Shown here: one piece after another, positions 1 through 32,704 of the stretch
Position numbering within the stretch: position 1 is the stretch's first letter
How the letters are laid out: the number at the start of each line of letters is the position of its first letter
UHGV virus genome: UHGV-0173505
DNA: 32,704 bases
Origin: a virus
Reading direction: 5' to 3' (one strand)
Notes under the pieces: generated by a model
Told to the model about the DNA's origin: nothing
Database searches by the model: none
Seen by the model: the letters and a program-made list of their open reading frames with translations, nothing else
Position numbers and translations under genes: made by a program

Positions 1-98
1 ATGCGTTTATTGAGGGGATGACGCTGCATTTTGTCACCGACCGTAAGCCGCTATCACGCGAGGAGATTTTGAGGATGGTTGAGAGGATTGCTGGGTAG
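1..98 (+). CDS. 3' end of a host gene truncated by the window start (C-terminus ...[13 protein letters not shown], stop TAG 96-98)
   Basis: Open frame 3 from the window edge to TAG at 96-98, lying outside the left att repeat; product not recognised. Confidence 0.3.
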
Positions 99-101
99 TA
101 G

Positions 102-128
102 ATAAATTTCAGGCAACAAAAAACCCAT
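102..128. repeat. attL core: 27-bp direct repeat ATAAATTTCAGGCAACAAAAAACCCAT
   Basis: Matches 32637-32663 at 26 of 27 positions (G/A at position 12); about 450 bp beyond the int stop; P2 core is also 27 bp. Confidence 0.65.
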
Positions 129-143
129 TTATGTAAATGGGTT
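116..143 (-). terminator. Rho-independent terminator for leftward transcripts (stem AACCCATTTA/TAAATGGGTT, T-tract on the minus strand)
   Basis: Perfect 10-bp inverted repeat with 2-nt loop at 122-143 preceded on the plus strand by an A-run; half of the stem is contributed by the att core. Confidence 0.5.
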
Positions 144-220
144 AATGGAAACAATAAGTTAGAGTAAAAACAATAAGTTGGGTTGGTGGTCAGTGGTGGT
201 GATTACGGGGTAATGCCAAC

Positions 221-243
221 CGCTGCCGCCACTTTGTCGCCAC
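221..243. repeat. 22-bp arm repeat CGCTGCCGCCACTTTGTCGCCA (candidate arm-type Int binding region, P' arm)
   Basis: Second copy at 32573-32594 with one mismatch; the two copies lie 92 bp and 41 bp inside the two core repeats, in the same orientation. Confidence 0.4.
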
Positions 244-248
244 TTGTT

Positions 249-518
249 TTACCTTAGACGCCATGGGCCCCTATCTTCAATCTGTTCGACTAACCCCTCC
301 TCTTCTAGTTCACGCAATAGTGCAACAACCCAATATTGTTGGTTCGAACTTGTGGCTTTCCGTTTTTCTCCCCAATCGAGGCCGCTTAGACGAAATACCT
401 CAGCTTGCTTAACGCCGTTGCCGTTTTTTTGGGCATCTGGGTGAGTTTTAAGTACGGATAAAGCCAATTCTTTGGCTCTGTTGCGCAATTCCGCTCCCTG
501 ATGCTGAAACTTATTCAT
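249..518 (-). CDS. Hypothetical 89-aa protein between attL and int (accessory gene; basic C-terminus, possible DNA-binding)
   Basis: Complete ORF with ATG at 518 and weak GGAG upstream; followed by the terminator at 116-143; no family recognised. Confidence 0.4.
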   Translation of the reverse strand: MNKFQHQGAELRNRAKELALSVLKTHPDAQKNGNGVKQAEVFRLSGLDWGEKRKATSSNQQYWVVALLRELEEEGLVEQIEDRGPWRLR

Positions 519-576
519 TGATAGTGCTCCATGTGAAAAAAAAGAATATTAGCTCAACAGGGCAAAATACGCATTT

Positions 577-1608
577 TCAAAAACTTGCTATTGATGTTGG
601 TAGTGTTGCCAGCGGATTAAACCGTAATGCAGTTTCCAGGTGATCCGGTGCTAGATGTGCGTAACGCATAGTCATTTTTATGTCGTGATGTCCGAGGATT
701 TTTTGCAAAGCAAGGATATTTCCACCCGACATCATAAAATGCGCCGCAAACGTATGGCGCAGAACGTGTGTCAGTTGACCGCGAGGGAGCACGATAGACG
801 TTTTTTCCATCACGGATAAAAATTGAAAATAGCAGTCTGTGAAGAAATTGAACCCATCGAGCGCCATGATCTCTTCGTAAAGCTCTTTACTGATAGGGAT
901 GCTTCTGTTTTTCTTCCCCTTCGTTCTGACAAAGGTAATTCGGTATTTGGTCACCTGTGAGCGGGTAAGGTTTATTGCTTCTCGCCAGCGTGCGCCTGTG
1001 CTTAAGCATATCTTGACTACCAGTGCCAGAATTGGGTCCTGACGTTTGCAATCATCCAGCAGTTCAACAATCTGCTCATGGGTAAGCCATGCCATCTCTT
1101 TTTCTGCGATGGTGAATTTTCGCATGTTCTCCAGTGGGTTTGGATACGACCATTCGCCCAGGCGGGATAGTTCGCTAAAAACACTACTTAGATAGCTTTG
1201 CTCCAGGTTAATGGTGACCGGGCTGGCCCCTTTCTTCCATTTCTCGCTGAAGTAGATCTCACCTGTCAGTCGTTTATCTCGATAATGGGCAAACATTTTA
1301 GATGTGAGATCGGTTGCAAGGGGATTGCCCAGAGCGTCAACCATCAGCAGCAATTTGTCATAGACATGCTGCCCAGCAGTCAGAGATTTACCATGTAGTT
1401 TGAACCATAGCTCAACCACGTCTTTCAGGGTTCGACGATCTACTGATTCGCCCAGCCAGGGCTTTGCTTCGGTTTCTTCCATCGTGTGACGCTCAAAAGC
1501 CAGTGCTTCGCCTTTGGTGGCGAATTGTTTACGCACACGACGCCCACTACGTCCGGCGGGGTAACATTCGCAAAGCCATTTTCCTGTGGTGAGTTTTCGT
1601 ACTGCCAT
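577..1608 (-). CDS. int: Tyrosine integrase, P2/186 type
   Basis: C-terminal R...HxxR...Y catalytic motifs (LRHTFAAHF...MTMRYAHL); start moved to ATG at 1608 (MAVRKL...) with GGAGGG RBS; the track ORF extends further upstream to 1686. Confidence 0.9.
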   Translation of the reverse strand: MAVRKLTTGKWLCECYPAGRSGRRVRKQFATKGEALAFERHTMEETEAKPWLGESVDRRTLKDVVELWFKLHGKSLTAGQHVYDKLLLMVDALGNPLATDLTSKMFAHYRDKRLTGEIYFSEKWKKGASPVTINLEQSYLSSVFSELSRLGEWSYPNPLENMRKFTIAEKEMAWLTHEQIVELLDDCKRQDPILALVVKICLSTGARWREAINLTRSQVTKYRITFVRTKGKKNRSIPISKELYEEIMALDGFNFFTDCYFQFLSVMEKTSIVLPRGQLTHVLRHTFAAHFMMSGGNILALQKILGHHDIKMTMRYAHLAPDHLETALRFNPLATLPTSIASF

Positions 1609-1794
1609 AAAAAATGCCCTCCAATAGAGAGCATTTTTACTGTATGTATAACCAGTGTCAATGTATGAAATCTTGCGACCATACATCTCACTGAAGCCAT
1701 AATGAAGTTGGCTATTTTTTGCTATGTGAGTATGTGACTTTTGCGGTTAGCCTGCGGCTCATTGTTATATTAGGCGCAGATATAAAAGCAAAAA

Positions 1795-1986
1795 TTATCG
1801 CGAGTTTTTAGTACAGATTTTTTTTGATTTACTAATGGTTCCATCATTGCAAACGAACTTTCCATCGGAGGTACAGTGAGAGACACCTCCCTTTTTCCCA
1901 GAACAAGGATAATTTTTAGCATAGGTAGTTAGTGGGTTTAATAACAAAGAGCATGATAAAACCACAAAAAATACCTTACCAAGCAT
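1795..1986 (-). CDS. Small secreted cysteine-rich lysine-rich protein (63 aa; predicted signal peptide, cleavage after TYA)
   Basis: ATG at 1986 with GGGAG RBS 15 nt downstream of the cI stop; hydrophobic N-terminus then about 40 aa with 4 Cys and many Lys; AT-rich. Confidence 0.5.
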
Positions 1987-2001
1987 AGTTTACTCCCGGT
2001 A

Positions 2002-2571
2002 TTACCTAACGTACTTAATTGTTAAACTTATAATTTTTCCAATTATTTCAACATCTTCTATCTTGCACTCGAAGGATCTGTTTCCACCTTCAACGAAGAT
2101 TCTTCCACCGGGTAAACGAGTAATGTCGCGGATTGTTATTTCGCCATCAATACTTATTACCCATTTACCATCACGTATATCATCAAATTCTTTATCACAA
2201 ATAAATTCAGAATTGTTATCTGTGATGACAAAAGGTTTTTTAAACGTAGAGGGTAGAAATCCCTTATCAAAAATATAAAAACCGTCTTCACGCAAGGCAC
2301 CATCAGATAATACATACTTAGCAACTTCCATCGTATTTGTATTACCTGAAGTTTGCTTTGAACCATGTCCAGTTGTGAGCCAATTAAGCGAGGTGCCCGT
2401 TTCAAGGGCGCACTGGATTACCCATTCTGCTGGGAATGAGTCACGCATGTAGCGTGTAGCGAGTGTACTTTTAGAGATTCCTAAATGATCGCACAACGCC
2501 TGTCGAGTTTTGAATCCATAAGCTTCTACCATGCGCTCTATAGCGCCTCGTCCGCCTTTCTCCAAATTCAT
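2002..2571 (-). CDS. cI: 186-type CI immunity repressor (N-terminal HTH, non-autocleaving C-terminal domain)
   Basis: About 190 aa, HTH near the N-terminus (ALCDHLGISKSTLATRYMR), divergent from apl/cII; no Ala-Gly/Ser-Lys LexA-type motif seen; ATG at 2571. Confidence 0.75.
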   Translation of the reverse strand: MNLEKGGRGAIERMVEAYGFKTRQALCDHLGISKSTLATRYMRDSFPAEWVIQCALETGTSLNWLTTGHGSKQTSGNTNTMEVAKYVLSDGALREDGFYIFDKGFLPSTFKKPFVITDNNSEFICDKEFDDIRDGKWVISIDGEITIRDITRLPGGRIFVEGGNRSFECKIEDVEIIGKIISLTIKYVR

Positions 2572-2577
2572 GGTCAC

Positions 2578-2696
2578 TCCAAGTGAACTTTTATCTTGAC
2601 GATTTCATGATGCGATCGTATGTTTATGGTGTTCACAAAATACAAACGATCCGTATTCGTCCTGATTAATCATCATTAAACGAGGAATGTTGCATC
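2578..2696. promoter_or_regulatory. Immunity switch region between cI and apl (lytic and lysogenic promoters and operators expected)
   Basis: Intergenic region between divergent cI and apl; TTGACG (2596-2601), 17-nt spacer, TATGTT is a candidate rightward promoter; AT-rich partial palindromes. Confidence 0.35.
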
Positions 2697-2918
2697 ATGA
2701 GACCTAACATTTCAATCACTCTTACCACGCCTCATGTGACTATTGAACGCTATAGCGAGCTGACAGGACTGTCCATCGATACCATCAATGACATGTTGGC
2801 TGATGGACGCCTTATCCGTCACCGTTTGCGTAAAGATAAAAAACGCGAAAAAGTGATGATCAACATAGCAGCCATGACCGTTGATGCGCTTTCAGAATGC
2901 AATCTAAACCTTAATTAG
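2697..2918 (+). CDS. Apl/Cox-like excisionase and lytic-switch regulator
   Basis: 73-aa basic protein, first gene of the rightward operon opposite cI, as 186 apl / P2 cox. Confidence 0.5.
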
Positions 2919-2950
2919 TTCGATTCTGAAATACATCAGAGGCATTGACC

Positions 2951-3460
2951 ATGTTTGATTACCAAGTTTCCAAACATCCACATTTTGATGAAGCCTGTCG
3001 TGCATTTGCACTGCGCCACAATCTGGTGCAACTGGCAGAACGTGCAGGCATGAATGTGCAGATTCTGCGGAACAAGCTGAACCCAGCTCAGCCTCATTTA
3101 TTAACCGCACCAGAAATCTGGCTGCTTACCGATCTGACTGAAGATTCAACGCTGGTAGATGGTTTTCTGGCACAGATTCACTGCCTGCCATGTGTACCGA
3201 TTAATGAGGTTGCAAAAGAGAAACTGCCGCATTACGTCATGAGCGCAACTGCAGAGATCGGACGTGTTGCAGCAGGTGCGGTATCTGGTGATGTAAAAAC
3301 TAGTGCCGGTCGTCGTGATGCTATCAGCAGCATTAACTCTGTAACACGACTGATGGCGCTGGCTGCTGTTTCATTGCAGGCCCGTTTACAGGCTAATCCT
3401 GCGATGGCGAGTGCAGTTGATACCGTGACTGGCCTCGGTGCTTCATTCGGTTTGCTGTGA
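2951..3460 (+). CDS. cII: CII-like lysogeny establishment regulator (186 CII type)
   Basis: 169 aa from ATG 2951 ([23 protein letters not shown]...), same position and size as 186 CII; track ORF starts at an upstream TTG. Confidence 0.65.
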
Positions 3461-3467
3461 GGTGCTT

Positions 3468-3668
3468 ATGCTGACGAAAGAACCATCATTTGCATCGCTG
3501 CTGGTAAAACAAAGCCCGGCAATGCACTACGGTCACGGCTGGATCATGGGTGAGGATGGTAAACGCTGGCATCCGTGCCGTTCACAAGATGAATTGCTGG
3601 CAGAACTATCTACGAAAAAACGGGGGAACAAATGGCTATTGAAGGCGCTGCGGCGACTGTTCCATTAA
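3468..3668 (+). CDS. Hypothetical early protein (66 aa)
   Basis: ATG 3468 with GAGGTG RBS directly after cII; position of 186 fil/dhr-type early genes. Confidence 0.4.
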   Translation: MLTKEPSFASLLVKQSPAMHYGHGWIMGEDGKRWHPCRSQDELLAELSTKKRGNKWLLKALRRLFH

Positions 3669-3973
3669 GCCCCGGTGAACGCCTGAATGGACTTAATCAC
3701 ATAGCGGAATTAAGGGCGAAAGTTTTTGGCCTGAATATTGAGTCAGAGCTTGAGCGGTTTATTAAAGATATGCGTGATCCACGGGATATCAATAACGAAC
3801 AAAATAAACGAGCACTGGCAGCCATATTCTTTATGGCAAAAATTCCGGCTGAACGTCATAGCATCAGCATCAATGAGCTGACCACTGACGAAAAGCGGGA
3901 GTTGATTAAAGCAATGAATCATTTTCGTGCAGTGGTGAGCTTATTTCCCAGACGGCTAACCATGCCGAATTAA
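3632..3973 (+). CDS. Hypothetical early protein (113 aa)
   Basis: ATG 3632 preceded by GGGGGAAC; overlaps the preceding gene by 37 nt. Confidence 0.45.
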   Translation: MAIEGAAATVPLSPGERLNGLNHIAELRAKVFGLNIESELERFIKDMRDPRDINNEQNKRALAAIFFMAKIPAERHSISINELTTDEKRELIKAMNHFRAVVSLFPRRLTMPN

Positions 3974-4040
3974 CCAACTAATGAAATTAATGGCGTAAAC
4001 CCGCCGGGTATCCCTTTATCTAAATTCAGGAGAATTGATT

Positions 4041-4274
4041 ATGCGTAATATTGAAATCCTCACGACTAAAACCGGACCGGATGATGCAGGGCTTAATATT
4101 TTACTGACAGAGGCTCGTCTGGAAGAACGCCGGGCAAGGGCTGAAGCAATGGCAGCTCGCCTTGATAGCCTGGCGTGTCATATCTCATCCCGTCAGCTAA
4201 ACCACGTGGAAGCGGCAGAACTGCTGCGTGTGACTGCTGAAGCAATCCAGAACGAAGCGCAGGAGATCCACTAA
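4041..4274 (+). CDS. Hypothetical early protein (77 aa)
   Basis: ATG 4041 with AGGAG RBS at a 9-nt spacing. Confidence 0.5.
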   Translation: MRNIEILTTKTGPDDAGLNILLTEARLEERRARAEAMAARLDSLACHISSRQLNHVEAAELLRVTAEAIQNEAQEIH

Positions 4275-4501
4275 TGGCTGATGCAATGGATCTCGTACAG
4301 CAGCGCGTTGAAGAAGAACGCCAGCGCCATATCCGTGCTGCCCGTGCCAAAACACCGGGCGTGTCTCGCGTGCTTTGCATTGAGTGTGAAGCGCCAATTC
4401 CGCCAGCACGCCGCCGTGCCATTCCGGGTGTGCAGCTTTGCATTACCTGTCAGGAAATCGCAGAGCTGAAAGGCAAACATTACAACGGAGGTGCTGTATG
4501 A
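4274..4501 (+). CDS. TraR/DksA-family C4 zinc-finger protein
   Basis: CIECEAPIP...(17 aa)...CITCQ, a CxxC-N17-CxxC motif in a 75-aa protein; AGGAG RBS; position of P2 orf82-type genes. Confidence 0.7.
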   Translation: MADAMDLVQQRVEEERQRHIRAARAKTPGVSRVLCIECEAPIPPARRRAIPGVQLCITCQEIAELKGKHYNGGAV

Positions 4502-5352
4502 GCACTATCCTGAAATGGGCGGGAAATAAAACCGCCATAATGTCCGAACTGAAAAAACACCTTCCTGCTGGCCCGCGACTGGTTGAACCTTTCGCGGGTT
4601 CCTGTGCTGTGATGATGGAGACGGATTACCCCAGCTATCTGGTTGCGGATATTAATCCTGATTTAATCAACCTCTATAAAAAGGTTGCCGCTGATTGTGA
4701 ATCGTTTATATCTCGCGCCAGAGTTTTATTTGAGATCGCAAACAGGGAGGTGGCTTATTACAACATAAGGCAGGAGTTTAATTACTCCACTGAAATTACT
4801 GATTTCATGAAAGCGGTATATTTTCTGTATCTCAATCGTCACGGTTACCGTGGTTTATGCCGCTATAACAAGAGCGGGCATTTCAACATTCCCTACGGTA
4901 ATTATAAAAATCCGTATTTCCCTGAAAAAGAAATTCGCGCATTTGCAGAAAAAGCCCAGCGGGCAACGTTTTTCTGCGCCAGCTTTGATGAAACGCTGGC
5001 GATGTTGAAGGCGGGGGATGTGGTGTATTGCGATCCGCCGTATGACGGTACGTTTTCCGGCTATCACACTGATGGTTTCACTGAAGATGACCAGTATCAC
5101 CTGGCATCCGTTCTTGAACATCGAGCATCTGAAGGACATCCGGTCATTGTTTCTAACAGTGACACGTCTTTGACCCGGTCTCTTTATCGTAATTTCACTC
5201 ACCACTACATCAGGGCGAAACGCAGCATCGGCGTTGCAGCGGGGGAGGGAAAATTTGCAACAGAGATGATTGCCACTAAATCTGCTAATTGGTTTAGTGC
5301 CGATTTTAGTAGGGGACGTGACTCTACTGTTATTTTCGGGGTGCAAGTGTGA
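4498..5352 (+). CDS. dam: DNA adenine methyltransferase (Dam family, GATC-type)
   Basis: DPPY catalytic motif ([10 protein letters not shown]), FAGSCAV AdoMet-binding motif, N-terminal ILKWAGNK; ATG 4498 with GGAGGTG RBS. Confidence 0.85.
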
Positions 5353-6179
5353 AAGAAATGCACCACGGAATTCATCATTTCCATGGGACGCCTGTCTGGG
5401 GAAGTGCTGGCGACGTTCATCGTATTGCGGTGAGCGGAGCTGGTGCTTTCGTCTCCTATGTACGACCAGATCAGATTGCGGCGTCCATTCAGCACGCTCA
5501 GGTCGTTGGCATTGATAACGGCGCATTTTCTGCATGGGGGCGTGGGCTAAAAATTAACTGGAGTGATTTTTATAAATGGCTCCTGAACTATTACCACCAT
5601 CCTAAGGTCGCTTTTTTTGTCATTCCTGATGTTGTGGACGGAGGTGAACGTGACAATGATGCCCTGATAAACGAAGTTCCGAAAATGTTCTACGGGAAGG
5701 CAACTCCCGTCTGGCATCTGCACGAGTCAATCGATCGGCTTATCGAGCTATGTCGTGAATGGCCTCGTGTCTGCTTTGGATCGTCTGGTGAATATGCGGC
5801 TATTAGAACTGCGCACTGGCATCGTCGTATGCAGGACGCTTTTGAAGCAATTTATTGCCGACACAATTTCAAAACAGCTGTTCATGGTTTGCGCATGCTT
5901 GACGGTCGTGTGTTGGGAAATTACCCACTGGCGACTGCCGACAGTACAAATCTTGCCTGCAATGTCCCCAAATTTAATAGCAAATATCCTGAGCTTACGC
6001 GGGCTATTCAGGAGGCTGAGTATTCGCGCAATCTGACGGAAAAGGAGCTGAAAGCTGTCATTCTGAAAAACCGTTGCGCAATTTTAAAAGGTGCAATTGA
6101 AGCTGTTCGCCCACCTTCAGTTTCTGACTGGCTGTCGAATGGTTTGCAGCCTTCACAGCTCGAACTGGAGATTGCGTAA
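5349..6179 (+). CDS. Hypothetical protein, possibly a TGT-fold (DpdA-like) DNA-base transglycosylase
   Basis: Translationally coupled to dam (GTGA overlap); motifs [25 protein letters not shown] loosely parallel TGT TDSGGFQ, FDEC, DMFDCV; no CxCxxC...H zinc motif. Confidence 0.3.
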
Positions 6180-8551
6180 TGAACTACAGCTATTCCTGGA
6201 ATGCTGAGAAAAAAGCAATCAATCCTTACGTAGAGACAGAAGAGCAATCTTCAGTTTCTGCGCTTTCAAACCTGATCGCTCTGTACGCTGCCGATAACGA
6301 GCAGGAACACCTGCGCCGCGAGGTACTGAGTGATCAGGTCTGGGAGCGTTATTTCTTTAATGAATCCCGTGATCCTGTCCAGCGCGAAATGGAGCAGGAT
6401 AAGCTCATTAGTCGGGCAAAGCTGGCGCATGAGCAGCAGCGTTTTAATCCAGATATGGTCATTCTGGCGGACGTCAATGCCCAGCCTTCCCATATCAGCA
6501 AGCCGCTGATGCAACGTATTGAATACTTCAGCAGCCTTGGCAGGCCAAAGGCTTATTCCCGCTATTTGCGTGAGACGATTAAGCCATGTCTGGAACGGCT
6601 GGAGCATGTACGCGACAGTCAGCTATCCACTTCTTTTCGCTTTATGGCAAGCCATGAAGGGCTGGACGGCCTGCTGATTCTGCCTGAAATGAGTCAGGAT
6701 CAGGTGAAACGCCTGTCCACCCTGGTAGCTGCGCATATGAGTATGTGCCTTGATGTAGCTTGTGGTGATTTGTATGCCACCGATGATGTTAAGCCAGAAG
6801 AAATCCGCAAGACATGGGAAAAGGTGGCTGCAGAAACCCTGCGACTGGATGTCATACCGCCTGCGTTTGAGCAACTCCGCCGGAAAAGAAACCGCCGCAA
6901 ACCTGTGCCTTATGAACTCATTCCGGGTTCGCTGGCGCGTATGCTGTGCGCCGACTGGTGGTATCGGAAATTATGGAAGATGCGTTGCGAATGGCGGGAA
7001 GAGCAGTTGCGTGCTGTCTGCCTGGTCAGCAAAAAAGCATCTCCCTATGTCAGCTATGAAGCCGTGATGCATAAACGTGAGCAGCGCCGTAAGTCGCTGG
7101 AGTTTTTCCGTTCTCATGAACTGGTGAACGAAGACGGCGACACGCTGAACATGGAGGATGTGGTAAACGCCAGCAGCAGCAACCCGGCGCATCGCCGCAA
7201 CGAGATGATGGCCTGTGTTAAAGGCCTGGAGCTTATCGCGGAAATGCGTGGTGACTGCGCCGTTTTCTACACCATCACCTGTCCGTCACGTTTCCATTCC
7301 ACGCTAAATAACGGCAGGCCAAACCCGACCTGGACCAACGCGACAGTAAGACAAAGCAGTGATTATTTGGTCGGCATGTTTGCTGCATTTCGTAAGGCGA
7401 TGCACAAAGCCGGATTGCGCTGGTATGGCGTGCGGGTGGCTGAGCCGCATCATGACGGTACAGTTCACTGGCACCTGTTGTGTTTTATGCGCAAAAAAGA
7501 CCGCCGCGCCATCACTGCATTACTGCGTAAGTTTGCCATTCGTGAAGACCGCGAGGAGCTGGGTAATAACACGGGACCACGCTTTAAGTCTGAGCTGATA
7601 AACCCGCGCAAAGGTACGCCAACAAGCTACATCGCGAAATACATCAGTAAGAACATTGACGGGCGTGGTCTGGCTGGTGAGATCAGCAAGGAAACGGGTA
7701 AATCCCTGCGTGATAACGCTGAATACGTTAATGCCTGGGCGTCTCTGCATCGTGTTCAGCAATTCCGCTTCTTTGGTATTCCGGGGCGTCAGGCTTACCG
7801 TGAACTGCGATTGCTGGCTGGTCAGGCGGCAAGGCAACAGGGGGACAAAAAAGCAGGTGCGCCGGTACTGGATAACCCGCGCCTTGATGCCATCCTGGCT
7901 GCTGCTGATGCTGGCTGTTTTGCCACCTACATCATGAAGCAGGGCGGCGTACTGGTTCCCCGCAAATATCACCTCATCAGAACCGCTTATGAAATTAACG
8001 AAGAGCCGACCGCCTATGGCGATCACGGTATTCGTATTTATGGCATCTGGTCACCCATTGCAGAGGGTAAGATCTGCACTCATGCAGTGAAGTGGAAAAT
8101 GGTTCGTAAAGCCGTTGACGTTCAGGAGGCGGCAGCCGACCAGGGCGCTTGCGCCCCTTGGACTCGTGGCAATAACTGTCCCCTTGCTGAAAATTTGCCC
8201 CAACAAGGGAAAGACAAATCAGCTGATGGGGATACCAGAACGGATATCACCCGTATGAATGACAAGGAGTTGCACGATTACCTGCACAGTATGAGCAAAA
8301 AAGAGCGCCGGGAACTGACAGCAAGATTACGCCTGGTGAAACCGAAACGGCGTAAAGACTACAAACAGCGAATTACAGACCATCAGCGACAGCAGCTTGT
8401 CTATGAACTGAAGTCCAGAGGATTTGACGGCAGCGAGAAAGAGGTCGATTTACTCCTTCGCGGTGGCAGTATTCCGTCAGGAGCAGGCCTGCGTATCTTC
8501 TATCGGAACCAGCGTTTGCAGGAAGATGATAAGTGGCGGGATCTGTATTAA
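6179..8551 (+). CDS. A: Replication initiation endonuclease A (rolling-circle nickase)
   Basis: 790 aa; HUH-type motif (VHWHLLCF) and tyrosine motif (YIAKYISKN); position upstream of the tum/cos region. Confidence 0.85.
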
Positions 8552-8620
8552 TTACGCGGGTTAACAATTCGTACTCTTAATAATACCAGGCATATCAGGC
8601 TGATGAACGTAAAAAAACGT

Positions 8621-8647
8621 TTTACATCAGTAAGATTATTATATACT
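8621..8647 (+). promoter_or_regulatory. Candidate sigma70 promoter for the tum/dinI-like operon
   Basis: TTTACA (8621-8626), about 15-nt spacer, TATACT (8642-8647); overlapped by a LexA box. Confidence 0.4.
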
Positions 8648-8663
8648 GTAAATATAAACAGTG
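8644..8663. promoter_or_regulatory. LexA (SOS) operator, TACTGTAAATATAAACAGTG
   Basis: Perfect CTGT-N8-ACAG with AT-rich spacer at 8646-8661, overlapping the -10 element. Confidence 0.7.
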
Positions 8664-8703
8664 GTTATGTATACAGTATTGCTTTGGTGTCATAGGAGGA
8701 AAG

Positions 8704-8892
8704 ATGCAGGACTATTTTTTGGAGTCTTTGAAGCTCCAGCGCATTGATTTTTTTCTTAAGCTTGTAGCGGCTAGTGAGTGTAGTGATGAAGAGAAGGGGC
8801 TGGCTCTGCAGTGGGTTTCTGAATTGACAGATGAACTCATGGCAAAAATCAGAAGCCACGAATACTGCCGGTCAATGGACGTCACCAGTTAA
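8704..8892 (+). CDS. Small SOS-controlled protein, candidate Tum-like antirepressor
   Basis: 62 aa, ATG 8704 with AGGAGGA RBS, directly downstream of the LexA box; position of 186 tum; assignment is by context. Confidence 0.4.
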   Translation: MQDYFLESLKLQRIDFFLKLVAASECSDEEKGLALQWVSELTDELMAKIRSHEYCRSMDVTS

Positions 8893-8903
8893 GGGGGATC
8901 TGT

Positions 8904-9137
8904 ATGCGCATTGAAATAATGATCGATAAAGAGCAGAAGATTAGCCAGTCTACACTGGACGCCCTTGAATCCGAGCTTTACCGTAATTTGCGCCCTCTGT
9001 ATCCCAAAACAGCAATTCGTATCCGTAAGGGCAGCGCCAATGGCGTTGAGCTGAGCGGGTTAAAACTGGATGAAGACAAAAAGCGAGTGATGGAAATTAT
9101 GCAGCAGGTCTGGGAGGACGACAGCTGGCTGCACTAA
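8904..9137 (+). CDS. DinI-family protein
   Basis: 77 aa starting MRIEIMIDK... and ending ...MEIMQQVWEDDSWLH; recalled from memory to resemble DinI in length and termini. Confidence 0.7.
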   Translation: MRIEIMIDKEQKISQSTLDALESELYRNLRPLYPKTAIRIRKGSANGVELSGLKLDEDKKRVMEIMQQVWEDDSWLH

Positions 9138-9244
9138 GTAACGTTGCGGGCGGCAGTACTTGATTCTGCCGTCGGCAAGGTTGAACAACGAGCAGGGCGA
9201 GGCGTTAGATAATAAATTACGGATTTTACAGCGGCTCGCTATTC

Positions 9245-10144
9245 TTAGAGTTGAAGAATACTTTTAATTCTCATAACTGATCCATCGAAAGTATCGGCTA
9301 TGTGATATATATTTTTTTTGTGGATTCGACTAATCCAAGATGCGGTAGCTTCTTTATCTCTGTCAACTATATAAACATCGGCTTTTGTGTTTTCTATTTC
9401 TGACCATATATGTTTATCATCGGGATTTATTTTAAGGCCAATGATGAATATTTTTGATGATTTTGAAATTTCTGTTTGAAAATCTTTTTGCTGGTTCGCA
9501 ATAAATGAAGGGCAGTGCAGAACAGTTTTGTTAGGATGGTACATTGCGACAGCTGGCGAAAGTGCGGTGTTACTTTTACAGTAATTTATTATCTTTTCAG
9601 CATTGTCATAGATGTCGATGGGACCCTCAAATATTGCATAACTTTTATCGTTAGGGATTTCAAATCTAAGATTAAAGATATTAGCACGTGGTATGAAGTT
9701 TACGGAACCGTGGATTTTTAATACTGGGATATTTTTTGGGATTCGTTCAGATGAACAGTATTGAATTAAATGTCCGACAGATGAAATAGCTTGCTCAATA
9801 AGTAAGTCATAATTTGTTGTTGCAACGCAAATGCTTTTCCTTTTTTTTAACATTTTGAATAATTTGATATATGTATTCCCTTCGTCAATAGTGAAATTTG
9901 CAAGGTAGGAACACATTTGTTTAAGTAATTCAGTTGTATCACTATTTCTTTCTTCGAAAAACCTGATCATACCTTTCTCAGGATCATCAATGAAACAATT
10001 CAAAAGGTCCCCTTCAATCGTTGAGGCGATACCGCCTTCTTCCCTCATTTTCAGGAGCAAATCTCTTCCTAAAGGTGGATTCGTTGGTTTGCATGGACCA
10101 CTGCCATAACTTGCACCTGCGCCGAATAAAAATAGAACTCCCAT
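9245..10144 (-). CDS. Standalone SIR2-like (sirtuin-fold, putative NAD-binding) protein; candidate anti-phage defence gene
   Basis: Ordered motifs FLFGAGASYGSG, TTNYD, KIHGS, FIIGLKINPDD match the GAGxS...TxNxD...HG pattern; start at ATG 10144 with GGAGG RBS (alternative ATG 10171); AT-rich. Confidence 0.6.
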   Translation of the reverse strand: MGVLFLFGAGASYGSGPCKPTNPPLGRDLLLKMREEGGIASTIEGDLLNCFIDDPEKGMIRFFEERNSDTTELLKQMCSYLANFTIDEGNTYIKLFKMLKKRKSICVATTNYDLLIEQAISSVGHLIQYCSSERIPKNIPVLKIHGSVNFIPRANIFNLRFEIPNDKSYAIFEGPIDIYDNAEKIINYCKSNTALSPAVAMYHPNKTVLHCPSFIANQQKDFQTEISKSSKIFIIGLKINPDDKHIWSEIENTKADVYIVDRDKEATASWISRIHKKNIYHIADTFDGSVMRIKSILQL

Positions 10145-10351
10145 GTAACCTCCAGCTTGTTGATTGAGCATGGGGTATTCTGCTTATTTTTGAGCGTAAT
10201 CTCTAGAACAAAATGAGCATATAAGCTTGCAAGTCTATGCCGCATGAATCCGCATGATCGTTTGAGGATTGTTTTAGCTGAGGTCCGCCAGGAATGGCGG
10301 GCTTTTGCTTATGTCATGCAGGTGCATGAAAACCACTACACAAAGCGGGCA

Positions 10352-10370
10352 GGCGTGGCGGGGATACGAG
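10352..10370. other. Probable cos (cohesive end) site, GGCGTGGCGGGGATACGAG
   Basis: Resembles the P2 19-nt cohesive end as I recall it (GGCGAGGCGGGGAAAGCAC); lies in the GC-rich non-coding stretch just downstream of portal gene Q. Confidence 0.45.
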
Positions 10371-10454
10371 CGCGCGCAACGGGGTAAAATGGCCAAAATC
10401 CGGCGCAGCCTCTGGCCCGCTGGCAGCCTCATTTTGCGTAGGGGGAAAATGTCA

Positions 10455-10494
10455 GGACAAAAAGAAACGCCCCGCAGAATGCTGCTGGGGCGTT
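10455..10494 (-). terminator. Rho-independent terminator downstream of Q (end of the leftward P-Q late operon)
   Basis: Stem AACGCCCCGCAG / CTGCTGGGGCGTT with 4-nt loop, followed on the minus strand by TTCTTTTTGT; about 35 nt past the Q stop. Confidence 0.55.
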
Positions 10495-10529
10495 GTGAGA
10501 ATTGGTCAGTTATTGATGTTGTGAGTATG

Positions 10530-11576
10530 TCAGCCTCGTTTGCTCTTAAGTCCTAAGTCATAGGTTTCAAAACGGATCACCTCTTCACCCAGCCAGTTGT
10601 TAAGCTCCTGCAGTCGCTTTTGCAGTGGCATCAGCTCATTGCGGACGAAAACACGGCTCGCCTTTTCCACATCACCGAAGCCGCCAGTGTTGTTGGGAAT
10701 GATACCCATCATTTGCGGCGGTACGCGGTGTGCCGCCATCATGTCGTCCCGACTCACGTTCTTGATGTTCAGAAATTCATCCTTCGCCGCGACTTCCGAC
10801 AACGGGATGATCTGAAGCCCGTCCTTTTTGCCGTTAGGCGAGTACATAAACAGGTTACGGAAGTTACCAGGACCTTTGGCACTTTTCATTGCGTTGCGGA
10901 GGTTGTTCACATCCTCCTGGTTCTGCGCGGCGTCGGTCATGTACATGATGAAGCCCGCATGGCTGCCGTTAATGTAATACTTCCGGCGGAACAGCGTGGC
11001 GGACTCGTTGAGCAGGGCGGATGGAATGGCAGAAAGGTAACCTGGCAGACCATAAATCTCCTGGTTGATATCCGGCTCCATCAGGTGGAAGACGTTACCT
11101 TTTGTGAACTGATACGGCTGTGTCGTCAGGCTGTATTGCACAAACCAGTATGTTTCAAGGTCAAGCCCGCGCCGGGTGTATTTTGCCAGTGCAGGCTCCA
11201 GCGAAATAACTTCACCGAAACGGTTCGTGCGCTTCTCCAGGTAGCCGTTACCAAAAACCAGATAGTCCTGCACAAAACGGGTAAATGCCTGCTGACTGAG
11301 AAGACGATGCGGAATATAGGTACTGCTGATAATGTCACGCTTAACACTGATGGGGGAGCTGTGATGCACAGCGGCGCGGAAGGTGCGCGCCAGTCCGTCA
11401 AAGCTGACGGGCGGCTCATACCAGCGATCTGTCTGTACGCATTCCACATAGTCCAGCAGTTCGCGGCGGTCAAGTACTGGAACGGGATCACCGAAGCTGA
11501 ATGCTTCGGCTGAAGTCTGGCTTTTATGCTGAATCTGGTTCGTCGACGCAGCGCGGTTCTTCTTACTCTTTCCCAT
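10530..11576 (-). CDS. Q: Portal protein Q
   Basis: 348 aa from ATG 11576; overlaps the P stop by 1 nt; position and size match P2 Q. Confidence 0.85.
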   Translation of the reverse strand: MGKSKKNRAASTNQIQHKSQTSAEAFSFGDPVPVLDRRELLDYVECVQTDRWYEPPVSFDGLARTFRAAVHHSSPISVKRDIISSTYIPHRLLSQQAFTRFVQDYLVFGNGYLEKRTNRFGEVISLEPALAKYTRRGLDLETYWFVQYSLTTQPYQFTKGNVFHLMEPDINQEIYGLPGYLSAIPSALLNESATLFRRKYYINGSHAGFIMYMTDAAQNQEDVNNLRNAMKSAKGPGNFRNLFMYSPNGKKDGLQIIPLSEVAAKDEFLNIKNVSRDDMMAAHRVPPQMMGIIPNNTGGFGDVEKASRVFVRNELMPLQKRLQELNNWLGEEVIRFETYDLGLKSKRG

Positions 11577-13342
11577 CAAAAAATCTCCACAATATTGCTG
11601 GTATTGGCGGACTCGCCCTGCAGCGGTTCGTTGAACAGTGCGTGCATTGTTGCCCAGGCCAGATCGGCGTGGCTGGCTTCTTCGCTGCGGCTGGCTTCAT
11701 AGGTCGGGCGGTTGCCGCTGGCGGTGGTTGCGCGACGGATTGCCATGAATGACTGCGCAATGTCGGTGTGTCCGGCGTCAAACTCCAGACGGCGGTGGCT
11801 GATAATGTCGTAGGCCTTGAGTACCAGGGCATTTTTAACATTGGGGTTATAGACAAACTCCCGGACGGCAGGAAAGAACGCTTTCACGTTCTCATAAACC
11901 CCGTGACCAACGCCGGTCGAGTCGATACCGATATACGTAACGTTGTACTGTTCGGTGAGTTTTTTGATGGCGTCAGCCTGGGCGCGGAAGTCCATCCCGC
12001 GCCACTGGTGACGCTCAAGAATGCGGAACTTACCACCCGGCACGGCTGGCGGAGCCACCACCACGCATCCGGCACTGTCGCCGTTCTGCGTACCTTTTGC
12101 CGGGTCATAACCGATCCACACTTCGCGCCAGCCAAACGGGCGCAGCGCCAGTGCATGAAAGTCGGTCCAGACTTCCCAGCTGTCCACCATGCACGCCTGC
12201 AGCTCGCTGAGCGGGAACACGGATGCGAGATCGTCCACGAACTCACACATCAGCAGGTTCTGGTATTCGTCCGGGCTGTACTCCATGCGCAACTGGTCGA
12301 GGTCGAACAGGTTACAGCCGCCGCGCACCGCATCTTCCACGGTGACTATCTGGCGGTATTGCCCGTCTGCGCACAGCAGGCCGGGGGCCAGATTGCTGTG
12401 GGACAGGTCGATGTCCACCTTGTCAGCTTTGTTGCGCCCACGGTTGAACAGCGCACCGGACCAGAACGGATAAGCACTGTGGGTCAGACTGGATGGTGTG
12501 GAAAAATAGGTCTGCCGCCATTTCTTGTGAATAGCCATACCGGAAGCCACTTTGCGTAGCTCCTGAAATTTCGGTATCCAGAAATATTCATCCAGATACA
12601 GGTTGCCGTGATAACTCTGGGCCGTGCGGGCATTGGTGCCGAGGAAGTAAAGCGTGGCCCCGTTAGGAAGCACCATCGGATCGCCTTTCAGCTCCACCTC
12701 CACTTCTTTGGCGAAGTCGATGATGTACTGCTTAAAGACGTGGGCCTGTGCCTTACTGGCGGAAAGGAAAATCTGGTTACGCCCGGTAAGCAGGGCGTCA
12801 ATCAGGGCTTCACGGGCAAAGTAAAAGGTCGCGCCGATCTGGCGTGACTTCAGCAGGTTGCGGATGCGGTTGGTTTTTCCGGCTTCCCACCAGTGGCGCT
12901 GGTAGTTGAACATGGAGGAATGGAAGATTTCTTCCAGCTTCTCAATCTGTTCATCGGTGAAAACATTCTTTTCCGGCTGACGGCGCGGGCCTTTGTTGCG
13001 GTTGGCGACGTTTGGGTTTAAGTCGGCTTCGTTGCCGCCATTGTTAAACTTGCCGATCCGCGCGTGGCGTTCCGACTGGCGCGCCAGCAGGTCAATCTCT
13101 TTGAAATCTTTCCCTTCTTTGTGCTCCTTCATAATGAGCTGGCAGTAGCGTGCGGCGGTGGTGAGCTGCATCTGATCCAGCGGCCCATAGTCACCCCACT
13201 TGTCGCGTTTTTTCCAGCTGTGAACGGTTGCAACTTTCTCGCCCAGCATTTCAGCAATGCGGGCTACGCGGTATCCCTGAAAGTACAGCAGCATGGCCTG
13301 CCGACGGGGATCGAGATCTGCGGGTGTCAGTGTGGTGTTCAT
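11576..13342 (-). CDS. P: Terminase large subunit (ATPase) P
   Basis: 588 aa, ATG 13342; divergent from O across the late promoter region. Confidence 0.85.
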   Translation of the reverse strand: MNTTLTPADLDPRRQAMLLYFQGYRVARIAEMLGEKVATVHSWKKRDKWGDYGPLDQMQLTTAARYCQLIMKEHKEGKDFKEIDLLARQSERHARIGKFNNGGNEADLNPNVANRNKGPRRQPEKNVFTDEQIEKLEEIFHSSMFNYQRHWWEAGKTNRIRNLLKSRQIGATFYFAREALIDALLTGRNQIFLSASKAQAHVFKQYIIDFAKEVEVELKGDPMVLPNGATLYFLGTNARTAQSYHGNLYLDEYFWIPKFQELRKVASGMAIHKKWRQTYFSTPSSLTHSAYPFWSGALFNRGRNKADKVDIDLSHSNLAPGLLCADGQYRQIVTVEDAVRGGCNLFDLDQLRMEYSPDEYQNLLMCEFVDDLASVFPLSELQACMVDSWEVWTDFHALALRPFGWREVWIGYDPAKGTQNGDSAGCVVVAPPAVPGGKFRILERHQWRGMDFRAQADAIKKLTEQYNVTYIGIDSTGVGHGVYENVKAFFPAVREFVYNPNVKNALVLKAYDIISHRRLEFDAGHTDIAQSFMAIRRATTASGNRPTYEASRSEEASHADLAWATMHALFNEPLQGESANTSNIVEIF

Positions 13343-13388
13343 GGCACAAACCTACAGCCTTGAATGAAGGCTTTCCCCGCCTGCGGTT

Positions 13389-13406
13389 TGTGTGGTTGTC
13401 GGTACA
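13389..13406. promoter_or_regulatory. Ogr/Delta-type late-activator site (TGT-N12-ACA) in the P/O divergent late promoter region
   Basis: TGTgtggttgtcggtACA about 88 bp upstream of the O start; near-identical to the site upstream of FI. Confidence 0.55.
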
Positions 13407-13484
13407 AATACCGCGCATTGTTTCACTGCCCCCATCACCGCAACCATAAGGCTCCAGTAAGTTTTTTCTAACGGAGCACGGCTC

Positions 13485-14318
13485 ATGACAGTGAAAGCAA
13501 AGCGTTTTCGCATCGGGGTGGAAGGTGCCACCACCGACGGACGCGAAATCCAGCGTGAATGGCTGGAACAGATGGCAGCCAGCTACAACCCGGCGGTGTA
13601 TACCGCGCTGATTAACCTTGAGCACATCAAGTCTTATCTGCCGGACAGCACTTTTAACCGCTACGGCAAGGTGACGGCGCTGTTTGCTGAAGAAATCACG
13701 GAAGGTCCGCTGGCAGGCAAGATGGCACTGTATGCCGACGTTGAGCCAACGGAGTCCCTGGTGGAACTGGTGAAAAAAGGCCAGAAATTATTCACCTCTA
13801 TGGAAGTCAGCCCTAAGTTCGCTGATACGGGCAAAGCCTACCTGGTTGGACTGGCCGCCACTGATGATCCAGCCAGTCTGGGTACGGAAATGCTGACATT
13901 CAGCGCCAGTGCAGCCCATAACCCGCTGGCAAACCGCAAGCAGAATCCCGCGAATCTTTTTACCGCTGCAGAGGAAACAGTGATCGAACTGGAAGAAGTC
14001 CAGGACGAAAAACCATCCCTGTTTGCCCGTGTCACGGCGCTGTTCACCAAAAAAGAGCAGTCCGATGATGCCCGGTTCTCTGATGTGCATAAGGCCGTGG
14101 AGCTGGTCGCCACTGAGCAGCAAAACCTGAGTGCGTGCACCGAAAAATCCCTGTCTGAACAGGAAGAACGCCTGTCTGAGCTGGAGACAGCCCTGCAGGC
14201 ACAGTTGACCGCCTTTAACGAACTGGTGGACAAGCTGAGCCATGAAGACAGCCGCCAGGACTACCGCCAGCGTGCAACAGGCGGTAACGCCCCCGCTGAC
14301 ACTCTGACCAATTGCTGA
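13485..14318 (+). CDS. O: Capsid scaffolding protein O
   Basis: 277 aa, ATG 13485; acidic/coiled-coil character; position before N. Confidence 0.8.
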   Translation: MTVKAKRFRIGVEGATTDGREIQREWLEQMAASYNPAVYTALINLEHIKSYLPDSTFNRYGKVTALFAEEITEGPLAGKMALYADVEPTESLVELVKKGQKLFTSMEVSPKFADTGKAYLVGLAATDDPASLGTEMLTFSASAAHNPLANRKQNPANLFTAAEETVIELEEVQDEKPSLFARVTALFTKKEQSDDARFSDVHKAVELVATEQQNLSACTEKSLSEQEERLSELETALQAQLTAFNELVDKLSHEDSRQDYRQRATGGNAPADTLTNC

Positions 14319-14334
14319 TGGAGCACAAAACCTG

Positions 14335-15393
14335 ATGAAGAAGAATACCCGCTTTGCTTTTAACGCTTACCTGCAGCAGCTGGCGCGTCTGAACGGTGTG
14401 GCAGTTGAAGAACTGTCCAGCAAGTTCACCGTGGAGCCGTCTGTACAGCAGACGCTGGAAGACCAGATCCAGCAGTCCGCCGCTTTCCTGACGCTGATTA
14501 ACGTCACGCCAGTGACTGAGCAGTCCGGTCAGCTGCTGGGGTTGGGTGTTGGTAGCACCATTGCCGGAACCACTGACACCACCGCGAAAGAGCGTGAACC
14601 TGTCGATCCTACGCTGATGGTCGATGTGGAATACAAATGCGAGCAGACCAACTTTGACACGGTGCTGACCTACGCGAAGCTGGACCTGTGGGCGAAATTT
14701 CAGGATTTCCAGGTGCGTATCCGTGACGCCATCGTGAAACGTCAGGCACTGGACCGCATCATGATCGGCTTTAACGGCGTGAAGCGTGCGAAAACCTCAA
14801 ACCGTAGCGAAAACCCGCTGCTGCAGGATGTGAACAAAGGCTGGCTGCAGAAAATCCGTGAGGATGCACCGGATCACGTCATGGGCAGCACCACCACAGG
14901 CGGTGAAACCACACCGGGCGCGGTGAAAGTCGGTAAAGGTGGCGAATATGCCAACCTGGACGCCGTGGTGATGGATGCCGTCAATGAGCTTATCGACGTG
15001 GTCTACCAGGACGATGACGATCTGGTGGTGATTTGCGGTCGTGAACTGTTGTCTGACAAGTATTTCCCACTGGTCAACAAAGAGCAGGAAAACAGTGAAA
15101 AACTCGCTGCCGATATGATCATCAGTCAGAAACGCATGGGTGGCCTGCAGGCCGTGCGTGCGCCGTTCTTCCCGCCGAATGCGCTGCTGATCACCCGTCT
15201 GGATAACCTGTCCATCTACTGGCAGGAAGACACCCGCCGCCGTTCAGTTATCGACAACCCGAAACGTGACCGGATTGAAAATTTTGAATCCGTTAACGAA
15301 GCCTACGTGGTTGAGGACTACCGCTGCGCCGCACTGGTGGAAAACATCCAGATTGGCGACTTCAGCGCCGCCGCAGCAGAAACCGGAGCGTAA
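14335..15393 (+). CDS. N: Major capsid protein N
   Basis: 352 aa; recalled strong similarity to P2 gpN (TRFAFNAYL..., KFTVEPSVQQTL..., C-terminal GDFSAAAAETGA). Confidence 0.9.
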   Translation: MKKNTRFAFNAYLQQLARLNGVAVEELSSKFTVEPSVQQTLEDQIQQSAAFLTLINVTPVTEQSGQLLGLGVGSTIAGTTDTTAKEREPVDPTLMVDVEYKCEQTNFDTVLTYAKLDLWAKFQDFQVRIRDAIVKRQALDRIMIGFNGVKRAKTSNRSENPLLQDVNKGWLQKIREDAPDHVMGSTTTGGETTPGAVKVGKGGEYANLDAVVMDAVNELIDVVYQDDDDLVVICGRELLSDKYFPLVNKEQENSEKLAADMIISQKRMGGLQAVRAPFFPPNALLITRLDNLSIYWQEDTRRRSVIDNPKRDRIENFESVNEAYVVEDYRCAALVENIQIGDFSAAAAETGA

Positions 15394-15396
15394 TCC

Positions 15397-16047
15397 ATGA
15401 GCCTGAGTCCCGCACGGCAGCATCGCCTGCGCGTTCAGGCTGAACAGGTCGCCCGCGAGGGCGGCAGTGTTCGCCACGCATCGGGCTATGACCTGATGCT
15501 GCTGCAACTGGCGGAAGACCGCCGCCGTCTCAAGGGCGTTCAGTCCACGGTCAAAAAAGCGGAAATCAAGGTGGAGCTGCTGCCGAAGTACGCCGCCTGG
15601 GCAGAGGGGGTCCTGGCTGCCGGAGGCGCTCAACAGGATGACGTGCTGATGTACGTGATGCTGTGGCGCATTGATGCCGGAGATTATGCCGGGGCGCTGG
15701 AGATCGGGCGTCACGCCCTGCGTCATGGCTGGGTGATGCCGTTGGGTAACCGCAACGTGCAGACCGTGCTGGCAGAGGAAATGGCAGACGCGGCGCAGAG
15801 CGCAATGCTTGCCGCCACCGGCTTTGATGCTGATCTGTTGCTGCAGACGCTGGAGCTGACAGACGGTCTGGATATGCCGGACCAGTCACGGGCACGTCTG
15901 CATAAAGCGATTGGCGCTGTCCTGAGTGAAAGCAATCCGGCTTCCGCCCTTAATCATCTCAACCATGCGTTACAGCTCGATCCCCGCTGTGGCGTGAAAA
16001 AAGACAAACAGCAGCTGGAGCGCAGACTGCGCAATGACAGCCGCTGA
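15397..16047 (+). CDS. M: Terminase small (endonuclease) subunit M
   Basis: 216 aa directly after N, P2 order. Confidence 0.75.
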   Translation: MSLSPARQHRLRVQAEQVAREGGSVRHASGYDLMLLQLAEDRRRLKGVQSTVKKAEIKVELLPKYAAWAEGVLAAGGAQQDDVLMYVMLWRIDAGDYAGALEIGRHALRHGWVMPLGNRNVQTVLAEEMADAAQSAMLAATGFDADLLLQTLELTDGLDMPDQSRARLHKAIGAVLSESNPASALNHLNHALQLDPRCGVKKDKQQLERRLRNDSR

Positions 16048-16142
16048 CAGAACGTGCCCCCGCGCACGGGCGGCACGGGGTGGCGAAAGGCACTGCCACA
16101 TCAAAACCCCGTCCACCGCCCTTTATTTCAGGAGAAAGCAGC

Positions 16143-16607
16143 ATGAAGTTTGTTGCGCCAGAACAGGCACCGGAACAGGCGGAAATCATCAGAAATACAC
16201 CGTTCTGGCCTGATGTGGACCTGTCGGAGTTTCGCAGCGTGATGCGCACTGACGGCACGGTGACGCAGCCGCGTTTAAAGCAGGTTGCGCTGTCGGCAAT
16301 TTCGGAGGTCAACGCAGAGCTGTATGAGTTTCGCAGACGCCAGCAGATGCTGGGGTATGCCTCGCTGGCAGAGGTTCCGGCGGAACAGCTGGACGGCAAA
16401 AGTGAGCGCATTCAGCACTATTTCAACGCGGTTTACTGCTGGGCACGCGCCATGCTCAACGAACGTTACCAGGACTATGACGCCACGGCGTCCGGTGTGA
16501 AGCGGGGCGAGGAACTGGCGGAAGCAAGCGGTGATTTGTGGCGTGACGCCCGCTGGGCCATCAGCCGGGTGCAGGATGCGCCGCACTGCACAGTGGAGCT
16601 TATCTGA
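16143..16607 (+). CDS. L: Head completion/stabilisation protein L
   Basis: ATG 16143 with AGGAG RBS (MKFVAPEQ...); stop overlaps the X start. Confidence 0.75.
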   Translation: MKFVAPEQAPEQAEIIRNTPFWPDVDLSEFRSVMRTDGTVTQPRLKQVALSAISEVNAELYEFRRRQQMLGYASLAEVPAEQLDGKSERIQHYFNAVYCWARAMLNERYQDYDATASGVKRGEELAEASGDLWRDARWAISRVQDAPHCTVELI

Positions 16608-16810
16608 TGAAAGTGCTTGCGCATCAGTATGACACGGTGGACGCGCTTTGCTGGCGTCATTACGGGCGCACGCAGGGTGTCACGGAGCAGGTACTGAAGG
16701 CAAATCCGGGGCTTGCCGAATACGGCCCCTTTTTACCTCACGGGCTGCAGGTGGAGTTGCCGGACATTCCGACCACCACCACCGTGCAGACCGTCCAGCT
16801 ATGGGACTGA
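16607..16810 (+). CDS. X: Tail protein X
   Basis: 67 aa, same size and position as P2 gpX. Confidence 0.75.
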   Translation: MKVLAHQYDTVDALCWRHYGRTQGVTEQVLKANPGLAEYGPFLPHGLQVELPDIPTTTTVQTVQLWD

Positions 16811-16813
16811 ATT

Positions 16814-17029
16814 ATGACGCTTGAGCGAATCAGCGCCTTTATCACGTATTGCATCGCCGTCGTGCTGGCCTGGCTGGGCGATTTGTCCATCAAGGATGCC
16901 TCAACGCTGGGCGGCCTGATGATTGGTGTGCTGATGCTGGCTATCAACTGGTACTACAAACACAAAGCCTACCAGCTTCTGCGCGACGGGCAGATCTCGC
17001 GGGAGGACTATGAATCCATCAATCGTTAA
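16814..17029 (+). CDS. Y: Holin (two transmembrane segments; pinholin-like, 71 aa)
   Basis: Small membrane protein with two hydrophobic segments and charged C-terminus immediately before the endolysin. Confidence 0.6.
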   Translation: MTLERISAFITYCIAVVLAWLGDLSIKDASTLGGLMIGVLMLAINWYYKHKAYQLLRDGQISREDYESINR

Positions 17030-17522
17030 ACGCTGCCTTGTCGGGGCCGTGCTGGCTATTGCTGCCGCGCTACCGGGTTTTCAGCAGCTTCACACCTCCG
17101 TGGAGGGGCTGAAACTGATTGCCGATTACGAAGGCTGTCGTCTGCAGCCGTATCAGTGCAGCGCGGGTGTCTGGACCGACGGCATTGGTAATACATCTGG
17201 CGTCATTCCAGGCAAAACCATTACGGAACGACAGGCCGCGGAAGGGCTGATCTCCAACGTGCTGCGTGTGGAGCGGGCACTGGAAAGGTGTGTGAAGCAA
17301 CAGCCACCGCAGAAAGTGTATGACGCGGTGGTGTCATTTGCCTTCAACGTGGGGACAGGCAATGCCTGCAGTTCCACGCTGGTGAAATTGCTCAATCAGC
17401 GGCGCTGGGCGGATGCGTGCCGACAGTTGCCGCGCTGGGTTTATGTAAAAGGTGTGTTTAATCAGGGGCTGGATAACCGCCGTGCGCGGGAGATGGCCTG
17501 GTGTTTACAGGGAGCAAACTGA
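17010..17522 (+). CDS. K: SAR endolysin (phage-21 R-type lysozyme with N-terminal signal-anchor-release domain)
   Basis: Hydrophobic Gly/Ala-rich N-terminus, then YEGCRLQPYQCSAGVWTDGIGNT and FAFNVGTGN, recalled as similar to the phage 21 R lysozyme. Confidence 0.8.
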   Translation: MNPSIVKRCLVGAVLAIAAALPGFQQLHTSVEGLKLIADYEGCRLQPYQCSAGVWTDGIGNTSGVIPGKTITERQAAEGLISNVLRVERALERCVKQQPPQKVYDAVVSFAFNVGTGNACSSTLVKLLNQRRWADACRQLPRWVYVKGVFNQGLDNRRAREMAWCLQGAN

Positions 17523-17523
17523 A

Positions 17524-17901
17524 ATGAAAAAGAAATTAATCAGCGGACTGTTTCTGATGTTATGGATGGCGCTGTTAATCGCAGCAATGGTGTATCCGCA
17601 GGGGATTTTTCCGGTACTGGCAGCGTCCGGCGTTTGGGTAGCCTGTTTGCTGACATGGGCGGTAATTCCGGTAGCACTGGTTGCGTTAATTAAGAATGGC
17701 CCGCTCTGGCAGGAGTTGAGGGCATCTTTGCTGAAGACAATTACCCGAAAAGAAAACGTATTTATCAGCTGGGTGATGCGATTGCTGATTGTCGTAAGTC
17801 TCGCCTGGACGGGGTGGGCTATTACCCTGGTCTTTTATCTGCTGACCGTTATTGCCTTCTGGATCACCCGTAATCAGATGGCGCAACAGGTAGCAGCATG
17901 A
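17524..17901 (+). CDS. lysA: LysA-like lysis-cassette membrane protein (about 4 TM helices)
   Basis: ATG 17524 (MKKKLISGLF...); strongly hydrophobic; position of P2 lysA. Confidence 0.6.
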   Translation: MKKKLISGLFLMLWMALLIAAMVYPQGIFPVLAASGVWVACLLTWAVIPVALVALIKNGPLWQELRASLLKTITRKENVFISWVMRLLIVVSLAWTGWAITLVFYLLTVIAFWITRNQMAQQVAA

Positions 17902-18326
17902 ACCGGTTGCTGCTGGTTGTGCTGGCGTTATTACTGGCGGCGCTGGGCTGGCAGACGTGGCGGCTGGCTGATGCCAGCCAGACCATCAGCACGCAGGCAG
18001 ACGAGCTGCAGAGCAAAAGCCAGGCACTGGCAAAGAGCAACAGCCAGCTTATCAGCCTGTCCATTCTGACTGAAACCAATAACCGGGAGCAGGCGCGGCT
18101 CTATGCCGAAGCAGAACAGACCAGCACACAGCTGAGACAACGACAACGCCGGATCGAGGAACTGAAACGTGAGAACGAGGATTTACGCCACTGGGCTGAT
18201 ACTCCTTTGCCTGCTGACATTATCCGGCTGCGGGAACGTCCGGCACTCACCGGAGGTGCAGCTTACCGTCAGTGGTTGTCCGCGAGTGACGCCGTGTCGG
18301 CTGGAGCAGGCAGCACCGCGCACTAA
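17898..18326 (+). CDS. lysB: Rz-like inner-membrane spanin (LysB)
   Basis: N-terminal TM helix followed by Gln/Arg-rich coiled-coil region; contains the embedded lysC. Confidence 0.7.
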   Translation: MNRLLLVVLALLLAALGWQTWRLADASQTISTQADELQSKSQALAKSNSQLISLSILTETNNREQARLYAEAEQTSTQLRQRQRRIEELKRENEDLRHWADTPLPADIIRLRERPALTGGAAYRQWLSASDAVSAGAGSTAH

Positions 18327-18459
18327 CGGTGATCTGAATGCGTTGCTGGATGAAACGGAGGCCGCCTGGGCGGTCTGTGCAGACAAAGTGGACATGATTA
18401 TTGCGTGTCAGGAGCGAAACAGTGAACAAACCACAATCCCTGCGCCACGCCCTCAATAA
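18169..18459 (+). CDS. lysC: Rz1-like outer-membrane lipoprotein spanin (LysC), embedded in the +1 frame of lysB
   Basis: GTG start with GAGGA RBS; lipobox LTLSGC; Pro-rich mature part. Confidence 0.6.
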   Translation: MRTRIYATGLILLCLLTLSGCGNVRHSPEVQLTVSGCPRVTPCRLEQAAPRTNGDLNALLDETEAAWAVCADKVDMIIACQERNSEQTTIPAPRPQ

Positions 18460-18853
18460 AGCGGTGCCTTATGTCCGCAATAACCCGGACAAACTGCATC
18501 TGTTTGTGGATAACGGTTCGCTGGTTGCCACGGGGGCCAGCTCCATGTCGTGGGAGTACCGTTACACACTGAACGCGGTGATTGAGGATTTCAGCGGCGA
18601 CCAGAATCTGCTGATGGCCCCGGTTTTGCTGTGGCTGAGGGATAACCAGCCCGATGCCATCAATAACCCGGCGTTACGGGAAAAGCTATTCACCTTTGAG
18701 GTGGATATTCTGCGCAACGATGTCTGTGATATCAGCCTGAACCTGCAACTGACGGAACGTGTGCTGGTCAGCACTGACGGCAGAGTGTCGAGCGTTGAAG
18801 CTATAGCGGAACCTGATGCACCTGAAGAAATGTGGACGGTGAAACGTGGCTGA
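18422..18853 (+). CDS. R: Tail completion protein R
   Basis: Recalled similarity to P2 gpR (LRHAL...NPDKLHLFVDNGS...LTERVLVS); GTG 18422 with AGGAG RBS chosen, no in-frame ATG near the 5' end. Confidence 0.7.
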   Translation: MNKPQSLRHALNKAVPYVRNNPDKLHLFVDNGSLVATGASSMSWEYRYTLNAVIEDFSGDQNLLMAPVLLWLRDNQPDAINNPALREKLFTFEVDILRNDVCDISLNLQLTERVLVSTDGRVSSVEAIAEPDAPEEMWTVKRG

Positions 18854-19292
18854 ACTGCAGAAGGTGGACGACTGGCTGAGTGCCTTGCTGGCGAATCTGG
18901 AACCAGCCTCGAGAAGCCGCATGATGCGCCAGCTGGCGCAGGAACTTCGCCGGACACAGCAGCAGAATATCAGGATGCAGCGCAACCCTGACGGCAGCAG
19001 CTATGAACCGCGACGGGTAACAGCACGCAGTAAAAAAGGCCGTATCAAACGTCAGATGTTTGCAAAGCTGCGCACCACAAAATACCTGAAAACTGCCGCC
19101 AGCACCGACTCTGCCAGCGTGCAGTTTGAAGGCAAGGTGCAGCGCATTGCCCGCGTTCACCATTACGGCCTGCGAGATCGCGTTAGTCGTAAGGGACCGG
19201 AGGTGCGTTACGCAGAGCGTCGCCTTCTGGGTGTAAATGATGATGTTGAGGCAATGACCCGCGACATGATTCTGCAATGGCTGGCGGGGTGA
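18846..19292 (+). CDS. S: Tail completion protein S
   Basis: Recalled P2 gpS-like sequence (LAQELRRTQQQNI...); GTG start overlapping the R stop. Confidence 0.7.
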   Translation: MAELQKVDDWLSALLANLEPASRSRMMRQLAQELRRTQQQNIRMQRNPDGSSYEPRRVTARSKKGRIKRQMFAKLRTTKYLKTAASTDSASVQFEGKVQRIARVHHYGLRDRVSRKGPEVRYAERRLLGVNDDVEAMTRDMILQWLAG

Positions 19293-19295
19293 TCT

Positions 19296-19313
19296 TTGTA
19301 TCAGCACTGATAC
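19296..19313. promoter_or_regulatory. Ogr/Delta-type late-activator site (TGT-N12-ACA) of the V-operon late promoter
   Basis: TGTatcagcactgatACA, a perfect palindrome, 57 bp upstream of the V start codon. Confidence 0.55.
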
Positions 19314-19360
19314 AAGTTGCAGCACTGCCGCCTTTCTTCCCCTGATGGCAACCTTTCCCT

Positions 19361-19939
19361 ATGAACGCACAATTAACCGAAATCATGCGCCTTATCACCA
19401 ACCTGATCCGCACAGGGGTAGTCACCGAAGTGGACAGGGAAAACTGGCTTTGCCGGGTGAAAACGGGCGAGCTTGAAACCAACTGGATCAGCTGGCTGAC
19501 GCTGCGTGCCGGGAATGCCCGTACATGGTGGCGACCATCGGAAGGTGAGCAGGTGGTGCTGCTGAGTCTGGGCGGCAATCTGGAAACCGCCTTTGCGCTG
19601 CCCGCTGTCTATTCGAATCAGTTCGCACCACCGTCGACGTCGGCGGACGCCTGCGTGACAGAACATCCTGACGGTGGCTGGTTTGAATACGAACCCGCCA
19701 CCGGGCGCTGGTATGTCAGGGGCATCAAATCAATGGTCATTGAGGCTGCTGACAACATCACCATGAAAACCAGTGAGTTTGTACTGGAGGCTGACCGCAC
19801 GCGCATTAACAGCGAAGTGGTGATCAATGGTGGCGTTACCCAGGGCGGCGGAGCGATGAGTTCTAACGGGATCGTGGTTGATGCGCATCAGCATACTGGC
19901 GTCCTGAAAGGCGGCGATACAACCGGAGGCCCGGTATGA
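19361..19939 (+). CDS. V: Baseplate spike/hub protein V
   Basis: 192 aa, first gene after the late promoter; P2 order V-W-J-I-H-G. Confidence 0.8.
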   Translation: MNAQLTEIMRLITNLIRTGVVTEVDRENWLCRVKTGELETNWISWLTLRAGNARTWWRPSEGEQVVLLSLGGNLETAFALPAVYSNQFAPPSTSADACVTEHPDGGWFEYEPATGRWYVRGIKSMVIEAADNITMKTSEFVLEADRTRINSEVVINGGVTQGGGAMSSNGIVVDAHQHTGVLKGGDTTGGPV

Positions 19940-20295
19940 CGCTTTATAGCGGGATGAACAATACCAGCGGCAAAGTCATTACTGATATTGATCATCTGCG
20001 CCAGTCGGTGCGGGACATTCTGCTGACACCGCAGGGTAGCCGTATTGCCCGCCGGGAATATGGTTCCCTGCTGTCGGCACTGATAGATCAGCCACAAAAT
20101 CCGGCATTACGCCTGCAGGTCATGTCGGCAGTGTATGTGGCGCTGAGTCGCTGGGAGCCACGGTTGACGCTGGATTCCATCACCATCAACAGCAATTTTG
20201 ACGGTTCAATGGTGGTGGAGCTGACCGGGCGGCGGAATAACGGTGTGCCTGTGTCCCTTTCCGTATCAACAGGAGCAGAGAATGGCAGTGATTGA
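19936..20295 (+). CDS. W: Baseplate wedge protein W (gp25-like)
   Basis: 119 aa; ATGA start/stop overlap with V. Confidence 0.8.
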   Translation: MTLYSGMNNTSGKVITDIDHLRQSVRDILLTPQGSRIARREYGSLLSALIDQPQNPALRLQVMSAVYVALSRWEPRLTLDSITINSNFDGSMVVELTGRRNNGVPVSLSVSTGAENGSD

Positions 20296-21190
20296 CCTTT
20301 CGCAGTTGCCTGCACCGCAGATTGTGGATGTGCCGGACTTTGAGACGCTGCTTGCCGAACGCAAGGCAGAATTTGTGGCGCTTCATCCGAAAGATGAGCA
20401 GGAAGCAGTGATCCGCACGCTGGAACTGGAATCTGAACCCGCCACCAAATTGCTTCAGGAGAACGCTTACCGTGAGTTGCTTCTGCGCCAGCGCATTAAC
20501 GAAGCCGCGCAGGCGGTGATGGTGGCTTACGCGATGGGCGGCGATCTTGACCAGCTCGCTGCCAACTACAACGTGACACGCCTGACGGTGACGCCTGCTG
20601 ATAATGATGCTGTGCCGCCCGTTGCAGCTGTGATGGAAAGCGATGAAGCGTTGCGCCTGCGTGTGCCTGCAGCCTTTGAAGGGCTTTCTGTTGCGGGGCC
20701 AACTGCAGCTTATGAATTTCATGCCCGAAGCGCCGACGGTCGGGTGGCGGATGCCAGTGCAACCAGCCCGGCACCTGCAGAGGTGGTGCTGACTGTCCTT
20801 AGCCGCGAAGGCGATGGAACTGCAGAAAAAGACCTGCTGGACGTGGTGGAAAAAGCTCTGAACAGTGAGAACGTCCGCCCGGTGGCTGACCGTCTTACGG
20901 TTCGCAGCGCAGAAATCATCCCGTATCGCGTGGAAGCCACCATTTTTCTCTATCCTGGACCGGAAGCAGAGCCGGTAATGGCAGCGGCAAAAGCCAGCCT
21001 GCAGAAGTACATCGCCAGTCAGACGCGTCTTGGTCGGGATATTCGCCGTAGCGCCATCTTTGCCGCCCTGCATGTTGAGGGGGTGCAGCGTGTGGAGCTG
21101 GCTTCTCCTCTGGCGGATGTGGTCCTGAACAAAACACAGGCGGCATCATGTACGCAGTGGAGCGTAACCAACGGAGGAACGGATGAATAG
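20282..21190 (+). CDS. J: Baseplate protein J
   Basis: 302 aa from ATG 20282 (MAVIDLSQLP...), the size I recall for P2 gpJ. Confidence 0.8.
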   Translation: MAVIDLSQLPAPQIVDVPDFETLLAERKAEFVALHPKDEQEAVIRTLELESEPATKLLQENAYRELLLRQRINEAAQAVMVAYAMGGDLDQLAANYNVTRLTVTPADNDAVPPVAAVMESDEALRLRVPAAFEGLSVAGPTAAYEFHARSADGRVADASATSPAPAEVVLTVLSREGDGTAEKDLLDVVEKALNSENVRPVADRLTVRSAEIIPYRVEATIFLYPGPEAEPVMAAAKASLQKYIASQTRLGRDIRRSAIFAALHVEGVQRVELASPLADVVLNKTQAASCTQWSVTNGGTDE

Positions 21191-21788
21191 TCTGCTGCCA
21201 CCGGGTTCAACACCACTGGAGCGCCGACTGGCGCAAACCTGCAGCGGGATTTCTGATCTGCAGGTGCCGCTTCGTGACTTGTGGAATCCGGCAACCTGTC
21301 CGGTCAGTTTCCTGCCTTATCTCGCCTGGGCGTTCTCTGTGGATCGCTGGGACGAGGGCTGGACAGAAAGCGTCAAGCGCCAGGTGGTGAAGGATGCTTT
21401 TTATATTCATCAGCATAAAGGGACCACCAGTGCCGTGCGGCGGGTGGTGGAGCCGTTCGGATTCCTGATCCGCATTATTGAGTGGTGGCAGACCGGAGAA
21501 ACACCGGGCACGTTTCGCCTGGATATCGGCGTGCAGGACCAGGGCATCACTGAAGATACCTATCTGGAACTTGAGCGACTGATAAGCGATGCCAAACCAT
21601 GTAGCCGCCACATGATCGGCATGTCCATCAATCTGCAGACCAGCGGCCCGCATTGGGTGGGAGCCGCCAGCTATCTTGGCGAAGAAATCACGATCTATCC
21701 GTATATCAACGAAACGATTATTTCCGGTGGCACCGCGCATGAAGGCGGGGCGGTCCATGTTATTGACACAATGAGAGTGAATCCATGA
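21183..21788 (+). CDS. I: Baseplate / tail-fibre attachment protein I
   Basis: 201 aa between J and H. Confidence 0.75.
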   Translation: MNSLLPPGSTPLERRLAQTCSGISDLQVPLRDLWNPATCPVSFLPYLAWAFSVDRWDEGWTESVKRQVVKDAFYIHQHKGTTSAVRRVVEPFGFLIRIIEWWQTGETPGTFRLDIGVQDQGITEDTYLELERLISDAKPCSRHMIGMSINLQTSGPHWVGAASYLGEEITIYPYINETIISGGTAHEGGAVHVIDTMRVNP

Positions 21789-23299
21789 GCACAAAATTTT
21801 ATACCCTGCTGACGGATATTGGCGCGGCGAAACTTGCCAGCGCCGCCGCGCTCGGTGTGCCGTTAAAAATTACCCATATGGCGGTAGGCGATGGCGGCGG
21901 AACATTGCCAACGCCGGACGCAAGGCAGACAGCATTAGTAAATGAGAAACGCCGGGCTGCGCTGAATATGCTGTACATCGACCCGCAGAACAGCAGCCAG
22001 ATTATTGCTGAACAGGTGATCCCTGAAAACGAGGGCGGTTGGTGGATACGTGAAGTGGGCTTGTTTGATGAGTCCGGGGCATTGATTGCCGTGGGCAACT
22101 GCCCGGAAAGCTATAAGCCGCAACTGGCTGAAGGTAGCGGGCGCACCCAGACCGTGCGCATGGTGCTGATTACCAGCAGCACGGACAATATCATCCTGAA
22201 AATCGACCCTGCTGTAGTGCTGGCAACCCGCAAGTATGTGGATGACAAGGCACTGGAGCTGAAGGTGTACGCGGATGATCAGATGGCAAAACATCTTGCC
22301 GCACCGGACCCGCATTCACAGTACGCGCCAAAAGCCAGCCCGACATTTACCGGAACCCCCAAAGCGCCAACGCCAGCGGCGGGGAATAATACCACGCAGG
22401 TTGCGACCACTGCGTTTGTACAGGCGGCACTGACGGCCCTTATTAATGGTGCGCCAGCCACGCTGGACACGCTGAAAGAAATAGCCGCAGCCATTAACAA
22501 TGATCCGAATTTCAGTACCACCATTAACAATGCGCTGGCACTAAAAGCACCGTTGTCGAGTCCGGCACTCACCGGAACGCCAACAGCCCCCACGGCGGCG
22601 CAGTCGGTCAACAATACACAGATTGCCACTACGGCTTTTGTGAAATCGGCGATTGCAGGAATGGTGGGTTCTGCACCTGCTGCACTGGATACACTGAACG
22701 AACTGGCGGCGGCACTGGGGAATGATCCGAACTTTGCCACGACAATGCTTAATGCGCTGGCAGGTAAACAACCGCTGGACAATACGCTTACCAATTTGAG
22801 TGGAAAGGATGTAGCTGGTCTTCTCACATACCTTGGTTTGGGAGAAGGTTCGGCATTACCCGTTGGTGTGCCTGTTCCGTGGCCTTCAGCCACACCGCCT
22901 ACTGGCTGGCTGAAATGCAACGGTGCGGCTTTTTCTGCTGAAGAATACCCGGAACTGGCAAAGGCTTACCCGACAAATAAATTGCCTGATTTACGCGGTG
23001 AATTTATTCGTGGCTGGGATGACGGACGTGGTGTGGATGCCGGGCGACAATTATTATCTTCACAGGGGGATGCAATAAGAAATATTGAGGGATTCGCAGA
23101 TGGCGGGATCGGCATGTCTTTTGATGCAATCAGAGGGGCTTTTTACGATGCAGGAACACGATCAGCGACAATGGCGAATAACACAACTGCTATAGGCAAA
23201 ACCGATGACCTTGGATTCGACGCCTCTCGTGTCGTGCCAACAGCTAATGAAAACCGTCCACGTAACATCGCCTTTAATTATATTGTGAGGGCTGCATAA
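21785..23299 (+). CDS. H: Tail fibre protein H (constant N-terminal part plus invertible C-terminal variable part, current orientation)
   Basis: 504 aa; C-terminus with the WLKCNGAAFSAEEYPELA...LPDLRGEFIRGWDDGRGVD tail-fibre motif; contains a crossover site at 22821-22846. Confidence 0.85.
   Translation: MSTKFYTLLTDIGAAKLASAAALGVPLKITHMAVGDGGGTLPTPDARQTALVNEKRRAALNMLYIDPQNSSQIIAEQVIPENEGGWWIREVGLFDESGALIAVGNCPESYKPQLAEGSGRTQTVRMVLITSSTDNIILKIDPAVVLATRKYVDDKALELKVYADDQMAKHLAAPDPHSQYAPKASPTFTGTPKAPTPAAGNNTTQVATTAFVQAALTALINGAPATLDTLKEIAAAINNDPNFSTTINNALALKAPLSSPALTGTPTAPTAAQSVNNTQIATTAFVKSAIAGMVGSAPAALDTLNELAAALGNDPNFATTMLNALAGKQPLDNTLTNLSGKDVAGLLTYLGLGEGSALPVGVPVPWPSATPPTGWLKCNGAAFSAEEYPELAKAYPTNKLPDLRGEFIRGWDDGRGVDAGRQLLSSQGDAIRNIEGFADGGIGMSFDAIRGAFYDAGTRSATMANNTTAIGKTDDLGFDASRVVPTANENRPRNIAFNYIVRAA
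22340..22780 (+). repeat. Tandem duplication (two units of about 222 bp / 74 aa) inside tail-fibre gene H
   Basis: ...GTPKAPTPAAGNNTTQVATTAFVQAAL...LDTLKEIAAAINNDPNF... is followed by ...GTPTAPTAAQSVNNTQIATTAFVKSAI...LDTLNELAAALGNDPNF... Confidence 0.6.
22821..22846. promoter_or_regulatory. Left crossover site of the invertible segment (gix/hix-like, TTCTCACATACC-TT-GGTTTGGGAGAA)
   Basis: 26-bp site of 12+2+12 architecture recalled as resembling hix/gix; inner half nearly identical to the inner half of the site at 24636-24661. Confidence 0.65.
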
Positions 23300-23892
23300 T
23301 GAAACCTGTTTTTGATGAAAATGGGCTGGCTACAGTGCCGGGTGATATGCGTTGTTTTTATTATGATGCTGAAACATCTGAGTATACGGGCTGGTCTGAT
23401 GAATATATTAATACTGGCGTAAGTATGCCCGCCTGTTCAACTGGTATTGACCCTGGCGAAAACATTCCGGGAAAAGTGGCTGTATTTACAGGTAAGGGAT
23501 GGAGCCATGAAGAGGACCATCGCAATGAGACTGTTTACTCAATCGAAAATGGCGCAGCTGTTACAGTGGATTATATCGGTGCCATCAAAAACGGTTATGT
23601 CACGCTTTCACCGTTAACGCCATATGATAAATGGGATGGTGAGAAATGGGTGACAGATACTGAGGCACAACACGGTGCCGCAGTAGAAGCGGCAGAAGCT
23701 CAGCGCCAGTCACTGATTGATGCAGCAATGGCTTCCATCAGTCTGATTCAACTGAAATTGCAGGCCGGACGCAAACTGACGCAAACAGAAACAACCCGAC
23801 TAAACATCGTGTTGGATTACATTGACGCGGTGACGGCAACAGACACCAGCACCGCGCCGGATGTCATCTGGCCTGAACTGCCGGAGGCGTAG
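23299..23892 (+). CDS. G: Tail fibre assembly chaperone G (for the current H variant)
   Basis: 197 aa immediately after H; C-terminus ends ...DTSTAPDVIWPELPEA. Confidence 0.75.
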   Translation: MKPVFDENGLATVPGDMRCFYYDAETSEYTGWSDEYINTGVSMPACSTGIDPGENIPGKVAVFTGKGWSHEEDHRNETVYSIENGAAVTVDYIGAIKNGYVTLSPLTPYDKWDGEKWVTDTEAQHGAAVEAAEAQRQSLIDAAMASISLIQLKLQAGRKLTQTETTRLNIVLDYIDAVTATDTSTAPDVIWPELPEA

Positions 23893-24298
23893 GCCATTCA
23901 ATATCTGGAGCACTGGAGGTATCAACCAGTTCCAGTGCGTCCAGATAATCCAGCCACAAATTATATTGCGCCAGTTCCTCACCTTTCAGACGACCAATAG
24001 CCGCTTTACCAGGCCATTGCTTGGTATTCATATATTCGTTGGACTGATTAATCAATTGCTGTTTTTTCAATTCGGCTGCGGCAATCTGTTCCTCATGTGT
24101 TGGTGGTGGAATTTCAGACCATGCAGGAAAACCATTTTCCCCAGCGATACGGATTTTTCCTTTCGGCGGTAATCCGGAAAACTCAATATACACCTGCTCA
24201 TCAACTTCAACAGCATCATCTGGCCATGAATTTACATTGATGTAGTCATCCTTAAGCGCAGGATTCACAAAAATATTTAAAGATGGACTAAAAAACAC
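23864..24298 (-). CDS. Alternative tail fibre assembly chaperone G' (inside the invertible segment, inverted orientation)
   Basis: 144 aa, ATG 24298; C-terminus ...DTSSAPDIEWPTPPAVQAR parallels G; convergent with G, 29-bp 3' overlap. Confidence 0.7.
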   Translation of the reverse strand: MFFSPSLNIFVNPALKDDYINVNSWPDDAVEVDEQVYIEFSGLPPKGKIRIAGENGFPAWSEIPPPTHEEQIAAAELKKQQLINQSNEYMNTKQWPGKAAIGRLKGEELAQYNLWLDYLDALELVDTSSAPDIEWPTPPAVQAR

Positions 24299-24299
24299 A

Positions 24300-24647
24300 T
24301 CACCCTCCTATAGCAACATAACAGCCCGATACAGGATTTGCGGCAGTCGCTACGCTGGAAAAACCACGAAAGCCGCTTTTTGTGATTGCGGAGGCAGATA
24401 GTATTCCGGCACCCGAAGGTGTATGCCCCACGTGGCTGGCAACCATCACGTAGCACGCCGACGGAAAAGCGAAAGGGAAATTGTTTAAATATCCCGCATC
24501 ATCCCCCAGACTTCCCCCAAACTGCCCCACTCCCCACTGGATAATAAGTGGTCTCCGAACGCCAGAAATAATTAATGGAATTGCTACATACCCATTCACC
24601 AACATAGCGCCGGTTGTTGCGCCAGCCAGAGCCAATTCCCCCAAACC
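24300..24647 (-). CDS. Promoterless alternative tail-fibre C-terminal cassette H' (expressed only after inversion fuses it to the constant part of H)
   Basis: Reverse complement from the crossover at 24647 reads in frame with H codons ...TYL/GLGELALAGATTG... for 116 codons to TGA at 24300-24302. Confidence 0.6.
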   Translation of the reverse strand, partial: GLGELALAGATTGAMLVNGYVAIPLIISGVRRPLIIQWGVGQFGGSLGDDAGYLNNFPFAFPSACYVMVASHVGHTPSGAGILSASAITKSGFRGFSSVATAANPVSGCYVAIGG

Positions 24648-24661
24648 AACGTTTAAGAAAA
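24636..24661. promoter_or_regulatory. Right crossover site of the invertible segment (TTCCCCCAAACC-AA-CGTTTAAGAAAA)
   Basis: Inverted copy of the inner half of the left site (GGTTTGGGGGAA vs GGTTTGGGAGAA); about 50 bp upstream of the invertase gene. Confidence 0.6.
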
Positions 24662-24710
24662 TGCAGAGGTAACAGCTAACTGGCATCATCTCCGGTTTTT
24701 ATTCAGGGGG

Positions 24711-25283
24711 ATGATCAGGCTTATTGGCTATGTACGCGTGTCAACAAATGACCAGAACACCGATTTGCAACGTAATGCACTGAACTGCGCGGGATGTGAG
24801 CAGATTTTTGAGGACAAAATCAGTGGCACTAAGTCCGACAGACCGGGGCTGAAAAAACTACTCAGGACACTATCGGCAGGAGACACGCTGGTTGTGTGGA
24901 AGCTGGACAGGTTGGGGCGCAGTATGCGGCATCTTGTTACGCTGATAGAAGAGTTGCGCCAGCGTGGTGTGAATTTCAGAAGCCTGACTGACAGTATTGA
25001 TACCAGTACCCCAATGGGCCGTTTCTTTTTTCATGTCATGGGTGCCCTGGCTGAAATGGAACGCGAACTGATAGTTGAACGTACCAGGGCGGGGCTGGCT
25101 GCAGCCCGTGCTAAAGGCAGAGTAGGTGGACGCCGTCCTAAGTTGACCAGCGAACAGTGGGCACAGATTGGGCGTTTACTCGAGGCCGGAGAATCAAGAC
25201 AGCGTATTGCACTGATTTTTGATGTAGGCGTTTCTACCATTTATCGAAAATTTCCGGCAAATAAGAACAATAAATCTCCCTGA
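24711..25283 (+). CDS. Serine-recombinase DNA invertase (Hin/Gin/Cin/Pin family)
   Basis: 190 aa; N-terminal catalytic motif IGYVRVSTNDQNTDLQ, resolvase core, C-terminal HTH (VGVSTIYRKF). Confidence 0.9.
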   Translation: MIRLIGYVRVSTNDQNTDLQRNALNCAGCEQIFEDKISGTKSDRPGLKKLLRTLSAGDTLVVWKLDRLGRSMRHLVTLIEELRQRGVNFRSLTDSIDTSTPMGRFFFHVMGALAEMERELIVERTRAGLAAARAKGRVGGRRPKLTSEQWAQIGRLLEAGESRQRIALIFDVGVSTIYRKFPANKNNKSP

Positions 25284-25331
25284 ATCAGCTTTATTTTGAT
25301 TATCCCTGAAAGCAGACAAATACCGTCATTT

Positions 25332-25349
25332 TGTGTGAATAACGGTACA
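25332..25349. promoter_or_regulatory. Ogr/Delta-type late-activator site (TGT-N12-ACA) of the FI-operon late promoter
   Basis: TGTgtgaataacggtACA about 86 bp upstream of the FI start; flanks match the P/O site (TTGTGTG...CGGTACAA). Confidence 0.55.
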
Positions 25350-25425
25350 ACTGCGCTTAGCTGTTTGTCAGGCACAATCACTTCAACATAGGGCGAAGCC
25401 TAATCCAATCAGGAGGTTCGCCACT

Positions 25426-26598
25426 ATGGCTCAGGATTACCACCACGGGGTGCGCGTTGTTGAAGTCAACGAAGGCACCCGATCCATTACCACGGTGAGC
25501 ACCGCCATCGTGGGTATGGTCTGCACGGGCGATGATGCCGATGCAAAAATATTTCCTCTTAATAAACCCGTGCTGATCACTGATGTGCTGACTGCCAGCG
25601 GTAAAGCGGGTGAGTCAGGCACGCTGGCTCGTTCGCTGGATGCCATCGCTGACCAGGCAAAACCCGTGACCGTTGTTGTGCGTGTGCCGCAGGGTGAAAC
25701 GGAAGAAGAAACCACGACCAATATCATCGGAGCAGTGACCGCTGAAGGTAAAAAAACAGGCATGAAAGCCCTGTTATCTGCCCAGTCACAGCTCGGCGTT
25801 AAACCGCGCATTCTCGGCGTGCCAGGTCACGACACGAAGGCGGTAGCTACTGAGTTGCTGAGCGTGGCGCAAAGCCTGCGTGGATTTGCTTACCTGTCAG
25901 CGTATGGTTGCAAGACAGTGCAGGAAGCAATCACTTACCGTGAAAACTTCAGTCAGCGTGAAGGAATGCTGATCTGGCCCGACTTTACTGGCTGGGACAC
26001 GGTGCTGAATGCCGAAGCAACGGCTTATGCCACCGCCCGTGCGCTTGGTCTGCGCGCCAAAATTGACGAGCAGACCGGATGGCACAAAAGCCTGTCCAAC
26101 GTGGGCGTTAACGGTGTCACCGGAATTTCTGCTGATGTGTTCTGGGATCTGCAGGACCCGGCAACCGATGCGGGACTGCTGAACCAGAACGACGTCACCA
26201 CCCTTATCCGCAAAGACGGTTTTCGCTTCTGGGGTTCCCGCTGCCTGAGTGATGACCCGCTCTTTGCCTTCGAAAACTACACCCGCACGGCGCAGGTGCT
26301 GACGGACACGATGGCAGAAGCGCACATGTGGGCGGTGGATAAACCGCTGAATCCGTCGCTGGCCCGCGACATTATCGAGGGTATCCGCGCCAAAATGCGC
26401 AGCCTGGTCAGTCAGGGCTATCTCATTGGTGGTGATTGCTGGCTGGATGAGTCGGTGAACGACAAAGACACGCTGAAAGCCGGAAAACTCACCATCGACT
26501 ACGACTACACGCCAGTGCCGCCACTTGAAAACCTGATGCTGCGTCAGCGCATCACCGATCAGTACCTGGTGAATTTCTCCAGCCAGGTCAGCGCGTAA
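25426..26598 (+). CDS. FI: Contractile tail sheath protein FI
   Basis: 390 aa, CAGGAGG RBS; position and size match P2 FI. Confidence 0.85.
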
Positions 26599-26607
26599 GG
26601 GGACAAC

Positions 26608-27123
26608 ATGGCTTTACCACGCAAATTAAAACACCTGAACCTGTTTAATGACGGGAACAACTGGCAGGGGATCGTTGAGTCGCTGACGCTGCCGAAATTT
26701 ACCCGCAAATATGAGAAGTATCGCGGCGGCGGAATGCCGGGTGCGGTGGATGTGGATCTGGGGCTTGATGACAGTGCGCTGGACACAGAATTTTCCATTG
26801 GTGGTACTGAATTGCTGCTGTTTAAACAGATGGGTAAAGCCACGGTGGATGGCATCCAGCTGCGCTTTACCGGCTCTATTCAGCGTGACGATACCGGGGA
26901 AGTGCAGGCCGTGGAGCTTGTCGTGCGTGGACGTCACAAAGAAGTGGATTCCGGCGAGTGGAAGACGGGCGAAAGCAACACCACCAAAGTGACCAGTACC
27001 AACAGCTACGCGAAGCTGACCATCAATGGTGAGGTGCTCTATGAAGTGGACCTTATCAACATGGTGGAAATTGTGGACGGTGTGGACCTGATGGAAGCGC
27101 ACCGCAACGCCCTCGGCCTCTGA
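26608..27123 (+). CDS. FII: Tail tube protein FII
   Basis: 171 aa immediately after the sheath gene. Confidence 0.8.
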   Translation: MALPRKLKHLNLFNDGNNWQGIVESLTLPKFTRKYEKYRGGGMPGAVDVDLGLDDSALDTEFSIGGTELLLFKQMGKATVDGIQLRFTGSIQRDDTGEVQAVELVVRGRHKEVDSGEWKTGESNTTKVTSTNSYAKLTINGEVLYEVDLINMVEIVDGVDLMEAHRNALGL

Positions 27124-27177
27124 TATATCTGAACGGCGCGGGATACCGCGCCAGAACCCAATTGACAGGACAGCAAA

Positions 27178-27480
27178 ATGAGCGATAAGCAGACTGAAAA
27201 GACCATTCAACTGGATACCCCCATCAAGCGCGGTAAAACAGAAATCACCGAAATTGTGCTGCGTAAACCGCAGTCCGGTGCGCTGCGCGGTACACGCCTG
27301 CAGGCCATTATGGATATGGATGTAAACGCGATGATGATCGTGATCCCCCGCATCTCCAGTCCGGCACTGACTGCACAGGAAATTGCAGAGATGGACCCGG
27401 CAGATCTCACTGCCATGTCGGTTGAGGTTGTCACTTTTTTGTTGAAGAAGTCGGTGCTTGCCGGTTTACCGACAGCCTGA
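27178..27480 (+). CDS. E: Tail assembly chaperone E (zero-frame product)
   Basis: 100 aa between tube and tape-measure genes; contains slippery TTTTTTG near the 3' end. Confidence 0.75.
   Translation: MSDKQTEKTIQLDTPIKRGKTEITEIVLRKPQSGALRGTRLQAIMDMDVNAMMIVIPRISSPALTAQEIAEMDPADLTAMSVEVVTFLLKKSVLAGLPTA

Positions 27481-32704: not shown

Follow-up and report, generated by a model that had tools for sequence, protein, structure and literature searches.

The stretch of DNA analysed here, hereafter the window (32,704 nt; one strand of the virus genome UHGV-0173505), carries near-identical repeats close to both ends, each overlapping a hairpin, and a small open reading frame (ORF89, 89 aa) that lies between the left repeat and an integrase gene. 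The locus raises the question of where phage and host DNA were exchanged, whose transcripts the two hairpins belong to, and what the gene beside them does. The window is very probably a complete 186-type P2-like (Peduoviridae) prophage of the PhiECO1/PhiECO3 kind, inserted by a tyrosine integrase into the 3′ end of rybB, in the rcdA-ybjL interval; this estimate is a joint one for the whole explanation, including the place of exchange, the arm sites and ORF89 as an accessory gene. The features originally noted are all present at their stated positions, and their interpretation was right in large part but incomplete, chiefly as to the identity of the host hairpin. The window matches P2/186-like prophages of E. 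coli and Klebsiella, and the landmarks are as follows.

1–98, plus strand: 3′ end of the host gene rcdA (ybjK), with its TAG stop at 96–98; rcdA is annotated in all matching E. coli records
577–1617, minus strand: int, a tyrosine integrase with an N-terminal arm-binding domain and the C-terminus ...ATLPTSIASF* (Pfam Int_N, 2.9e-32; Phage_integrase, 4.4e-22)
1633–1661, minus strand: promoter-like site just upstream of int (TTGACA, 17-nt spacer, AAAAAT), from a consensus scan only
2697–2918: Cox/Apl-type excisionase (phrog_575, 6e-31)
32354–32572, plus strand: ogr, the late-gene activator and final phage gene ahead of attR (Pfam Ogr_Delta, 5e-22)

Among the PHROGs, Int matched the phrog_1 integrase family (1.9e-75), and the further family genes in the window include those for a 186-type CI repressor and a CII-like regulator. 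Both the architecture and the integration site are already known in the literature. Archer et al. (2011; PMC3032704) name "rybB ncRNA" as the place where P2-like prophages of E. coli W, B and Crooks are inserted, and Nilsson et al. (2011; PMC3448106) catalogue PhiECO1, PhiECO2, PhiECO3 and PhiSEN1 with one common site. The starts that the latter publish for PhiECO1 (916812) and PhiECO3 (908870) both coincide with base 1 of the 14-mer AACAAAAAACCCAT. The sole undescribed part is the small conserved gene between int and att; the searched sections of PMC3448106 and PMC3032704 hold no discussion of an 89-aa ORF, nor of a core that equals the last 14 nt of RybB.

The right-hand host hairpin could be assigned to a gene. 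An Rfam scan of the window returned a single match, to RybB (RF00110), at 32650–32704 on the minus strand, with 62.6 bits vs. a gathering score of 40.

32650–32704, minus strand: 3′ two-thirds of rybB (model positions 25–79); the first 24 nt, with the 5′ seed region, and the sigma-E promoter fall outside the window
32659–32695, minus strand: rybB terminator stem-loop; the last 14 nt of the gene (32650–32663) are the att core

Empty sites and a lysogen both hold the full 79-nt rybB, at 105.3 bits, and the Enterobacter copy reaches 103.5 bits. RybB has its 3′ end on the first base of AACAAAAAACCCAT, and the att core is the last 14 nt of the gene; on the minus strand these read AUGGGUUUUUUGUU and comprise the final five stem bases of the terminator and the U-tract. 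The right hairpin folds at -22 to -23 kcal/mol (z ~-3) and is present in empty sites, in agreement with the original prediction that it is host-derived and that its T-tract lies in the core. That prediction had also called it a host terminator, which it is, although not an anonymous one, since it belongs to the sRNA gene rybB (RF00110). The hairpin lies ~80–110 nt past the stop codon of ybjL, on the same strand, and may also stop ybjL read-through; its description as a ybjL terminator was dropped as the primary identity after the Rfam assignment to rybB.

The 27-bp direct repeats that had been proposed as attL and attR are identical at 26 of 27 positions, the lone mismatch being G113 vs. A32648, and the estimated chance expectation of such a pair in 32.7 kb is ~2e-6.

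102–128: attL copy of the 27-bp repeat, host-type over 102–114 with G at 113, and identical to the empty attB of strain JKHS006
115–128: minimal common core AACAAAAAACCCAT in attL, on whose first base the published PhiECO1 and PhiECO3 begin
32637–32663: attR copy of the 27-bp repeat, phage-type over 32637–32649 with A at 32648, as in the attP of phage KP12

Of 5426 complete E. coli genomes, 4227 contain, without interruption, the sequence made by joining the flanks through one copy (1–128 + 32664–32704, 169 bp), and strain JKHS006 has it at 100% identity. In these empty sites a single core copy joins both flanks, and the junction falls at the core and not at the 22-bp repeat considered below. 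A junction at the latter had been named as refuting the prediction, so the outcome favours the core and supports the two 27-bp copies as attL and attR. A chance origin of the repeats is ruled out by the expectation together with this empty-site test. The phage-form order ogr-attP-int occurs in Klebsiella phage KP12 and in the viral contig L108.

The part of the repeat that serves as the core is shorter than had been supposed. The 27-bp repeat is present where it had been predicted, but its length as a core is peculiar to this host lineage, and the other examined lysogens share 14 bp. The 14-mer AACAAAAAACCCAT is the only stretch common to the attL and attR of lysogen CFS3313 and to all examined attB and attP variants, which carry the following bases to its left.

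attB of K-12: GATAAGTTTTAGAT
attB of JKHS006: GATAAATTTCAGGC
attP of KP12: CATAAATTTCAGAC
attL of the CFS3313 lysogen: GATAAATTTTAGAT
attR of the CFS3313 lysogen: CTTAAATTTCAGGC

The attL of HS is of the CFS3313 host type and that of CFT073 of the JKHS006 host type; in several strains, the left part of attL is always host-like and the left part of attR always phage-like. Since the attL of the window has the host-type G and its attR the phage-type A, the exchange would have taken place to the right of 113, inside 115–128. The same G/A mismatch shows that the 13 additional bases of the 27-bp repeat were not exchanged; the repeat reaches 27 bp because the attB of this host lineage also resembles attP over these 13 further bases. 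The repeats had been described as ending at the base of the hairpins, which is not the case, since their last five nucleotides (CCCAT) are the first five of both stems. The minus-strand T-tract lies entirely within the 27-bp repeat.

The left hairpin differs from that of rybB in its stem.

122–143, minus strand: phage hairpin with a 9-bp stem (122–130 paired with 135–143) and a 4-nt loop; its U-tract lies at 115–121

In a terminator scan it was picked out as terminator-like on the minus strand, its tail being TTTTTTGTTGCC, and its stem, with three G-C pairs and then UUUUUUGUUG, qualifies by sequence as that of a rho-independent terminator. It folds at -9.4 to -9.6 kcal/mol, is A/T-rich and is barely more stable than shuffled sequence (z ~-1.7). 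The view that this hairpin is supplied by the phage is upheld by KP12, whose attP contains it. A full minus-strand hairpin and U-tract, made up of the phage stem (AACCCATTT/AAATGGGTT) and the common 14-mer, lies in attP downstream of int. It had been suggested that the phage rebuilds a terminator at attL; instead, hairpin and T-tract are already complete in attP and stay with int after integration. We infer that the phage hairpin and U-tract form the intrinsic terminator of the int-ORF89 transcript. A common stem polymorphism (A or G on the minus strand) leaves an A-U or a G.U pair in minus-strand RNA and an A.C mismatch on the plus strand, a pattern that would fit an RNA-level role on the int strand. 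Conservation of the phage hairpin could equally reflect a core-type Int binding site beside the crossover.

Taken together, these features suggest how the phage might enter rybB while both RNAs keep a terminator. The attP and attB share the 14 bp of AACAAAAAACCCAT, with the remainder of the stem being that of RybB in attB and a shorter phage stem in attP, such that strand exchange within the 14 bp would yield two working terminators. The rybB gene is left intact at attR, and the terminator of the int transcript would stay intact at attL, by a logic like that of relatives that enter tRNA or tmRNA genes without inactivating them. If so, the locus offers a clean example of an attP terminator whose stem end and U-tract are also those of the host sRNA terminator that the phage targets, with both RNAs keeping their 3′ ends.

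A 22-bp repeat (221–242 and 32573–32594) is found on the two arms with 21 of 22 positions identical, for an estimated chance expectation of ~2e-3 in 32.7 kb. The proposal that these copies are arm-type Int sites gained support, as each resolves into two tandem 11-mers, three of the four being exact to the published consensus of 186-type integrases.

224–234 and 235–245, plus strand: predicted P′ arm-type Int sites, the tandem 11-mers TGCCGCCACTT and TGTCGCCACTT
32576–32586 and 32587–32597, plus strand: predicted P arm-type Int sites, TGCCGCCATTT and TGTCGCCATCG, both conserved in KP12 attP
149–161 and 168–180, plus strand: two IHF-like sites of the P′ arm, AAACAATAAGTTA/G, each with one mismatch to WATCAANNNNTTR
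32615–32627, minus strand: IHF-like site of the P arm, with one mismatch to WATCAANNNNTTR

The consensus, tgccGCCActt, is a direct repeat that PMC3448106 assigns to the arm-binding sites of 186-type integrases, and the one deviating copy, at 32587–32597, departs from it in the final three bases. The pattern TGYCGCCAYTT has five matches in the window vs. 0.11 expected, and three of them are at the att arms. The reconstructed attP of 400 bp contains three IHF-like sites with one mismatch each, vs. 0.26 expected from their window-wide density; those of the P′ arm are kept across genera, and some lineages have exact matches to WATCAANNNNTTR. With tandem 11-mers on each arm and IHF-like sites between arms and core, the N-terminal domain of Int could link arm to core in the manner of lambda, P2 and 186, the binding of Int and of IHF being predicted from these sites.

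Two other accounts of the att region were weighed against this explanation. Cox and Apl bind repeated sites in the att arms of P2 and 186, and by analogy the 22-bp repeats might bind the Cox/Apl excisionase, or some other factor, in place of Int. That is extremely improbable in our judgment, given that the 11-mers form tandem pairs on both arms and that three of four match the 186-type Int arm consensus exactly (PMC3448106). The second account, a version of the original prediction, holds that the terminator under the core belongs to a protein-coding gene of the host, that the phage evolved a replacement stem for the host at attL, and that ORF89 is a recent and unusual cargo gene. The position of the hairpin downstream of ybjL on the same strand, where it may stop read-through, speaks for such a scheme, as does the lack of ORF89 in the nearest sequenced phages. 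Nonetheless we consider it very unlikely to be right, because the hairpin is the terminator of RybB, because attP already contains the phage stem, which would end the phage's own minus-strand transcript, and because no minus-strand host gene needs a stem at attL. Its third element conflicts with the conservation of ORF89 together with int and the arm sites in genomes where int DNA is only 74–81% identical. We therefore retain insertion into the end of rybB, with exchange inside the 14-bp core, as the preferred reading of the att region.

The gene between int and att is real and under purifying selection.

249–518, minus strand: ORF89, 89 aa, with a winged-helix model; identical to WP_001032044.1

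The reading frame is intact, with GGAG 8 nt before its ATG. Compared with orthologues from other genera, pS is 0.66–0.86 (saturated) and pN 0.15–0.20, for a dN/dS of at most ~0.14, and the differences from Escherichia sp. E1V33 are all synonymous. The protein is identical in HS (PhiECO1) and CFT073 (PhiECO3). An AlphaFold2 model (pLDDT 90.7) has the topology H-H-H-E-E, a three-helix bundle with a C-terminal beta-hairpin wing, and the best Foldseek matches in PDB and BFVD were generic wHTH domains (TtgV/IclR, Zalpha, MarR, H1), all with E > 0.03. The likeness to Zalpha was dropped, as the position aligned to the Zalpha asparagine is variable in the family and the Asn-to-Tyr spacing is unlike that of Zalpha. 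Nothing significant was found in Pfam, PHROGs or NCBIfam, no family matched among the anti-phage defence models of PADLOC, a profile search of PDB sequences gave no match, and no similarity to the Xis, Cox, Apl or AlpA families was seen in Pfam, PHROG, NCBIfam or PDB. A tblastn search of 50,697 phage records likewise gave no match, and no sequenced phage isolate carries ORF89. Longer proteins with ORF89-like domains had fusion partners that offered no clue, and a literature search for WP_001032044 found no paper mentioning the accession. The homology and structure search that had been proposed for this protein yielded a winged-helix model and more than 200 homologues, and the curated family libraries gave no match. 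ORF89 is probably an accessory DNA-binding protein of the winged-helix type, as judged from the model.

The original prediction was correct in placing a complete 89-aa ORF between the core and int, but the gene is not an unusual one-off cargo, since several genera keep it together with int and the arm sites. The whole module, in which the int end and a spacer are followed by ORF89, the arm 11-mers, the IHF-like sites, the hairpin and the core, recurs in Escherichia sp., Klebsiella, Enterobacter, Franconibacter, Huaxiibacter and Phytobacter. In Enterobacter cloacae it is found in decayed remnants at the rybB site, beside an int fragment and an arsRBC operon, and ORF89 stays intact in Enterobacter after decay of the remaining prophage. 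The family is compact (112 representatives at 50% identity among 1.84 billion proteins), and members that are 40–57% identical occur across Proteobacteria, Clostridia, Bacteroidota, Planctomycetes and Actinobacteria. Outside the enterics, no constant neighbour of ORF89 was found and neighbours are lineage-specific; GmrSD-type, EcoRI-type, UDG-like or nuclease-like genes are only a few bases away from several homologues, and the homologues of Firmicutes follow a TetR gene next to guaA.

A consensus scan found no terminator-like site between int and ORF89. ORF89 is most likely the last gene of an int transcript that ends at the att hairpin, and would as such be expressed in the lysogen; co-transcription of the two genes is judged from consensus scans only. 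ORF89 is not needed for use of this att site, because most prophages at the same site lack it. The P′ arm was found in 1104 E. coli genomes, 209 of which carry ORF89 and ~81% of which do not. Phage-form attP junctions were seen for relatives lacking ORF89 (KP12, L108 and tandem prophages). A strict pattern search of metagenome contigs found no attP junction linked to ORF89, and a composite attP query against E. coli genomes matched only tandem prophages without the gene. Prophages with ORF89 occur with three different host attB haplotypes, which is the only sign that the ORF89-bearing variant may have been mobile.

The relatives without ORF89 differ from the window by a discrete segment, as seen in an alignment with KP12, 813R9 and 4LV2017.

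247–599: 353-bp segment absent from all three, bounded by a 3-bp TTG microhomology; it holds ORF89, its upstream spacer and an alternative int stop
203–246, minus strand: non-coding in the window; in relatives without ORF89 it codes for the last 13 Int residues and the stop (SGDKVAAAVGITP*), as judged from the same alignment and the KP12 int translation

In KP12, 813R9 and 4LV2017, the int frame continues through the arm 11-mers and ends in SGDKVAAAVGITP*, and in the other P′-arm genomes sampled the match ends at window position 246, inside an annotated int. The identity of int DNA to the window is 95–96% for the E. coli and Klebsiella variants without ORF89, 97–98% for ORF89-bearing E. coli and Escherichia sp., and 74–81% for the ORF89-bearing forms of other genera. 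Where the int stop could be read in other genera, int ends a few to about a dozen codons past ...RFNPLAT, ahead of ORF89, and the arm sequence is non-coding yet conserved. The simplest reading is that the absence of ORF89 in relatives arose by a secondary 353-bp deletion that fused int to the arm sites. Absence of the ORF from close relatives had been named as evidence against the prediction; the gene is indeed absent from most of them, but in a manner that looks like such a deletion. The int frame of most relatives would then cross the Int arm sites only because of a deletion.

Other histories and roles of ORF89 deserve weighing alongside these. The segment could have been inserted into an ancestral int 3′ end in the lineage of the window, with no deletion in the relatives: the bases at 203–246 are identical to the tail-coding end of int in relatives without ORF89, and the E. 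coli allele of ORF89 and its upstream spacer are far more diverged from those of other genera than int is (71–73% amino-acid identity to the closest other genera for ORF89 vs. 92–93% for int), which suggests exchange of a cassette. An insertion nevertheless seems distinctly unlikely, as int stops ahead of ORF89 in the other genera with the arm sequence non-coding yet conserved, the variants without ORF89 are nested within ORF89-bearing diversity, and a loss of 353 bp between TTG repeats would be simpler. As to its role, ORF89 might be a directionality or architectural factor that binds the adjacent arm region and modulates Int. It is a small winged-helix protein whose position directly between int and the arm sites is kept across genera, and winged-helix directionality factors are a known class (PMC11963761). 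Yet the phage already has the Cox/Apl-type excisionase at 2697–2918, to whose or any other excisionase family ORF89 bears no similarity; the gene is missing from ~81% of the prophages that use this site, as well as from the phage isolates KP12 and 4LV2017; and its homologues elsewhere have no P2-like integrase within ~6 kb (tblastn) and stand beside varying neighbours that include restriction-type genes. A role in recombination is, on this evidence, highly improbable. A compact family that nevertheless spans distant phyla, nuclease-like neighbours and an intact frame in the decayed Enterobacter prophage point to a further idea, that ORF89 represents a winged-helix family, as yet uncharacterised, that is tightly conserved, has spread horizontally and has its own function in lysogens. 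We regard this as unlikely; if true, ORF89 could control a defence or exclusion activity or regulate host genes. For the locus at hand, we keep to an accessory winged-helix gene whose absence from relatives would be due to deletion.

The chief value of the analysis is correct annotation. The prophage ends can be placed with base precision, the exchange lying within 115–128 and 32650–32663, and the flanking host hairpin should be annotated as rybB, a gene that the lysogen retains whole. Experimental work might prove worthwhile for the ORF89 family alone.

Among known systems, the window has the same integration site as PhiECO1 (E. coli HS), PhiECO2 (ATCC 8739), PhiECO3 (CFT073), Rybb*W, Rybb*B and Rybb*Cr. 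Int is 99% identical to that of PhiECO1 and PhiECO3, the 89-aa protein is identical (HS, CFT073), and the 186-type switch (CI, Cox/Apl, CII) is as in the PhiECO prophages, whereas the cargo between int and cI varies between strains. The phages KP12 and 4LV2017 of Klebsiella and vB_EcoM-813R9 of Escherichia have int DNA that is 95% identical and the same P′ arm, hairpin, 11-mers and core; unlike the window, they are without the 353-bp ORF89 segment, and their int ends in SGDKVAAAVGITP*. An sRNA gene also serves as the site for P2-like prophages at cyaR (Table 2 of PMC3032704) and at the Salmonella sdsR/ryeB locus (PMC3333887), although sRNA, core and integrase specificity all differ from those described here. 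Finally, in common with 186, Fels-2/SopEPhi and HP1, as treated in PMC3448106, the window has a heterobivalent tyrosine integrase, arm sites to either side of the core that are tgccGCCActt-type direct repeats, and a core that covers the 3′ end of a structured-RNA gene and leaves that gene intact. The target of those phages is a tRNA or tmRNA gene, whereas here it is the gene of an Hfq-dependent sRNA, and the cores of tRNA targets are much longer (50–110 nt is cited for some) than the 14 bp of stem end and U-tract that are shared with rybB.

In the E. coli strain Nissle 1917 (CP007799.1; locus L116, 401-460), the rcdA-rybB site carries two copies of the 27-bp core in tandem, separated by TTA alone. 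These three bases are the first three of the phage P' arm, and the prophage itself is absent between the two cores. The tandem cores could have been left behind when a prophage was lost, or else they are an artefact of assembly. In the same record, ybjL is annotated as partial and three places match the 169-bp attB query, the join of the two flanks through one core.

A different arrangement was found in the E. coli chromosomes CFSAN061772 and FDAARGOS_1248 (matches H111 and H112), where an ogr-attP-int junction lies within the chromosome, which indicates that two prophages of the window's type are integrated in tandem at rybB. The tandem prophages of both strains lack ORF89, the gene for the 89-aa winged-helix protein. 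The circular 42-kb record pZ1323HEC0475-2 (NZ_CP148327.1; locus L006), deposited as a plasmid, contains, in order, P2-like tail genes, ogr, attR and the host genes ybjL, ybjM, grxA, ybjC, nfsA and rimK. This record could be a misassembly, or it could reflect aberrant excision of a prophage together with flanking host DNA.

The same rybB site is occupied by a decayed element in Enterobacter cloacae (L007, 3049-5411) and at a second Enterobacter locus, L019. It begins with an attR-like core, followed by a gene of either the GIY-YIG type or a 558-aa ATPase. Next come a short fragment of int, a homologue of ORF89, a P' arm and core that are both degenerate, and finally arsRBC ahead of rcdA; the ORF89 homologue is the sole intact gene of the phage module. 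Several homologues of ORF89 (among P0121-P0127, P0131 and P0132) are longer proteins: they either have, in 184 to 535 aa, two stretches that each match the ORF89 profile, or combine the ORF89-like part with other regions. One longer homologue carries a GreA/GreB C-terminal domain (Pfam, 2.5e-09).

Further matches to the arm-site pattern TGYCGCCAYTT, and an inverted repeat at attP, are as follows:

12513-12523, plus strand: exact arm-pattern match in the prophage interior, far from att
26516-26526, plus strand: exact arm-pattern match, likewise interior and far from att
32635-32641 with 127-133: perfect 7-bp inverted repeat, CATAAAT and ATTTATG, flanking the core in the reconstructed attP, halves 19 bp apart

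Only 0.11 pattern matches are expected across the whole window, and the two interior ones are probably coincidences within coding sequence. The inverted repeat has a phage-specific outer half, while its inner half is part of the phage hairpin; the two halves may be core-type Int sites.

One further ORF lies between int and cI:

1795-1986, minus strand: 63-aa ORF

Its product has a signal-peptide-like N-terminus and several cysteines, and matches phrog_6000, a family of unknown function (4.6e-34). At this position the ORF89-less relatives KP12 and 813R9, as well as locus L017, have a 558-aa ATPase and a partner gene instead, and CFT073 and CFS3313 have yet other genes. Because its cargo differs between strains, the int-cI interval looks like a variable cargo slot.

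Follow-up and report, generated by a model that had tools for sequence, protein, structure and literature searches.

Organization of the lysogenic operon

The window, i.e. the whole stretch of 32,704 nucleotides that was analysed (UHGV virus genome UHGV-0173505), opens in the 3' part of rcdA, a host gene, before passing into a 186-like prophage. On its minus strand lie, in order, the cI repressor gene, a small ydcA-like ORF, the integrase gene int and an 89-codon ORF (249-518), and the plus strand carries an apl/cox-like gene (phrog_575), cII (PF06892), fil and the replication genes. The ydcA-like ORF runs from an ATG at 1986 to a stop codon at 1797-1795 and encodes a product of 63 aa. The spacer that separates it from the cI stop codon (TAA, 2004-2002) reads TACCGGGAGTAAACT, exactly 15 nt, and places the GGGAG motif 6 nt upstream of the ATG. 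The original prediction had described a 63-aa ORF that opens with an ATG and a GGGAG ribosome-binding site 15 nt past the cI stop and is co-oriented with cI and int, and each of these particulars is borne out by the sequence (Table 1). Within 1609-2001 the ydcA-like ORF is the only one with a family match, its flanks being cI and int.

Table 1. Coordinates of the features of the lysogenic operon in the window
Feature	Position	Strand	Basis
pL-like promoter, within the 5' end of the divergent apl/cox-like gene	2687..2715	minus	positional homology to 186 pL
186-type CI repressor gene, first of the lysogenic operon	2002..2577	minus	PF07022 E 2.8e-33, PF16452 E 1.1e-28, RefSeq
cI-ORF spacer, 15 nt, with Shine-Dalgarno GGGAG (1997-1993)	1987..2001	minus	direct sequence reading
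ydcA-like gene, 63 codons + stop	1795..1986	minus	ORF list, translation, family matches
Predicted Sec (SPase I) signal peptide, residues 1-23	1918..1986	minus	hydropathy, -3/-1 residues
Mature 40-residue domain, residues 24-63, 4 Cys, predicted net charge ~+7	1798..1917	minus	conserved core
Structured spacer between the ydcA-like gene and int, 186 nt	1609..1794	minus	RNA fold of 1600-1810
Terminator-like hairpin AAAAAUGCUCUCU-AUU-GGAGGGCAUUUUU + U6 tract	1609..1638	minus	fold -17.5 kcal/mol
Tyrosine integrase gene (int), downstream member of the lysogenic operon	577..1608	minus	PF24624, PF00589; RefSeq start = window 1608

The candidate promoter of this operon comprises a -35 element TTGAAA (2715-2710) and a -10 element CAACAT (2692-2687) separated by a 17-nt spacer. 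A consensus promoter scan scored the site below threshold; its geometry equals that of the annotated pL of phage 186, with the -10 element ending 4 nt from the apl ATG and the -35 element beginning 13 nt inside apl. Based on this positional homology we infer that it serves as the lysogenic promoter. As the ydcA-like ORF follows directly after cI and a simple consensus scan of the minus strand found no terminator-like site between the two, the gene is expected to be transcribed in the lysogen, presumably on a common transcript with cI.

On the other side, the gene is separated from int by a spacer with considerable secondary structure: the 211-nt segment comprising this spacer and short flanks (1600-1810) folds as RNA with -57.3 kcal/mol versus -39.7 +/- 4.2 kcal/mol for shuffled sequences (z = -4.2). 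The terminator-like hairpin at its end reaches up to the int start codon and holds the int Shine-Dalgarno sequence GGAGG inside its 3' arm. It is kept in 83 fetched loci and likewise lies 5' of int in the Klebsiella phage 4LV2017; since it precedes int there despite a different cargo, it belongs to the int side of the slot. Phage 186, in which cI and int overlap, is devoid of it. We propose that in the lysogen this hairpin probably attenuates transcription into int or blocks its translation. A promoter-like sequence, TTGACA-17-AAAAAT (10/12 matches; 1633-1661, minus strand), was also observed with its -10 element overlapping the 5' arm of the hairpin; transcripts starting from it would lack that arm, which would free the int ribosome-binding site, and it could thus function as an int-specific promoter.

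The 89-codon ORF, situated between int and the attachment site, has no family match, and its 89-aa product shows no similarity to Orf69 of phage 186, of which it is not a homologue. In E. coli PE15 a Panacea-domain protein is encoded at the same position. The 249-518 segment is another cargo slot of variable content and corresponds to the hotspot between int and att that has been reported in P2-like prophages. No tRNA was found at the attachment end.

In terms of base composition, the ydcA-like ORF (35.4% GC) is indeed AT-rich, as had been claimed, relative to int (47.6%) and to the window as a whole (52.2%). The claim does not extend to its other neighbours, as cI (39.6% overall and 33-35% in its 3' half) and the ORF-int spacer (37.1%) are AT-rich as well. 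Hence, the AT-richness is a property of the entire immunity segment and not of the ydcA-like ORF by itself.

The operon of phage 186 is annotated as pL-cI-int-orf69-terminator, with the cI stop overlapping the int start, whereas in the present prophage ~390 bp separate the two genes. In the phage vB_EcoM-813R9 the same slot (L167:3091-4767) is occupied by a gene for a 558-aa protein matching the PD-Lambda-1 defence protein (E 3e-120; annotated there as 'chromosome segregation ATPase'), and in the Klebsiella phage 4LV2017 by one for a 349-aa protein. The slot is therefore empty in phage 186 and variable in content among its relatives, and on this comparison of gene orders the ydcA-like gene is best classified as cargo absent from the 186 core, which agrees with its original description as a moron. 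Megablast with the stretch from cI through the ORF to int recovered no match in the phage collection, its relatives being prophages within bacterial genomes. The order cI, ydcA-like gene, int recurs in prophages of three Yersinia species, and in Buttiauxella the ydcA-like gene is separated from cI by one additional gene. In the Haemophilus phages HP2 and S2 we detected an unannotated 60-codon ydcA-like ORF whose first base coincides with the final base of the cI stop codon, with orf1(S) placed between it and int. In Moraxella and Acinetobacter phages the ydcA-like gene is found among the late genes rather than after the repressor.

Accessory genes of this kind are well known from temperate phages, e.g. 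rexAB after cI in lambda or old, tin and fun in P2. The ydcA-like gene resembles these in being an accessory gene that is absent from the reference phage and placed for expression with the repressor. Among the defence hotspots of P2-like prophages, a 2026 survey counts the integrase-primase region as a minor one (PMC13586616). The ydcA-like gene differs from the cargo of such defence hotspots in that its predicted product is a periplasmic protein of 4 kDa, while the defence enzymes are cytoplasmic.

Sequence features, selection and family membership

The N-terminus of the ydcA-like protein displays the features of a Sec-type signal peptide, namely a basic n-region (K4), a hydrophobic core with a mean Kyte-Doolittle value of 2.2-2.7 across residues 1-16 and the residues T-Y-A at positions -3 to -1, of which the Ala at -1 is kept in at least 90% of the homologues. 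The N-termini of these homologues are unrelated in sequence and nonetheless equally hydrophobic, closing in A-x-A-like sites. We accordingly predict that signal peptidase I cleaves the pre-protein after TYA. The peptide left by this cleavage would have exactly 40 residues, including 4 Cys, 8 Lys, 1 Arg and 2 Asp, with a mass of ~4.3 kDa and a pI of 9.6; the hydropathy profile, the TYA site and this composition all fit the earlier description of a signal peptide followed by about 40 residues with 4 cysteines and about 8 lysines. A fifth cysteine of the protein, C12, falls within the signal peptide. Alignments show that the residues P27, C28, S29, G30, K31, K32, G33, G34, C38, F44, C46, D48, G49, S52, S54, K55 and C58 are invariant or near-invariant. 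These features support the identification of the product as a genuine small Sec-type secreted protein rich in Cys and Lys. Given the signal peptide and, by analogy, the disulfides observed in the related protein Dis2 (PMC8486379; see below), the mature peptide is likely to be periplasmic and to contain disulfides.

Comparison of two E. coli alleles revealed 14 differences over 192 nt, of which 12 are synonymous and the remaining two result in the replacements T20A, in the signal peptide, and K24R, leaving the Cys core untouched. Across 80 species-level homologues, the core shows a pN of 0.20 versus a pS of 0.85, the latter being saturated, with a dN/dS of ~0.13, and in the same homologues the signal peptide has a pN of 0.56 with its hydrophobicity retained. 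These substitution patterns point to strong purifying selection on the mature core alongside drifting signal peptides, and a signal peptide that drifts yet stays hydrophobic ahead of a constrained core is the pattern of an exported protein. Furthermore, the ORF is uninterrupted in each of the 82 fetched copies with a matching N-terminus, and a CDS is annotated beneath the match in each of the 24 sampled RefSeq matches. Together, the intact copies and the predominance of synonymous allele differences establish the conservation of the ORF as a coding sequence in related prophages, which the original prediction had presupposed.

The homology and structure search that had been suggested for the peptide placed it in a catalogued family and additionally yielded a match to Dis2. 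The NCBIfam model NF007463 'YdcA' (PRK10040.1-2) is matched over all of its 58 profile positions (1-58 of 58) at 116.1 bits (cutoff 93; E 4.2e-34), the phage orthologous group phrog_6000 (PHROG 6000) with E 4.6e-34, and a precomputed match to the Pfam family PF27300 (YdcA) exists for P0001, the 97%-identical cluster representative of the protein. Our local Pfam set, which has no model for this protein, returned only a chance match (E 0.068). The protein belongs to the NF007463 subgroup rather than to the K-12 equivalog NF007462, against which it scores 68 bits versus a cutoff of 118, and RefSeq labels it 'YdcA family protein' or 'hypothetical protein'. It displays the family architecture throughout, i.e. 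a variable hydrophobic N-terminus followed by C28, C38, C46 and C58 and the motifs GKKGG and CNDGxxSxSK. No match in Pfam or PHROGs provides a function for it.

The ydcA-like ORF is carried by 643 of 5426 complete E. coli genomes (~1 in 9), and over 1000 public contigs encode the identical protein. When 1.84 billion cluster representatives were searched with a profile of the domain, 457 families were recovered at E <= 1e-3, which are distributed across alpha-, beta- and gamma-proteobacteria and are mostly chromosomal; a scan of IMG/VR contributed near-identical copies only and no added diversity. By its sequence matches, then, the gene is a member of an already catalogued family and not a novel orphan, and given this and its frequency in complete E. 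coli genomes the finding of the gene is in itself not new. A 3-kb contig from a MAG labelled 'Bacillota bacterium' (L086; JAEWTL010000113.1) was also seen to carry an E. coli-type cI-ydcA-int arrangement with a 98% identical ydcA-like protein; it most likely reflects mis-binning or enterobacterial contamination. Overall, the identity of the gene, its export signal, its status as cargo and its maintenance by selection can be regarded as well supported.

Relationship to Dis2 and other contexts of the YdcA domain

In the AF2 model of the ydcA-like protein, residues 31-60 are predicted with a pLDDT of 82-90 and form a short helix and a small beta-hairpin. The sole significant sequence match in the PDB is to Dis2 (Lpg0823; 7MUC, 7MUD), recovered with E 3e-5 by phmmer and E 7.6e-5 in a profile comparison, and Dis2 is also the top match of a Foldseek search against 350,542 PDB chains (probability 0.97, E 0.11). 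When the mature region is compared by itself, the relationship is retained, with E 2e-5 in hhalign and BLASTP values of 3e-5 and 2e-4 to the two lobes of Dis2, and the domain aligns with both lobes of Dis2 homologues. Natural YdcA proteins with two tandem lobes that carry the Dis2 motifs CSxKMGGI and CNNG serve as intermediates, and one Dis2 homologue has a precomputed match to PF27300. The search for Dis2 homologues recovered only two proteins, P0229 and P0230, both with two lobes and both N-terminally truncated, from which a full Dis2 profile could not be built. Together, these alignments indicate that the YdcA domain is a single-lobe relative of Dis2, the common motif being CxxKxGG[VI]xxC...G..VCN[ND]G..S...C.

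Foldseek returned nothing among viral structures (best E 0.79), and no DNA-binding fold was matched by the domain. Matches to lpg1681_fam (E 0.11) and to Pin-II protease inhibitors (E 0.2-2) were set aside as noise arising from the Cys pattern. Likewise, a resemblance of the YdcA core to DUF3761, whose pattern we take to be CxDGxxSxS...HGGV, was rejected, as Pfam gave no DUF3761 match at E <= 0.1.

Dis2, an accessory subunit of the outer-membrane cap in the Dot/Icm machine of Legionella, consists of two similar lobes with five disulfides and is positioned next to the outer membrane, in contact with DotK, DotC and DotD (PMC8486379, PMC12716638), and it was stated to have no homologues outside Legionellales (PMC8486379, PMC12716638). 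Both it and, by its predicted features, the ydcA-like protein are exported and disulfide-rich. Unlike Dis2, however, the ydcA-like protein has one lobe with 4 mature Cys, and whereas Dis2 is a subunit of a type IVB secretion system, the ydcA-like gene adjoins cI and int of a 186-like prophage. Moreover, Dis2 is not needed for assembly of the Dot/Icm system and its loss affects the machine little (PMC12716638); consequently, the Dis2 precedent says little on function.

The type member of the family is YdcA of E. coli K-12 (b1419), a chromosomal paralogue which is 57% identical overall and shares with the prophage protein a signal peptide and a near-identical core of the form PCSGxKGG[VI]xHC...GKF[VI]CNDG[ST]xSxSKKxC. 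It differs in its genomic context, the chromosomal locus cybB-rydC-ydcA-hokB as opposed to a prophage lysogenic operon. Deletion of ydcA sensitises E. coli W to 300 mM 3-hydroxypropionate, and the gene was reported to be acid-induced via YdcI (PMC7642389).

A long form of YdcA with 132-140 residues, in which the YdcA domain is followed by a Lys-rich linker and the conserved C-terminal motif QPTCAPLYMxxKPGYTHLPICSGNQY, has its gene within type VI secretion clusters of enterobacteria, in the order TssF-TssG ... TssE-x-[YdcA long form]-(T5orf172 insert)-TssA/VasL. It was observed at L105:4995-5399, L147:4917-5333, L121:4986-5393 and ~20 other enterobacterial loci, and nine species have a T5orf172/MUG113 gene inserted beside it. 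In a further set of proteins the YdcA domain occurs as an N-terminal module right after the signal peptide, fused to nucleases of three unrelated superfamilies, namely SNase, Endonuclease_NS and the PLD type (P0095, P0156, P0186, P0192 and P0168; L130:4989-5936). In the 10 multi-domain homologues that were scanned, every fused domain identified by Pfam is a nuclease. The domain is additionally found in tandem repeats (P0065).

A second small Cys module, CxCxxxxxC[TA]GPRGGxYC...K[SN]Y, is located C-terminal to the YdcA domain in proteins of beta-proteobacteria as well as in the Pseudomonas phage Y12 (L005:780-1118 for Y12; P0056, P0057, P0113, P0140 and P0162); in it the C-x-G-x-x-GG-x-x-C theme seen in the N-terminal half of the YdcA core recurs. 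A search of plasmids for YdcA itself showed sporadic carriage with no evident link to conjugation genes. In light of this distribution the name 'Conjugal transfer protein', found in UniRef, looks like an annotation artefact.

Possible roles of the YdcA domain in the prophage

In light of the above, our best overall explanation, in which we place moderate confidence, is that the gene encodes a YdcA pre-protein carried as prophage cargo, whose product would be an exported cationic module of the cell envelope. The gene would be transcribed from the lysogenic promoter whenever repressor is made, and this transcript is probably terminated or attenuated at the hairpin before int, in which the ribosome-binding site of int is buried. 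The pre-protein would be exported by the Sec system and cut by signal peptidase I after TYA, and the resulting 40-residue domain, with a charge of ~+7 and four Cys, would probably be locked by two disulfides in the periplasm. There, on the inward-facing side of the outer membrane, this small cationic module may serve for docking or bind a polyanion such as DNA. The trait that it would confer on the lysogen lies at the level of the envelope and most probably consists in hindering phage or foreign DNA on its way into the cell.

That the gene is selected for keeping out phage or foreign DNA is a tentative guess, and superinfection exclusion, which the original prediction had raised, is a possible form of it. 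Small envelope proteins mediating superinfection exclusion include Spackle of T4, Llp of T5 and Cor of phi80/N15, of which Llp and Cor are lipoproteins. The ydcA-like product resembles these in being small, phage-encoded and, by prediction, exported to the envelope. However, no sequence or fold similarity to them was detected, and the YdcA family is, in contrast to them, mainly chromosomal and far more conserved. The protein has no match in PADLOC-DB at E <= 0.01, and the literature searched contains no report on expression or phenotype of the prophage gene. Three further points count against envelope-level interference as the favoured role: the acid induction of K-12 ydcA and its contribution to 3-hydroxypropionate tolerance in E. 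coli W suggest a housekeeping envelope function over defence, the phages of Moraxella and Acinetobacter have the gene in their late region and not behind the repressor, and the contextual clues from type IV secretion, type VI secretion and nucleases do not converge on one ligand. We nevertheless favour this role, followed by a contribution to host fitness and by binding of DNA.

The first of these alternatives holds that the prophage copy adds dosage to the envelope protection provided by chromosomal ydcA, e.g. against acid or organic-acid stress, and has no anti-phage role. The nearly identical core of the K-12 protein, the phenotype of the E. coli W deletion with the YdcI-dependent acid induction, and the mostly chromosomal occurrence of the family across three proteobacterial classes all speak for it. 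On the other hand, a single ydcA phenotype has been reported, and that without a mechanism; the cI/int slot of one relative holds a validated defence gene; and the repeated capture by unrelated temperate phages suggests a benefit relevant to the phage. We consider this alternative unlikely.

The second, to which we attach a similarly low probability, views the domain as a periplasmic DNA-binding mini-protein that in its free form sequesters or blocks incoming DNA, be it from phage, transformation or conjugation, and in its fused form holds the substrate of the nuclease. The consistent association with nucleases among the fused proteins, the net charge and the invariant lysines are in keeping with such an activity, as are the copies borne by phages of Haemophilus, Moraxella and Acinetobacter. 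The hosts of these phages are naturally transformable. Yet it leaves the type VI secretion cluster form unexplained and lacks a DNA-binding fold match, and the nuclease fusions could equally reflect a common need for anchoring in the envelope. Furthermore, Dis2 makes its contacts with DotK, DotC and DotD and not with DNA (PMC12716638).

It is very unlikely that the product is instead an outer-membrane lipoprotein, acylated at Cys12 and left uncut after Ala23. The sequence V-V-L-S-C does fit a loose lipobox, and UniRef names one Yersinia homologue 'Lipoprotein'. However, Cys12 would leave a signal peptide of 11 residues, which is too short for a lipoprotein signal, and the signal-peptide Cys is absent from most homologues, in which an A-x-A type site is nevertheless retained ahead of the core; on account of the short signal and the lack of conservation of Cys12 we reject this reading. 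Still less probable is the bacteriocin-like or otherwise toxic secreted peptide that the original prediction had also entertained, since its small size, cationic nature and predicted secretion and disulfides are offset by the lack of an adjacent immunity or dedicated export gene (the neighbours being cI and int), by a Sec signal peptide that would take it only as far as the periplasm, by homologues that are single-copy chromosomal genes (that of K-12 included), type VI cluster genes or domains of larger proteins, and by an extreme conservation across classes unlike that of the fast-evolving bacteriocins. Comparably improbable is a silent passenger, i.e. an intact ORF that is neither meaningfully expressed nor selected in the prophage, as this is at odds with the allele differences and intact, annotated copies described above, as well as with the good Shine-Dalgarno sequence and the close coupling to cI, which in HP2 extends to an overlap of the start with the cI stop.

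Returning to the favoured envelope-level interference, a bolder formulation can be advanced, which we regard as improbable: the YdcA/Dis2-lobe might be an unrecognised periplasmic docking or DNA-binding module of type IV and type VI secretion machines and of exported nucleases, and the free domain of the phages a new envelope-level factor excluding competing phage or transforming DNA. If true, such a free domain would be expressed by P2-like phages of E. coli, Yersinia and Haemophilus and by tailed phages of Moraxella and Acinetobacter.

Beyond its precise role, the comparison of gene orders defines the cI/int junction of 186-like phages as a cargo slot that would be expressed with the repressor, and it adds a previously unannotated ydcA-like gene to the reference genome of HP2. 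YdcA thus emerges as an extremely conserved 35-residue domain, predicted to be periplasmic, that has been captured repeatedly by temperate phages of several genera, and three contexts, namely the solved structure of Dis2, the type VI cluster gene and the N-terminal module of nucleases, make its function testable.

Follow-up and report, generated by a model that had tools for sequence, protein, structure and literature searches.

The window, a 32,704-nucleotide stretch of viral DNA, carries a P2/186-like prophage in which an ORF for a 276-amino-acid protein is wedged between a dam methyltransferase gene and replication gene A. This raises the question of what the protein does and whether it works with the methylase upstream of it. 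The original prediction, made by eye, was that it resembles tRNA-guanine transglycosylases (TGTs) of the DpdA type and forms a DNA-modification module with Dam. Our analysis supports the identification of the ORF as a phage DpdA of an already known family; the gain is mainly a name for a gene called hypothetical. We consider it likely, as a complete explanation, that the gene encodes a zinc-less DpdA that acts on DNA, draws preQ0 from the host, leaves sparse marks, and is made together with Dam and the gene A product (GpA).

A dam–dpdA pair in the early replication operon

The dpdA gene is located in the early (lytic) replication operon, which contains the following features:

4274–4501, + strand: DksA/TraR-type C4 zinc-finger gene (Pfam zf-dskA_traR, 3.1e-11; PHROG 54)
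4498–5352, + strand: dam, D12-class N6-adenine DNA methyltransferase, 284 aa (Pfam, TIGR00571, PADLOC)
5338–5341, + strand: putative Shine-Dalgarno-like GGGG within the end of dam, 7 nt 5′ of GTG 5349, as read from the sequence
5349–5352, + strand: GTGA, bases shared by the dpdA GTG start and the dam TGA stop (sequence)
5349–6179, + strand: dpdA, 276-aa TGT-fold predicted DNA guanine transglycosylase of the phage DpdA family
5514–5516, + strand: Asp56 codon (IDNGAF), predicted general acid/base (invariance, alignment with CAjan DpdA)
5628–5630, + strand: Asp94 codon (IPDV), candidate base-recognition aspartate (invariant in the family only)
5940–5942, + strand: Asp198 codon (ADST), predicted catalytic nucleophile (invariance, alignment with CAjan DpdA)
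6179–8551, + strand: P2-type replication initiator gene A (Pfam Phage_GPA, 8.3e-127)

The stop codon of the zinc-finger ORF overlaps the start of dam (ATGA), and the ATG of gene A overlaps the stop of dpdA (TAATG, 6177–6181). A scan of positions 2500–9300 for promoters and terminators yielded sites in numbers not above chance, with no terminator between the genes. Because stop/start overlaps chain the zinc-finger gene, dam, dpdA and gene A to one another, Dam, DpdA and GpA are probably co-produced during phage replication. Of 80 related viral loci, 76 have the GpA gene directly 3′ of dpdA.

The upstream member of the pair runs from ATG 4498 to TGA 5350–5352. Its product matches Pfam MethyltransfD12 (PF02086; 1.9e-75, 254 bits with a cut-off of 22), TIGR00571 dam (317 bits, cut-off 115) and the PADLOC orphan MTase (1e-109); these matches, together with the FAGSCAV and DPPY motifs on which the gene had been called, bear out its assignment. 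With the E. coli Dam equivalog model the score is 287, under the cut-off of 441, and we presume that the phage enzyme recognizes GATC. Orphan Dams of P2-like phages (Escherichia phage Cartapus gp42, Klebsiella phage KP12) are encoded at the same operon position by dam genes that are 91–96% identical to that of the window, but in these phages dam overlaps gene A directly, whereas here dpdA sits between the two. The final ~80 bp of the window dam diverge from dam of the Cartapus/KP12 type.

The dpdA ORF extends from GTG 5349 to TAA 6177–6179 and, as had been proposed, shares bases 5349–5352 with the end of dam. RefSeq starts the gene at ATG 5358 (273 aa), which leaves a 5-nt gap to dam and no overlap, but GTG 5349 has the better Shine-Dalgarno-like element, the GGGG listed above. 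Orthologous dam–dpdA pairs that have diverged to about 70% identity also share 4 nt between the stop of one gene and the start of the next (TTGA in Atlantibacter L012; likewise Enterobacter L019/L020). The retention of this overlap in orthologous pairs suggests that dam and dpdA are translationally coupled.

The gene is present in 107 of 5426 complete E. coli genomes (~2%); E. coli APEC O78 and ZF34 are examples of lysogens of this prophage. Because the gene has no Pfam or NCBIfam family, and every E. coli RefSeq genome among the matches listed calls its product a ‘hypothetical protein’, one might suspect a decaying, non-functional remnant or a wrongly called frame. The conservation data effectively refute this reading, to which we give almost no weight. 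Specifically, dN is 0.14–0.24 with dS saturated, and dN/dS is ~0.06 where computable, which marks it as a genuine gene on which purifying selection acts strongly; there are 4312 homologues in 551 clusters at 50% identity; and, as described below, the predicted catalytic residues are invariant and the fold is confidently predicted.

Family, fold and predicted active site

The 276-aa protein falls into PHROG 887 (‘queuine tRNA-ribosyltransferase’; E 8.4e-96), as do the validated DpdA of Escherichia phage CAjan (8.2e-96) and the DpdAs of Salmonella phage 7-11 and Pantoea phage MED16. By tblastn, over >90% of its length, it is 75% identical to its SEN1/SI22 counterparts, 55% to that of MED16 and 34% to that of phage 7-11. 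When a 64-member family profile was aligned with CAjan DpdA using hhalign, the probability was 98.8% (E 8e-17), with IDNGAFS placed opposite LDSGAFS of CAjan and ADST opposite CDSS. Salmonella phage SEN1 gp38 (YP_009217891) appears in the list of DpdA-only phages in the supplement of Hutinet et al. 2019 (PMC6884629), and according to PMC8306585 the branch of MED16 DpdA has SEN1 gp38 and SW9 gp39 as its sole viral homologues. The PHROG assignment, the profile alignment and the catalogued SEN1 homologue show that the call made by eye was correct at the level of the family.

Other searches were silent. The protein has no match in Pfam (including TGT), NCBIfam, PADLOC (including its Dpd models) or, by phmmer, the PDB; the 64-member profile found only chance matches among PDB sequences (GCN4 coiled coils, a snake-venom protease) and no TGT; and hhalign of the family profile with one single E. 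coli Tgt sequence gave a probability of 0.6% and no alignment. None of the 64 family members matches Pfam TGT. Because the validated DpdAs of CAjan, phage 7-11 and MED16 are missed by this model too, the Pfam result is uninformative for the DpdA clade.

In the AlphaFold2 model of the protein (pLDDT 85, pTM 0.82), strands and helices alternate, and the closest structures are Cap10, bacterial DpdA and archaeal TGT. The model thus predicts a TGT-like (beta/alpha)8 barrel, in agreement with the fold originally proposed. Of 31 BFVD matches at E<=1e-3, all named ones are queuine/queuosine tRNA-ribosyltransferases with the exception of one ART-PolyVal-like entry.

Examination of the family alignment points to a putative active site. 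The residues D56, D94, H123, H179, D198 and S199 are invariant across 64 members that are 28–60% identical to the window protein, and the three aspartates lie in a ten-residue motif at 52–61, in FFVIPDVV (89–96) and in ADSTNLA (197–203). In the predicted structure D198 is inside the strand formed by residues 196–199, and the other invariant residues are at or just past the C-terminal ends of strands. D56 is part of a D-x-G-x-F pattern that is shared with D89 of E. coli Tgt (TDSGGFQ), and its predicted role as general acid/base is taken over from PMC10164549. We infer from these alignments that D56 and D198 are the catalytic aspartates and would match D89/D264 of TGT or D95/D256 of bacterial DpdA in space. 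The original prediction had drawn three parallels with TGT aspartates, and two of these hold in that D56 and D198 align with CAjan DpdA. The third is less certain: in CAjan DpdA a Ser is placed opposite D94, and an Asp follows three positions later, so D94 is no more than a candidate counterpart of the FDEC aspartate. The TGT zinc motif (CxCxxC...H) is absent, as had been recognized, from a protein with five Cys in total; because CAjan DpdA and Cap10 are also without it, this is no bar to a DpdA identity.

Comparison with characterized systems places the protein most closely with the DpdA-only phages SEN1/SW9, MED16 and 7-11, with which it shares the PHROG, a short zinc-less architecture and the lack of phage preQ0 genes. 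SEN1 is also P2-like and has dpdA at the same place, overlapping gene A, but with a DUF5405 gene upstream where the window has dam. MED16 (gp38) and phage 7-11 (gp032) are virulent phages of other families, unlike the prophage studied here; dADG in DNA has been measured for these two and for no P2-like member. The DpdA1 proteins of the Queuovirinae (Escherichia phages CAjan and 9g) share PHROG 887 and likewise have no Cys/His zinc motif. The CAjan alignment spans D-x-G-A-F-S, (A/C)-D-S-(T/S), H123 and H179 at only ~21% identity, and CAjan has its own FolE, QueD, QueE, QueC and YhhQ-like genes beside dpdA, whereas the window phage has none.

The similarity to other members of the superfamily is more remote. 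Bacterial DpdA, from the Dpd island of Salmonella Montevideo (PDB 7UI4), has no detectable sequence similarity to the window protein; its chain of 413–436 aa, compared with 276 aa here, includes a large Ins8 helical insertion and a CXCX2CX22H zinc site (PMC10164549), both of which the window protein lacks. It is a host defence gene whose system includes DpdB (a ParB-like ATPase), DpdC and the restriction genes dpdD-K, whereas the window dpdA is a phage gene with the zinc-finger gene, dam and gene A as neighbours. Cap10 of type IV CBASS (PDB 9NTN) is the best structural match to the model despite an identity of 10–13%; it has a TGT fold without a zinc site and an Asp/His catalytic pair, to which the invariant H179 and D198 may be compared. 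Cap10 works with Cap9 and a CD-NTase to bind a protein N-terminus with 7-amido-7-deazaguanine, and neither Cap9 (QueC-like) nor a CD-NTase with an MGGSGG-type tail was found among the window ORFs scanned. Tgt itself (Pfam PF01702) shares the superfamily fold and the order of its aspartates (D89, D143 and D264 in E. coli; D56, D94 and D198 here), but it is ~100 residues longer, contains a zinc domain and acts on tRNA, whereas the window protein has no zinc domain and is predicted to act on DNA.

Pairing of DpdA with adenine methylases

Among the 80 closest viral loci, dam is directly 5′ of dpdA in 50, and the same holds for all E. coli copies with flanking annotation shown. The SEN1-like branch carries dpdA without dam, with the DUF5405 gene or a zinc-finger gene upstream instead, so the pairing is not obligatory. 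Dam pairing with DpdA is lineage-specific but recurrent.

Fusions elsewhere in the family speak for a functional link. A complete DpdA and a complete D12 Dam form one ORF in two lineages that have diverged from each other (L014, P0272), and in a third (P0274) DpdA is fused to an unrelated MT-A70 adenine methylase; all three keep the catalytic motifs in both halves. A natural DpdA-Dam fusion occurs in Rosenbergiella. The notion of a module is thus supported in part, by the recurrent upstream dam and by the fusions, but not as a rule for the whole family. In addition, the wider DpdA family is tied to preQ0 by P0208, in which QueD is fused to DpdA, and by a YhhQ-family (Vut_1) gene that overlaps the start of two of the DpdA-methylase fusions.

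Other joined ORFs were not counted as fusions: P0011 (Dam 1–192 joined to DpdA 48–276) resembles an internal deletion, P0121 (DpdA with baseplate GpD) resembles a chimera, and P0273 consists of DpdA with 300 unassigned residues. A literature search returned no dedicated study of DpdA in P2-like or temperate prophages or of DpdA-methylase fusions, and the coupling or fusion of DpdA with adenine methylases goes unmentioned in the two main DpdA surveys (PMC6884629, PMC10516641).

Source of preQ0, level of modification and possible roles

Using CAjan FolE, QueD, QueE, QueC and the YhhQ-like protein as tblastn queries, we found no credible match in the window, and que and YhhQ genes were not found in the 80 related loci either. 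Because the window has no genes for preQ0 synthesis or uptake, preQ0 would have to be supplied by the host. PreQ0 is a normal product of E. coli, and queA and tgt were seen in E. coli K-12. The source would be the host queuosine pathway (FolE, QueD, QueE, QueC). If the chemistry follows that of the homologous TGT and bacterial DpdA, Asp198 would attack C1′ of a target deoxyguanosine, with release of guanine, and Asp56 would then activate N9 of the incoming 7-deazaguanine base, preQ0, which replaces the guanine.

How much of the DNA such an enzyme modifies differs greatly between phages. In CAjan ~32% of G is replaced, and deletion of dpdA abolishes dPreQ0. MED16 DNA contains dADG at 0.13% of G, a low level with no detectable protection from the restriction enzymes tested (PMC8306585), and in phage 7-11, which also contains dADG, 0.02% of G is modified. 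Mycobacterium phage Orion, also DpdA-only, showed no modification at all. By analogy with the two analysed DpdA-only relatives, the window DpdA may replace only a small fraction of G (~0.02–0.13%), possibly with dADG as the end product. YaaA of the host, like DpdC a member of DUF328, may be where dADG comes from. The DpdA mark and Dam methylation would then be two marks on the phage genome, whose most plausible use is protection from host nucleases; substrate, level and benefit are here predictions.

Three other readings have to be weighed against this explanation. Dam and DpdA may be independent accessory genes that share a slot 5′ of gene A and do not cooperate, a possibility that we regard as less likely but serious. 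It would account for the close relatives such as Cartapus, in which dam runs straight into gene A without dpdA, for the SEN1-like phages with dpdA and no dam, and for the ~1240 E. coli genomes that match a zinc-finger/dam/dpdA query, only ~102–107 of which carry dpdA. It is harder to reconcile with the fusions to two kinds of adenine methylase with motifs intact, with a 4-nt overlap conserved at ~70% identity, and with the presence of an adenine methylase nearby in other settings too (MED16 gp32; a ParB-N6_N4 methylase in L018). A further alternative is that the TGT-fold enzyme has a non-DNA substrate, either a protein-linked 7-deazaguanine such as Cap10 handles, possibly as an anti-CBASS decoy, or host tRNA. 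The likeness of the model to Cap10 notwithstanding, we consider this very improbable: the homologous phage DpdAs come from phages whose genomes carry 7-deazaguanines in DNA, no Cap9/QueC-like or CD-NTase partner was found among the window ORFs scanned and the identity with Cap10 is low, and the fusion partners are DNA methylases.

The remaining reading accepts a genuine DNA transglycosylase but holds that its sparse 7-deazaguanine marks are no restriction shield and serve site marking, expression tuning or a role against other defences. The sites in question would be those of replication or packaging, and the other defences those beyond classical restriction enzymes. The very sparse marks in phage 7-11 and MED16, the lack of a detectable effect of MED16 dADG on the enzymes tested, and the almost constant position of dpdA directly 5′ of and overlapping gene A in P2-like phages (76 of 80 loci) all agree with it. 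However, members of the family also occur beside NinB (L011) and, in a lambdoid prophage (L018), with holin on one side and endolysin on the other, and these unrelated positions argue against a replication-specific role. Furthermore, related DpdA enzymes that lay down dense dPreQ0 or dG+ do shield DNA against restriction (PMC6884629, PMC10484667). We rate a non-shielding role as unlikely, though it deserves more weight than a non-DNA substrate, and continue to favour a DpdA that marks DNA alongside Dam.

A more specific form of cooperation is conceivable. Dam targets the A of GATC. GATC occurs at 111 sites in the window, and all GATC guanines amount to ~1.3% of G. Characterized phage DpdAs target the G of ‘GA’, as reported for CAjan (PMC8306585) and for iggy (PMC10484667). 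DpdA and an adenine methylase could therefore act as a two-headed writer on the same sites, giving G*A*TC with 7-deaza-G beside m6A; we offer this as a speculation with a small chance of being right. If true, it would explain the ~0.02–0.13% G modification in DpdA-only phages and why DpdA was fused independently with adenine methylases of two unrelated families; it might also let a phage that methylates through Dam evade methyl-directed (DpnI-like) nucleases.

Glycosylases with a specific activity against 7-deazaguanine DNA are found in hosts (bioRxiv 10.1101/2025.10.29.685425), so that carrying dpdA is a trade-off. With the assignment made here, a RefSeq ‘hypothetical protein’, whose thousands of relatives are covered by neither Pfam nor NCBIfam models, gains a name and a testable chemistry. 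In E. coli, a host with well-understood que genetics, an inducible P2-like prophage would be a convenient system in which to learn the purpose of a DpdA-only enzyme, and the recurrent coupling of DpdA with adenine methylases points to DNA marks that cooperate.

Prophage layout and the dam–dpdA junction

The window is a P2/186-like prophage, to all appearance complete, in which dpdA, the gene for the 276-aa protein, lies within the early rightward operon.

Main features of the prophage
577–1686, minus strand: integrase
2002–2577, minus strand: CI-type repressor
Early rightward operon, in order: CII, DUF5347, DUF2732, DksA/TraR zinc-finger gene, dam, dpdA, gene A
4498 (ATG) to 5352 (TGA): dam, a D12-class Dam-family methylase (Pfam 1.9e-75; TIGR00571 317 bits, cut-off 115)
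5349–6179, plus strand: dpdA
After gene A: a cargo slot, then the Q-P/O-N-M head genes, then lysis and tail genes
23864–24298, minus strand: tail-fibre-assembly ORF, beside the invertase and in opposite orientation
24300–24689, minus strand: tail-fibre C-terminal ORF, adjoining the invertase and in opposite orientation
24711–25283: Hin/Cin-type serine invertase (Resolvase 2.3e-53)

The dam stop codon shares the bases GTGA with GTG 5349 of dpdA, exactly as the original prediction described, and the chain of overlaps extends past this pair, with the zinc-finger gene overlapping dam (ATGA) and dpdA overlapping gene A (TAATG). RefSeq/PGAP places the start of the protein nine bases downstream, at ATG 5358 (273 aa, WP_001420002.1-type). 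This start may lie three codons too far downstream, because GTG 5349 has the better ribosome-binding site (GGGG, Shine-Dalgarno-like, 7 nt before it) and because a 4-nt overlap persists in Enterobacter and, as TTGA, in Atlantibacter, although these pairs have diverged to ~70–84% identity. An antisense ORF of 226 aa (4855–5535, minus strand) crosses the junction; we saw no sign of its being a gene.

Two other regions deserve mention. In the variable cargo slot, flanked by gene A/DinI and the portal gene, lies a 308-aa gene (9245–10171, minus strand) that may be a prophage-borne defence gene; its product weakly matches SIR2-like domains (Pfam SIR2_2 1.7e-5; PADLOC PDC-S25 1.3e-7 and several SIR2 models). 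Of 5426 complete E. coli genomes, only 4 match 80% or more of the surrounding stretch (8560–10520), and these list the gene as hypothetical. The nearest E. coli relative, ZF34, has the same prophage backbone but fills this slot (L016:23190–25272) with a DNA cytosine methyltransferase and a NotI-family restriction endonuclease in place of the SIR2-like gene, which marks the slot as a site where defence cargo is swapped. The invertase and its neighbouring tail-fibre ORFs (23864–25283) look like an invertible host-range switch.

Membership of the phage DpdA family

Searches of the 276-aa protein against Pfam, NCBIfam, PADLOC and PDB sequences returned no match. The PHROG library, however, places it in phrog_887, ‘queuine tRNA-ribosyltransferase’ (E 8.4e-96), which also takes in CAjan DpdA (8.2e-96) and the proteins of phages 7-11, MED16 and SEN1. 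Tblastn gives 75% identity to proteins annotated as hypothetical in two P2-like Salmonella phages, SI22 and SEN1; identity is 55% with gp38 of Pantoea phage MED16 and 34% with the protein of Salmonella phage 7-11. A profile of 64 family members aligns with CAjan DpdA, the deletion of whose gene abolishes dPreQ0 (PMC6884629), at 98.8% probability (E 8e-17), pairing IDNGAFS with LDSGAFS and ADST with CDSS. The protein thus almost certainly belongs to the phage DpdA family, as had been proposed by eye, and the family is large, with 4312 homologues in a 90%-clustered collection (551 clusters at 50% identity). Neither the profile nor any of its members matched Pfam TGT or PDB TGT chains at the sequence level, and profile comparison with a single E. 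coli Tgt sequence failed; because Pfam TGT does not recognise the validated phage DpdAs either, this says little about the clade.

Three aspartate motifs (residues 52–61, 89–96 and 197–203) had been likened to those of tRNA-guanine transglycosylases. Across the 64 members, which are 28–60% identical to the window protein, only D56, D94, H123, H179, D198 and S199 are invariant, and in an AlphaFold2 model of alternating strands and helices (pLDDT 85, pTM 0.82) they lie at or just past the C-terminal ends of strands. Carrying over the mechanism known for TGT and bacterial DpdA (PMC10164549), we predict that D56 is the general acid/base and D198 the nucleophile; both have counterparts in CAjan DpdA. 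D94 is a possible base reader, but this role, and with it the proposed parallel, is doubtful because it faces a Ser in the CAjan alignment. The protein has no CxCxxC, in agreement with the predicted lack of a zinc motif. Because CAjan DpdA and Cap10 also lack the zinc site, its absence is a trait of the minimal branch and not evidence against membership. Nor is this a DpdA of the bacterial Dpd system: we looked for the zinc site, Ins8 and the partners DpdB and DpdC, and the protein and its locus have none of them. It is likewise neither a canonical Tgt nor Cap10.

This kind of protein is already known, since catalogues of 2019 and 2021 include P2-like phages with a dpdA gene. SEN1 (YP_009217891) appears in the PMC6884629 supplement among phages that have DpdA without preQ0 genes, and PMC8306585 assigns only two viral proteins, SEN1 gp38 and SW9 gp39, to the branch of MED16 DpdA.

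Neighbourhood of dpdA and fusions to adenine methylases

Among complete E. coli genomes, dpdA occurs in 107 of 5426 (101 at ≥99% identity), and every full-length copy listed carries the label ‘hypothetical protein’ and has dam on one side and the replication endonuclease gene on the other. A query made up of zinc-finger gene, dam and dpdA matches far more E. coli genomes (~1240), and dam overlaps gene A directly in Cartapus-like phages; dpdA is therefore an optional insert between dam and gene A. DNA similarity to dam-only P2-like phages (window 5273–6185 compared with Cartapus, L004) breaks off ~80 bp short of the dam 3′ end and returns where gene A begins. The insert thus seems to have arrived with a different dam 3′ end, suggesting recombination with another dam–dpdA phage. 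In the 80 closest IMG/VR loci, the GpA gene lies directly downstream of dpdA in 76 and Dam directly upstream in 50 (47 of the 50 loci at ≥80% identity, 3 of the 30 at 70–79%); the rest have a DUF5405 or zinc-finger gene upstream. One more distant homologue (67% identical; L018:4001–4810) sits between holin and endolysin in a lambdoid prophage of E. coli CP057104.1, a position that indicates late-gene expression in a quite different type of phage, and another adjoins NinB; these contexts mark dpdA as a mobile accessory gene. In L018, a ParB_N-N6_N4 methylase gene lies ~800 bp downstream.

Several proteins join DpdA to other enzymes. In Rosenbergiella metrosideri JB07 (L014:4977–6710, NZ_JALBCV010000011.1), one ORF of 577 aa specifies both a complete DpdA (62% identity with the window protein) and a complete D12 Dam, connected by a Gly/Lys-rich linker. 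P0272 (L022/L023:5001–6728) likewise joins DpdA to a D12 Dam but has diverged much further, and in P0274 (L024:721–2172) a DpdA (59% identical) is fused to an adenine methylase of a different family, MT-A70. These fusions keep the motifs of both enzymes: DNGAF/Y, HGLR and ADST in DpdA, DPPY or DPPW in the methylase. In P0208 (335 aa), an N-terminal QueD/PTPS domain (PF01242, 1.2e-24) is followed by a domain of the DpdA family that shares 38% identity with the window protein, which again connects the family to preQ0 synthesis. Upstream of P0272 and P0274, and overlapping them, is a small Vut_1 (PF02592, YhhQ-family) membrane-protein gene (L022:4564–5031, L023:4564–5031, L024:275–748); because this is the family of the preQ0 importer, the genes may form a compact cassette of the kind ‘import, insert, methylate’. 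No Vut_1/YhhQ-type gene occurs in the window. These ‘Rosetta stone’ cases independently link the DpdA family both with preQ0 metabolism and with the methylation of adenine at N6. Three further joined proteins were not counted: P0011 (Dam 1–192 joined to DpdA 48–276), which looks like an internal deletion, P0121 (DpdA joined to the baseplate hub GpD) and P0273 (DpdA at 99% identity plus 300 unassigned residues); these are probably deletions, chimeras or assembly artefacts.

Predicted DNA modification and its possible benefit

We propose that upon induction or infection the early operon would make Dam, DpdA and GpA together. As the phage DNA replicates, DpdA would replace a minority of its guanines, by double-displacement transglycosylation, with preQ0 made by the host; preQ0 synthesis or uptake genes are absent from the window and from within 5 kb of dpdA in 80 related viral loci, so any substrate must be host-derived. 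The inserted base may end as dADG, as in phages 7-11 (~0.02% of G; PMC6884629) and MED16 (~0.13% of G, plus m6dA; PMC8306585), and with adenines methylated by Dam the packaged DNA would bear two marks. Such modification in vivo is probable. A dead gene is scarcely conceivable: dN of 0.14–0.24 with saturated dS indicates strongly purifying selection. It is also very improbable that this TGT-fold enzyme acts on a non-DNA substrate in the manner of Cap10.

An anti-restriction benefit is possible but doubtful, because no protection was seen in MED16 (PMC8306585), the one DpdA-only phage whose sensitivity to restriction has been tested, and because 7-deazaguanine DNA is itself attacked by host Dag glycosylases (bioRxiv 10.1101/2025.10.29.685425). 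That sparse 7-deazaguanine marks serve some role other than restriction is unlikely. As for the predicted Dam-DpdA module, the fusions support it beyond adjacency; that the two are merely co-located is a somewhat unlikely reading. Because DpdA prefers ‘GA’ and Dam targets the A of GATC, the two could jointly write a doubly modified GATC, which we consider improbable; the 111 GATC sites in the window would account for ~1.3% of its G.

The association of DpdA with adenine methylases, including their fusion, is unmentioned in the two main surveys (PMC6884629, PMC10516641), and our literature searches found no study dedicated to it. The recurrent pairing and fusion of these enzymes, together with the function of DpdA in phages that have no preQ0 genes, are points of moderate interest.

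Follow-up and report, generated by a model that had tools for sequence, protein, structure and literature searches.

The DNA analysed here, a 32,704-nucleotide stretch of the virus genome UHGV-0173505 (hereafter the window), is a Fels-2-group (Wadgaonvirus-like) prophage of the P2 family. It contains three palindromes that are almost certainly the binding sites by which an Ogr-like protein switches on four late operons. Such an arrangement of activator sites is itself ordinary and well known. The twist is that the transcripts beginning with genes P and V are predicted to be leaderless. We consider the explanation as a whole, with Ogr-family sites, one of them shared by P and O, and leaderless P and V messages, to be highly probable.

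Three palindromic sites precede the late operons

A first-pass annotation of this DNA had proposed that TGT-N12-ACA elements lie upstream of O, V and FI. Exact matches are indeed present in all three places, beginning at nucleotides 13389, 19297 and 25332; the V site had been placed at 19296-19313, which is 1 bp too far to the left.

13389-13406, activator site P/O: exact TGT-N12-ACA, TGTGTGGTTGTCGGTACA, centre 13397.5, matrix score 21.9 bits
13387-13408, extended dyad of the P/O site: TTTGTGTGGTTGTCGGTACAAA
19297-19314, activator site V: exact TGT-N12-ACA, TGTATCAGCACTGATACA, centre 19305.5, matrix score 22.3 bits
19296-19315, perfect 20-bp palindrome of the V site
25332-25349, activator site FI: exact TGT-N12-ACA, TGTGTGAATAACGGTACA, centre 25340.5, matrix score 24.5 bits

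The extended identity reported earlier for the O and FI sites is also borne out, as both carry TTTGTGTG...CGGTACAA, and the extended consensus of the sites is TTGTGYSA-N4-TSRCACAA. On the gene map, each of the late operons (P, O, V and F) is preceded by a site, a single one being located between the divergent P and O genes.

10530-13342, minus strand, P-Q late operon (terminase large subunit, portal), assigned from open reading frames, homology to P2 P and the annotation of the closest phage
13485-19292, plus strand, O...S late operon, assigned from open reading frames and the annotation of Escherichia phage 500465-1
19361-23892, plus strand, V-W-J-I-H-G late operon (baseplate, tail fibre), assigned from open reading frames, an alignment of V and annotation
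25426-32263, plus strand, FI-FII-E-T-U-D late operon (sheath, tube, tape measure, tail), assigned from open reading frames, an alignment of FI and annotation
32354-32572, plus strand, ogr / B / pag homologue, the presumed activator gene (72 aa, CX2CX22CX4C zinc finger)

The O...S operon encodes scaffold, capsid, small terminase, head completion, lysis and tail completion functions, and FI aligns at 69-70% identity to its counterparts in P2 and 186.

Placement and conservation distinguish the sites from chance matches

The motif TGT-N12-ACA is not enriched in the window, where 8 matches occur compared with 8.8 ± 2.6 expected from shuffled sequences, and the case for function thus rests on placement and conservation. 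A total at expectation is consistent with the possibility that the three palindromes are random copies of a low-information motif (6 specified bases) that have no regulatory role, as is the fact that the five other copies, which reside inside P, H, FII or T or overlap the P start codon, are clearly accidents of coding sequence. However, no other match in the window is fully intergenic, and the three sites fall in precisely the relevant gaps, namely P-O (142 bp), S-V (68 bp) and invertase-FI (142 bp). The joint chance of finding one copy in each of these gaps is approximately 8e-6.

The extended dyads also exceed what shuffled sequence provides. When the window was scanned with a weight matrix built only from the sites of relatives, the three sites scored 21.9-24.5 bits and the next match 13.0 bits, whereas shuffled windows gave a mean maximum of 8.6 bits and a highest maximum of 18 bits. 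Moreover, relatives with otherwise unrelated sequence around the motif still keep it at a fixed spacing. This conservation effectively refutes a chance origin, which we regard as extremely improbable. The conservation counts given below are partly conditioned on the pattern, as both the matrix and the motif searches required TGT and ACA.

No further activator site for P or for other genes was detected in the window by the matrix scan. Two weaker candidates were rejected: nucleotides 13331-13348 (13.0 bits) overlap the P start codon and have an unconserved ACA arm, and nucleotides 32065-32082 (12.0 bits) are inside D and score within the range of shuffled windows.

A candidate activator for promoters with poor core elements

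The ogr homologue that had been noted in the prophage is real. Its product matches the Pfam family PF04606 (Ogr_Delta; E = 5e-22, 78 bits vs a cutoff of 26.3) and is 51% and 54% identical to P2 Ogr and 186 B, respectively, with all four cysteines aligned. The earlier proposal that these are sites of the Ogr/Delta/B type that mark late operons is strongly supported by their position, their conservation and the presence of this activator gene. Ogr recognises inverted repeats at about -55 and depends on the RNA polymerase alpha subunit (PMC3152322; rpoA109, PMC11434276), and late transcription in P2 is known to require contact between the activator and the alpha C-terminal domain (PMC3152322; PMC11434276). 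We infer that the prophage's own zinc-finger protein binds the three dyads and that, when bound ~55 bp upstream of the start, it activates transcription as in P2, using the alpha subunit to bring in the host's sigma-70 RNA polymerase.

A scan for consensus sigma-70 elements left each of the three gaps without a canonical promoter, and no terminator was detected in them. Instead, the core promoters are poor and appear to consist of the following -10-like hexamers.

13349-13354, minus strand, P promoter hexamer TAGGTT, at -12 to -7 relative to the A of the P ATG
13342, minus strand, predicted P-Q transcript start, the A of the P start codon (leaderless)
13442-13447, plus strand, O promoter hexamer AACCAT
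~13453-13454, plus strand, predicted O transcript start, giving a leader of ~31 nt with a GGAG Shine-Dalgarno sequence
19349-19354, plus strand, V promoter hexamer CAACCT, at -12 to -7 relative to the V ATG
19361, plus strand, predicted V transcript start, the A of the ATG (leaderless)
25384-25389, plus strand, FI promoter hexamer CAACAT
~25396, plus strand, predicted FI transcript start, giving a 30-nt leader with AGGAGG at 25411-25416

Promoters of this kind, with a weak -10 element and no usable -35 element, would depend on the activator. The symmetric site at 13389-13406 would act both ways, rightward on O and leftward on P, so that three sites could serve four promoters. The hexamers conform to xAnnnT, wherein the T at -7 is 48.5 bp from the site centre for P, V and FI and 49.5 bp for O, and this fixed spacing yields the four predicted starts listed above. 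Because the predicted start coincides with the A of the ATG for both P and V, both operons would be read from leaderless mRNAs. The FI start of P2 lies 56.5-58.5 bp from its site centre, and thus geometry alone is uncertain by about ±2 nt; a start located 1-2 nt further downstream would lose the AUG.

The site between P and O lies at a fixed distance from the P start codon

It had been noted previously that the site between P and O leaves no leader for leftward P, and from this it was suggested that the P-Q operon may use another element. The geometric observation holds. A TGT-N12-ACA motif is present between P and O in 41 of 41 distinct sequences from relatives, which represent many genera from Escherichia to Plesiomonas, and the centre of the site and the A of the P ATG are 55.5 bp apart in the window and in every one of the 41. 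The corresponding distance on the O side varies from 81.5 to 100.5 bp across relatives, unlike the fixed P side. The suggestion of another element is unsupported, as P2 and 186 are each annotated with one site that is common to the two divergent promoters and the matrix scan uncovered no other in the window. Specifically, the P2 record has a single site (3057-3087) for pO and pP, whose starts at 3127 and 3016, as annotated in RefSeq (the source also of the 186 starts), are both 55.5 bp from the centre (3071.5) of TGTGTCAGTGATAAGCCA. This is the same distance that separates the site centre from the P ATG in the window. Likewise, the 186 record has one B site for its divergent p12 and pV promoters, and the putative PP' and PO' promoters of Smp131 were assigned the same 18 bp (PMC3931495).

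The P promoter itself is also constrained. The pattern G-TA-nnn-T at -13 to -7 of the P ATG is invariant in the 41 distinct relatives, and the middle bases of the hexamer vary (TATGTT, TAGGCT, TATTTT, TAATCT, TAGTCT). The window hexamer TAGGTT is homologous to TAGCCT of P2, which is located 6 nt upstream of the annotated P start at 3016. Thus, P2 has TAGCCT, 6 nt and the mapped start, whereas the window has TAGGTT, 6 nt and the ATG. Indeed, the mapped P promoter of P2 aligns base for base with that of the window, minus a 23-nt leader, and alignment shows the P start codon to be homologous to its P2 and 186 counterparts. Compared with those two phages, the Fels-2-group clade would have lost exactly this 23-nt leader from its P promoter. 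The P-Q transcript is probably leaderless, starting at the A of the ATG, and the predicted zero-length P leader is a conserved feature.

Two other accounts of P expression deserve consideration. If the site at 13389-13406 served O only, an unrecognised element or promoter might generate a P-Q mRNA that does carry a leader. Leaderless mRNAs are uncommon in enterobacteria, and the window has an AGGT 7 nt before the P ATG with a predicted Shine-Dalgarno pairing energy of -6.1 kcal/mol, both of which would fit such an arrangement. Yet relatives lack this AGGT, and the AGG within TAGGTT is not conserved among them, whereas the 55.5-bp spacing and the TAnnnT pattern are invariant in all 41. Predicted pairing for P in the relatives averages -3.8 kcal/mol (-3.0 for the TATGTT class), compared with a constant -5.8 kcal/mol for O. 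Furthermore, P2 and 186 use one shared site, the sigma-70 scan found no promoter in the P-O gap, and no second activator site occurs upstream of P, where the next-best match is the rejected candidate that overlaps the start codon. We consider a separate P element unlikely. The AGGT upstream of the window's P ATG appears fortuitous, and for this phage taken by itself Shine-Dalgarno-led translation of P from some longer transcript may occur.

Alternatively, the sites could be real and the missing leader irrelevant if the first ATG of P were unused, and the window's P does have in-frame methionine codons at positions 17 and 32. We regard this account as very unlikely. Met17 is replaced by Leu, Ala or Ser in relatives, and the sequence DPRRQA, which precedes Met32, shows no variation from P2 to Plesiomonas. 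Differences within codons 2-20 fall mostly at the third position (146, compared with 51 and 43 at the other two), indicating that these codons are translated. In addition, the P start codon is ATG in all relatives and is kept at the same distance from the site in each. Downstream start codons for P were rejected for these reasons, and a leaderless P-Q message that begins at the first ATG remains our preferred reading.

A matching geometry predicts no leader for V either

For V, too, 55.5 bp separate the centre of the site from the A of the ATG in the window, a match to the P geometry that the first-pass annotation had missed. The V site begins 4 bp after the S stop codon. Among 20 mutually non-homologous classes of V-upstream sequence, with P2 and 186 set apart, all 20 have TGT-N12-ACA at 54.5-57.5 bp (mode 55.5) from the V ATG. 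When the hexamer was tallied over 22 non-homologous classes, an A at -11 (p = 2e-8) and a T at -7 (p = 5e-6) were each found in 18. V clearly has no Shine-Dalgarno sequence, as its pairing energy of -1.8 kcal/mol is the weakest of 24 genes tested, and in the P2 record transcription of V is annotated as beginning at the first nucleotide of its coding sequence. The V-G transcript is probably leaderless, starting exactly at the ATG. No convincing terminator was detected between S and V, and so V may also reside on RNA that reads through from the O operon.

O and FI are predicted to have conventional leaders

The O and FI messages would carry leaders of ~30 nt with strong Shine-Dalgarno sequences. 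For O, 35-40 of 40 relatives have GCAAMCATA at a constant spacing from the centre of the site, and the predicted start is 56.5 bp from that centre. A TTGT is conserved at about -36 of pO, which is a caveat to the absence of a -35 element. For FI, a TGT-N12-ACA is located 78.5-85.5 bp upstream of the ATG in 80 of 80 relatives. In 58 distinct FI relatives, the A (-11) and T (-7) of the hexamer are invariant and fixed at 44.5 and 48.5 bp from the centre, and the distance from this T to the ATG varies from 30 to 38.

Comparison with known late-promoter systems

The closest relatives of the window show no difference of substance from it. Escherichia phage 500465-1 (genus Wadgaonvirus) is 97.7% identical over the 8 kb compared, and Fels-2 of Salmonella LT2 has the identical geometry (P 55.5, V 55.5, O 87.5, FI 81.5-85.5), with the same 142-bp P-O gap found in its group. 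Late regulatory elements are unannotated in the records of both phages. The Fels-2 group of P2-like prophages has been recognised phylogenetically (PMC3448106). No tRNA or tmRNA was detected at the window ends.

P2 (Ogr; PP, PO, PV and PF) shares with the window four late operons in the same gene order, dyads centred ~55 bp upstream of the start (a predicted start in the window), one site common to the divergent P and O promoters, weak -10 elements without a -35, a V transcript on the first base of the coding sequence (annotated in P2, predicted here) and a Cys4 zinc-finger activator of 72 aa whose gene follows D. Unlike the window, where all sites are exact TGT-N12-ACA, the PO/PP and PF sites of P2 are TGT-N12-CCA, and TGT and ACA are only 11 nt apart in its PV site. 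In P2, S and V are also separated by a terminator and the orf30 cargo gene, and the P mRNA has the 23-nt leader with a GAGG Shine-Dalgarno sequence, in contrast to the homologous promoter of the window, which abuts the ATG. Phage 186 (B; p12, pV, pJ and the orf32 promoter) resembles the window in having one site for the divergent p12/pV pair. In both 186 and PSP3, by contrast, P is leadered, the site centre lies 78.5 bp away from its ATG and the right arms are CCA.

The classic leaderless mRNAs of enterobacterial phages are lambda cI, transcribed from PRM, and P2 V. The window's predicted P and V messages resemble these in their 5′-terminal AUG, ATG start, lack of a conserved Shine-Dalgarno sequence and a -10 hexamer that ends 6 nt before the ATG. 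The window differs in that its terminase/portal operon is predicted to be leaderless, and in that two of its four late operons would be of this type, each positioned by an upstream activator site.

We think it likely that in the Fels-2/Wadgaonvirus clade, and in several further enterobacterial lineages, the P-Q mRNA is leaderless (+1 being the A of the AUG) and is positioned by a bidirectional Ogr site that also drives O, which, V included, would bring the leaderless late operons to two of the four. Compared with P2 and 186, the change would amount to 23 nt of leader cleanly gained or lost between the start codon and a -10 hexamer that is homologous in both arrangements. Our literature searches returned nothing relevant on leaderless late mRNAs of the P2 family or on Fels-2 transcript starts, and no transcript 5′ ends, binding or reporter data for this phage or its close relatives.

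Prophages of this group are very common in Klebsiella, Escherichia and Salmonella, and nothing regulatory is annotated in their database records. The present analysis supplies such an annotation by locating the four late promoters, the activator sites and the points at which the transcripts are predicted to begin. What goes beyond routine is the strictly conserved, predicted zero-length leader on the terminase/portal operon. If this is true, a widespread, activator-positioned family joins the short list of natural enterobacterial leaderless mRNAs. The leadered P promoters of P2 and 186 and the leaderless ones of the Fels-2 group would then be a natural matched pair in which to study the way that leaderless translation determines the low level at which packaging proteins are expressed.

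The early region of the window also resembles that of 186, with CI repressor family domains identified by Pfam and apl-, cII- and DinI/Tum-like genes identified by position.

Late operons and their activator sites in a P2-family prophage

The window is a P2-family prophage. Comparison of positions 12500-20500 gave 97.7% identity with Escherichia phage 500465-1 (Peduoviridae, Wadgaonvirus) and about 97% with Klebsiella phage 4LV2017 and its relatives. Because the 142-bp P-O gap and the overall organization match those of Fels-2, we placed the phage in the Fels-2 group of P2-like phages (PMC3448106). Fels-2 likewise carries a Dam-type methyltransferase in its early region.

Features of the prophage (minus strand indicated)
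577-1686, minus, integrase (left end)
2002-2577, minus, CI (left end)
Right of CI, apl- and cII-like genes, assigned from position
4438-5352, early-region Dam-type N6-adenine methyltransferase (PF02086, 254 bits)
Past the methyltransferase, replication gene A, then a DinI-family gene (8904-9137)
9245-10171, minus, SIR2_2-domain ORF, 308 aa (PF13289, 25.4 bits)
10530-13342, minus, late genes Q-P
13485-19292, late genes O...S
19361-23892, late genes V...G
23864-25283, invertible tail-fiber segment, including the invertase
23864-24298, minus, inverted fiber-assembly gene of this segment
24300-24689, minus, inverted alternative fiber C-terminus of this segment
24711-25283, serine invertase (Resolvase and HTH_7 domains)
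25426-32263, late genes FI...D
32354-32572, ogr homologue (right end)

The SIR2_2 ORF lies between the DinI-family gene and the portal gene Q, which is the position of the P2 old/tin cargo genes, and it is therefore plausibly an anti-phage defense gene.

The ogr homologue reported in the first-pass annotation is present and encodes 72 aa with a CX2CX22CX4C pattern. Its product shares 51% identity with P2 Ogr and 54% with 186 B, the late activators of those phages, and scores 78 bits against Pfam Ogr_Delta (cutoff 26.3). [quoted passage not shown] The consensus TGT-N12-ACA describes the four P2 late promoters (PMC3931495).

Exact copies of this motif precede O, V, and FI at 13389-13406, 19297-19314, and 25332-25349. 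All three sites had been noted previously, the V site with coordinates 1 bp too far left, as had the extended identity of the O and FI sites, both of which contain TTTGTGTG-N5-CGGTACAA. The V site is a perfect 20-bp palindrome (19296-19315) starting 4 bp past the S stop codon, and the FI site starts 49 bp past that of the invertase. TGT-N12-ACA is not enriched in the window (8 copies versus 8.8 +/- 2.6 in shuffles); the five other copies fall within genes P, H, FII, and T or across the P start codon. Only these three are fully intergenic, one in each of the three gaps preceding late operons, an arrangement for which base composition gives a joint probability of about 8e-6. A weight matrix built only from sites of relatives, leaving out sequences identical to those of the window, scores the FI, V, and O sites at 24.5, 22.3, and 21.9 bits, respectively, with the next match at 13.0. 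In shuffled windows, the best score averaged 8.6 and never exceeded 18.

The copy overlapping the P start codon (13331-13348, TGTGGTGTTCATGGCACA; 13.0 bits) looks like a chance occurrence, since its ACA arm reads GGCCCA or GGCTCA in most relatives. A near-site at 32065-32082 (TTGCGTCATTCTCGCTACAA), with TGC in place of TGT, is located within D, at its 3′ end and some 280 bp before ogr; at 12.0 bits it scores inside the shuffled-window range.

Conservation of the sites was examined in relatives on viral contigs, 80 for each of O, V, and FI, and in another 80 for O taken from species-representative genomes, with O identities between 97% and 47%. TGT-N12-ACA is found 78.5 to 85.5 bp upstream of the FI ATG in 80/80 relatives. 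The P/O dyad is present in all 41 distinct sequences, which derive from Escherichia, Kluyvera, Citrobacter, Enterobacter, Klebsiella, Pantoea, Erwinia, Tatumella, Rosenbergiella, Buttiauxella, and Plesiomonas. The family consensus of the extended dyad is TTGTGYSA-N4-TSRCACAA. The textbook motif fits the sites of P2, 186, and PSP3 less well than those of this prophage: only 11 nt separate TGT from ACA in the P2 V site (10243-10259), and in P2 and 186 both the P/O and the F site take the form TGT-N12-CCA, as does the P/O site of PSP3.

The observation of three sites is thus correct, and its main reading, that Ogr-type activator sites mark the late operons, has as much support as sequence analysis can give. 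For this phage we infer transcript starts, binding, and activation, and the system appears to be a standard P2-type late-control circuit in an uncharacterized, very common prophage lineage. Start positions derived from geometry carry an uncertainty of about +/-2 nt because the P2 PF start lies 56.5 to 58.5 bp from its site center.

A single site is predicted to serve P and O and to yield a leaderless P-Q mRNA

The first-pass annotation recognized that, with a start 55 bp to the left of the shared site, P would have no leader, and it suggested a hidden second element for the P-Q operon. The annotations of P2 and 186 argue against such an element, since each shows one site for both divergent promoters. 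The P2 record has one feature of this kind, "activator binding site; pO, pP promoters," and places the starts at 3016 and 3127; the 186 record lists a single B site common to p12 and pV. In a scripted scan, the P2 dyad TGTGTCAGTGATAAGCCA (one mismatch) is centered at 3071.5, exactly 55.5 bp from both starts. In the window, the center (13397.5) and the first base of the P start codon (13342) are likewise 55.5 bp apart. This distance is identical in 41/41 distinct relatives, whereas that on the O side varies from 81.5 to 100.5. One symmetric site would therefore serve both directions, settling the P question without a new element.

Positions -13 to -7 from the ATG on the P strand read G-T-A-n-n-n-T in all 41 sequences, with variable middle bases (TATGTT, TAGGCT, TATTTT, TAATCT, TAGTCT, and TAGGTT), a pattern that bears the signature of a -10 hexamer. 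The P2 promoter, TAGCCT-tgccgt-G(+1)TATTC...GAGG...ATG, and that of the window, TAGGTT-tgtgcc-A(+1)TG, have homologous hexamers, suggesting that the P promoter of this clade is that of P2 less its 23-nt leader. The same hexamer stands 6 to 7 nt before the P ATG in Pectobacterium, Yersinia, Rahnella, and Sodalis lineages, where the dyad is more degenerate.

The first ATG is the genuine start codon of P. In alignments it corresponds to Met1 of the P2 and 186 proteins, Met17 is not conserved among relatives, and nucleotide differences over the first 20 codons are concentrated at third positions (146 versus 51 and 43). The AGG within TAGGTT is Shine-Dalgarno-like in the window (-6.1 kcal/mol) and is missing from most relatives; pairing in relatives averages -3.8 kcal/mol for P versus a constant -5.8 kcal/mol for O. 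The missing leader is a conserved and apparently selected feature, and on this ground we predict, as the likely outcome, a P-Q transcript that starts on the A of its ATG. This prediction is the sole mildly novel point of the analysis; no mention of it was found in the searchable literature, a body separate from the primary P2 papers.

A second class, with a leader before P, comprises P2, 186, and PSP3 together with certain prophages of Serratia, Enterobacter, and Edwardsiella; its center-to-ATG distances are 77.5 to 83.5 bp. The P leader of this class (P2 2994-3016 and relatives) opens with an inverted repeat, which in some relatives, such as CCCTCGT...ACGAGGG, would pair the Shine-Dalgarno GAGG with upstream CCTC. 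This repeat may be a translational control element, one not found in the leaderless clade.

The V promoter has the same zero-leader geometry

At V, 55.5 bp separate the site center (19305.5) from the first base of the start codon (19361), the zero-leader geometry seen at P, on which the first-pass annotation had not remarked. Many relatives carry unrelated cargo DNA in the S-V interval, giving 22 mutually nonhomologous V-upstream classes. With P2 and 186 set aside, 20/20 classes have the dyad 54.5 to 57.5 bp, most often 55.5 bp, away from the A of the start codon. Among all 22, A at -11 and T at -7 each occur in 18 (binomial probabilities 2e-8 and 5e-6, both significant after Bonferroni correction). 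Anti-Shine-Dalgarno pairing of V (-1.8 kcal/mol) is by far the weakest among 24 genes tested. The P2 V mRNA is one of the textbook leaderless mRNAs. In the P2 record, its annotated start coincides with the first nucleotide of the V coding region.

The S-V interval (19290-19315) showed no terminator, whereas that of P2 holds one plus orf30. Transcripts of the O operon probably extend into V, a gene that lacks a Shine-Dalgarno sequence.

The O and FI promoters are predicted to yield leaders of about 30 nt

At O and FI, the hexamer position is fixed relative to the dyad rather than to the ATG. The FI hexamer, xA(A/C)CAT, has its A and T invariant in 58/58 sequences at 44.5 and 48.5 bp from the center, and its T-to-ATG distance ranges from 30 to 38. 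The O hexamer, AAMCAT, lies 1 bp further out in 35/40. Starts are accordingly placed by prediction near 25396 (FI) and 13453-13454 (O), with leaders of about 30 nt that contain AGGAGG and GGAG, respectively. A crude sigma-70 scan of the three gaps revealed no canonical promoter, the result to be expected if these promoters depend on an activator.

Both flanks of the shared site contain further conserved blocks. On the O side, TTGT of TTGTTTCA (13418-13425) is invariant in 40/40 diverse relatives at 20 to 23 bp from the center, or about -36 to -33 of the predicted O start. This element may act as a -35-like TTG, separated from AAMCAT by an 18-nt spacer, or as an additional half-site for the activator (half-site consensus TTGTGTCA). 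On the P side, an invariant G-AAA block (13371-13375, minus) lies 22 to 25 bp from the center in about 39 to 40 of 40 relatives.

Follow-up and report, generated by a model that had tools for sequence, protein, structure and literature searches.

The window, the whole 32,704-nt stretch of viral DNA analyzed here, contains five tightly coupled genes at positions 16814–18459, all on the + strand, encoding a holin, an endolysin, a LysA-like membrane protein, LysB, and LysC. The upstream boundary of this lysis cassette is a P2 gpX-type gene, the stop of which lies one codon ahead of the holin ATG, and the downstream boundary is a gpR-type gene with a GTG start inside the 3′ end of lysC, a start that agrees with the RefSeq annotation of phage 500465-1. 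The features are the following.

16607–16810, + strand: P2 gpX-type tail/baseplate gene (PF05489, E = 1.1e-33; 61% identity to P2 X)
16814–17029, + strand: holin of 71 aa, assigned to class II and the HP1 holin family (PF16080, phrog_20, hydropathy)
17010–17522, + strand: endolysin of 170 aa, GH24 muramidase (PF00959, E = 2.6e-40; best PDB match P1 Lyz, 1XJT)
17524–17901, + strand: LysA-family membrane protein of 125 aa (phrog_162, NF038378, hydropathy)
17898–18326, + strand: lysB, i-spanin (Rz-like) of 142 aa (TIGR03495, phrog_89)
18169–18459, + strand: lysC, o-spanin (Rz1-like) lipoprotein of 96 aa (NF038368, PF23793, lipobox)
18422–18853, + strand: P2 gpR-type tail completion gene (PF06891, E = 7e-46; 51% identity to P2 R)

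The family matches of the cassette genes are far beyond chance. The endolysin gene starts with ATG and overlaps the holin gene by 20 nt, and the junction of the lysA-like gene and lysB is an ATGA overlap. Because the flanking genes are those of P2 X and P2 R, the P2-type frame of the cassette that the original prediction had described is real, and homologues of LysA, LysB, and LysC are present within it. The P2 cassette itself, Y-K-lysA-lysB-lysC, occupies the same position between X and R and has the same overlapped spanin genes. Antisense open reading frames in 16738–18456 matched no PHROG family, and scans for promoters and terminators over 15300–19500 gave counts at the chance level.

The endolysin matched PF00959 at 138.1 bits (cut-off 22.3) and carries the Glu-8aa-(Asp/Cys)-5aa-Thr triad of GH24 enzymes as E41/C50/T56, equivalent to E42/C51/T57 of P1 Lyz. 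As originally predicted, the protein has an N-terminal signal-anchor domain; the Gly/Ala-rich segment at residues 9–24 (CLVGAVLAIAAALPGF), which follows K7 and R8, is of the signal-anchor-release (SAR) type by sequence. The protein has the features by which SAR endolysins are recognized, namely a weakly hydrophobic N-terminal helix rich in Gly, Ala, and Ser, basic residues before it, and a catalytic domain directly after it. The mean Kyte-Doolittle value of the segment (2.26) and its Gly/Ala/Ser/Thr fraction (0.44) are identical to those of P1 Lyz and are also similar to those of an R21-like protein and HP1 Lys. Among solved relatives in the PDB, P1 Lyz (1XJT) ranked first at 96.8 bits (E = 1.3e-26) compared with 69.3 bits for R21 (3HDE), and the alignment to 1XJT took in the N-terminal helix, whereas that to 3HDE covered the catalytic domain only. 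Identity to P1 Lyz is 37% over 172 aa including the N terminus, and the stretch EGCRxxPYxCxAGVWTDGIGNT is common to the endolysin, P1 Lyz, and HP1 Lys. The active-site motif reads E41-G-C43...C50...T56, and in R21, which lacks a cysteine switch, the position of C50 is taken by a catalytic Asp. The proposal that the endolysin motifs match those of the phage 21 R lysozyme is contradicted by these scores and by the catalytic Cys; neither the Glu/Asp/Thr triad, nor the lack of a cysteine switch, nor a closest similarity to R21, which together typify R21-type enzymes, was found. A low-confidence AF2 model of the endolysin (mean pLDDT 67, below 50 at residues 42–69), which is suited to a coarse ranking of folds only and not to cysteine geometry, gave 1XJT as the top match with 172 aligned columns.

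P1 Lyz (1XJT, 1XJU), the prototype SAR endolysin with disulfide isomerization, combines E42, C44, C51, and T57 with C13 in its SAR domain. Residues C50, C43, and C9 of the endolysin correspond to C51, C44, and C13, as is expected for a member of the P1 Lyz subclass, with C43 as the candidate caging cysteine and C9 at the N-terminal edge of the SAR segment. The position of the latter differs slightly, the SAR-domain cysteine being inside the helix in P1 Lyz and at the helix edge here. The residue-level mechanism of P1 Lyz, involving C13, C44, and C51, was reportedly worked out by Xu et al. (2005, Science 307:113). C9, E41, C50, and T56 were present in all 35 homologues and C43 in 34, the single exception (P0090) having Gly instead. 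In a set of 113 diverse relatives, 23 proteins have both the E-C-C-T motif and a hydrophobic domain at the N terminus; 21 of these have a cysteine in that domain, compared with none of the four that bear a transmembrane (TM) domain but no catalytic Cys (three with Asp, one with Pro). The E-C-C-T motif also occurred in 28 relatives that have no N-terminal TM domain, and the Cys pair alone is therefore no proof of a disulfide switch. The results give good support to the endolysin being a SAR endolysin closest to P1 Lyz, which, from what is known of P1 Lyz and HP1 Lys (PMC6116005, PMC7312051), would be exported uncleaved, tethered in an inactive form, and released on depolarization, and suggest that C9, C43, and C50 may form a disulfide switch.

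The N terminus could be read instead as a Sec signal peptide that is cleaved off, like that of Lys44 from phage fOg44, such that a soluble periplasmic enzyme would be otherwise held inactive by the proton motive force. The K7/R8 n-region, the short hydrophobic core, and the A-A-A at residues 18–20, which could suit signal peptidase, are compatible with this reading, and SignalP scored the N terminus of HP1 Lys as a signal peptide (PMC7312051). We nevertheless regard cleavage as very unlikely, for C9 is invariant and, across distant relatives, the catalytic-Cys motif goes together with a cysteine in the hydrophobic domain, which is unexpected for a discarded peptide; moreover, phmmer aligned the protein with full-length P1 Lyz (1XJT) from residue 13 onward, which takes in most of the helix (13–24 of 9–24), and the hydropathy and composition match those of a SAR domain, that of P1, which is uncleaved.

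The first gene of the cassette (16814–17029, ATG start) encodes a 71-aa protein with two hydrophobic segments, at residues 6–22 and approximately 29–47, in agreement with the two TM segments originally predicted, and with a charged C terminus ending in a KHK...R tail. It matched PF16080 (HP1 holin family, holin superfamily II) at 36.7 bits (cut-off 28.8; E = 4.3e-9), whereas the match to PF04971, the family of the phage 21 S holin, reached 23.2 bits (E = 7e-5) and fell under the cut-off of 26. The protein also belongs to phrog_20 (E = 1.9e-26), the same PHROG as the S21-like EssD, the HP1 holin, and the Midge holin, and PGAP names near-identical proteins HP1 family phage holin. Direct comparison with HP1 Hol gave an hhalign probability of 6%, and BLASTP found no link either; the connection to HP1 Hol is therefore one made by the Pfam HMM alone.

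Membership in the S21 family was considered and rejected. BLASTP returned only a 20-residue match over the second TM domain (TMD2; E = 0.08), and hhalign of the family profile with EssD, the K-12 homologue of phage 21 S, gave a probability of 20% over 25 columns, again over TMD2. The dual-start motif, through which S21-type pinholins yield an antiholin with an additional positive charge at its N terminus, is absent from the holin: Met1 stands alone at the start (MTLER...), and the second Met of the protein is residue 36. All 28 homologues retain M1; a further Met close to it occurs in only one of them (P0214, MTMERV), and no basic residue separates the two Met codons there. The first TM domain (TMD1) has a mean Kyte-Doolittle value of 2.12, compared with 0.56 in EssD and 2.10 in P1 LydD, and so is not the weakly hydrophobic, releasable (SAR-like) helix of S21-type pinholins; because it is far more hydrophobic, the S21 mechanism of TMD1 release is not simply transferable. 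The TMD2 segments do share a small-xxx-small-xxx-small motif plus an Asn, such that S30/G34/G38 of the holin align with G40/S44/G48 of the S21 type and N45 aligns with N55. We have kept the relation to S21 as what appears from sequence to be a distant superfamily resemblance, in which the two are joined only by the permissive phrog_20 cluster.

The original prediction had interpreted the cassette as a mosaic, with a lambdoid S/R module of the phage 21 type introduced by recombination into a lysA/lysB/lysC frame of the P2 type. The holin does have the 71-aa length of S21, and in phage 21 (S21/R21) and DLP12 (EssD/RrrD), as here, a 71-aa holin with two TM segments is encoded directly upstream of a GH24 SAR endolysin. 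The weak PF04971 match, the shared phrog_20, and the aligned TMD2 residues point the same way. Furthermore, no homology was found between the holin and P2 Y (93 aa), a member of another holin family (phrog_175), or between the endolysin and P2 K, which has no N-terminal TM domain and no significant similarity to it. Set against these points are the family scores and the low EssD hhalign probability, the lack of a dual start, and the closer kinship of the endolysin, with its catalytic Cys, to P1 Lyz and HP1 Lys. The phage records argue likewise, as all 83 that encode a homologue of the holin are P2-like-sized genomes and none is lambdoid (they include Fels-2, SopEPhi, P2-likes of Klebsiella and Yersinia, EtG, and Midge); for comparison, 129 phage records have the P2 Y type of holin. 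The holin and endolysin genes show no break in GC content (0.54 and 0.57) relative to the upstream L and X genes and lysB (0.59–0.60) and to R (0.54). Finally, the same type of pair occurs in Haemophilus phage HP1 (Peduoviridae, Hpunavirus): its holin shares PF16080 and phrog_20 with the holin here, its Lys (34% identity) likewise has EGC...C...T and a cysteine within the hydrophobic N-terminal domain, and its hol and lys genes overlap and have no dual start. The HP1 cassette differs in following the tail tube gene and in having no LysA; of the spanins, only a LysB-like ORF25 is annotated there, and no LysC is. The lambdoid/P2 mosaic is largely refuted by these observations, and we give it hardly any credence.

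The 71-aa protein is an HP1-family class II holin and probably a pinholin, the latter assignment being made because it shares its family with HP1 Hol and its gene adjoins that of a SAR endolysin. Pinholins make small lesions through which the membrane depolarizes but folded proteins do not pass, and so do not support lysis by a cytoplasmic endolysin. Experiments with HP1 hol and lys characterized them as a pinholin and a SAR endolysin on the basis of lethality without lysis, no leakage of beta-galactosidase, and azide-sensitive phage release (PMC7312051). A weakly hydrophobic TMD1 defines the S21 type, not pinholins generally; P1 LydD is an experimentally supported pinholin with a TMD1 as hydrophobic as noted above, so this property does not exclude a pinholin. 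A competing explanation makes the protein a class II holin of the canonical, large-hole kind, which would activate the SAR endolysin by depolarization, like P1 LydA for Lyz. SAR endolysins indeed also work with canonical holins, LydA among them (PMC6116005, PMC9025707), and the TMD1 examined here is strongly hydrophobic and not SAR-like. In addition, the heptameric pinhole model of the near-identical cognate holin of Klebsiella phage KP12 (peg.320) was of low confidence, with a pLDDT of approximately 51 (PMC9902359), and the curators of phage Midge, whose annotation lists a class II holin, a SAR endolysin, an antiholin, and spanins, put "holin class II" rather than pinholin. The behavior of HP1 Hol, the type member of the family, and the hydrophobic TMD1 of LydD weigh against a large-hole holin, as do the adjacency and translational overlap with the SAR endolysin gene, which are typical of pinholins (PMC9025707); we consider it an unlikely alternative to the pinholin assignment. 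The P1 arrangement is of a different kind, with lydD downstream of lyz and lydA/lydB unlinked, and not an upstream holin gene as found here.

LysB matched TIGR03495 at 173.9 bits (cut-off 92.75; E = 1.9e-51) and phrog_89 with E = 1e-45, and it has a TM segment at residues 4–20, a periplasmic helical domain after this segment, and no cysteines. It is 31% identical to P2 LysB. The lysC gene, in the +1 frame relative to lysB, starts with GTG and has GAGGA ahead of it. Its product has a predicted signal peptide (MRTRIYATGLILLCLLTLSG) followed by C21 as the predicted lipidated residue, in the lipobox L-S-G-C21, and it matched NF038368 at 124.2 bits (cut-off 27; E = 1.8e-36) and PF23793 at 57.3 bits; identity to P2 LysC is 41%, from residue 1. 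The TM-anchored i-spanin, the o-spanin with a lipobox, and the overlapped start in the +1 frame are those of a two-component spanin of the P2 type. Rz/Rz1-like spanins had been predicted with Rz1 embedded, in +1, and initiated at GTG; the families, the frame, and the start codon were confirmed, but lysC is not embedded: the two genes share 158 nt, and lysC continues for 133 nt after the stop of lysB. Such an overlapped architecture is that of P2, in contrast to the embedded lambda-type Rz/Rz1 of phage 21 and DLP12. Truncated o-spanins are a recurrent error in the public records.

The protein encoded between the endolysin gene and lysB has four hydrophobic segments and matched phrog_162 (E = 2e-43) and NCBIfam NF038378 (DNZ54_00345; 123.7 bits, cut-off 40), in accord with the LysA-like membrane protein that had been predicted to follow the holin/endolysin pair. 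The same PHROG takes in P2 LysA (E = 1.8e-67), to which the protein is 26% identical over 132 aa, and the "putative antiholin" of Midge (E = 2.1e-54). The models, the four TM segments, and the gene position are those of the P2 LysA family, and we regard the protein as a putative lysis-timing regulator or antiholin. Members of phrog_162 lie downstream of two unrelated holin/endolysin pairs, namely, in P2, the class I-type holin Y and the cytoplasmic endolysin K, and, here and in Midge, a class II holin of the HP1 type and a SAR endolysin. The lysA slot is empty in 186 and holds other small membrane open reading frames in Fels-2. Given this placement beside unrelated pairs, and a slot that is empty or refilled elsewhere, LysA could act on a target shared by these systems (membrane energization, SAR release, or the spanins); that it is a generic lysis-timing module rather than a holin-specific antiholin is, in our estimation, a speculative and rather improbable proposal. 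LysA is repeatedly labeled "endolysin" in the public records. Database proteins of 296 aa that join the endolysin to LysA were considered as a programmed fusion, which we rejected because the junctions vary by entry, each arising from another single-base frameshift.

On the observed gene structure, family memberships, conservation of motifs and cysteines, and distribution, we think it likely that the region is an intact late-operon lysis module of a P2-like (Peduoviridae) prophage of the Fels-2/Wadgaonvirus type, working by a pinholin and a P1-Lyz-type SAR endolysin. After Sec export, the endolysin would stay inactive in the inner membrane, anchored there by a weakly hydrophobic SAR helix that is not cleaved. 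On the model of P1 Lyz, its catalytic C50 would be disulfide-locked to C43, and C9 would sit at the cytoplasmic boundary of the bilayer. Meanwhile the 71-aa holin would build up in the same membrane until, at its set time, it forms lesions, presumably small, that collapse the proton motive force. The SAR helix would then exit the bilayer, C9 would attack the C43–C50 disulfide, and the muramidase, with C50 freed, would degrade the peptidoglycan. The four-TM LysA-family protein may adjust the timing, and the LysB/LysC spanin complex would disrupt the outer membrane.

Matches to the cassette were found in 1038 of 5426 complete E. coli genomes, approximately a fifth, at nucleotide identities of 97–99.6% (97–98% in phages, with E. 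coli chromosomes reaching 99.6%). Escherichia phage 500465-1 (Wadgaonvirus), Klebsiella phages KP12 and 4LV2017, Escherichia phage Cartapus, and E. coli prophages have the same five genes in the same order, and their cassettes differ from the present one by point substitutions only; identity is 97.4% for KP12. E. coli ZF34 carries a homologous prophage, approximately 97% identical, between rcdA and ybjL. PGAP names the five products HP1 family phage holin, lysozyme, DNZ54_00345 family protein, LysB, and LysC. For KP12, a P1-Lyz-like SAR endolysin within a P2-type cassette has already been described, and lytic spots of the purified protein on K. pneumoniae were reported, although the discussion of the same paper calls the activity against Gram-negative bacteria unverified (PMC9902359). 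The cassette is thus ordinary, being nearly unchanged in so many complete E. coli genomes and already known from PGAP annotation in over a thousand of them, from named phages, and from published cassettes (500465-1, KP12). Experimental work already exists on its prototypes, HP1 Hol/Lys and P1 Lyz, and the cassette carries little weight as a discovery. What the analysis provides is a corrected label: the module is native to Peduoviridae, its holin being of the HP1 type and its SAR endolysin of the P1 Lyz type, and is not a phage-21 or lambdoid import. The module is very common in prophages of E. coli, Klebsiella, and Salmonella, and the mode of action of its holin bears on very many prophages.

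The Salmonella prophage Fels-2 (Felsduovirus) has a more distant version of the cassette in the same X–R interval and the same order (STM2716–STM2713), with 80% identity for the holin (STM2716), 92% for the endolysin, 77% for LysB, and 82% for LysC. Its GenBank notes read "2 transmembrane domains; putative holin" and "similarity to Lyz of P1". There are two differences from the cassette described here: lysC starts with ATG instead of GTG, and the lysA slot contains two unrelated small membrane open reading frames, STM2714.2 (phrog_7356) and STM2714.1, and no LysA-family gene. Annotation of the Fels-2 endolysin without its SAR domain is another recurrent error in the public records.

The plus strand between 16607 and 18853 was found to be a tiling of translationally coupled genes, with a strong family match for each of the seven genes from X to R:

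16607-16810, plus strand: X, of the P2 gpX type (Phage_tail_X match)
16814-17029, plus strand: holin, ATG start, 71 aa (PF16080)
17010-17522, plus strand: endolysin, ATG start preceded by GGGAGGA, 20-nt overlap with the holin gene, 170 aa (PF00959)
17524-17901, plus strand: lysA-like gene, 125 aa (phrog_162 and NF038378)
17898-18326, plus strand: lysB, ATGA overlap with lysA, 142 aa (TIGR03495)
18169-18459, plus strand: lysC, GTG start preceded by GAGGA, +1 frame of lysB, 96 aa (NF038368 and PF23793)
18422-18853, plus strand: R, of the P2 gpR type (P2_Phage_GpR match)

Antisense ORFs in the region were without family support, and promoter and terminator scans gave results at chance level only. 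We therefore conclude that the coordinates and gene calls of the original prediction, including the GTG start of lysC, are correct.

The endolysin is a GH24 muramidase (PF00959, E = 2.6e-40). Its best solved relative was P1 Lyz (PDB entries 1XJT, 96.8 bits, described as the active enzyme, and 1XJU, 92.5 bits, described as its secreted inactive state), whereas phage 21 R (R21; 3HDE and 3HDF) and its DLP12 homologue RrrD (4ZPU) scored 68.6-69.3 bits. By BLASTP, the protein shared 37% identity with P1/P7 Lyz over 172 residues, N-terminus included, 34% with HP1 Lys, and 37% with the R21-like RrrD in the catalytic domain only. The active-site block ADYEGCRLQPYQCSAGVWTDGIGNT matched NAEGCRRDPYMCPAGVWTDGIGNT of P1 Lyz, so that E41, C43, C50, and T56 correspond to E42, C44, C51, and T57 of that enzyme; R21 has Asp at the position of C50. 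On the basis of these scores and of the cysteine at this position, the proposed affinity to the phage 21 R lysozyme was not upheld.

In tethered P1 Lyz, the catalytic C51 is reportedly blocked by a disulfide to C44, which C13 of the released signal-anchor-release (SAR) helix is said to isomerise. The hydrophobic helix of the endolysin spans residues 9-24, following K7 and R8, and the single cysteine of this region, C9, lies at its N-terminal edge. The mean hydropathy of the helix (2.26) and its Gly/Ala/Ser/Thr fraction (0.44) both equal those of the P1 SAR domain. Across 35 homologues of 80-99% identity, C9, E41, C50, and T56 were invariant and C43 was retained in 34. In a wider sample of 113 more diverse relatives, drawn from a 50%-identity library, 21 of the 23 proteins with both an N-terminal hydrophobic domain and E-C-C-T carried a cysteine in that domain, compared with none of the four TM-bearing relatives lacking the catalytic cysteine (three with Asp and one with Pro there). 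Another 28 had E-C-C-T but no TM domain, and the cysteine pair alone is therefore not diagnostic. The three-cysteine combination, by contrast, fits the P1 Lyz model. We consider it very improbable that, in place of a SAR domain, the N-terminus carries a signal peptide that is cleaved off. An AF2 model of low quality from a shallow alignment (pLDDT 67) ranked 1XJT first (172 aligned columns). A high-confidence model of the near-identical KP12 endolysin gave a TM-align score of 0.83 to 1XJT, and lytic spots were reported for the purified protein (PMC9902359). The Fels-2 endolysin is annotated in public records from an internal Met, which cuts off its first 12 residues, among them the conserved cysteine and the beginning of the SAR helix.

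The holin has hydrophobic segments at residues 6-22 (TMD1) and about 29-47 (TMD2), and its net charges (0 in the N-terminal flank, -1 in the loop, and +2 over the first ten C-terminal residues) fit a class II N-in/C-in topology. It belongs to the Pfam HP1 family (36.7 bits, cut-off 28.8); against the P21 S family it scored 23.2 bits, short of the required 26. In phrog_20 it is grouped with the S21-like EssD of K-12, HP1 Hol, and the Midge holin, whereas P2 Y is in phrog_175. Profile comparison with EssD aligned TMD2 only, at a probability of 20%. There S30, G34, and G38, which are nearly invariant, pair with G40, S44, and G48 of S21-type proteins, and N45 pairs with N55, a match that may serve as a lead but not as proof. 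No dual-start motif was found in the holin. The mean Kyte-Doolittle hydropathy of TMD1 was 2.12, far above the 0.56 of S21-type proteins; P1 LydD, an experimentally supported pinholin, has 2.10. HP1 Hol, type member of the HP1 family, was lethal without causing lysis or releasing beta-galactosidase, and was needed for phage release; HP1 Lys alone lysed E. coli, and HP1 release was azide-sensitive (PMC7312051). A canonical large-hole class II holin is unlikely, though it keeps an appreciable share of our belief.

The most likely mechanism, in which the steps beyond gene identification are drawn from homology, is a small-lesion holin coupled to SAR release. The endolysin would be exported by Sec and tethered to the membrane, small lesions formed by the holin would depolarise that membrane, and the released SAR helix would allow C9-driven disulfide isomerisation to free C50. 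The muramidase would then break down peptidoglycan and the LysB/LysC spanins would disrupt the outer membrane, with timing tuned by LysA. The original observation holds, and its interpretation holds in part: the functional class is probably right, while the phage 21 affinity, the lambdoid origin, and the term "embedded" for lysC (read "overlapped") do not stand.

The whole window represents a P2-like prophage, carrying genes for integrase, CI, replication, portal, terminase, capsid, and tail as well as ogr, and E. coli ZF34 carries a homologous prophage between rcdA and ybjL. Compared with P2, identities were 61% for X, 26% for LysA (same phrog_162), 31% for LysB, 41% for LysC, and 51% for R, whereas the holin and endolysin showed no significant similarity to Y and K. 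Relative to P2, it is therefore correct to speak of a P2 frame that carries another holin/endolysin pair. Holin homologues were found by tblastn in 83 phage records, all of P2-like genome size and none lambdoid, among them Fels-2, SopEPhi, RE2010, SEN8, Klebsiella prophages, Yersinia P2-likes, Erwinia EtG, and Escherichia Midge; P2 Y-type holins occurred in 129. The mosaic with a lambdoid phage is thus scarcely credible. Within Peduoviridae, this pair and the P2 Y/K pair represent alternative modules. The annotation of Fels-2 lists a "2 TM putative holin" and an "endolysin similar to P1 Lyz", and that of Midge a class II holin, an SAR endolysin, a putative antiholin, and spanins. The cassette shared 97-98% identity with Escherichia phage 500465-1 (Peduoviridae, Wadgaonvirus), Klebsiella phages KP12 and 4LV2017, and others, and as much as 99.6% with E. 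coli chromosomes; it was matched in 1038 of 5426 complete E. coli genomes, 776 of these covering at least 80% of the query. The module is of low interest because it is already known and very common.

Mosaicism does exist, but inside the family, at the lysA slot, which lies downstream of the endolysin gene and upstream of lysB and differs from one P2-like phage to another. A LysA-family gene occupies it in the window (17524-17901), P2, and Midge; Fels-2 has two small, unrelated membrane ORFs there (3211-3586 of the sequence examined), and in phage 186 it is empty (around 2730 of the sequence examined). The LysA family is thus found with two unrelated holin types. The GC content of lysA (0.495) is below that of its neighbours (0.54-0.60). 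LysA-family proteins are miscalled "endolysin" in public records via phrog_162. Public databases also hold many endolysin::LysA fusion proteins of 277-296 aa (one, P0012, from 30 contigs), joined at the equivalent of 17480-17530 by differing single-base frameshifts near endolysin codons 160-164 into the lysA frame. A programmed fusion was rejected because the junctions are heterogeneous, and the sequences point to probable assembly errors or prophage decay.

From its GTG start, LysC begins MRTRIYATGLILLCLLTLSGC, aligns with P2 LysC from residue 1, and has a normal lipoprotein signal with the lipobox LSGC. Its gene overlaps lysB by 158 nt and runs 133 nt past the lysB stop, an arrangement of the "overlapped" P2 type and not the "embedded" lambda type (Kongari et al., PMC6139136; see also the PGAP note). 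LysB, the i-spanin, has no cysteines, likewise in Fels-2, whereas P2 LysB has two; LysC, the o-spanin, has four periplasmic cysteines (C37, C43, C70, and C80). Any disulfide of the spanin complex would therefore be within or between LysC molecules. In public records, the RefSeq o-spanin of 500465-1 is a 38-aa fragment, and the PGAP lysC start in E. coli ZF34 lies 14 codons into the lipoprotein signal peptide.

Elsewhere in the window, a minus-strand ORF of 308 aa (9245-10171) is SIR2-like (PF13289, 25.4 bits, barely over the cut-off), with weak PADLOC matches to the PDC-S25 and SIR2 models. It lies inside a 37% GC island (about 8550-10500), with a DinI-like gene (8904-9137) on one side and the portal gene on the other. 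The same slot in E. coli ZF34 holds a NotI-type restriction-modification pair, so the site resembles the hotspot for anti-phage cargo known from P2, here with a candidate single-gene SIR2 defence. A Hin/Gin-type serine invertase is encoded on the plus strand at 24711-25283 (Resolvase and HTH_7, E = 2.3e-53), adjoined by two minus-strand ORFs (23864-24298 and 24300-24689) whose ZF34 prophage equivalents carry the annotations tail fibre assembly protein and gp53-like domain protein. With the ORFs named from these equivalents, the arrangement suggests a putative invertible host-range switch like that of Mu or P1.

Follow-up and report, generated by a model that had tools for sequence, protein, structure and literature searches.

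The locus lies in the tail-fibre module of a prophage contained in a window of 32,704 nucleotides (the whole stretch of DNA that was analysed), and comprises a tail-fibre gene, a second tail-fibre tip in the opposite direction, two assembly chaperones, a pair of inverted 26-bp sites and a serine invertase gene. The layout of the original prediction (invertase, two inverted 26-bp sites, two tip and chaperone cassettes and an in-frame alternative C-terminus) was reproduced as a whole, and the prophage is P2-like, as had been stated. Its neighbouring genes, examined by Pfam families and the open reading frame map, are of P2 type and follow the P2-type order (int, CI, CII, gpA; Q P O N M L; V W J I H G; FI FII E T U D), and the DNA is 94–98% identical to that of P2-like Escherichia and Klebsiella phages, among which the record of phage Cartapus gives a classification in the Peduoviridae. 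The CI, CII and Dam families are present, which we take to indicate a prophage that is 186-like rather than P2 proper. The features of the locus are as follows.

21785–23299, plus strand: H, tail-fibre ORF of 504 aa (Pfam Phage_tail_fib and Collar)
21785–22832, plus strand: constant N-terminal part of H, codons 1–349 (Phage_tail_fib at residues 1–150, E 5e-64), in the late V-W-J-I-H operon
22821–22846, plus strand: left 26-bp crossover site, TTCTCACATACC-TT-GGTTTGGGAGAA, core at 22833–22834, within the H frame and encoding ..LTYLGLGE..
22835–23299, plus strand: expressed variable C-terminus of H, 154 aa, receptor-binding tip of tail-collar type (Pfam Collar, E 4e-15)
23299–23892, plus strand: G, assembly chaperone for the expressed tip, 197 aa (Caudo_TAP, E 3e-26; PHROG 105, E 7e-83)
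23864–24298, minus strand: G', the alternative chaperone for tail-fibre assembly, 144 aa with GTG as start codon (Caudo_TAP, E 3e-35; PHROG 188, E 2e-61)
24300–24647, minus strand: H' variable C-terminus, 115 aa and stop (Pfam Gp53-like_C, E 1e-12), silent in the present orientation
24636–24661, minus strand: right 26-bp crossover site, minus-strand reading TTTTCTTAAACG-TT-GGTTTGGGGGAA, core at 24648–24649
24706–24719, plus strand: invertase translation-initiation region, GGGGG at 24706–24710, ATG at 24711–24713, ATC, AGG at 24717–24719
24711–25283, plus strand: serine DNA invertase, 190 aa as readable and 188 aa in relatives (Resolvase, E 2e-53; HTH_7, E 6e-16)
24735–24806, no strand assigned: putative Fis-dependent recombinational enhancer within the 5' part of the invertase gene; its P1 homologue is the enhancer that the P1 record places at nucleotides +19 to +90 of cin

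Taken together, these features very probably represent a two-state site-specific inversion switch of the Gin/Cin/Pin type, which acts on the tail-fibre module of a P2/186-like prophage integrated in Escherichia coli.

Alternative tips and crossover sites

The constant part of H is 95–99% identical in relatives carrying the segment in either orientation. The expressed tip is assigned to PHROG 523 (tail collar fibre, E 9e-76) and matches a short tail fibre (PDB 9cuy, E 1e-31) and the tip of T4 gp37 (2xgf, E 2e-14). When positions 22833–24649 are inverted in silico, the H frame runs on from codon 350 (...TYL/GLGELALAG...) for 115 residues and a stop, producing an H' protein of 465 aa; the stop codon (24300–24302) ends one base before the GTG of G' (24298), in accordance with the in-frame continuation originally described. 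This fused protein is annotated whole in two relatives with the flipped segment (L004 and L009), the H' frame being intact, and in flipped relatives G' is annotated as an expressed gene directly behind H'. In the present orientation G' is silent, and the last 29 nt of its 3' end lie within G. The two C-termini had been called unrelated in sequence, and indeed no blastp similarity between the H and H' tips was found at E≤0.01; for G and G', the 72 C-terminal residues are 36% identical. Two host ranges may be inferred from the unrelated receptor-binding tips. The description of the alternative cassette as promoterless agrees with a promoter scan, a weak one, that returned 2 promoter-like sites against 4.2 expected.

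The arms at 22821–22846 and 24636–24661 constitute the longest inverted repeat detected in the region by a repeat finder; they are 26 nt long, with 77% complementarity and 1789 nt between them. When 3 mismatches at most are allowed, a gix/cix-type consensus (TTCTCNNAAACCNNGGTTTNNGAGAA) has two matches in the 32.7 kb, which are precisely both sites, and 0 in 100 shuffles. The inner halves (GGTTTGGGAGAA and GGTTTGGGGGAA) are identical at 11 of 12 positions and the outer halves (TTCTCACATACC and TTTTCTTAAACG) at 7 of 12, with a TT core in both sites when read inward, which bears out the near-identical inner and differing outer halves first noticed. The sites are of the invertase-family form, with four half-sites of 12 bp each (TTCTCACATACC, TTCTCCCAAACC, TTCCCCCAAACC and TTTTCTTAAACG) and the same TT core; the window holds only two of them, and the switch has two states.

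Serine invertase and putative enhancer

The ORF that adjoins the segment carries the Resolvase and HTH_7 domains of a serine invertase, as predicted. It matches Gin structures (3uj3/4m6f) with E 1e-92 versus 6.5e-34 for gamma-delta resolvase, and shares 76% of its residues with Mu Gin and 79% with P1 Cin; by amino acid sequence, Cin and Gin are its nearest characterised relatives. The key residues S11, R44, K48, K49, R52, Q152, R155, and L156 (190-aa numbering) are present. S11, the catalytic serine, and the conserved arginine R44 align with Gin S9/Hin S10 and with Hin R43, respectively, and the other six correspond to the Fis/enhancer-contact positions of Hin, with an offset of +1 from the ungapped match to the Hin DNA-binding domain chain 1hcr. 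The Hin residues that contact Fis and the enhancer are K47, K/R48 and K/R51, as well as Q151, R154, and L155 (PMC3798978).

The putative enhancer interval is identical to P1 at 56 of 72 positions (78%) and to Mu at 53 of 72. Candidate Fis sites at 24739–24753 and 24787–24801 match KNNYRNNWNNYRNNM and their centres are 48 bp apart; this paired pattern has 5 matches in the window against 2.45 expected, which is not significant alone, and a conserved motif of the protein is encoded by these same nucleotides. Invertases of the Gin/Cin/Pin/Hin family depend on Fis and on negative supercoiling, and invert only between sites in cis. A promoter scan found no convincing sigma-70 promoter for the invertase.

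Inversion of the segment and alternative explanations

Both orientations occur among near-identical prophages in public data and in one sequenced culture of a relative, as expected of an active switch in the original prediction. All of the in silico flipped sequence (3499 bp, 100%) aligns as one uninterrupted match, with 96.9% identity, to the chromosome of E. coli MFDS1019527. The two orientations are about equally common among close relatives: 19 complete genomes cover at least 80% of the unflipped query, and 16 cover at least 80% of the flipped one. Carriers of the exact invertase of the window are likewise found unflipped (the window, L007, L010, and L011) and flipped (L008, L009, L012, and L013). 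Within this set, L009 and L010 have flanks that are 99.98 and 99.9% identical and a segment that is 99.945% identical but reversed, and L008 and L011 show the same pattern, so that essentially the inversion alone differs. In E. coli ERP001 an untrimmed 25.9-kb overlap of the assembly ends holds the locus in both orientations, with indels as the only other differences.

The position of the exchange can be read from a synonymous A/G polymorphism (GGA/GGG) in the inner half-site, which moves with the segment while the outer halves stay: this reciprocal exchange confines the crossover to the stretch from the outer half-site to position 22 of the 26 bp, in which the core is included. Draft contigs also break at the crossover sites (L014 and 7 similar places begin at 24651, and L012 at 24631), and a 26-bp imperfect repeat by itself would not be expected to break an assembly. 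In the metagenome contig of the window (ERZ1034860 NODE_178, about 60x) the assembly runs through the segment without a break and shows one orientation. Real inversion with exchange at the sites is established for the lineage by sequence comparison, and is to be expected of the window molecule from its relatives: in a P2/186-like prophage of E. coli, a segment of 1.8 kb is flipped by a Gin/Cin-type invertase, and the tail-fibre gene obtains one of two alternative receptor-binding tips.

The following sequence of events may be proposed. The late operon transcribes H from outside the segment, the first 349–350 codons being fixed and the left site lying inside the frame. Invertase dimers would bind both inverted 26-bp sites and would be activated, presumably, by Fis bound to the enhancer in the first ~90 bp of the invertase gene; both sites would then be cut at the TT core and the strands rotated, which would invert 22833–24649. 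In the present orientation H ends in the 154-aa tail-collar-type tip followed by chaperone G, and in the inverted state it ends in the unrelated 115-aa gp53-like tip followed by chaperone G'. Progeny virions from a lysogen population would carry one of the two receptor-binding tips, a form of host-range bet-hedging.

The rate at which this particular copy switches may depend on the beginning of the invertase gene, a new detail that is absent from the original prediction. The codon at the canonical start (24717–24719) is AGG in the window, whereas it is GTG in Mu and ATG in P1 and in six E. coli relatives retrieved by BLAST. The sole in-frame ATG (24711), two codons upstream, abuts the Shine-Dalgarno run GGGGG with zero spacing; on this reading of the initiation region translation would have to begin at that ATG, and expression of the invertase may be low. 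AGG is a common allele, found on 79 contigs as compared with 104 that have the same protein with the canonical start. It is conceivable, though unlikely, that it represents a widespread natural "slow-switch" allele rather than a neutral polymorphism, in which less invertase would be made and tail-fibre switching would be tuned in rate or become dependent on trans invertases of other prophages.

The altered start and the poorly spaced ATG could also mean that this copy has a frozen or almost frozen switch: the T-to-G change would have reduced translation so far that the prophage's own enzyme could not drive inversion, and the locus would be a relic held in the H(Collar)/G state. The assembly of the window contig in one orientation would accord with this. 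We regard such an explanation as improbable, since the allele is frequent, its carriers occur in both orientations and include the two pairs that differ by inversion alone, and the crossover sites are where a number of their draft contigs end. The remaining invertase frame is intact with all key residues kept, and the family tolerates some variation in N-terminal length: Gin begins with MLIGY and Hin with MATIGY, one residue more. As for an inactivating lesion in the invertase, which would have counted against the original prediction, the gene is not free of lesions, its canonical start codon being AGG, yet prophages with exactly this allele are found in both orientations.

Inversion driven mainly in trans by another invertase of the Pin/Gin family (e14 PinE, Rac PinR, Qin PinQ or those of other P2-like prophages) seems very unlikely. 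Gin, Cin, Pin and Hin are classically known to cross-complement, E. coli genomes contain up to 9–11 places similar to the locus, and the cis enzyme is a less likely driver with its weakened start codon; however, family members retain the adjacent invertase in conserved and intact form, the layout of sites, putative enhancer and gene is the canonical self-contained one, and no observation requires help in trans. That the opposite orientations arise by homologous recombination or cassette replacement between prophages, an idea suggested by the mosaic nature of the hotspot (L001, L002, L007, L008, and L011 hold partly different cassettes between the same flanks), is scarcely credible given that the segments of L009/L010, L008/L011 and ERP001 are 99.8–99.95% identical and simply reversed, that the breakpoints lie inside the 26-bp sites with the inner half-site polymorphisms exchanged reciprocally, and that homology for recombination is limited to a 12–14-bp inverted repeat.

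Relationship to known inversion systems

Site-specific inversion by a Gin/Cin-type invertase belongs to a class of switch that is already known, documented and ordinary. The window exchanges the 3' end of a coding sequence, as do the G segment of Mu, the C segment of P1 and the P segment of e14, and it has the Gin/Cin/Pin layout, with a site inside the fibre gene, two opposed 3' ends each with its own chaperone and the invertase outside the segment. The "Gin" part of the initial designation "Gin/Hin-type" therefore stands and the "Hin" part, which implies the flipping of a promoter, does not. The Salmonella H segment resembles the window in the serine invertase subclass, the 26-bp sites and the Fis/enhancer-contact residues, and its enhancer within the invertase gene has a putative counterpart there. 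However, Hin flips a promoter and hin lies inside the segment, whereas in the window the invertase is outside and a coding 3' end is swapped instead.

The P1 C segment with Cin (cixL, cixR) is similar in its invertase, the TT core, the inner half GGTTT..GAGAA, the interval within the invertase gene that is the annotated enhancer in cin and a putative one in the window, and the swapping of a tail-fibre C-terminus together with an assembly chaperone. It differs in size (4.2 kb vs. 1.8 kb in the window) and in its repeats, as the cix sites are at the ends of long inverted repeats of about 0.6 kb and those of the window are just the 26-bp sites. In addition, cin precedes its segment and has cixL at its 3' end, whereas the window invertase is at the other end, beside the right site; the P1 tips and chaperones (Mu-like S/U) are unrelated in sequence to those of the window, and P1 is a plasmid prophage, not a P2-like one. 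The Mu G segment has the same order of elements (constant fibre, site, tip and chaperone, inverted chaperone' and tip', site, invertase) and a similar spacing between the right site and the invertase. However, the gix core is GA rather than TT, the sites are identical at 18 of 26 positions, the segment measures about 3 kb, the codon that corresponds to the AGG is the GTG start of gin, and H, H', G and G' have no blastp similarity to Mu S and U, or to U', at E≤0.01.

Counterparts are also found among P2-like prophages, in which invertible tail-fibre loci are placed, as in the window, between I/H and FI of the P2-type tail module. In the P2-like prophages of EPEC E2348/69 inversion has been shown by deep sequencing and PCR for a segment of about 1.8 kb, and one of these prophages has three repeats and four variants, a mini-shufflon (PMC4272514). 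According to this published description they are close to the window in segment size and share its invertase family, the mini-shufflon differing from the two-state window. For P2-like phages, a DNA invertase with inversion of adjacent genes is reported to be common at the Z/fun hotspot (bioRxiv 10.1101/2024.10.15.618418), and the records of Escherichia phages Cartapus and 500465-1 and Klebsiella phage KP12 annotate a "DNA invertase" beside two convergent tail-fibre assembly genes. Specific to the lineage of the window are its particular pair of cassettes and the AGG start allele.

The locus is of little importance beyond its correct annotation, given that tail-fibre segments inverted by Gin, Cin and Pin are textbook biology, that activity in E. 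coli P2-like prophages has been published and that near-identical copies exist in thousands of public genomes. A minor curiosity, and one open to testing, is whether the start-codon allele of the invertase tunes the switching rate. In practice, draft assemblies break at the crossover sites, and both tips should be weighed when the host range of such prophages is predicted. Annotations routinely present the silent H' fragment as a stand-alone "gp53-like domain-containing protein", and H or H' is often labelled as a pseudogene or partial gene.

Components of the tail-fibre switch

The switch comprises a tail-fibre gene (H) with a fixed N-terminus and a variable C-terminus or tip, the assembly chaperone of this tip (G), an alternative tip and chaperone (H' and G') that are silent in the window orientation, two crossover sites and an invertase gene:

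22821-22846, plus strand: left site, TTCTCACATACC-TT-GGTTTGGGAGAA, with a half-site of 12 bp on each side of the central dinucleotide
24636-24661, read on the minus strand: right site, TTTTCTTAAACG-TT-GGTTTGGGGGAA, built in the same way
24711-25283: invertase, 190 aa, Resolvase and HTH_7 domains
Plus strand: H, 504 aa, Phage_tail_fib N-terminus and Collar domain
Plus strand: G, Caudo_TAP
Opposite strand, GTG start: G', Caudo_TAP
Opposite strand: H' tip, 115 residues, Gp53-like_C

The observation behind the original prediction of an invertible tail-fibre switch in a P2-like prophage is confirmed as a whole, with sites, gene content and in-frame H' all reproduced. The pair of inverted 26-bp sites that it proposed was returned at the same coordinates as the longest inverted repeat in 21700-25400 (26 nt, 77% complementary, 1789 nt apart), and a gix/cix-style consensus, allowed three mismatches at most, occurs at exactly these two places in the window and in none of 100 shuffles. 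The TT core is identical in both sites and inverted relative to each other, as needed for inversion; the inner half-sites differ by a single base that is synonymous (GGA/GGG glycine codon) and the outer half-sites match at 7 of 12 positions. A third, shufflon-like site was sought both with the full site, up to 3–4 mismatches being allowed, and with a pattern of the core alone; these scans gave two sites only and one chance core-like match at 23302 (2 mismatches); since there are just two sites, the switch is the simple two-state version. Two further candidates in this region were taken as chance: an inverted repeat (24488-24510/24703-24725, 78% complementary) with no supporting feature, and a terminator-like hairpin between the right site and the invertase (24678-24697, -5.8 kcal/mol, z = -0.01 against shuffles).

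In-silico inversion of 22833-24649 bears out the proposed alternative C-terminus: the H frame runs on (...TYL/GLGELALAG...) to a stop at 24300-24302, giving an H' of 465 aa that ends one base before the GTG of G'. The frame is also intact in other isolates, the 465-aa protein being annotated in flipped genomes and followed by G' one base later. No similarity was detectable between the H and H' tips, and from such unrelated tips different host ranges would be expected to follow for the two states. G and G' are 36% identical across their last 72 residues, and none of H, H', G or G' matched Mu S or U by blastp at E ≤ 0.01. Among solved structures, the Collar-type tip matches those of short tail fibre and of the gp37 tip of T4, H' gave only non-significant matches to R-type pyocin fibre tips (E 0.028), and G' gave no match.

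The convergent G and G' genes share 29 nt at their 3' ends (23864-23892), an overlap annotated in all relatives examined. The silent H' tip also lies within a 129-aa ORF (24300-24689, minus strand), as its frame in the OFF orientation passes the crossover site to a fortuitous ATG. RefSeq labels the equivalent ORF of relatives as a free-standing "gp53-like domain-containing protein" and, in flipped genomes, the silent Collar tip as a "phage tail protein", either separate or partial; these entries are annotation artefacts of the switch.

Inversion in public genomes

Four lines of public data say that the segment inverts in this lineage. The flipped 3,499-bp in-silico sequence aligns to E. coli MFDS1019527 at full length in a single alignment (96.9% identity). 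Something similar to the switch locus occurs in 3,496 of 5,426 complete E. coli genomes, with coverage of at least 80% in 19 of them for the as-found sequence and in 16 for the flipped one. The exact invertase protein of the window is present in many NCBI assemblies, whose prophages show both orientations.

Near-identical prophages that differ in orientation were found among the loci fetched from relatives. The flanks of L009 and L010 are 99.98% and 99.9% identical and their segments 99.945% identical and reversed; L008 and L011 repeat this pattern. The single-base differences of the inner half-sites always travel with the segment while the outer halves remain in place, which confines the exchange to an interval, core included, that runs from the outer half-site to position 22 of the 26 bp.

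Draft assemblies break at the same point. Eight contigs (L014 and seven similar places) start at 24651 of the window, which is 2 bp away from the right core, and the start of the L012 contig is 5 bp outside the inner half at the other junction. An imperfect 26-bp repeat alone is not expected to break an assembly, but reads of mixed orientation would. An exact look-up of the G protein for contigs consisting of the segment only returned the source contig alone.

In the complete record of E. coli ERP001 (NZ_CP063214.1), bases 1-25885 are repeated at its end (4964554-4990420; loci L019 and L020). Outside the segment the repeated copies differ by indels only, with zero mismatches, and many genes are "frameshifted"; the simplest explanation of the repeat is a circularisation overlap left untrimmed in a long-read assembly. 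As the two copies have the invertible segment in opposite directions, a single culture supplied both orientations. The invertase of this prophage has a canonical start. Both orientations, as anticipated from the original prediction, are therefore seen among near-identical prophages and inside one assembly.

Some relatives carry degraded copies. L009 (8770-9238) and L012 (4630-5098) lack gpE and the tape-measure gene (window 27531-30746 is absent), have GpU directly after the tail assembly chaperone and carry the identical invertase; these prophages are defective, though their segment is flipped. Decay is also seen in E. coli MFDS1006657 (L003, 1501-3006), where H is broken into two pseudogene fragments, and in p13P477T-2 (L001, 4461-5019), a circular entry of 37 kb submitted as a plasmid, in which the invertase is frameshifted.

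The invertase, its start codon and the putative enhancer

The invertase shares 76% identity with Mu Gin and 79% with P1 Cin, and matches Gin crystal-structure sequences at E ~1e-92 and gamma-delta resolvase at 6.5e-34. It retains the catalytic serine S11 and R44 as well as K48, K49, R52, Q152, R155 and L156 (Hin 47, 48, 51, 151, 154 and 155), which belong to the residues specific to Fis/enhancer-dependent invertases as defined in Hin work (PMC3798978).

The Cin enhancer is annotated in the P1 record at +19 to +90 of cin, and its counterpart in the window (24735-24806) is identical at 56 of 72 positions to P1 and 53 of 72 to Mu. Two degenerate Fis consensus matches lie within it (24739-24753 and 24787-24801, centres 48 bp apart), with ATTTG and TAATG between them; the Hin enhancer has ATTTA and TAATG at the same place (PMC3798978). 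The Fis pattern was rejected as independent statistical evidence, being too degenerate (5 matches in the window versus 2.45 expected). Because the pair is not significant by itself, it is homology that points to 24735-24806 as the putative recombinational enhancer.

The original reading of the locus as a switch is supported, but it missed a non-canonical invertase start: the start codon position (24717-24719) is AGG, where Mu gin has GTG and P1 cin and six E. coli relatives have ATG (MLIGY...). In the AGG allele the frame still opens at ATG 24711, the only in-frame ATG, giving MIRLIGY...; since this ATG directly abuts the GGGGG ribosome-binding (Shine-Dalgarno) run (24706-24710), initiation there is probably inefficient. 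AGG is a common allele and no private mutation; the exact 190-aa protein is found in 79 contigs and the otherwise identical 188-aa protein with canonical start in 104. All eight loci fetched via the 190-aa protein have AGG, with both orientations among them, and the near-identical inverted pairs belong to this set; the allele is therefore compatible with inversion. It is doubtful that AGG acts as a natural attenuator of the switching rate, and a switch frozen in the window copy is less probable still. Given an allele compatible with inversion, its carriers have either low-level enzyme or activity from another invertase in trans.

Comparison with known switches and the surrounding prophage

Mu G/Gin, P1 C/Cin and e14 P/Pin are the classical invertible tail-fibre segments. 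The window shares the layout of the G segment of Mu: the constant part of the fibre, a site, one tip with its chaperone, chaperone' and tip', the second site and, outside the segment, the invertase. The switch therefore trades the 3' end of the transcribed fibre gene plus its chaperone, and flips no promoter. The Hin switch, in contrast, flips a promoter, so the earlier "Gin/Hin-type" label holds as Gin/Cin/Pin type and fails as Hin type, a coding 3' end being exchanged. A sigma-70 promoter scan of 2.8 kb gave 2 sites versus 4.2 expected, neither placed for the invertase or the silent cassette. P1 cixL/cixR are closer to the window sites (same TT core, inner half GGTTTAAGAGAA) than Mu gix, the core of which is GA.

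In kind the switch is already known, an ordinary finding with nothing new. The same arrangement is annotated in the records of Escherichia phages Cartapus and 500465-1 and Klebsiella phage KP12. Phase variation by inversion has been shown by deep sequencing and PCR in P2-like prophages of EPEC E2348/69, with one simple two-state locus and another with three repeats and inversions of ~1.8 and 2.2 kb (PMC4272514); the window differs from the latter in having two sites. A systematic survey found programmed inversions to be enriched for genes of tail fibres, of tail-fibre assembly and of tail protein I (PMC9881135). According to a survey of hotspots in P2-like phages, the Z/fun locus often contains a DNA invertase, with inversion of the genes next to it (bioRxiv 10.1101/2024.10.15.618418).

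The whole window is one complete contig from a metagenome (ENA ERZ1034860 NODE_178, 32,704 bp, coverage ~60x), in which gene families and order identify an integrated P2/186-like prophage. Its early and replication region encodes an integrase, the CI repressor, CII, Dam methylase and replication protein A. The genes for head, lysis and tail come next and keep the order of P2, running through V, W, J, I, H and G to FI, FII, E, T, U and D. Its boundary features are:

577-1686, minus strand: integrase, in the early region
102-128 and 32637-32663: 27-bp direct repeat with one mismatch, at both prophage ends (blastn alignment)

The repeat (ATAAATTTCAG[G/A]CAACAAAAAACCCAT), probably the att core, has a 15-bp part without mismatch at 114 and 32649. 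Positions 1-246 match the rcdA-proximal junction of the E. coli ERP001 chromosome at 98% identity, so the host is E. coli or a very close relative; the opposite flank in relatives carries a ybjL-like Asp-Al_Ex transporter.

The invertase is separated from FI, the sheath gene, by 143 bp that include TGT-N12-ACA (TGTgtgaataacggtACA, 25332-25349), the motif of Ogr/Delta-activated P2 late promoters; FI, downstream of the inserted switch, thus probably keeps a late promoter of its own. The region between replication and portal genes in P2-like phages is a known hotspot for anti-phage cargo. At this variable position, with replication genes on one side and the portal gene on the other, the window has a lone 308-aa ORF (9245-10171, minus strand) that shows weak similarity to a SIR2-like domain (Pfam SIR2_2, E 2e-5) and matches to the PADLOC models PDC-S25 and SIR2 (E 1e-7 to 1e-3), a candidate defence gene.
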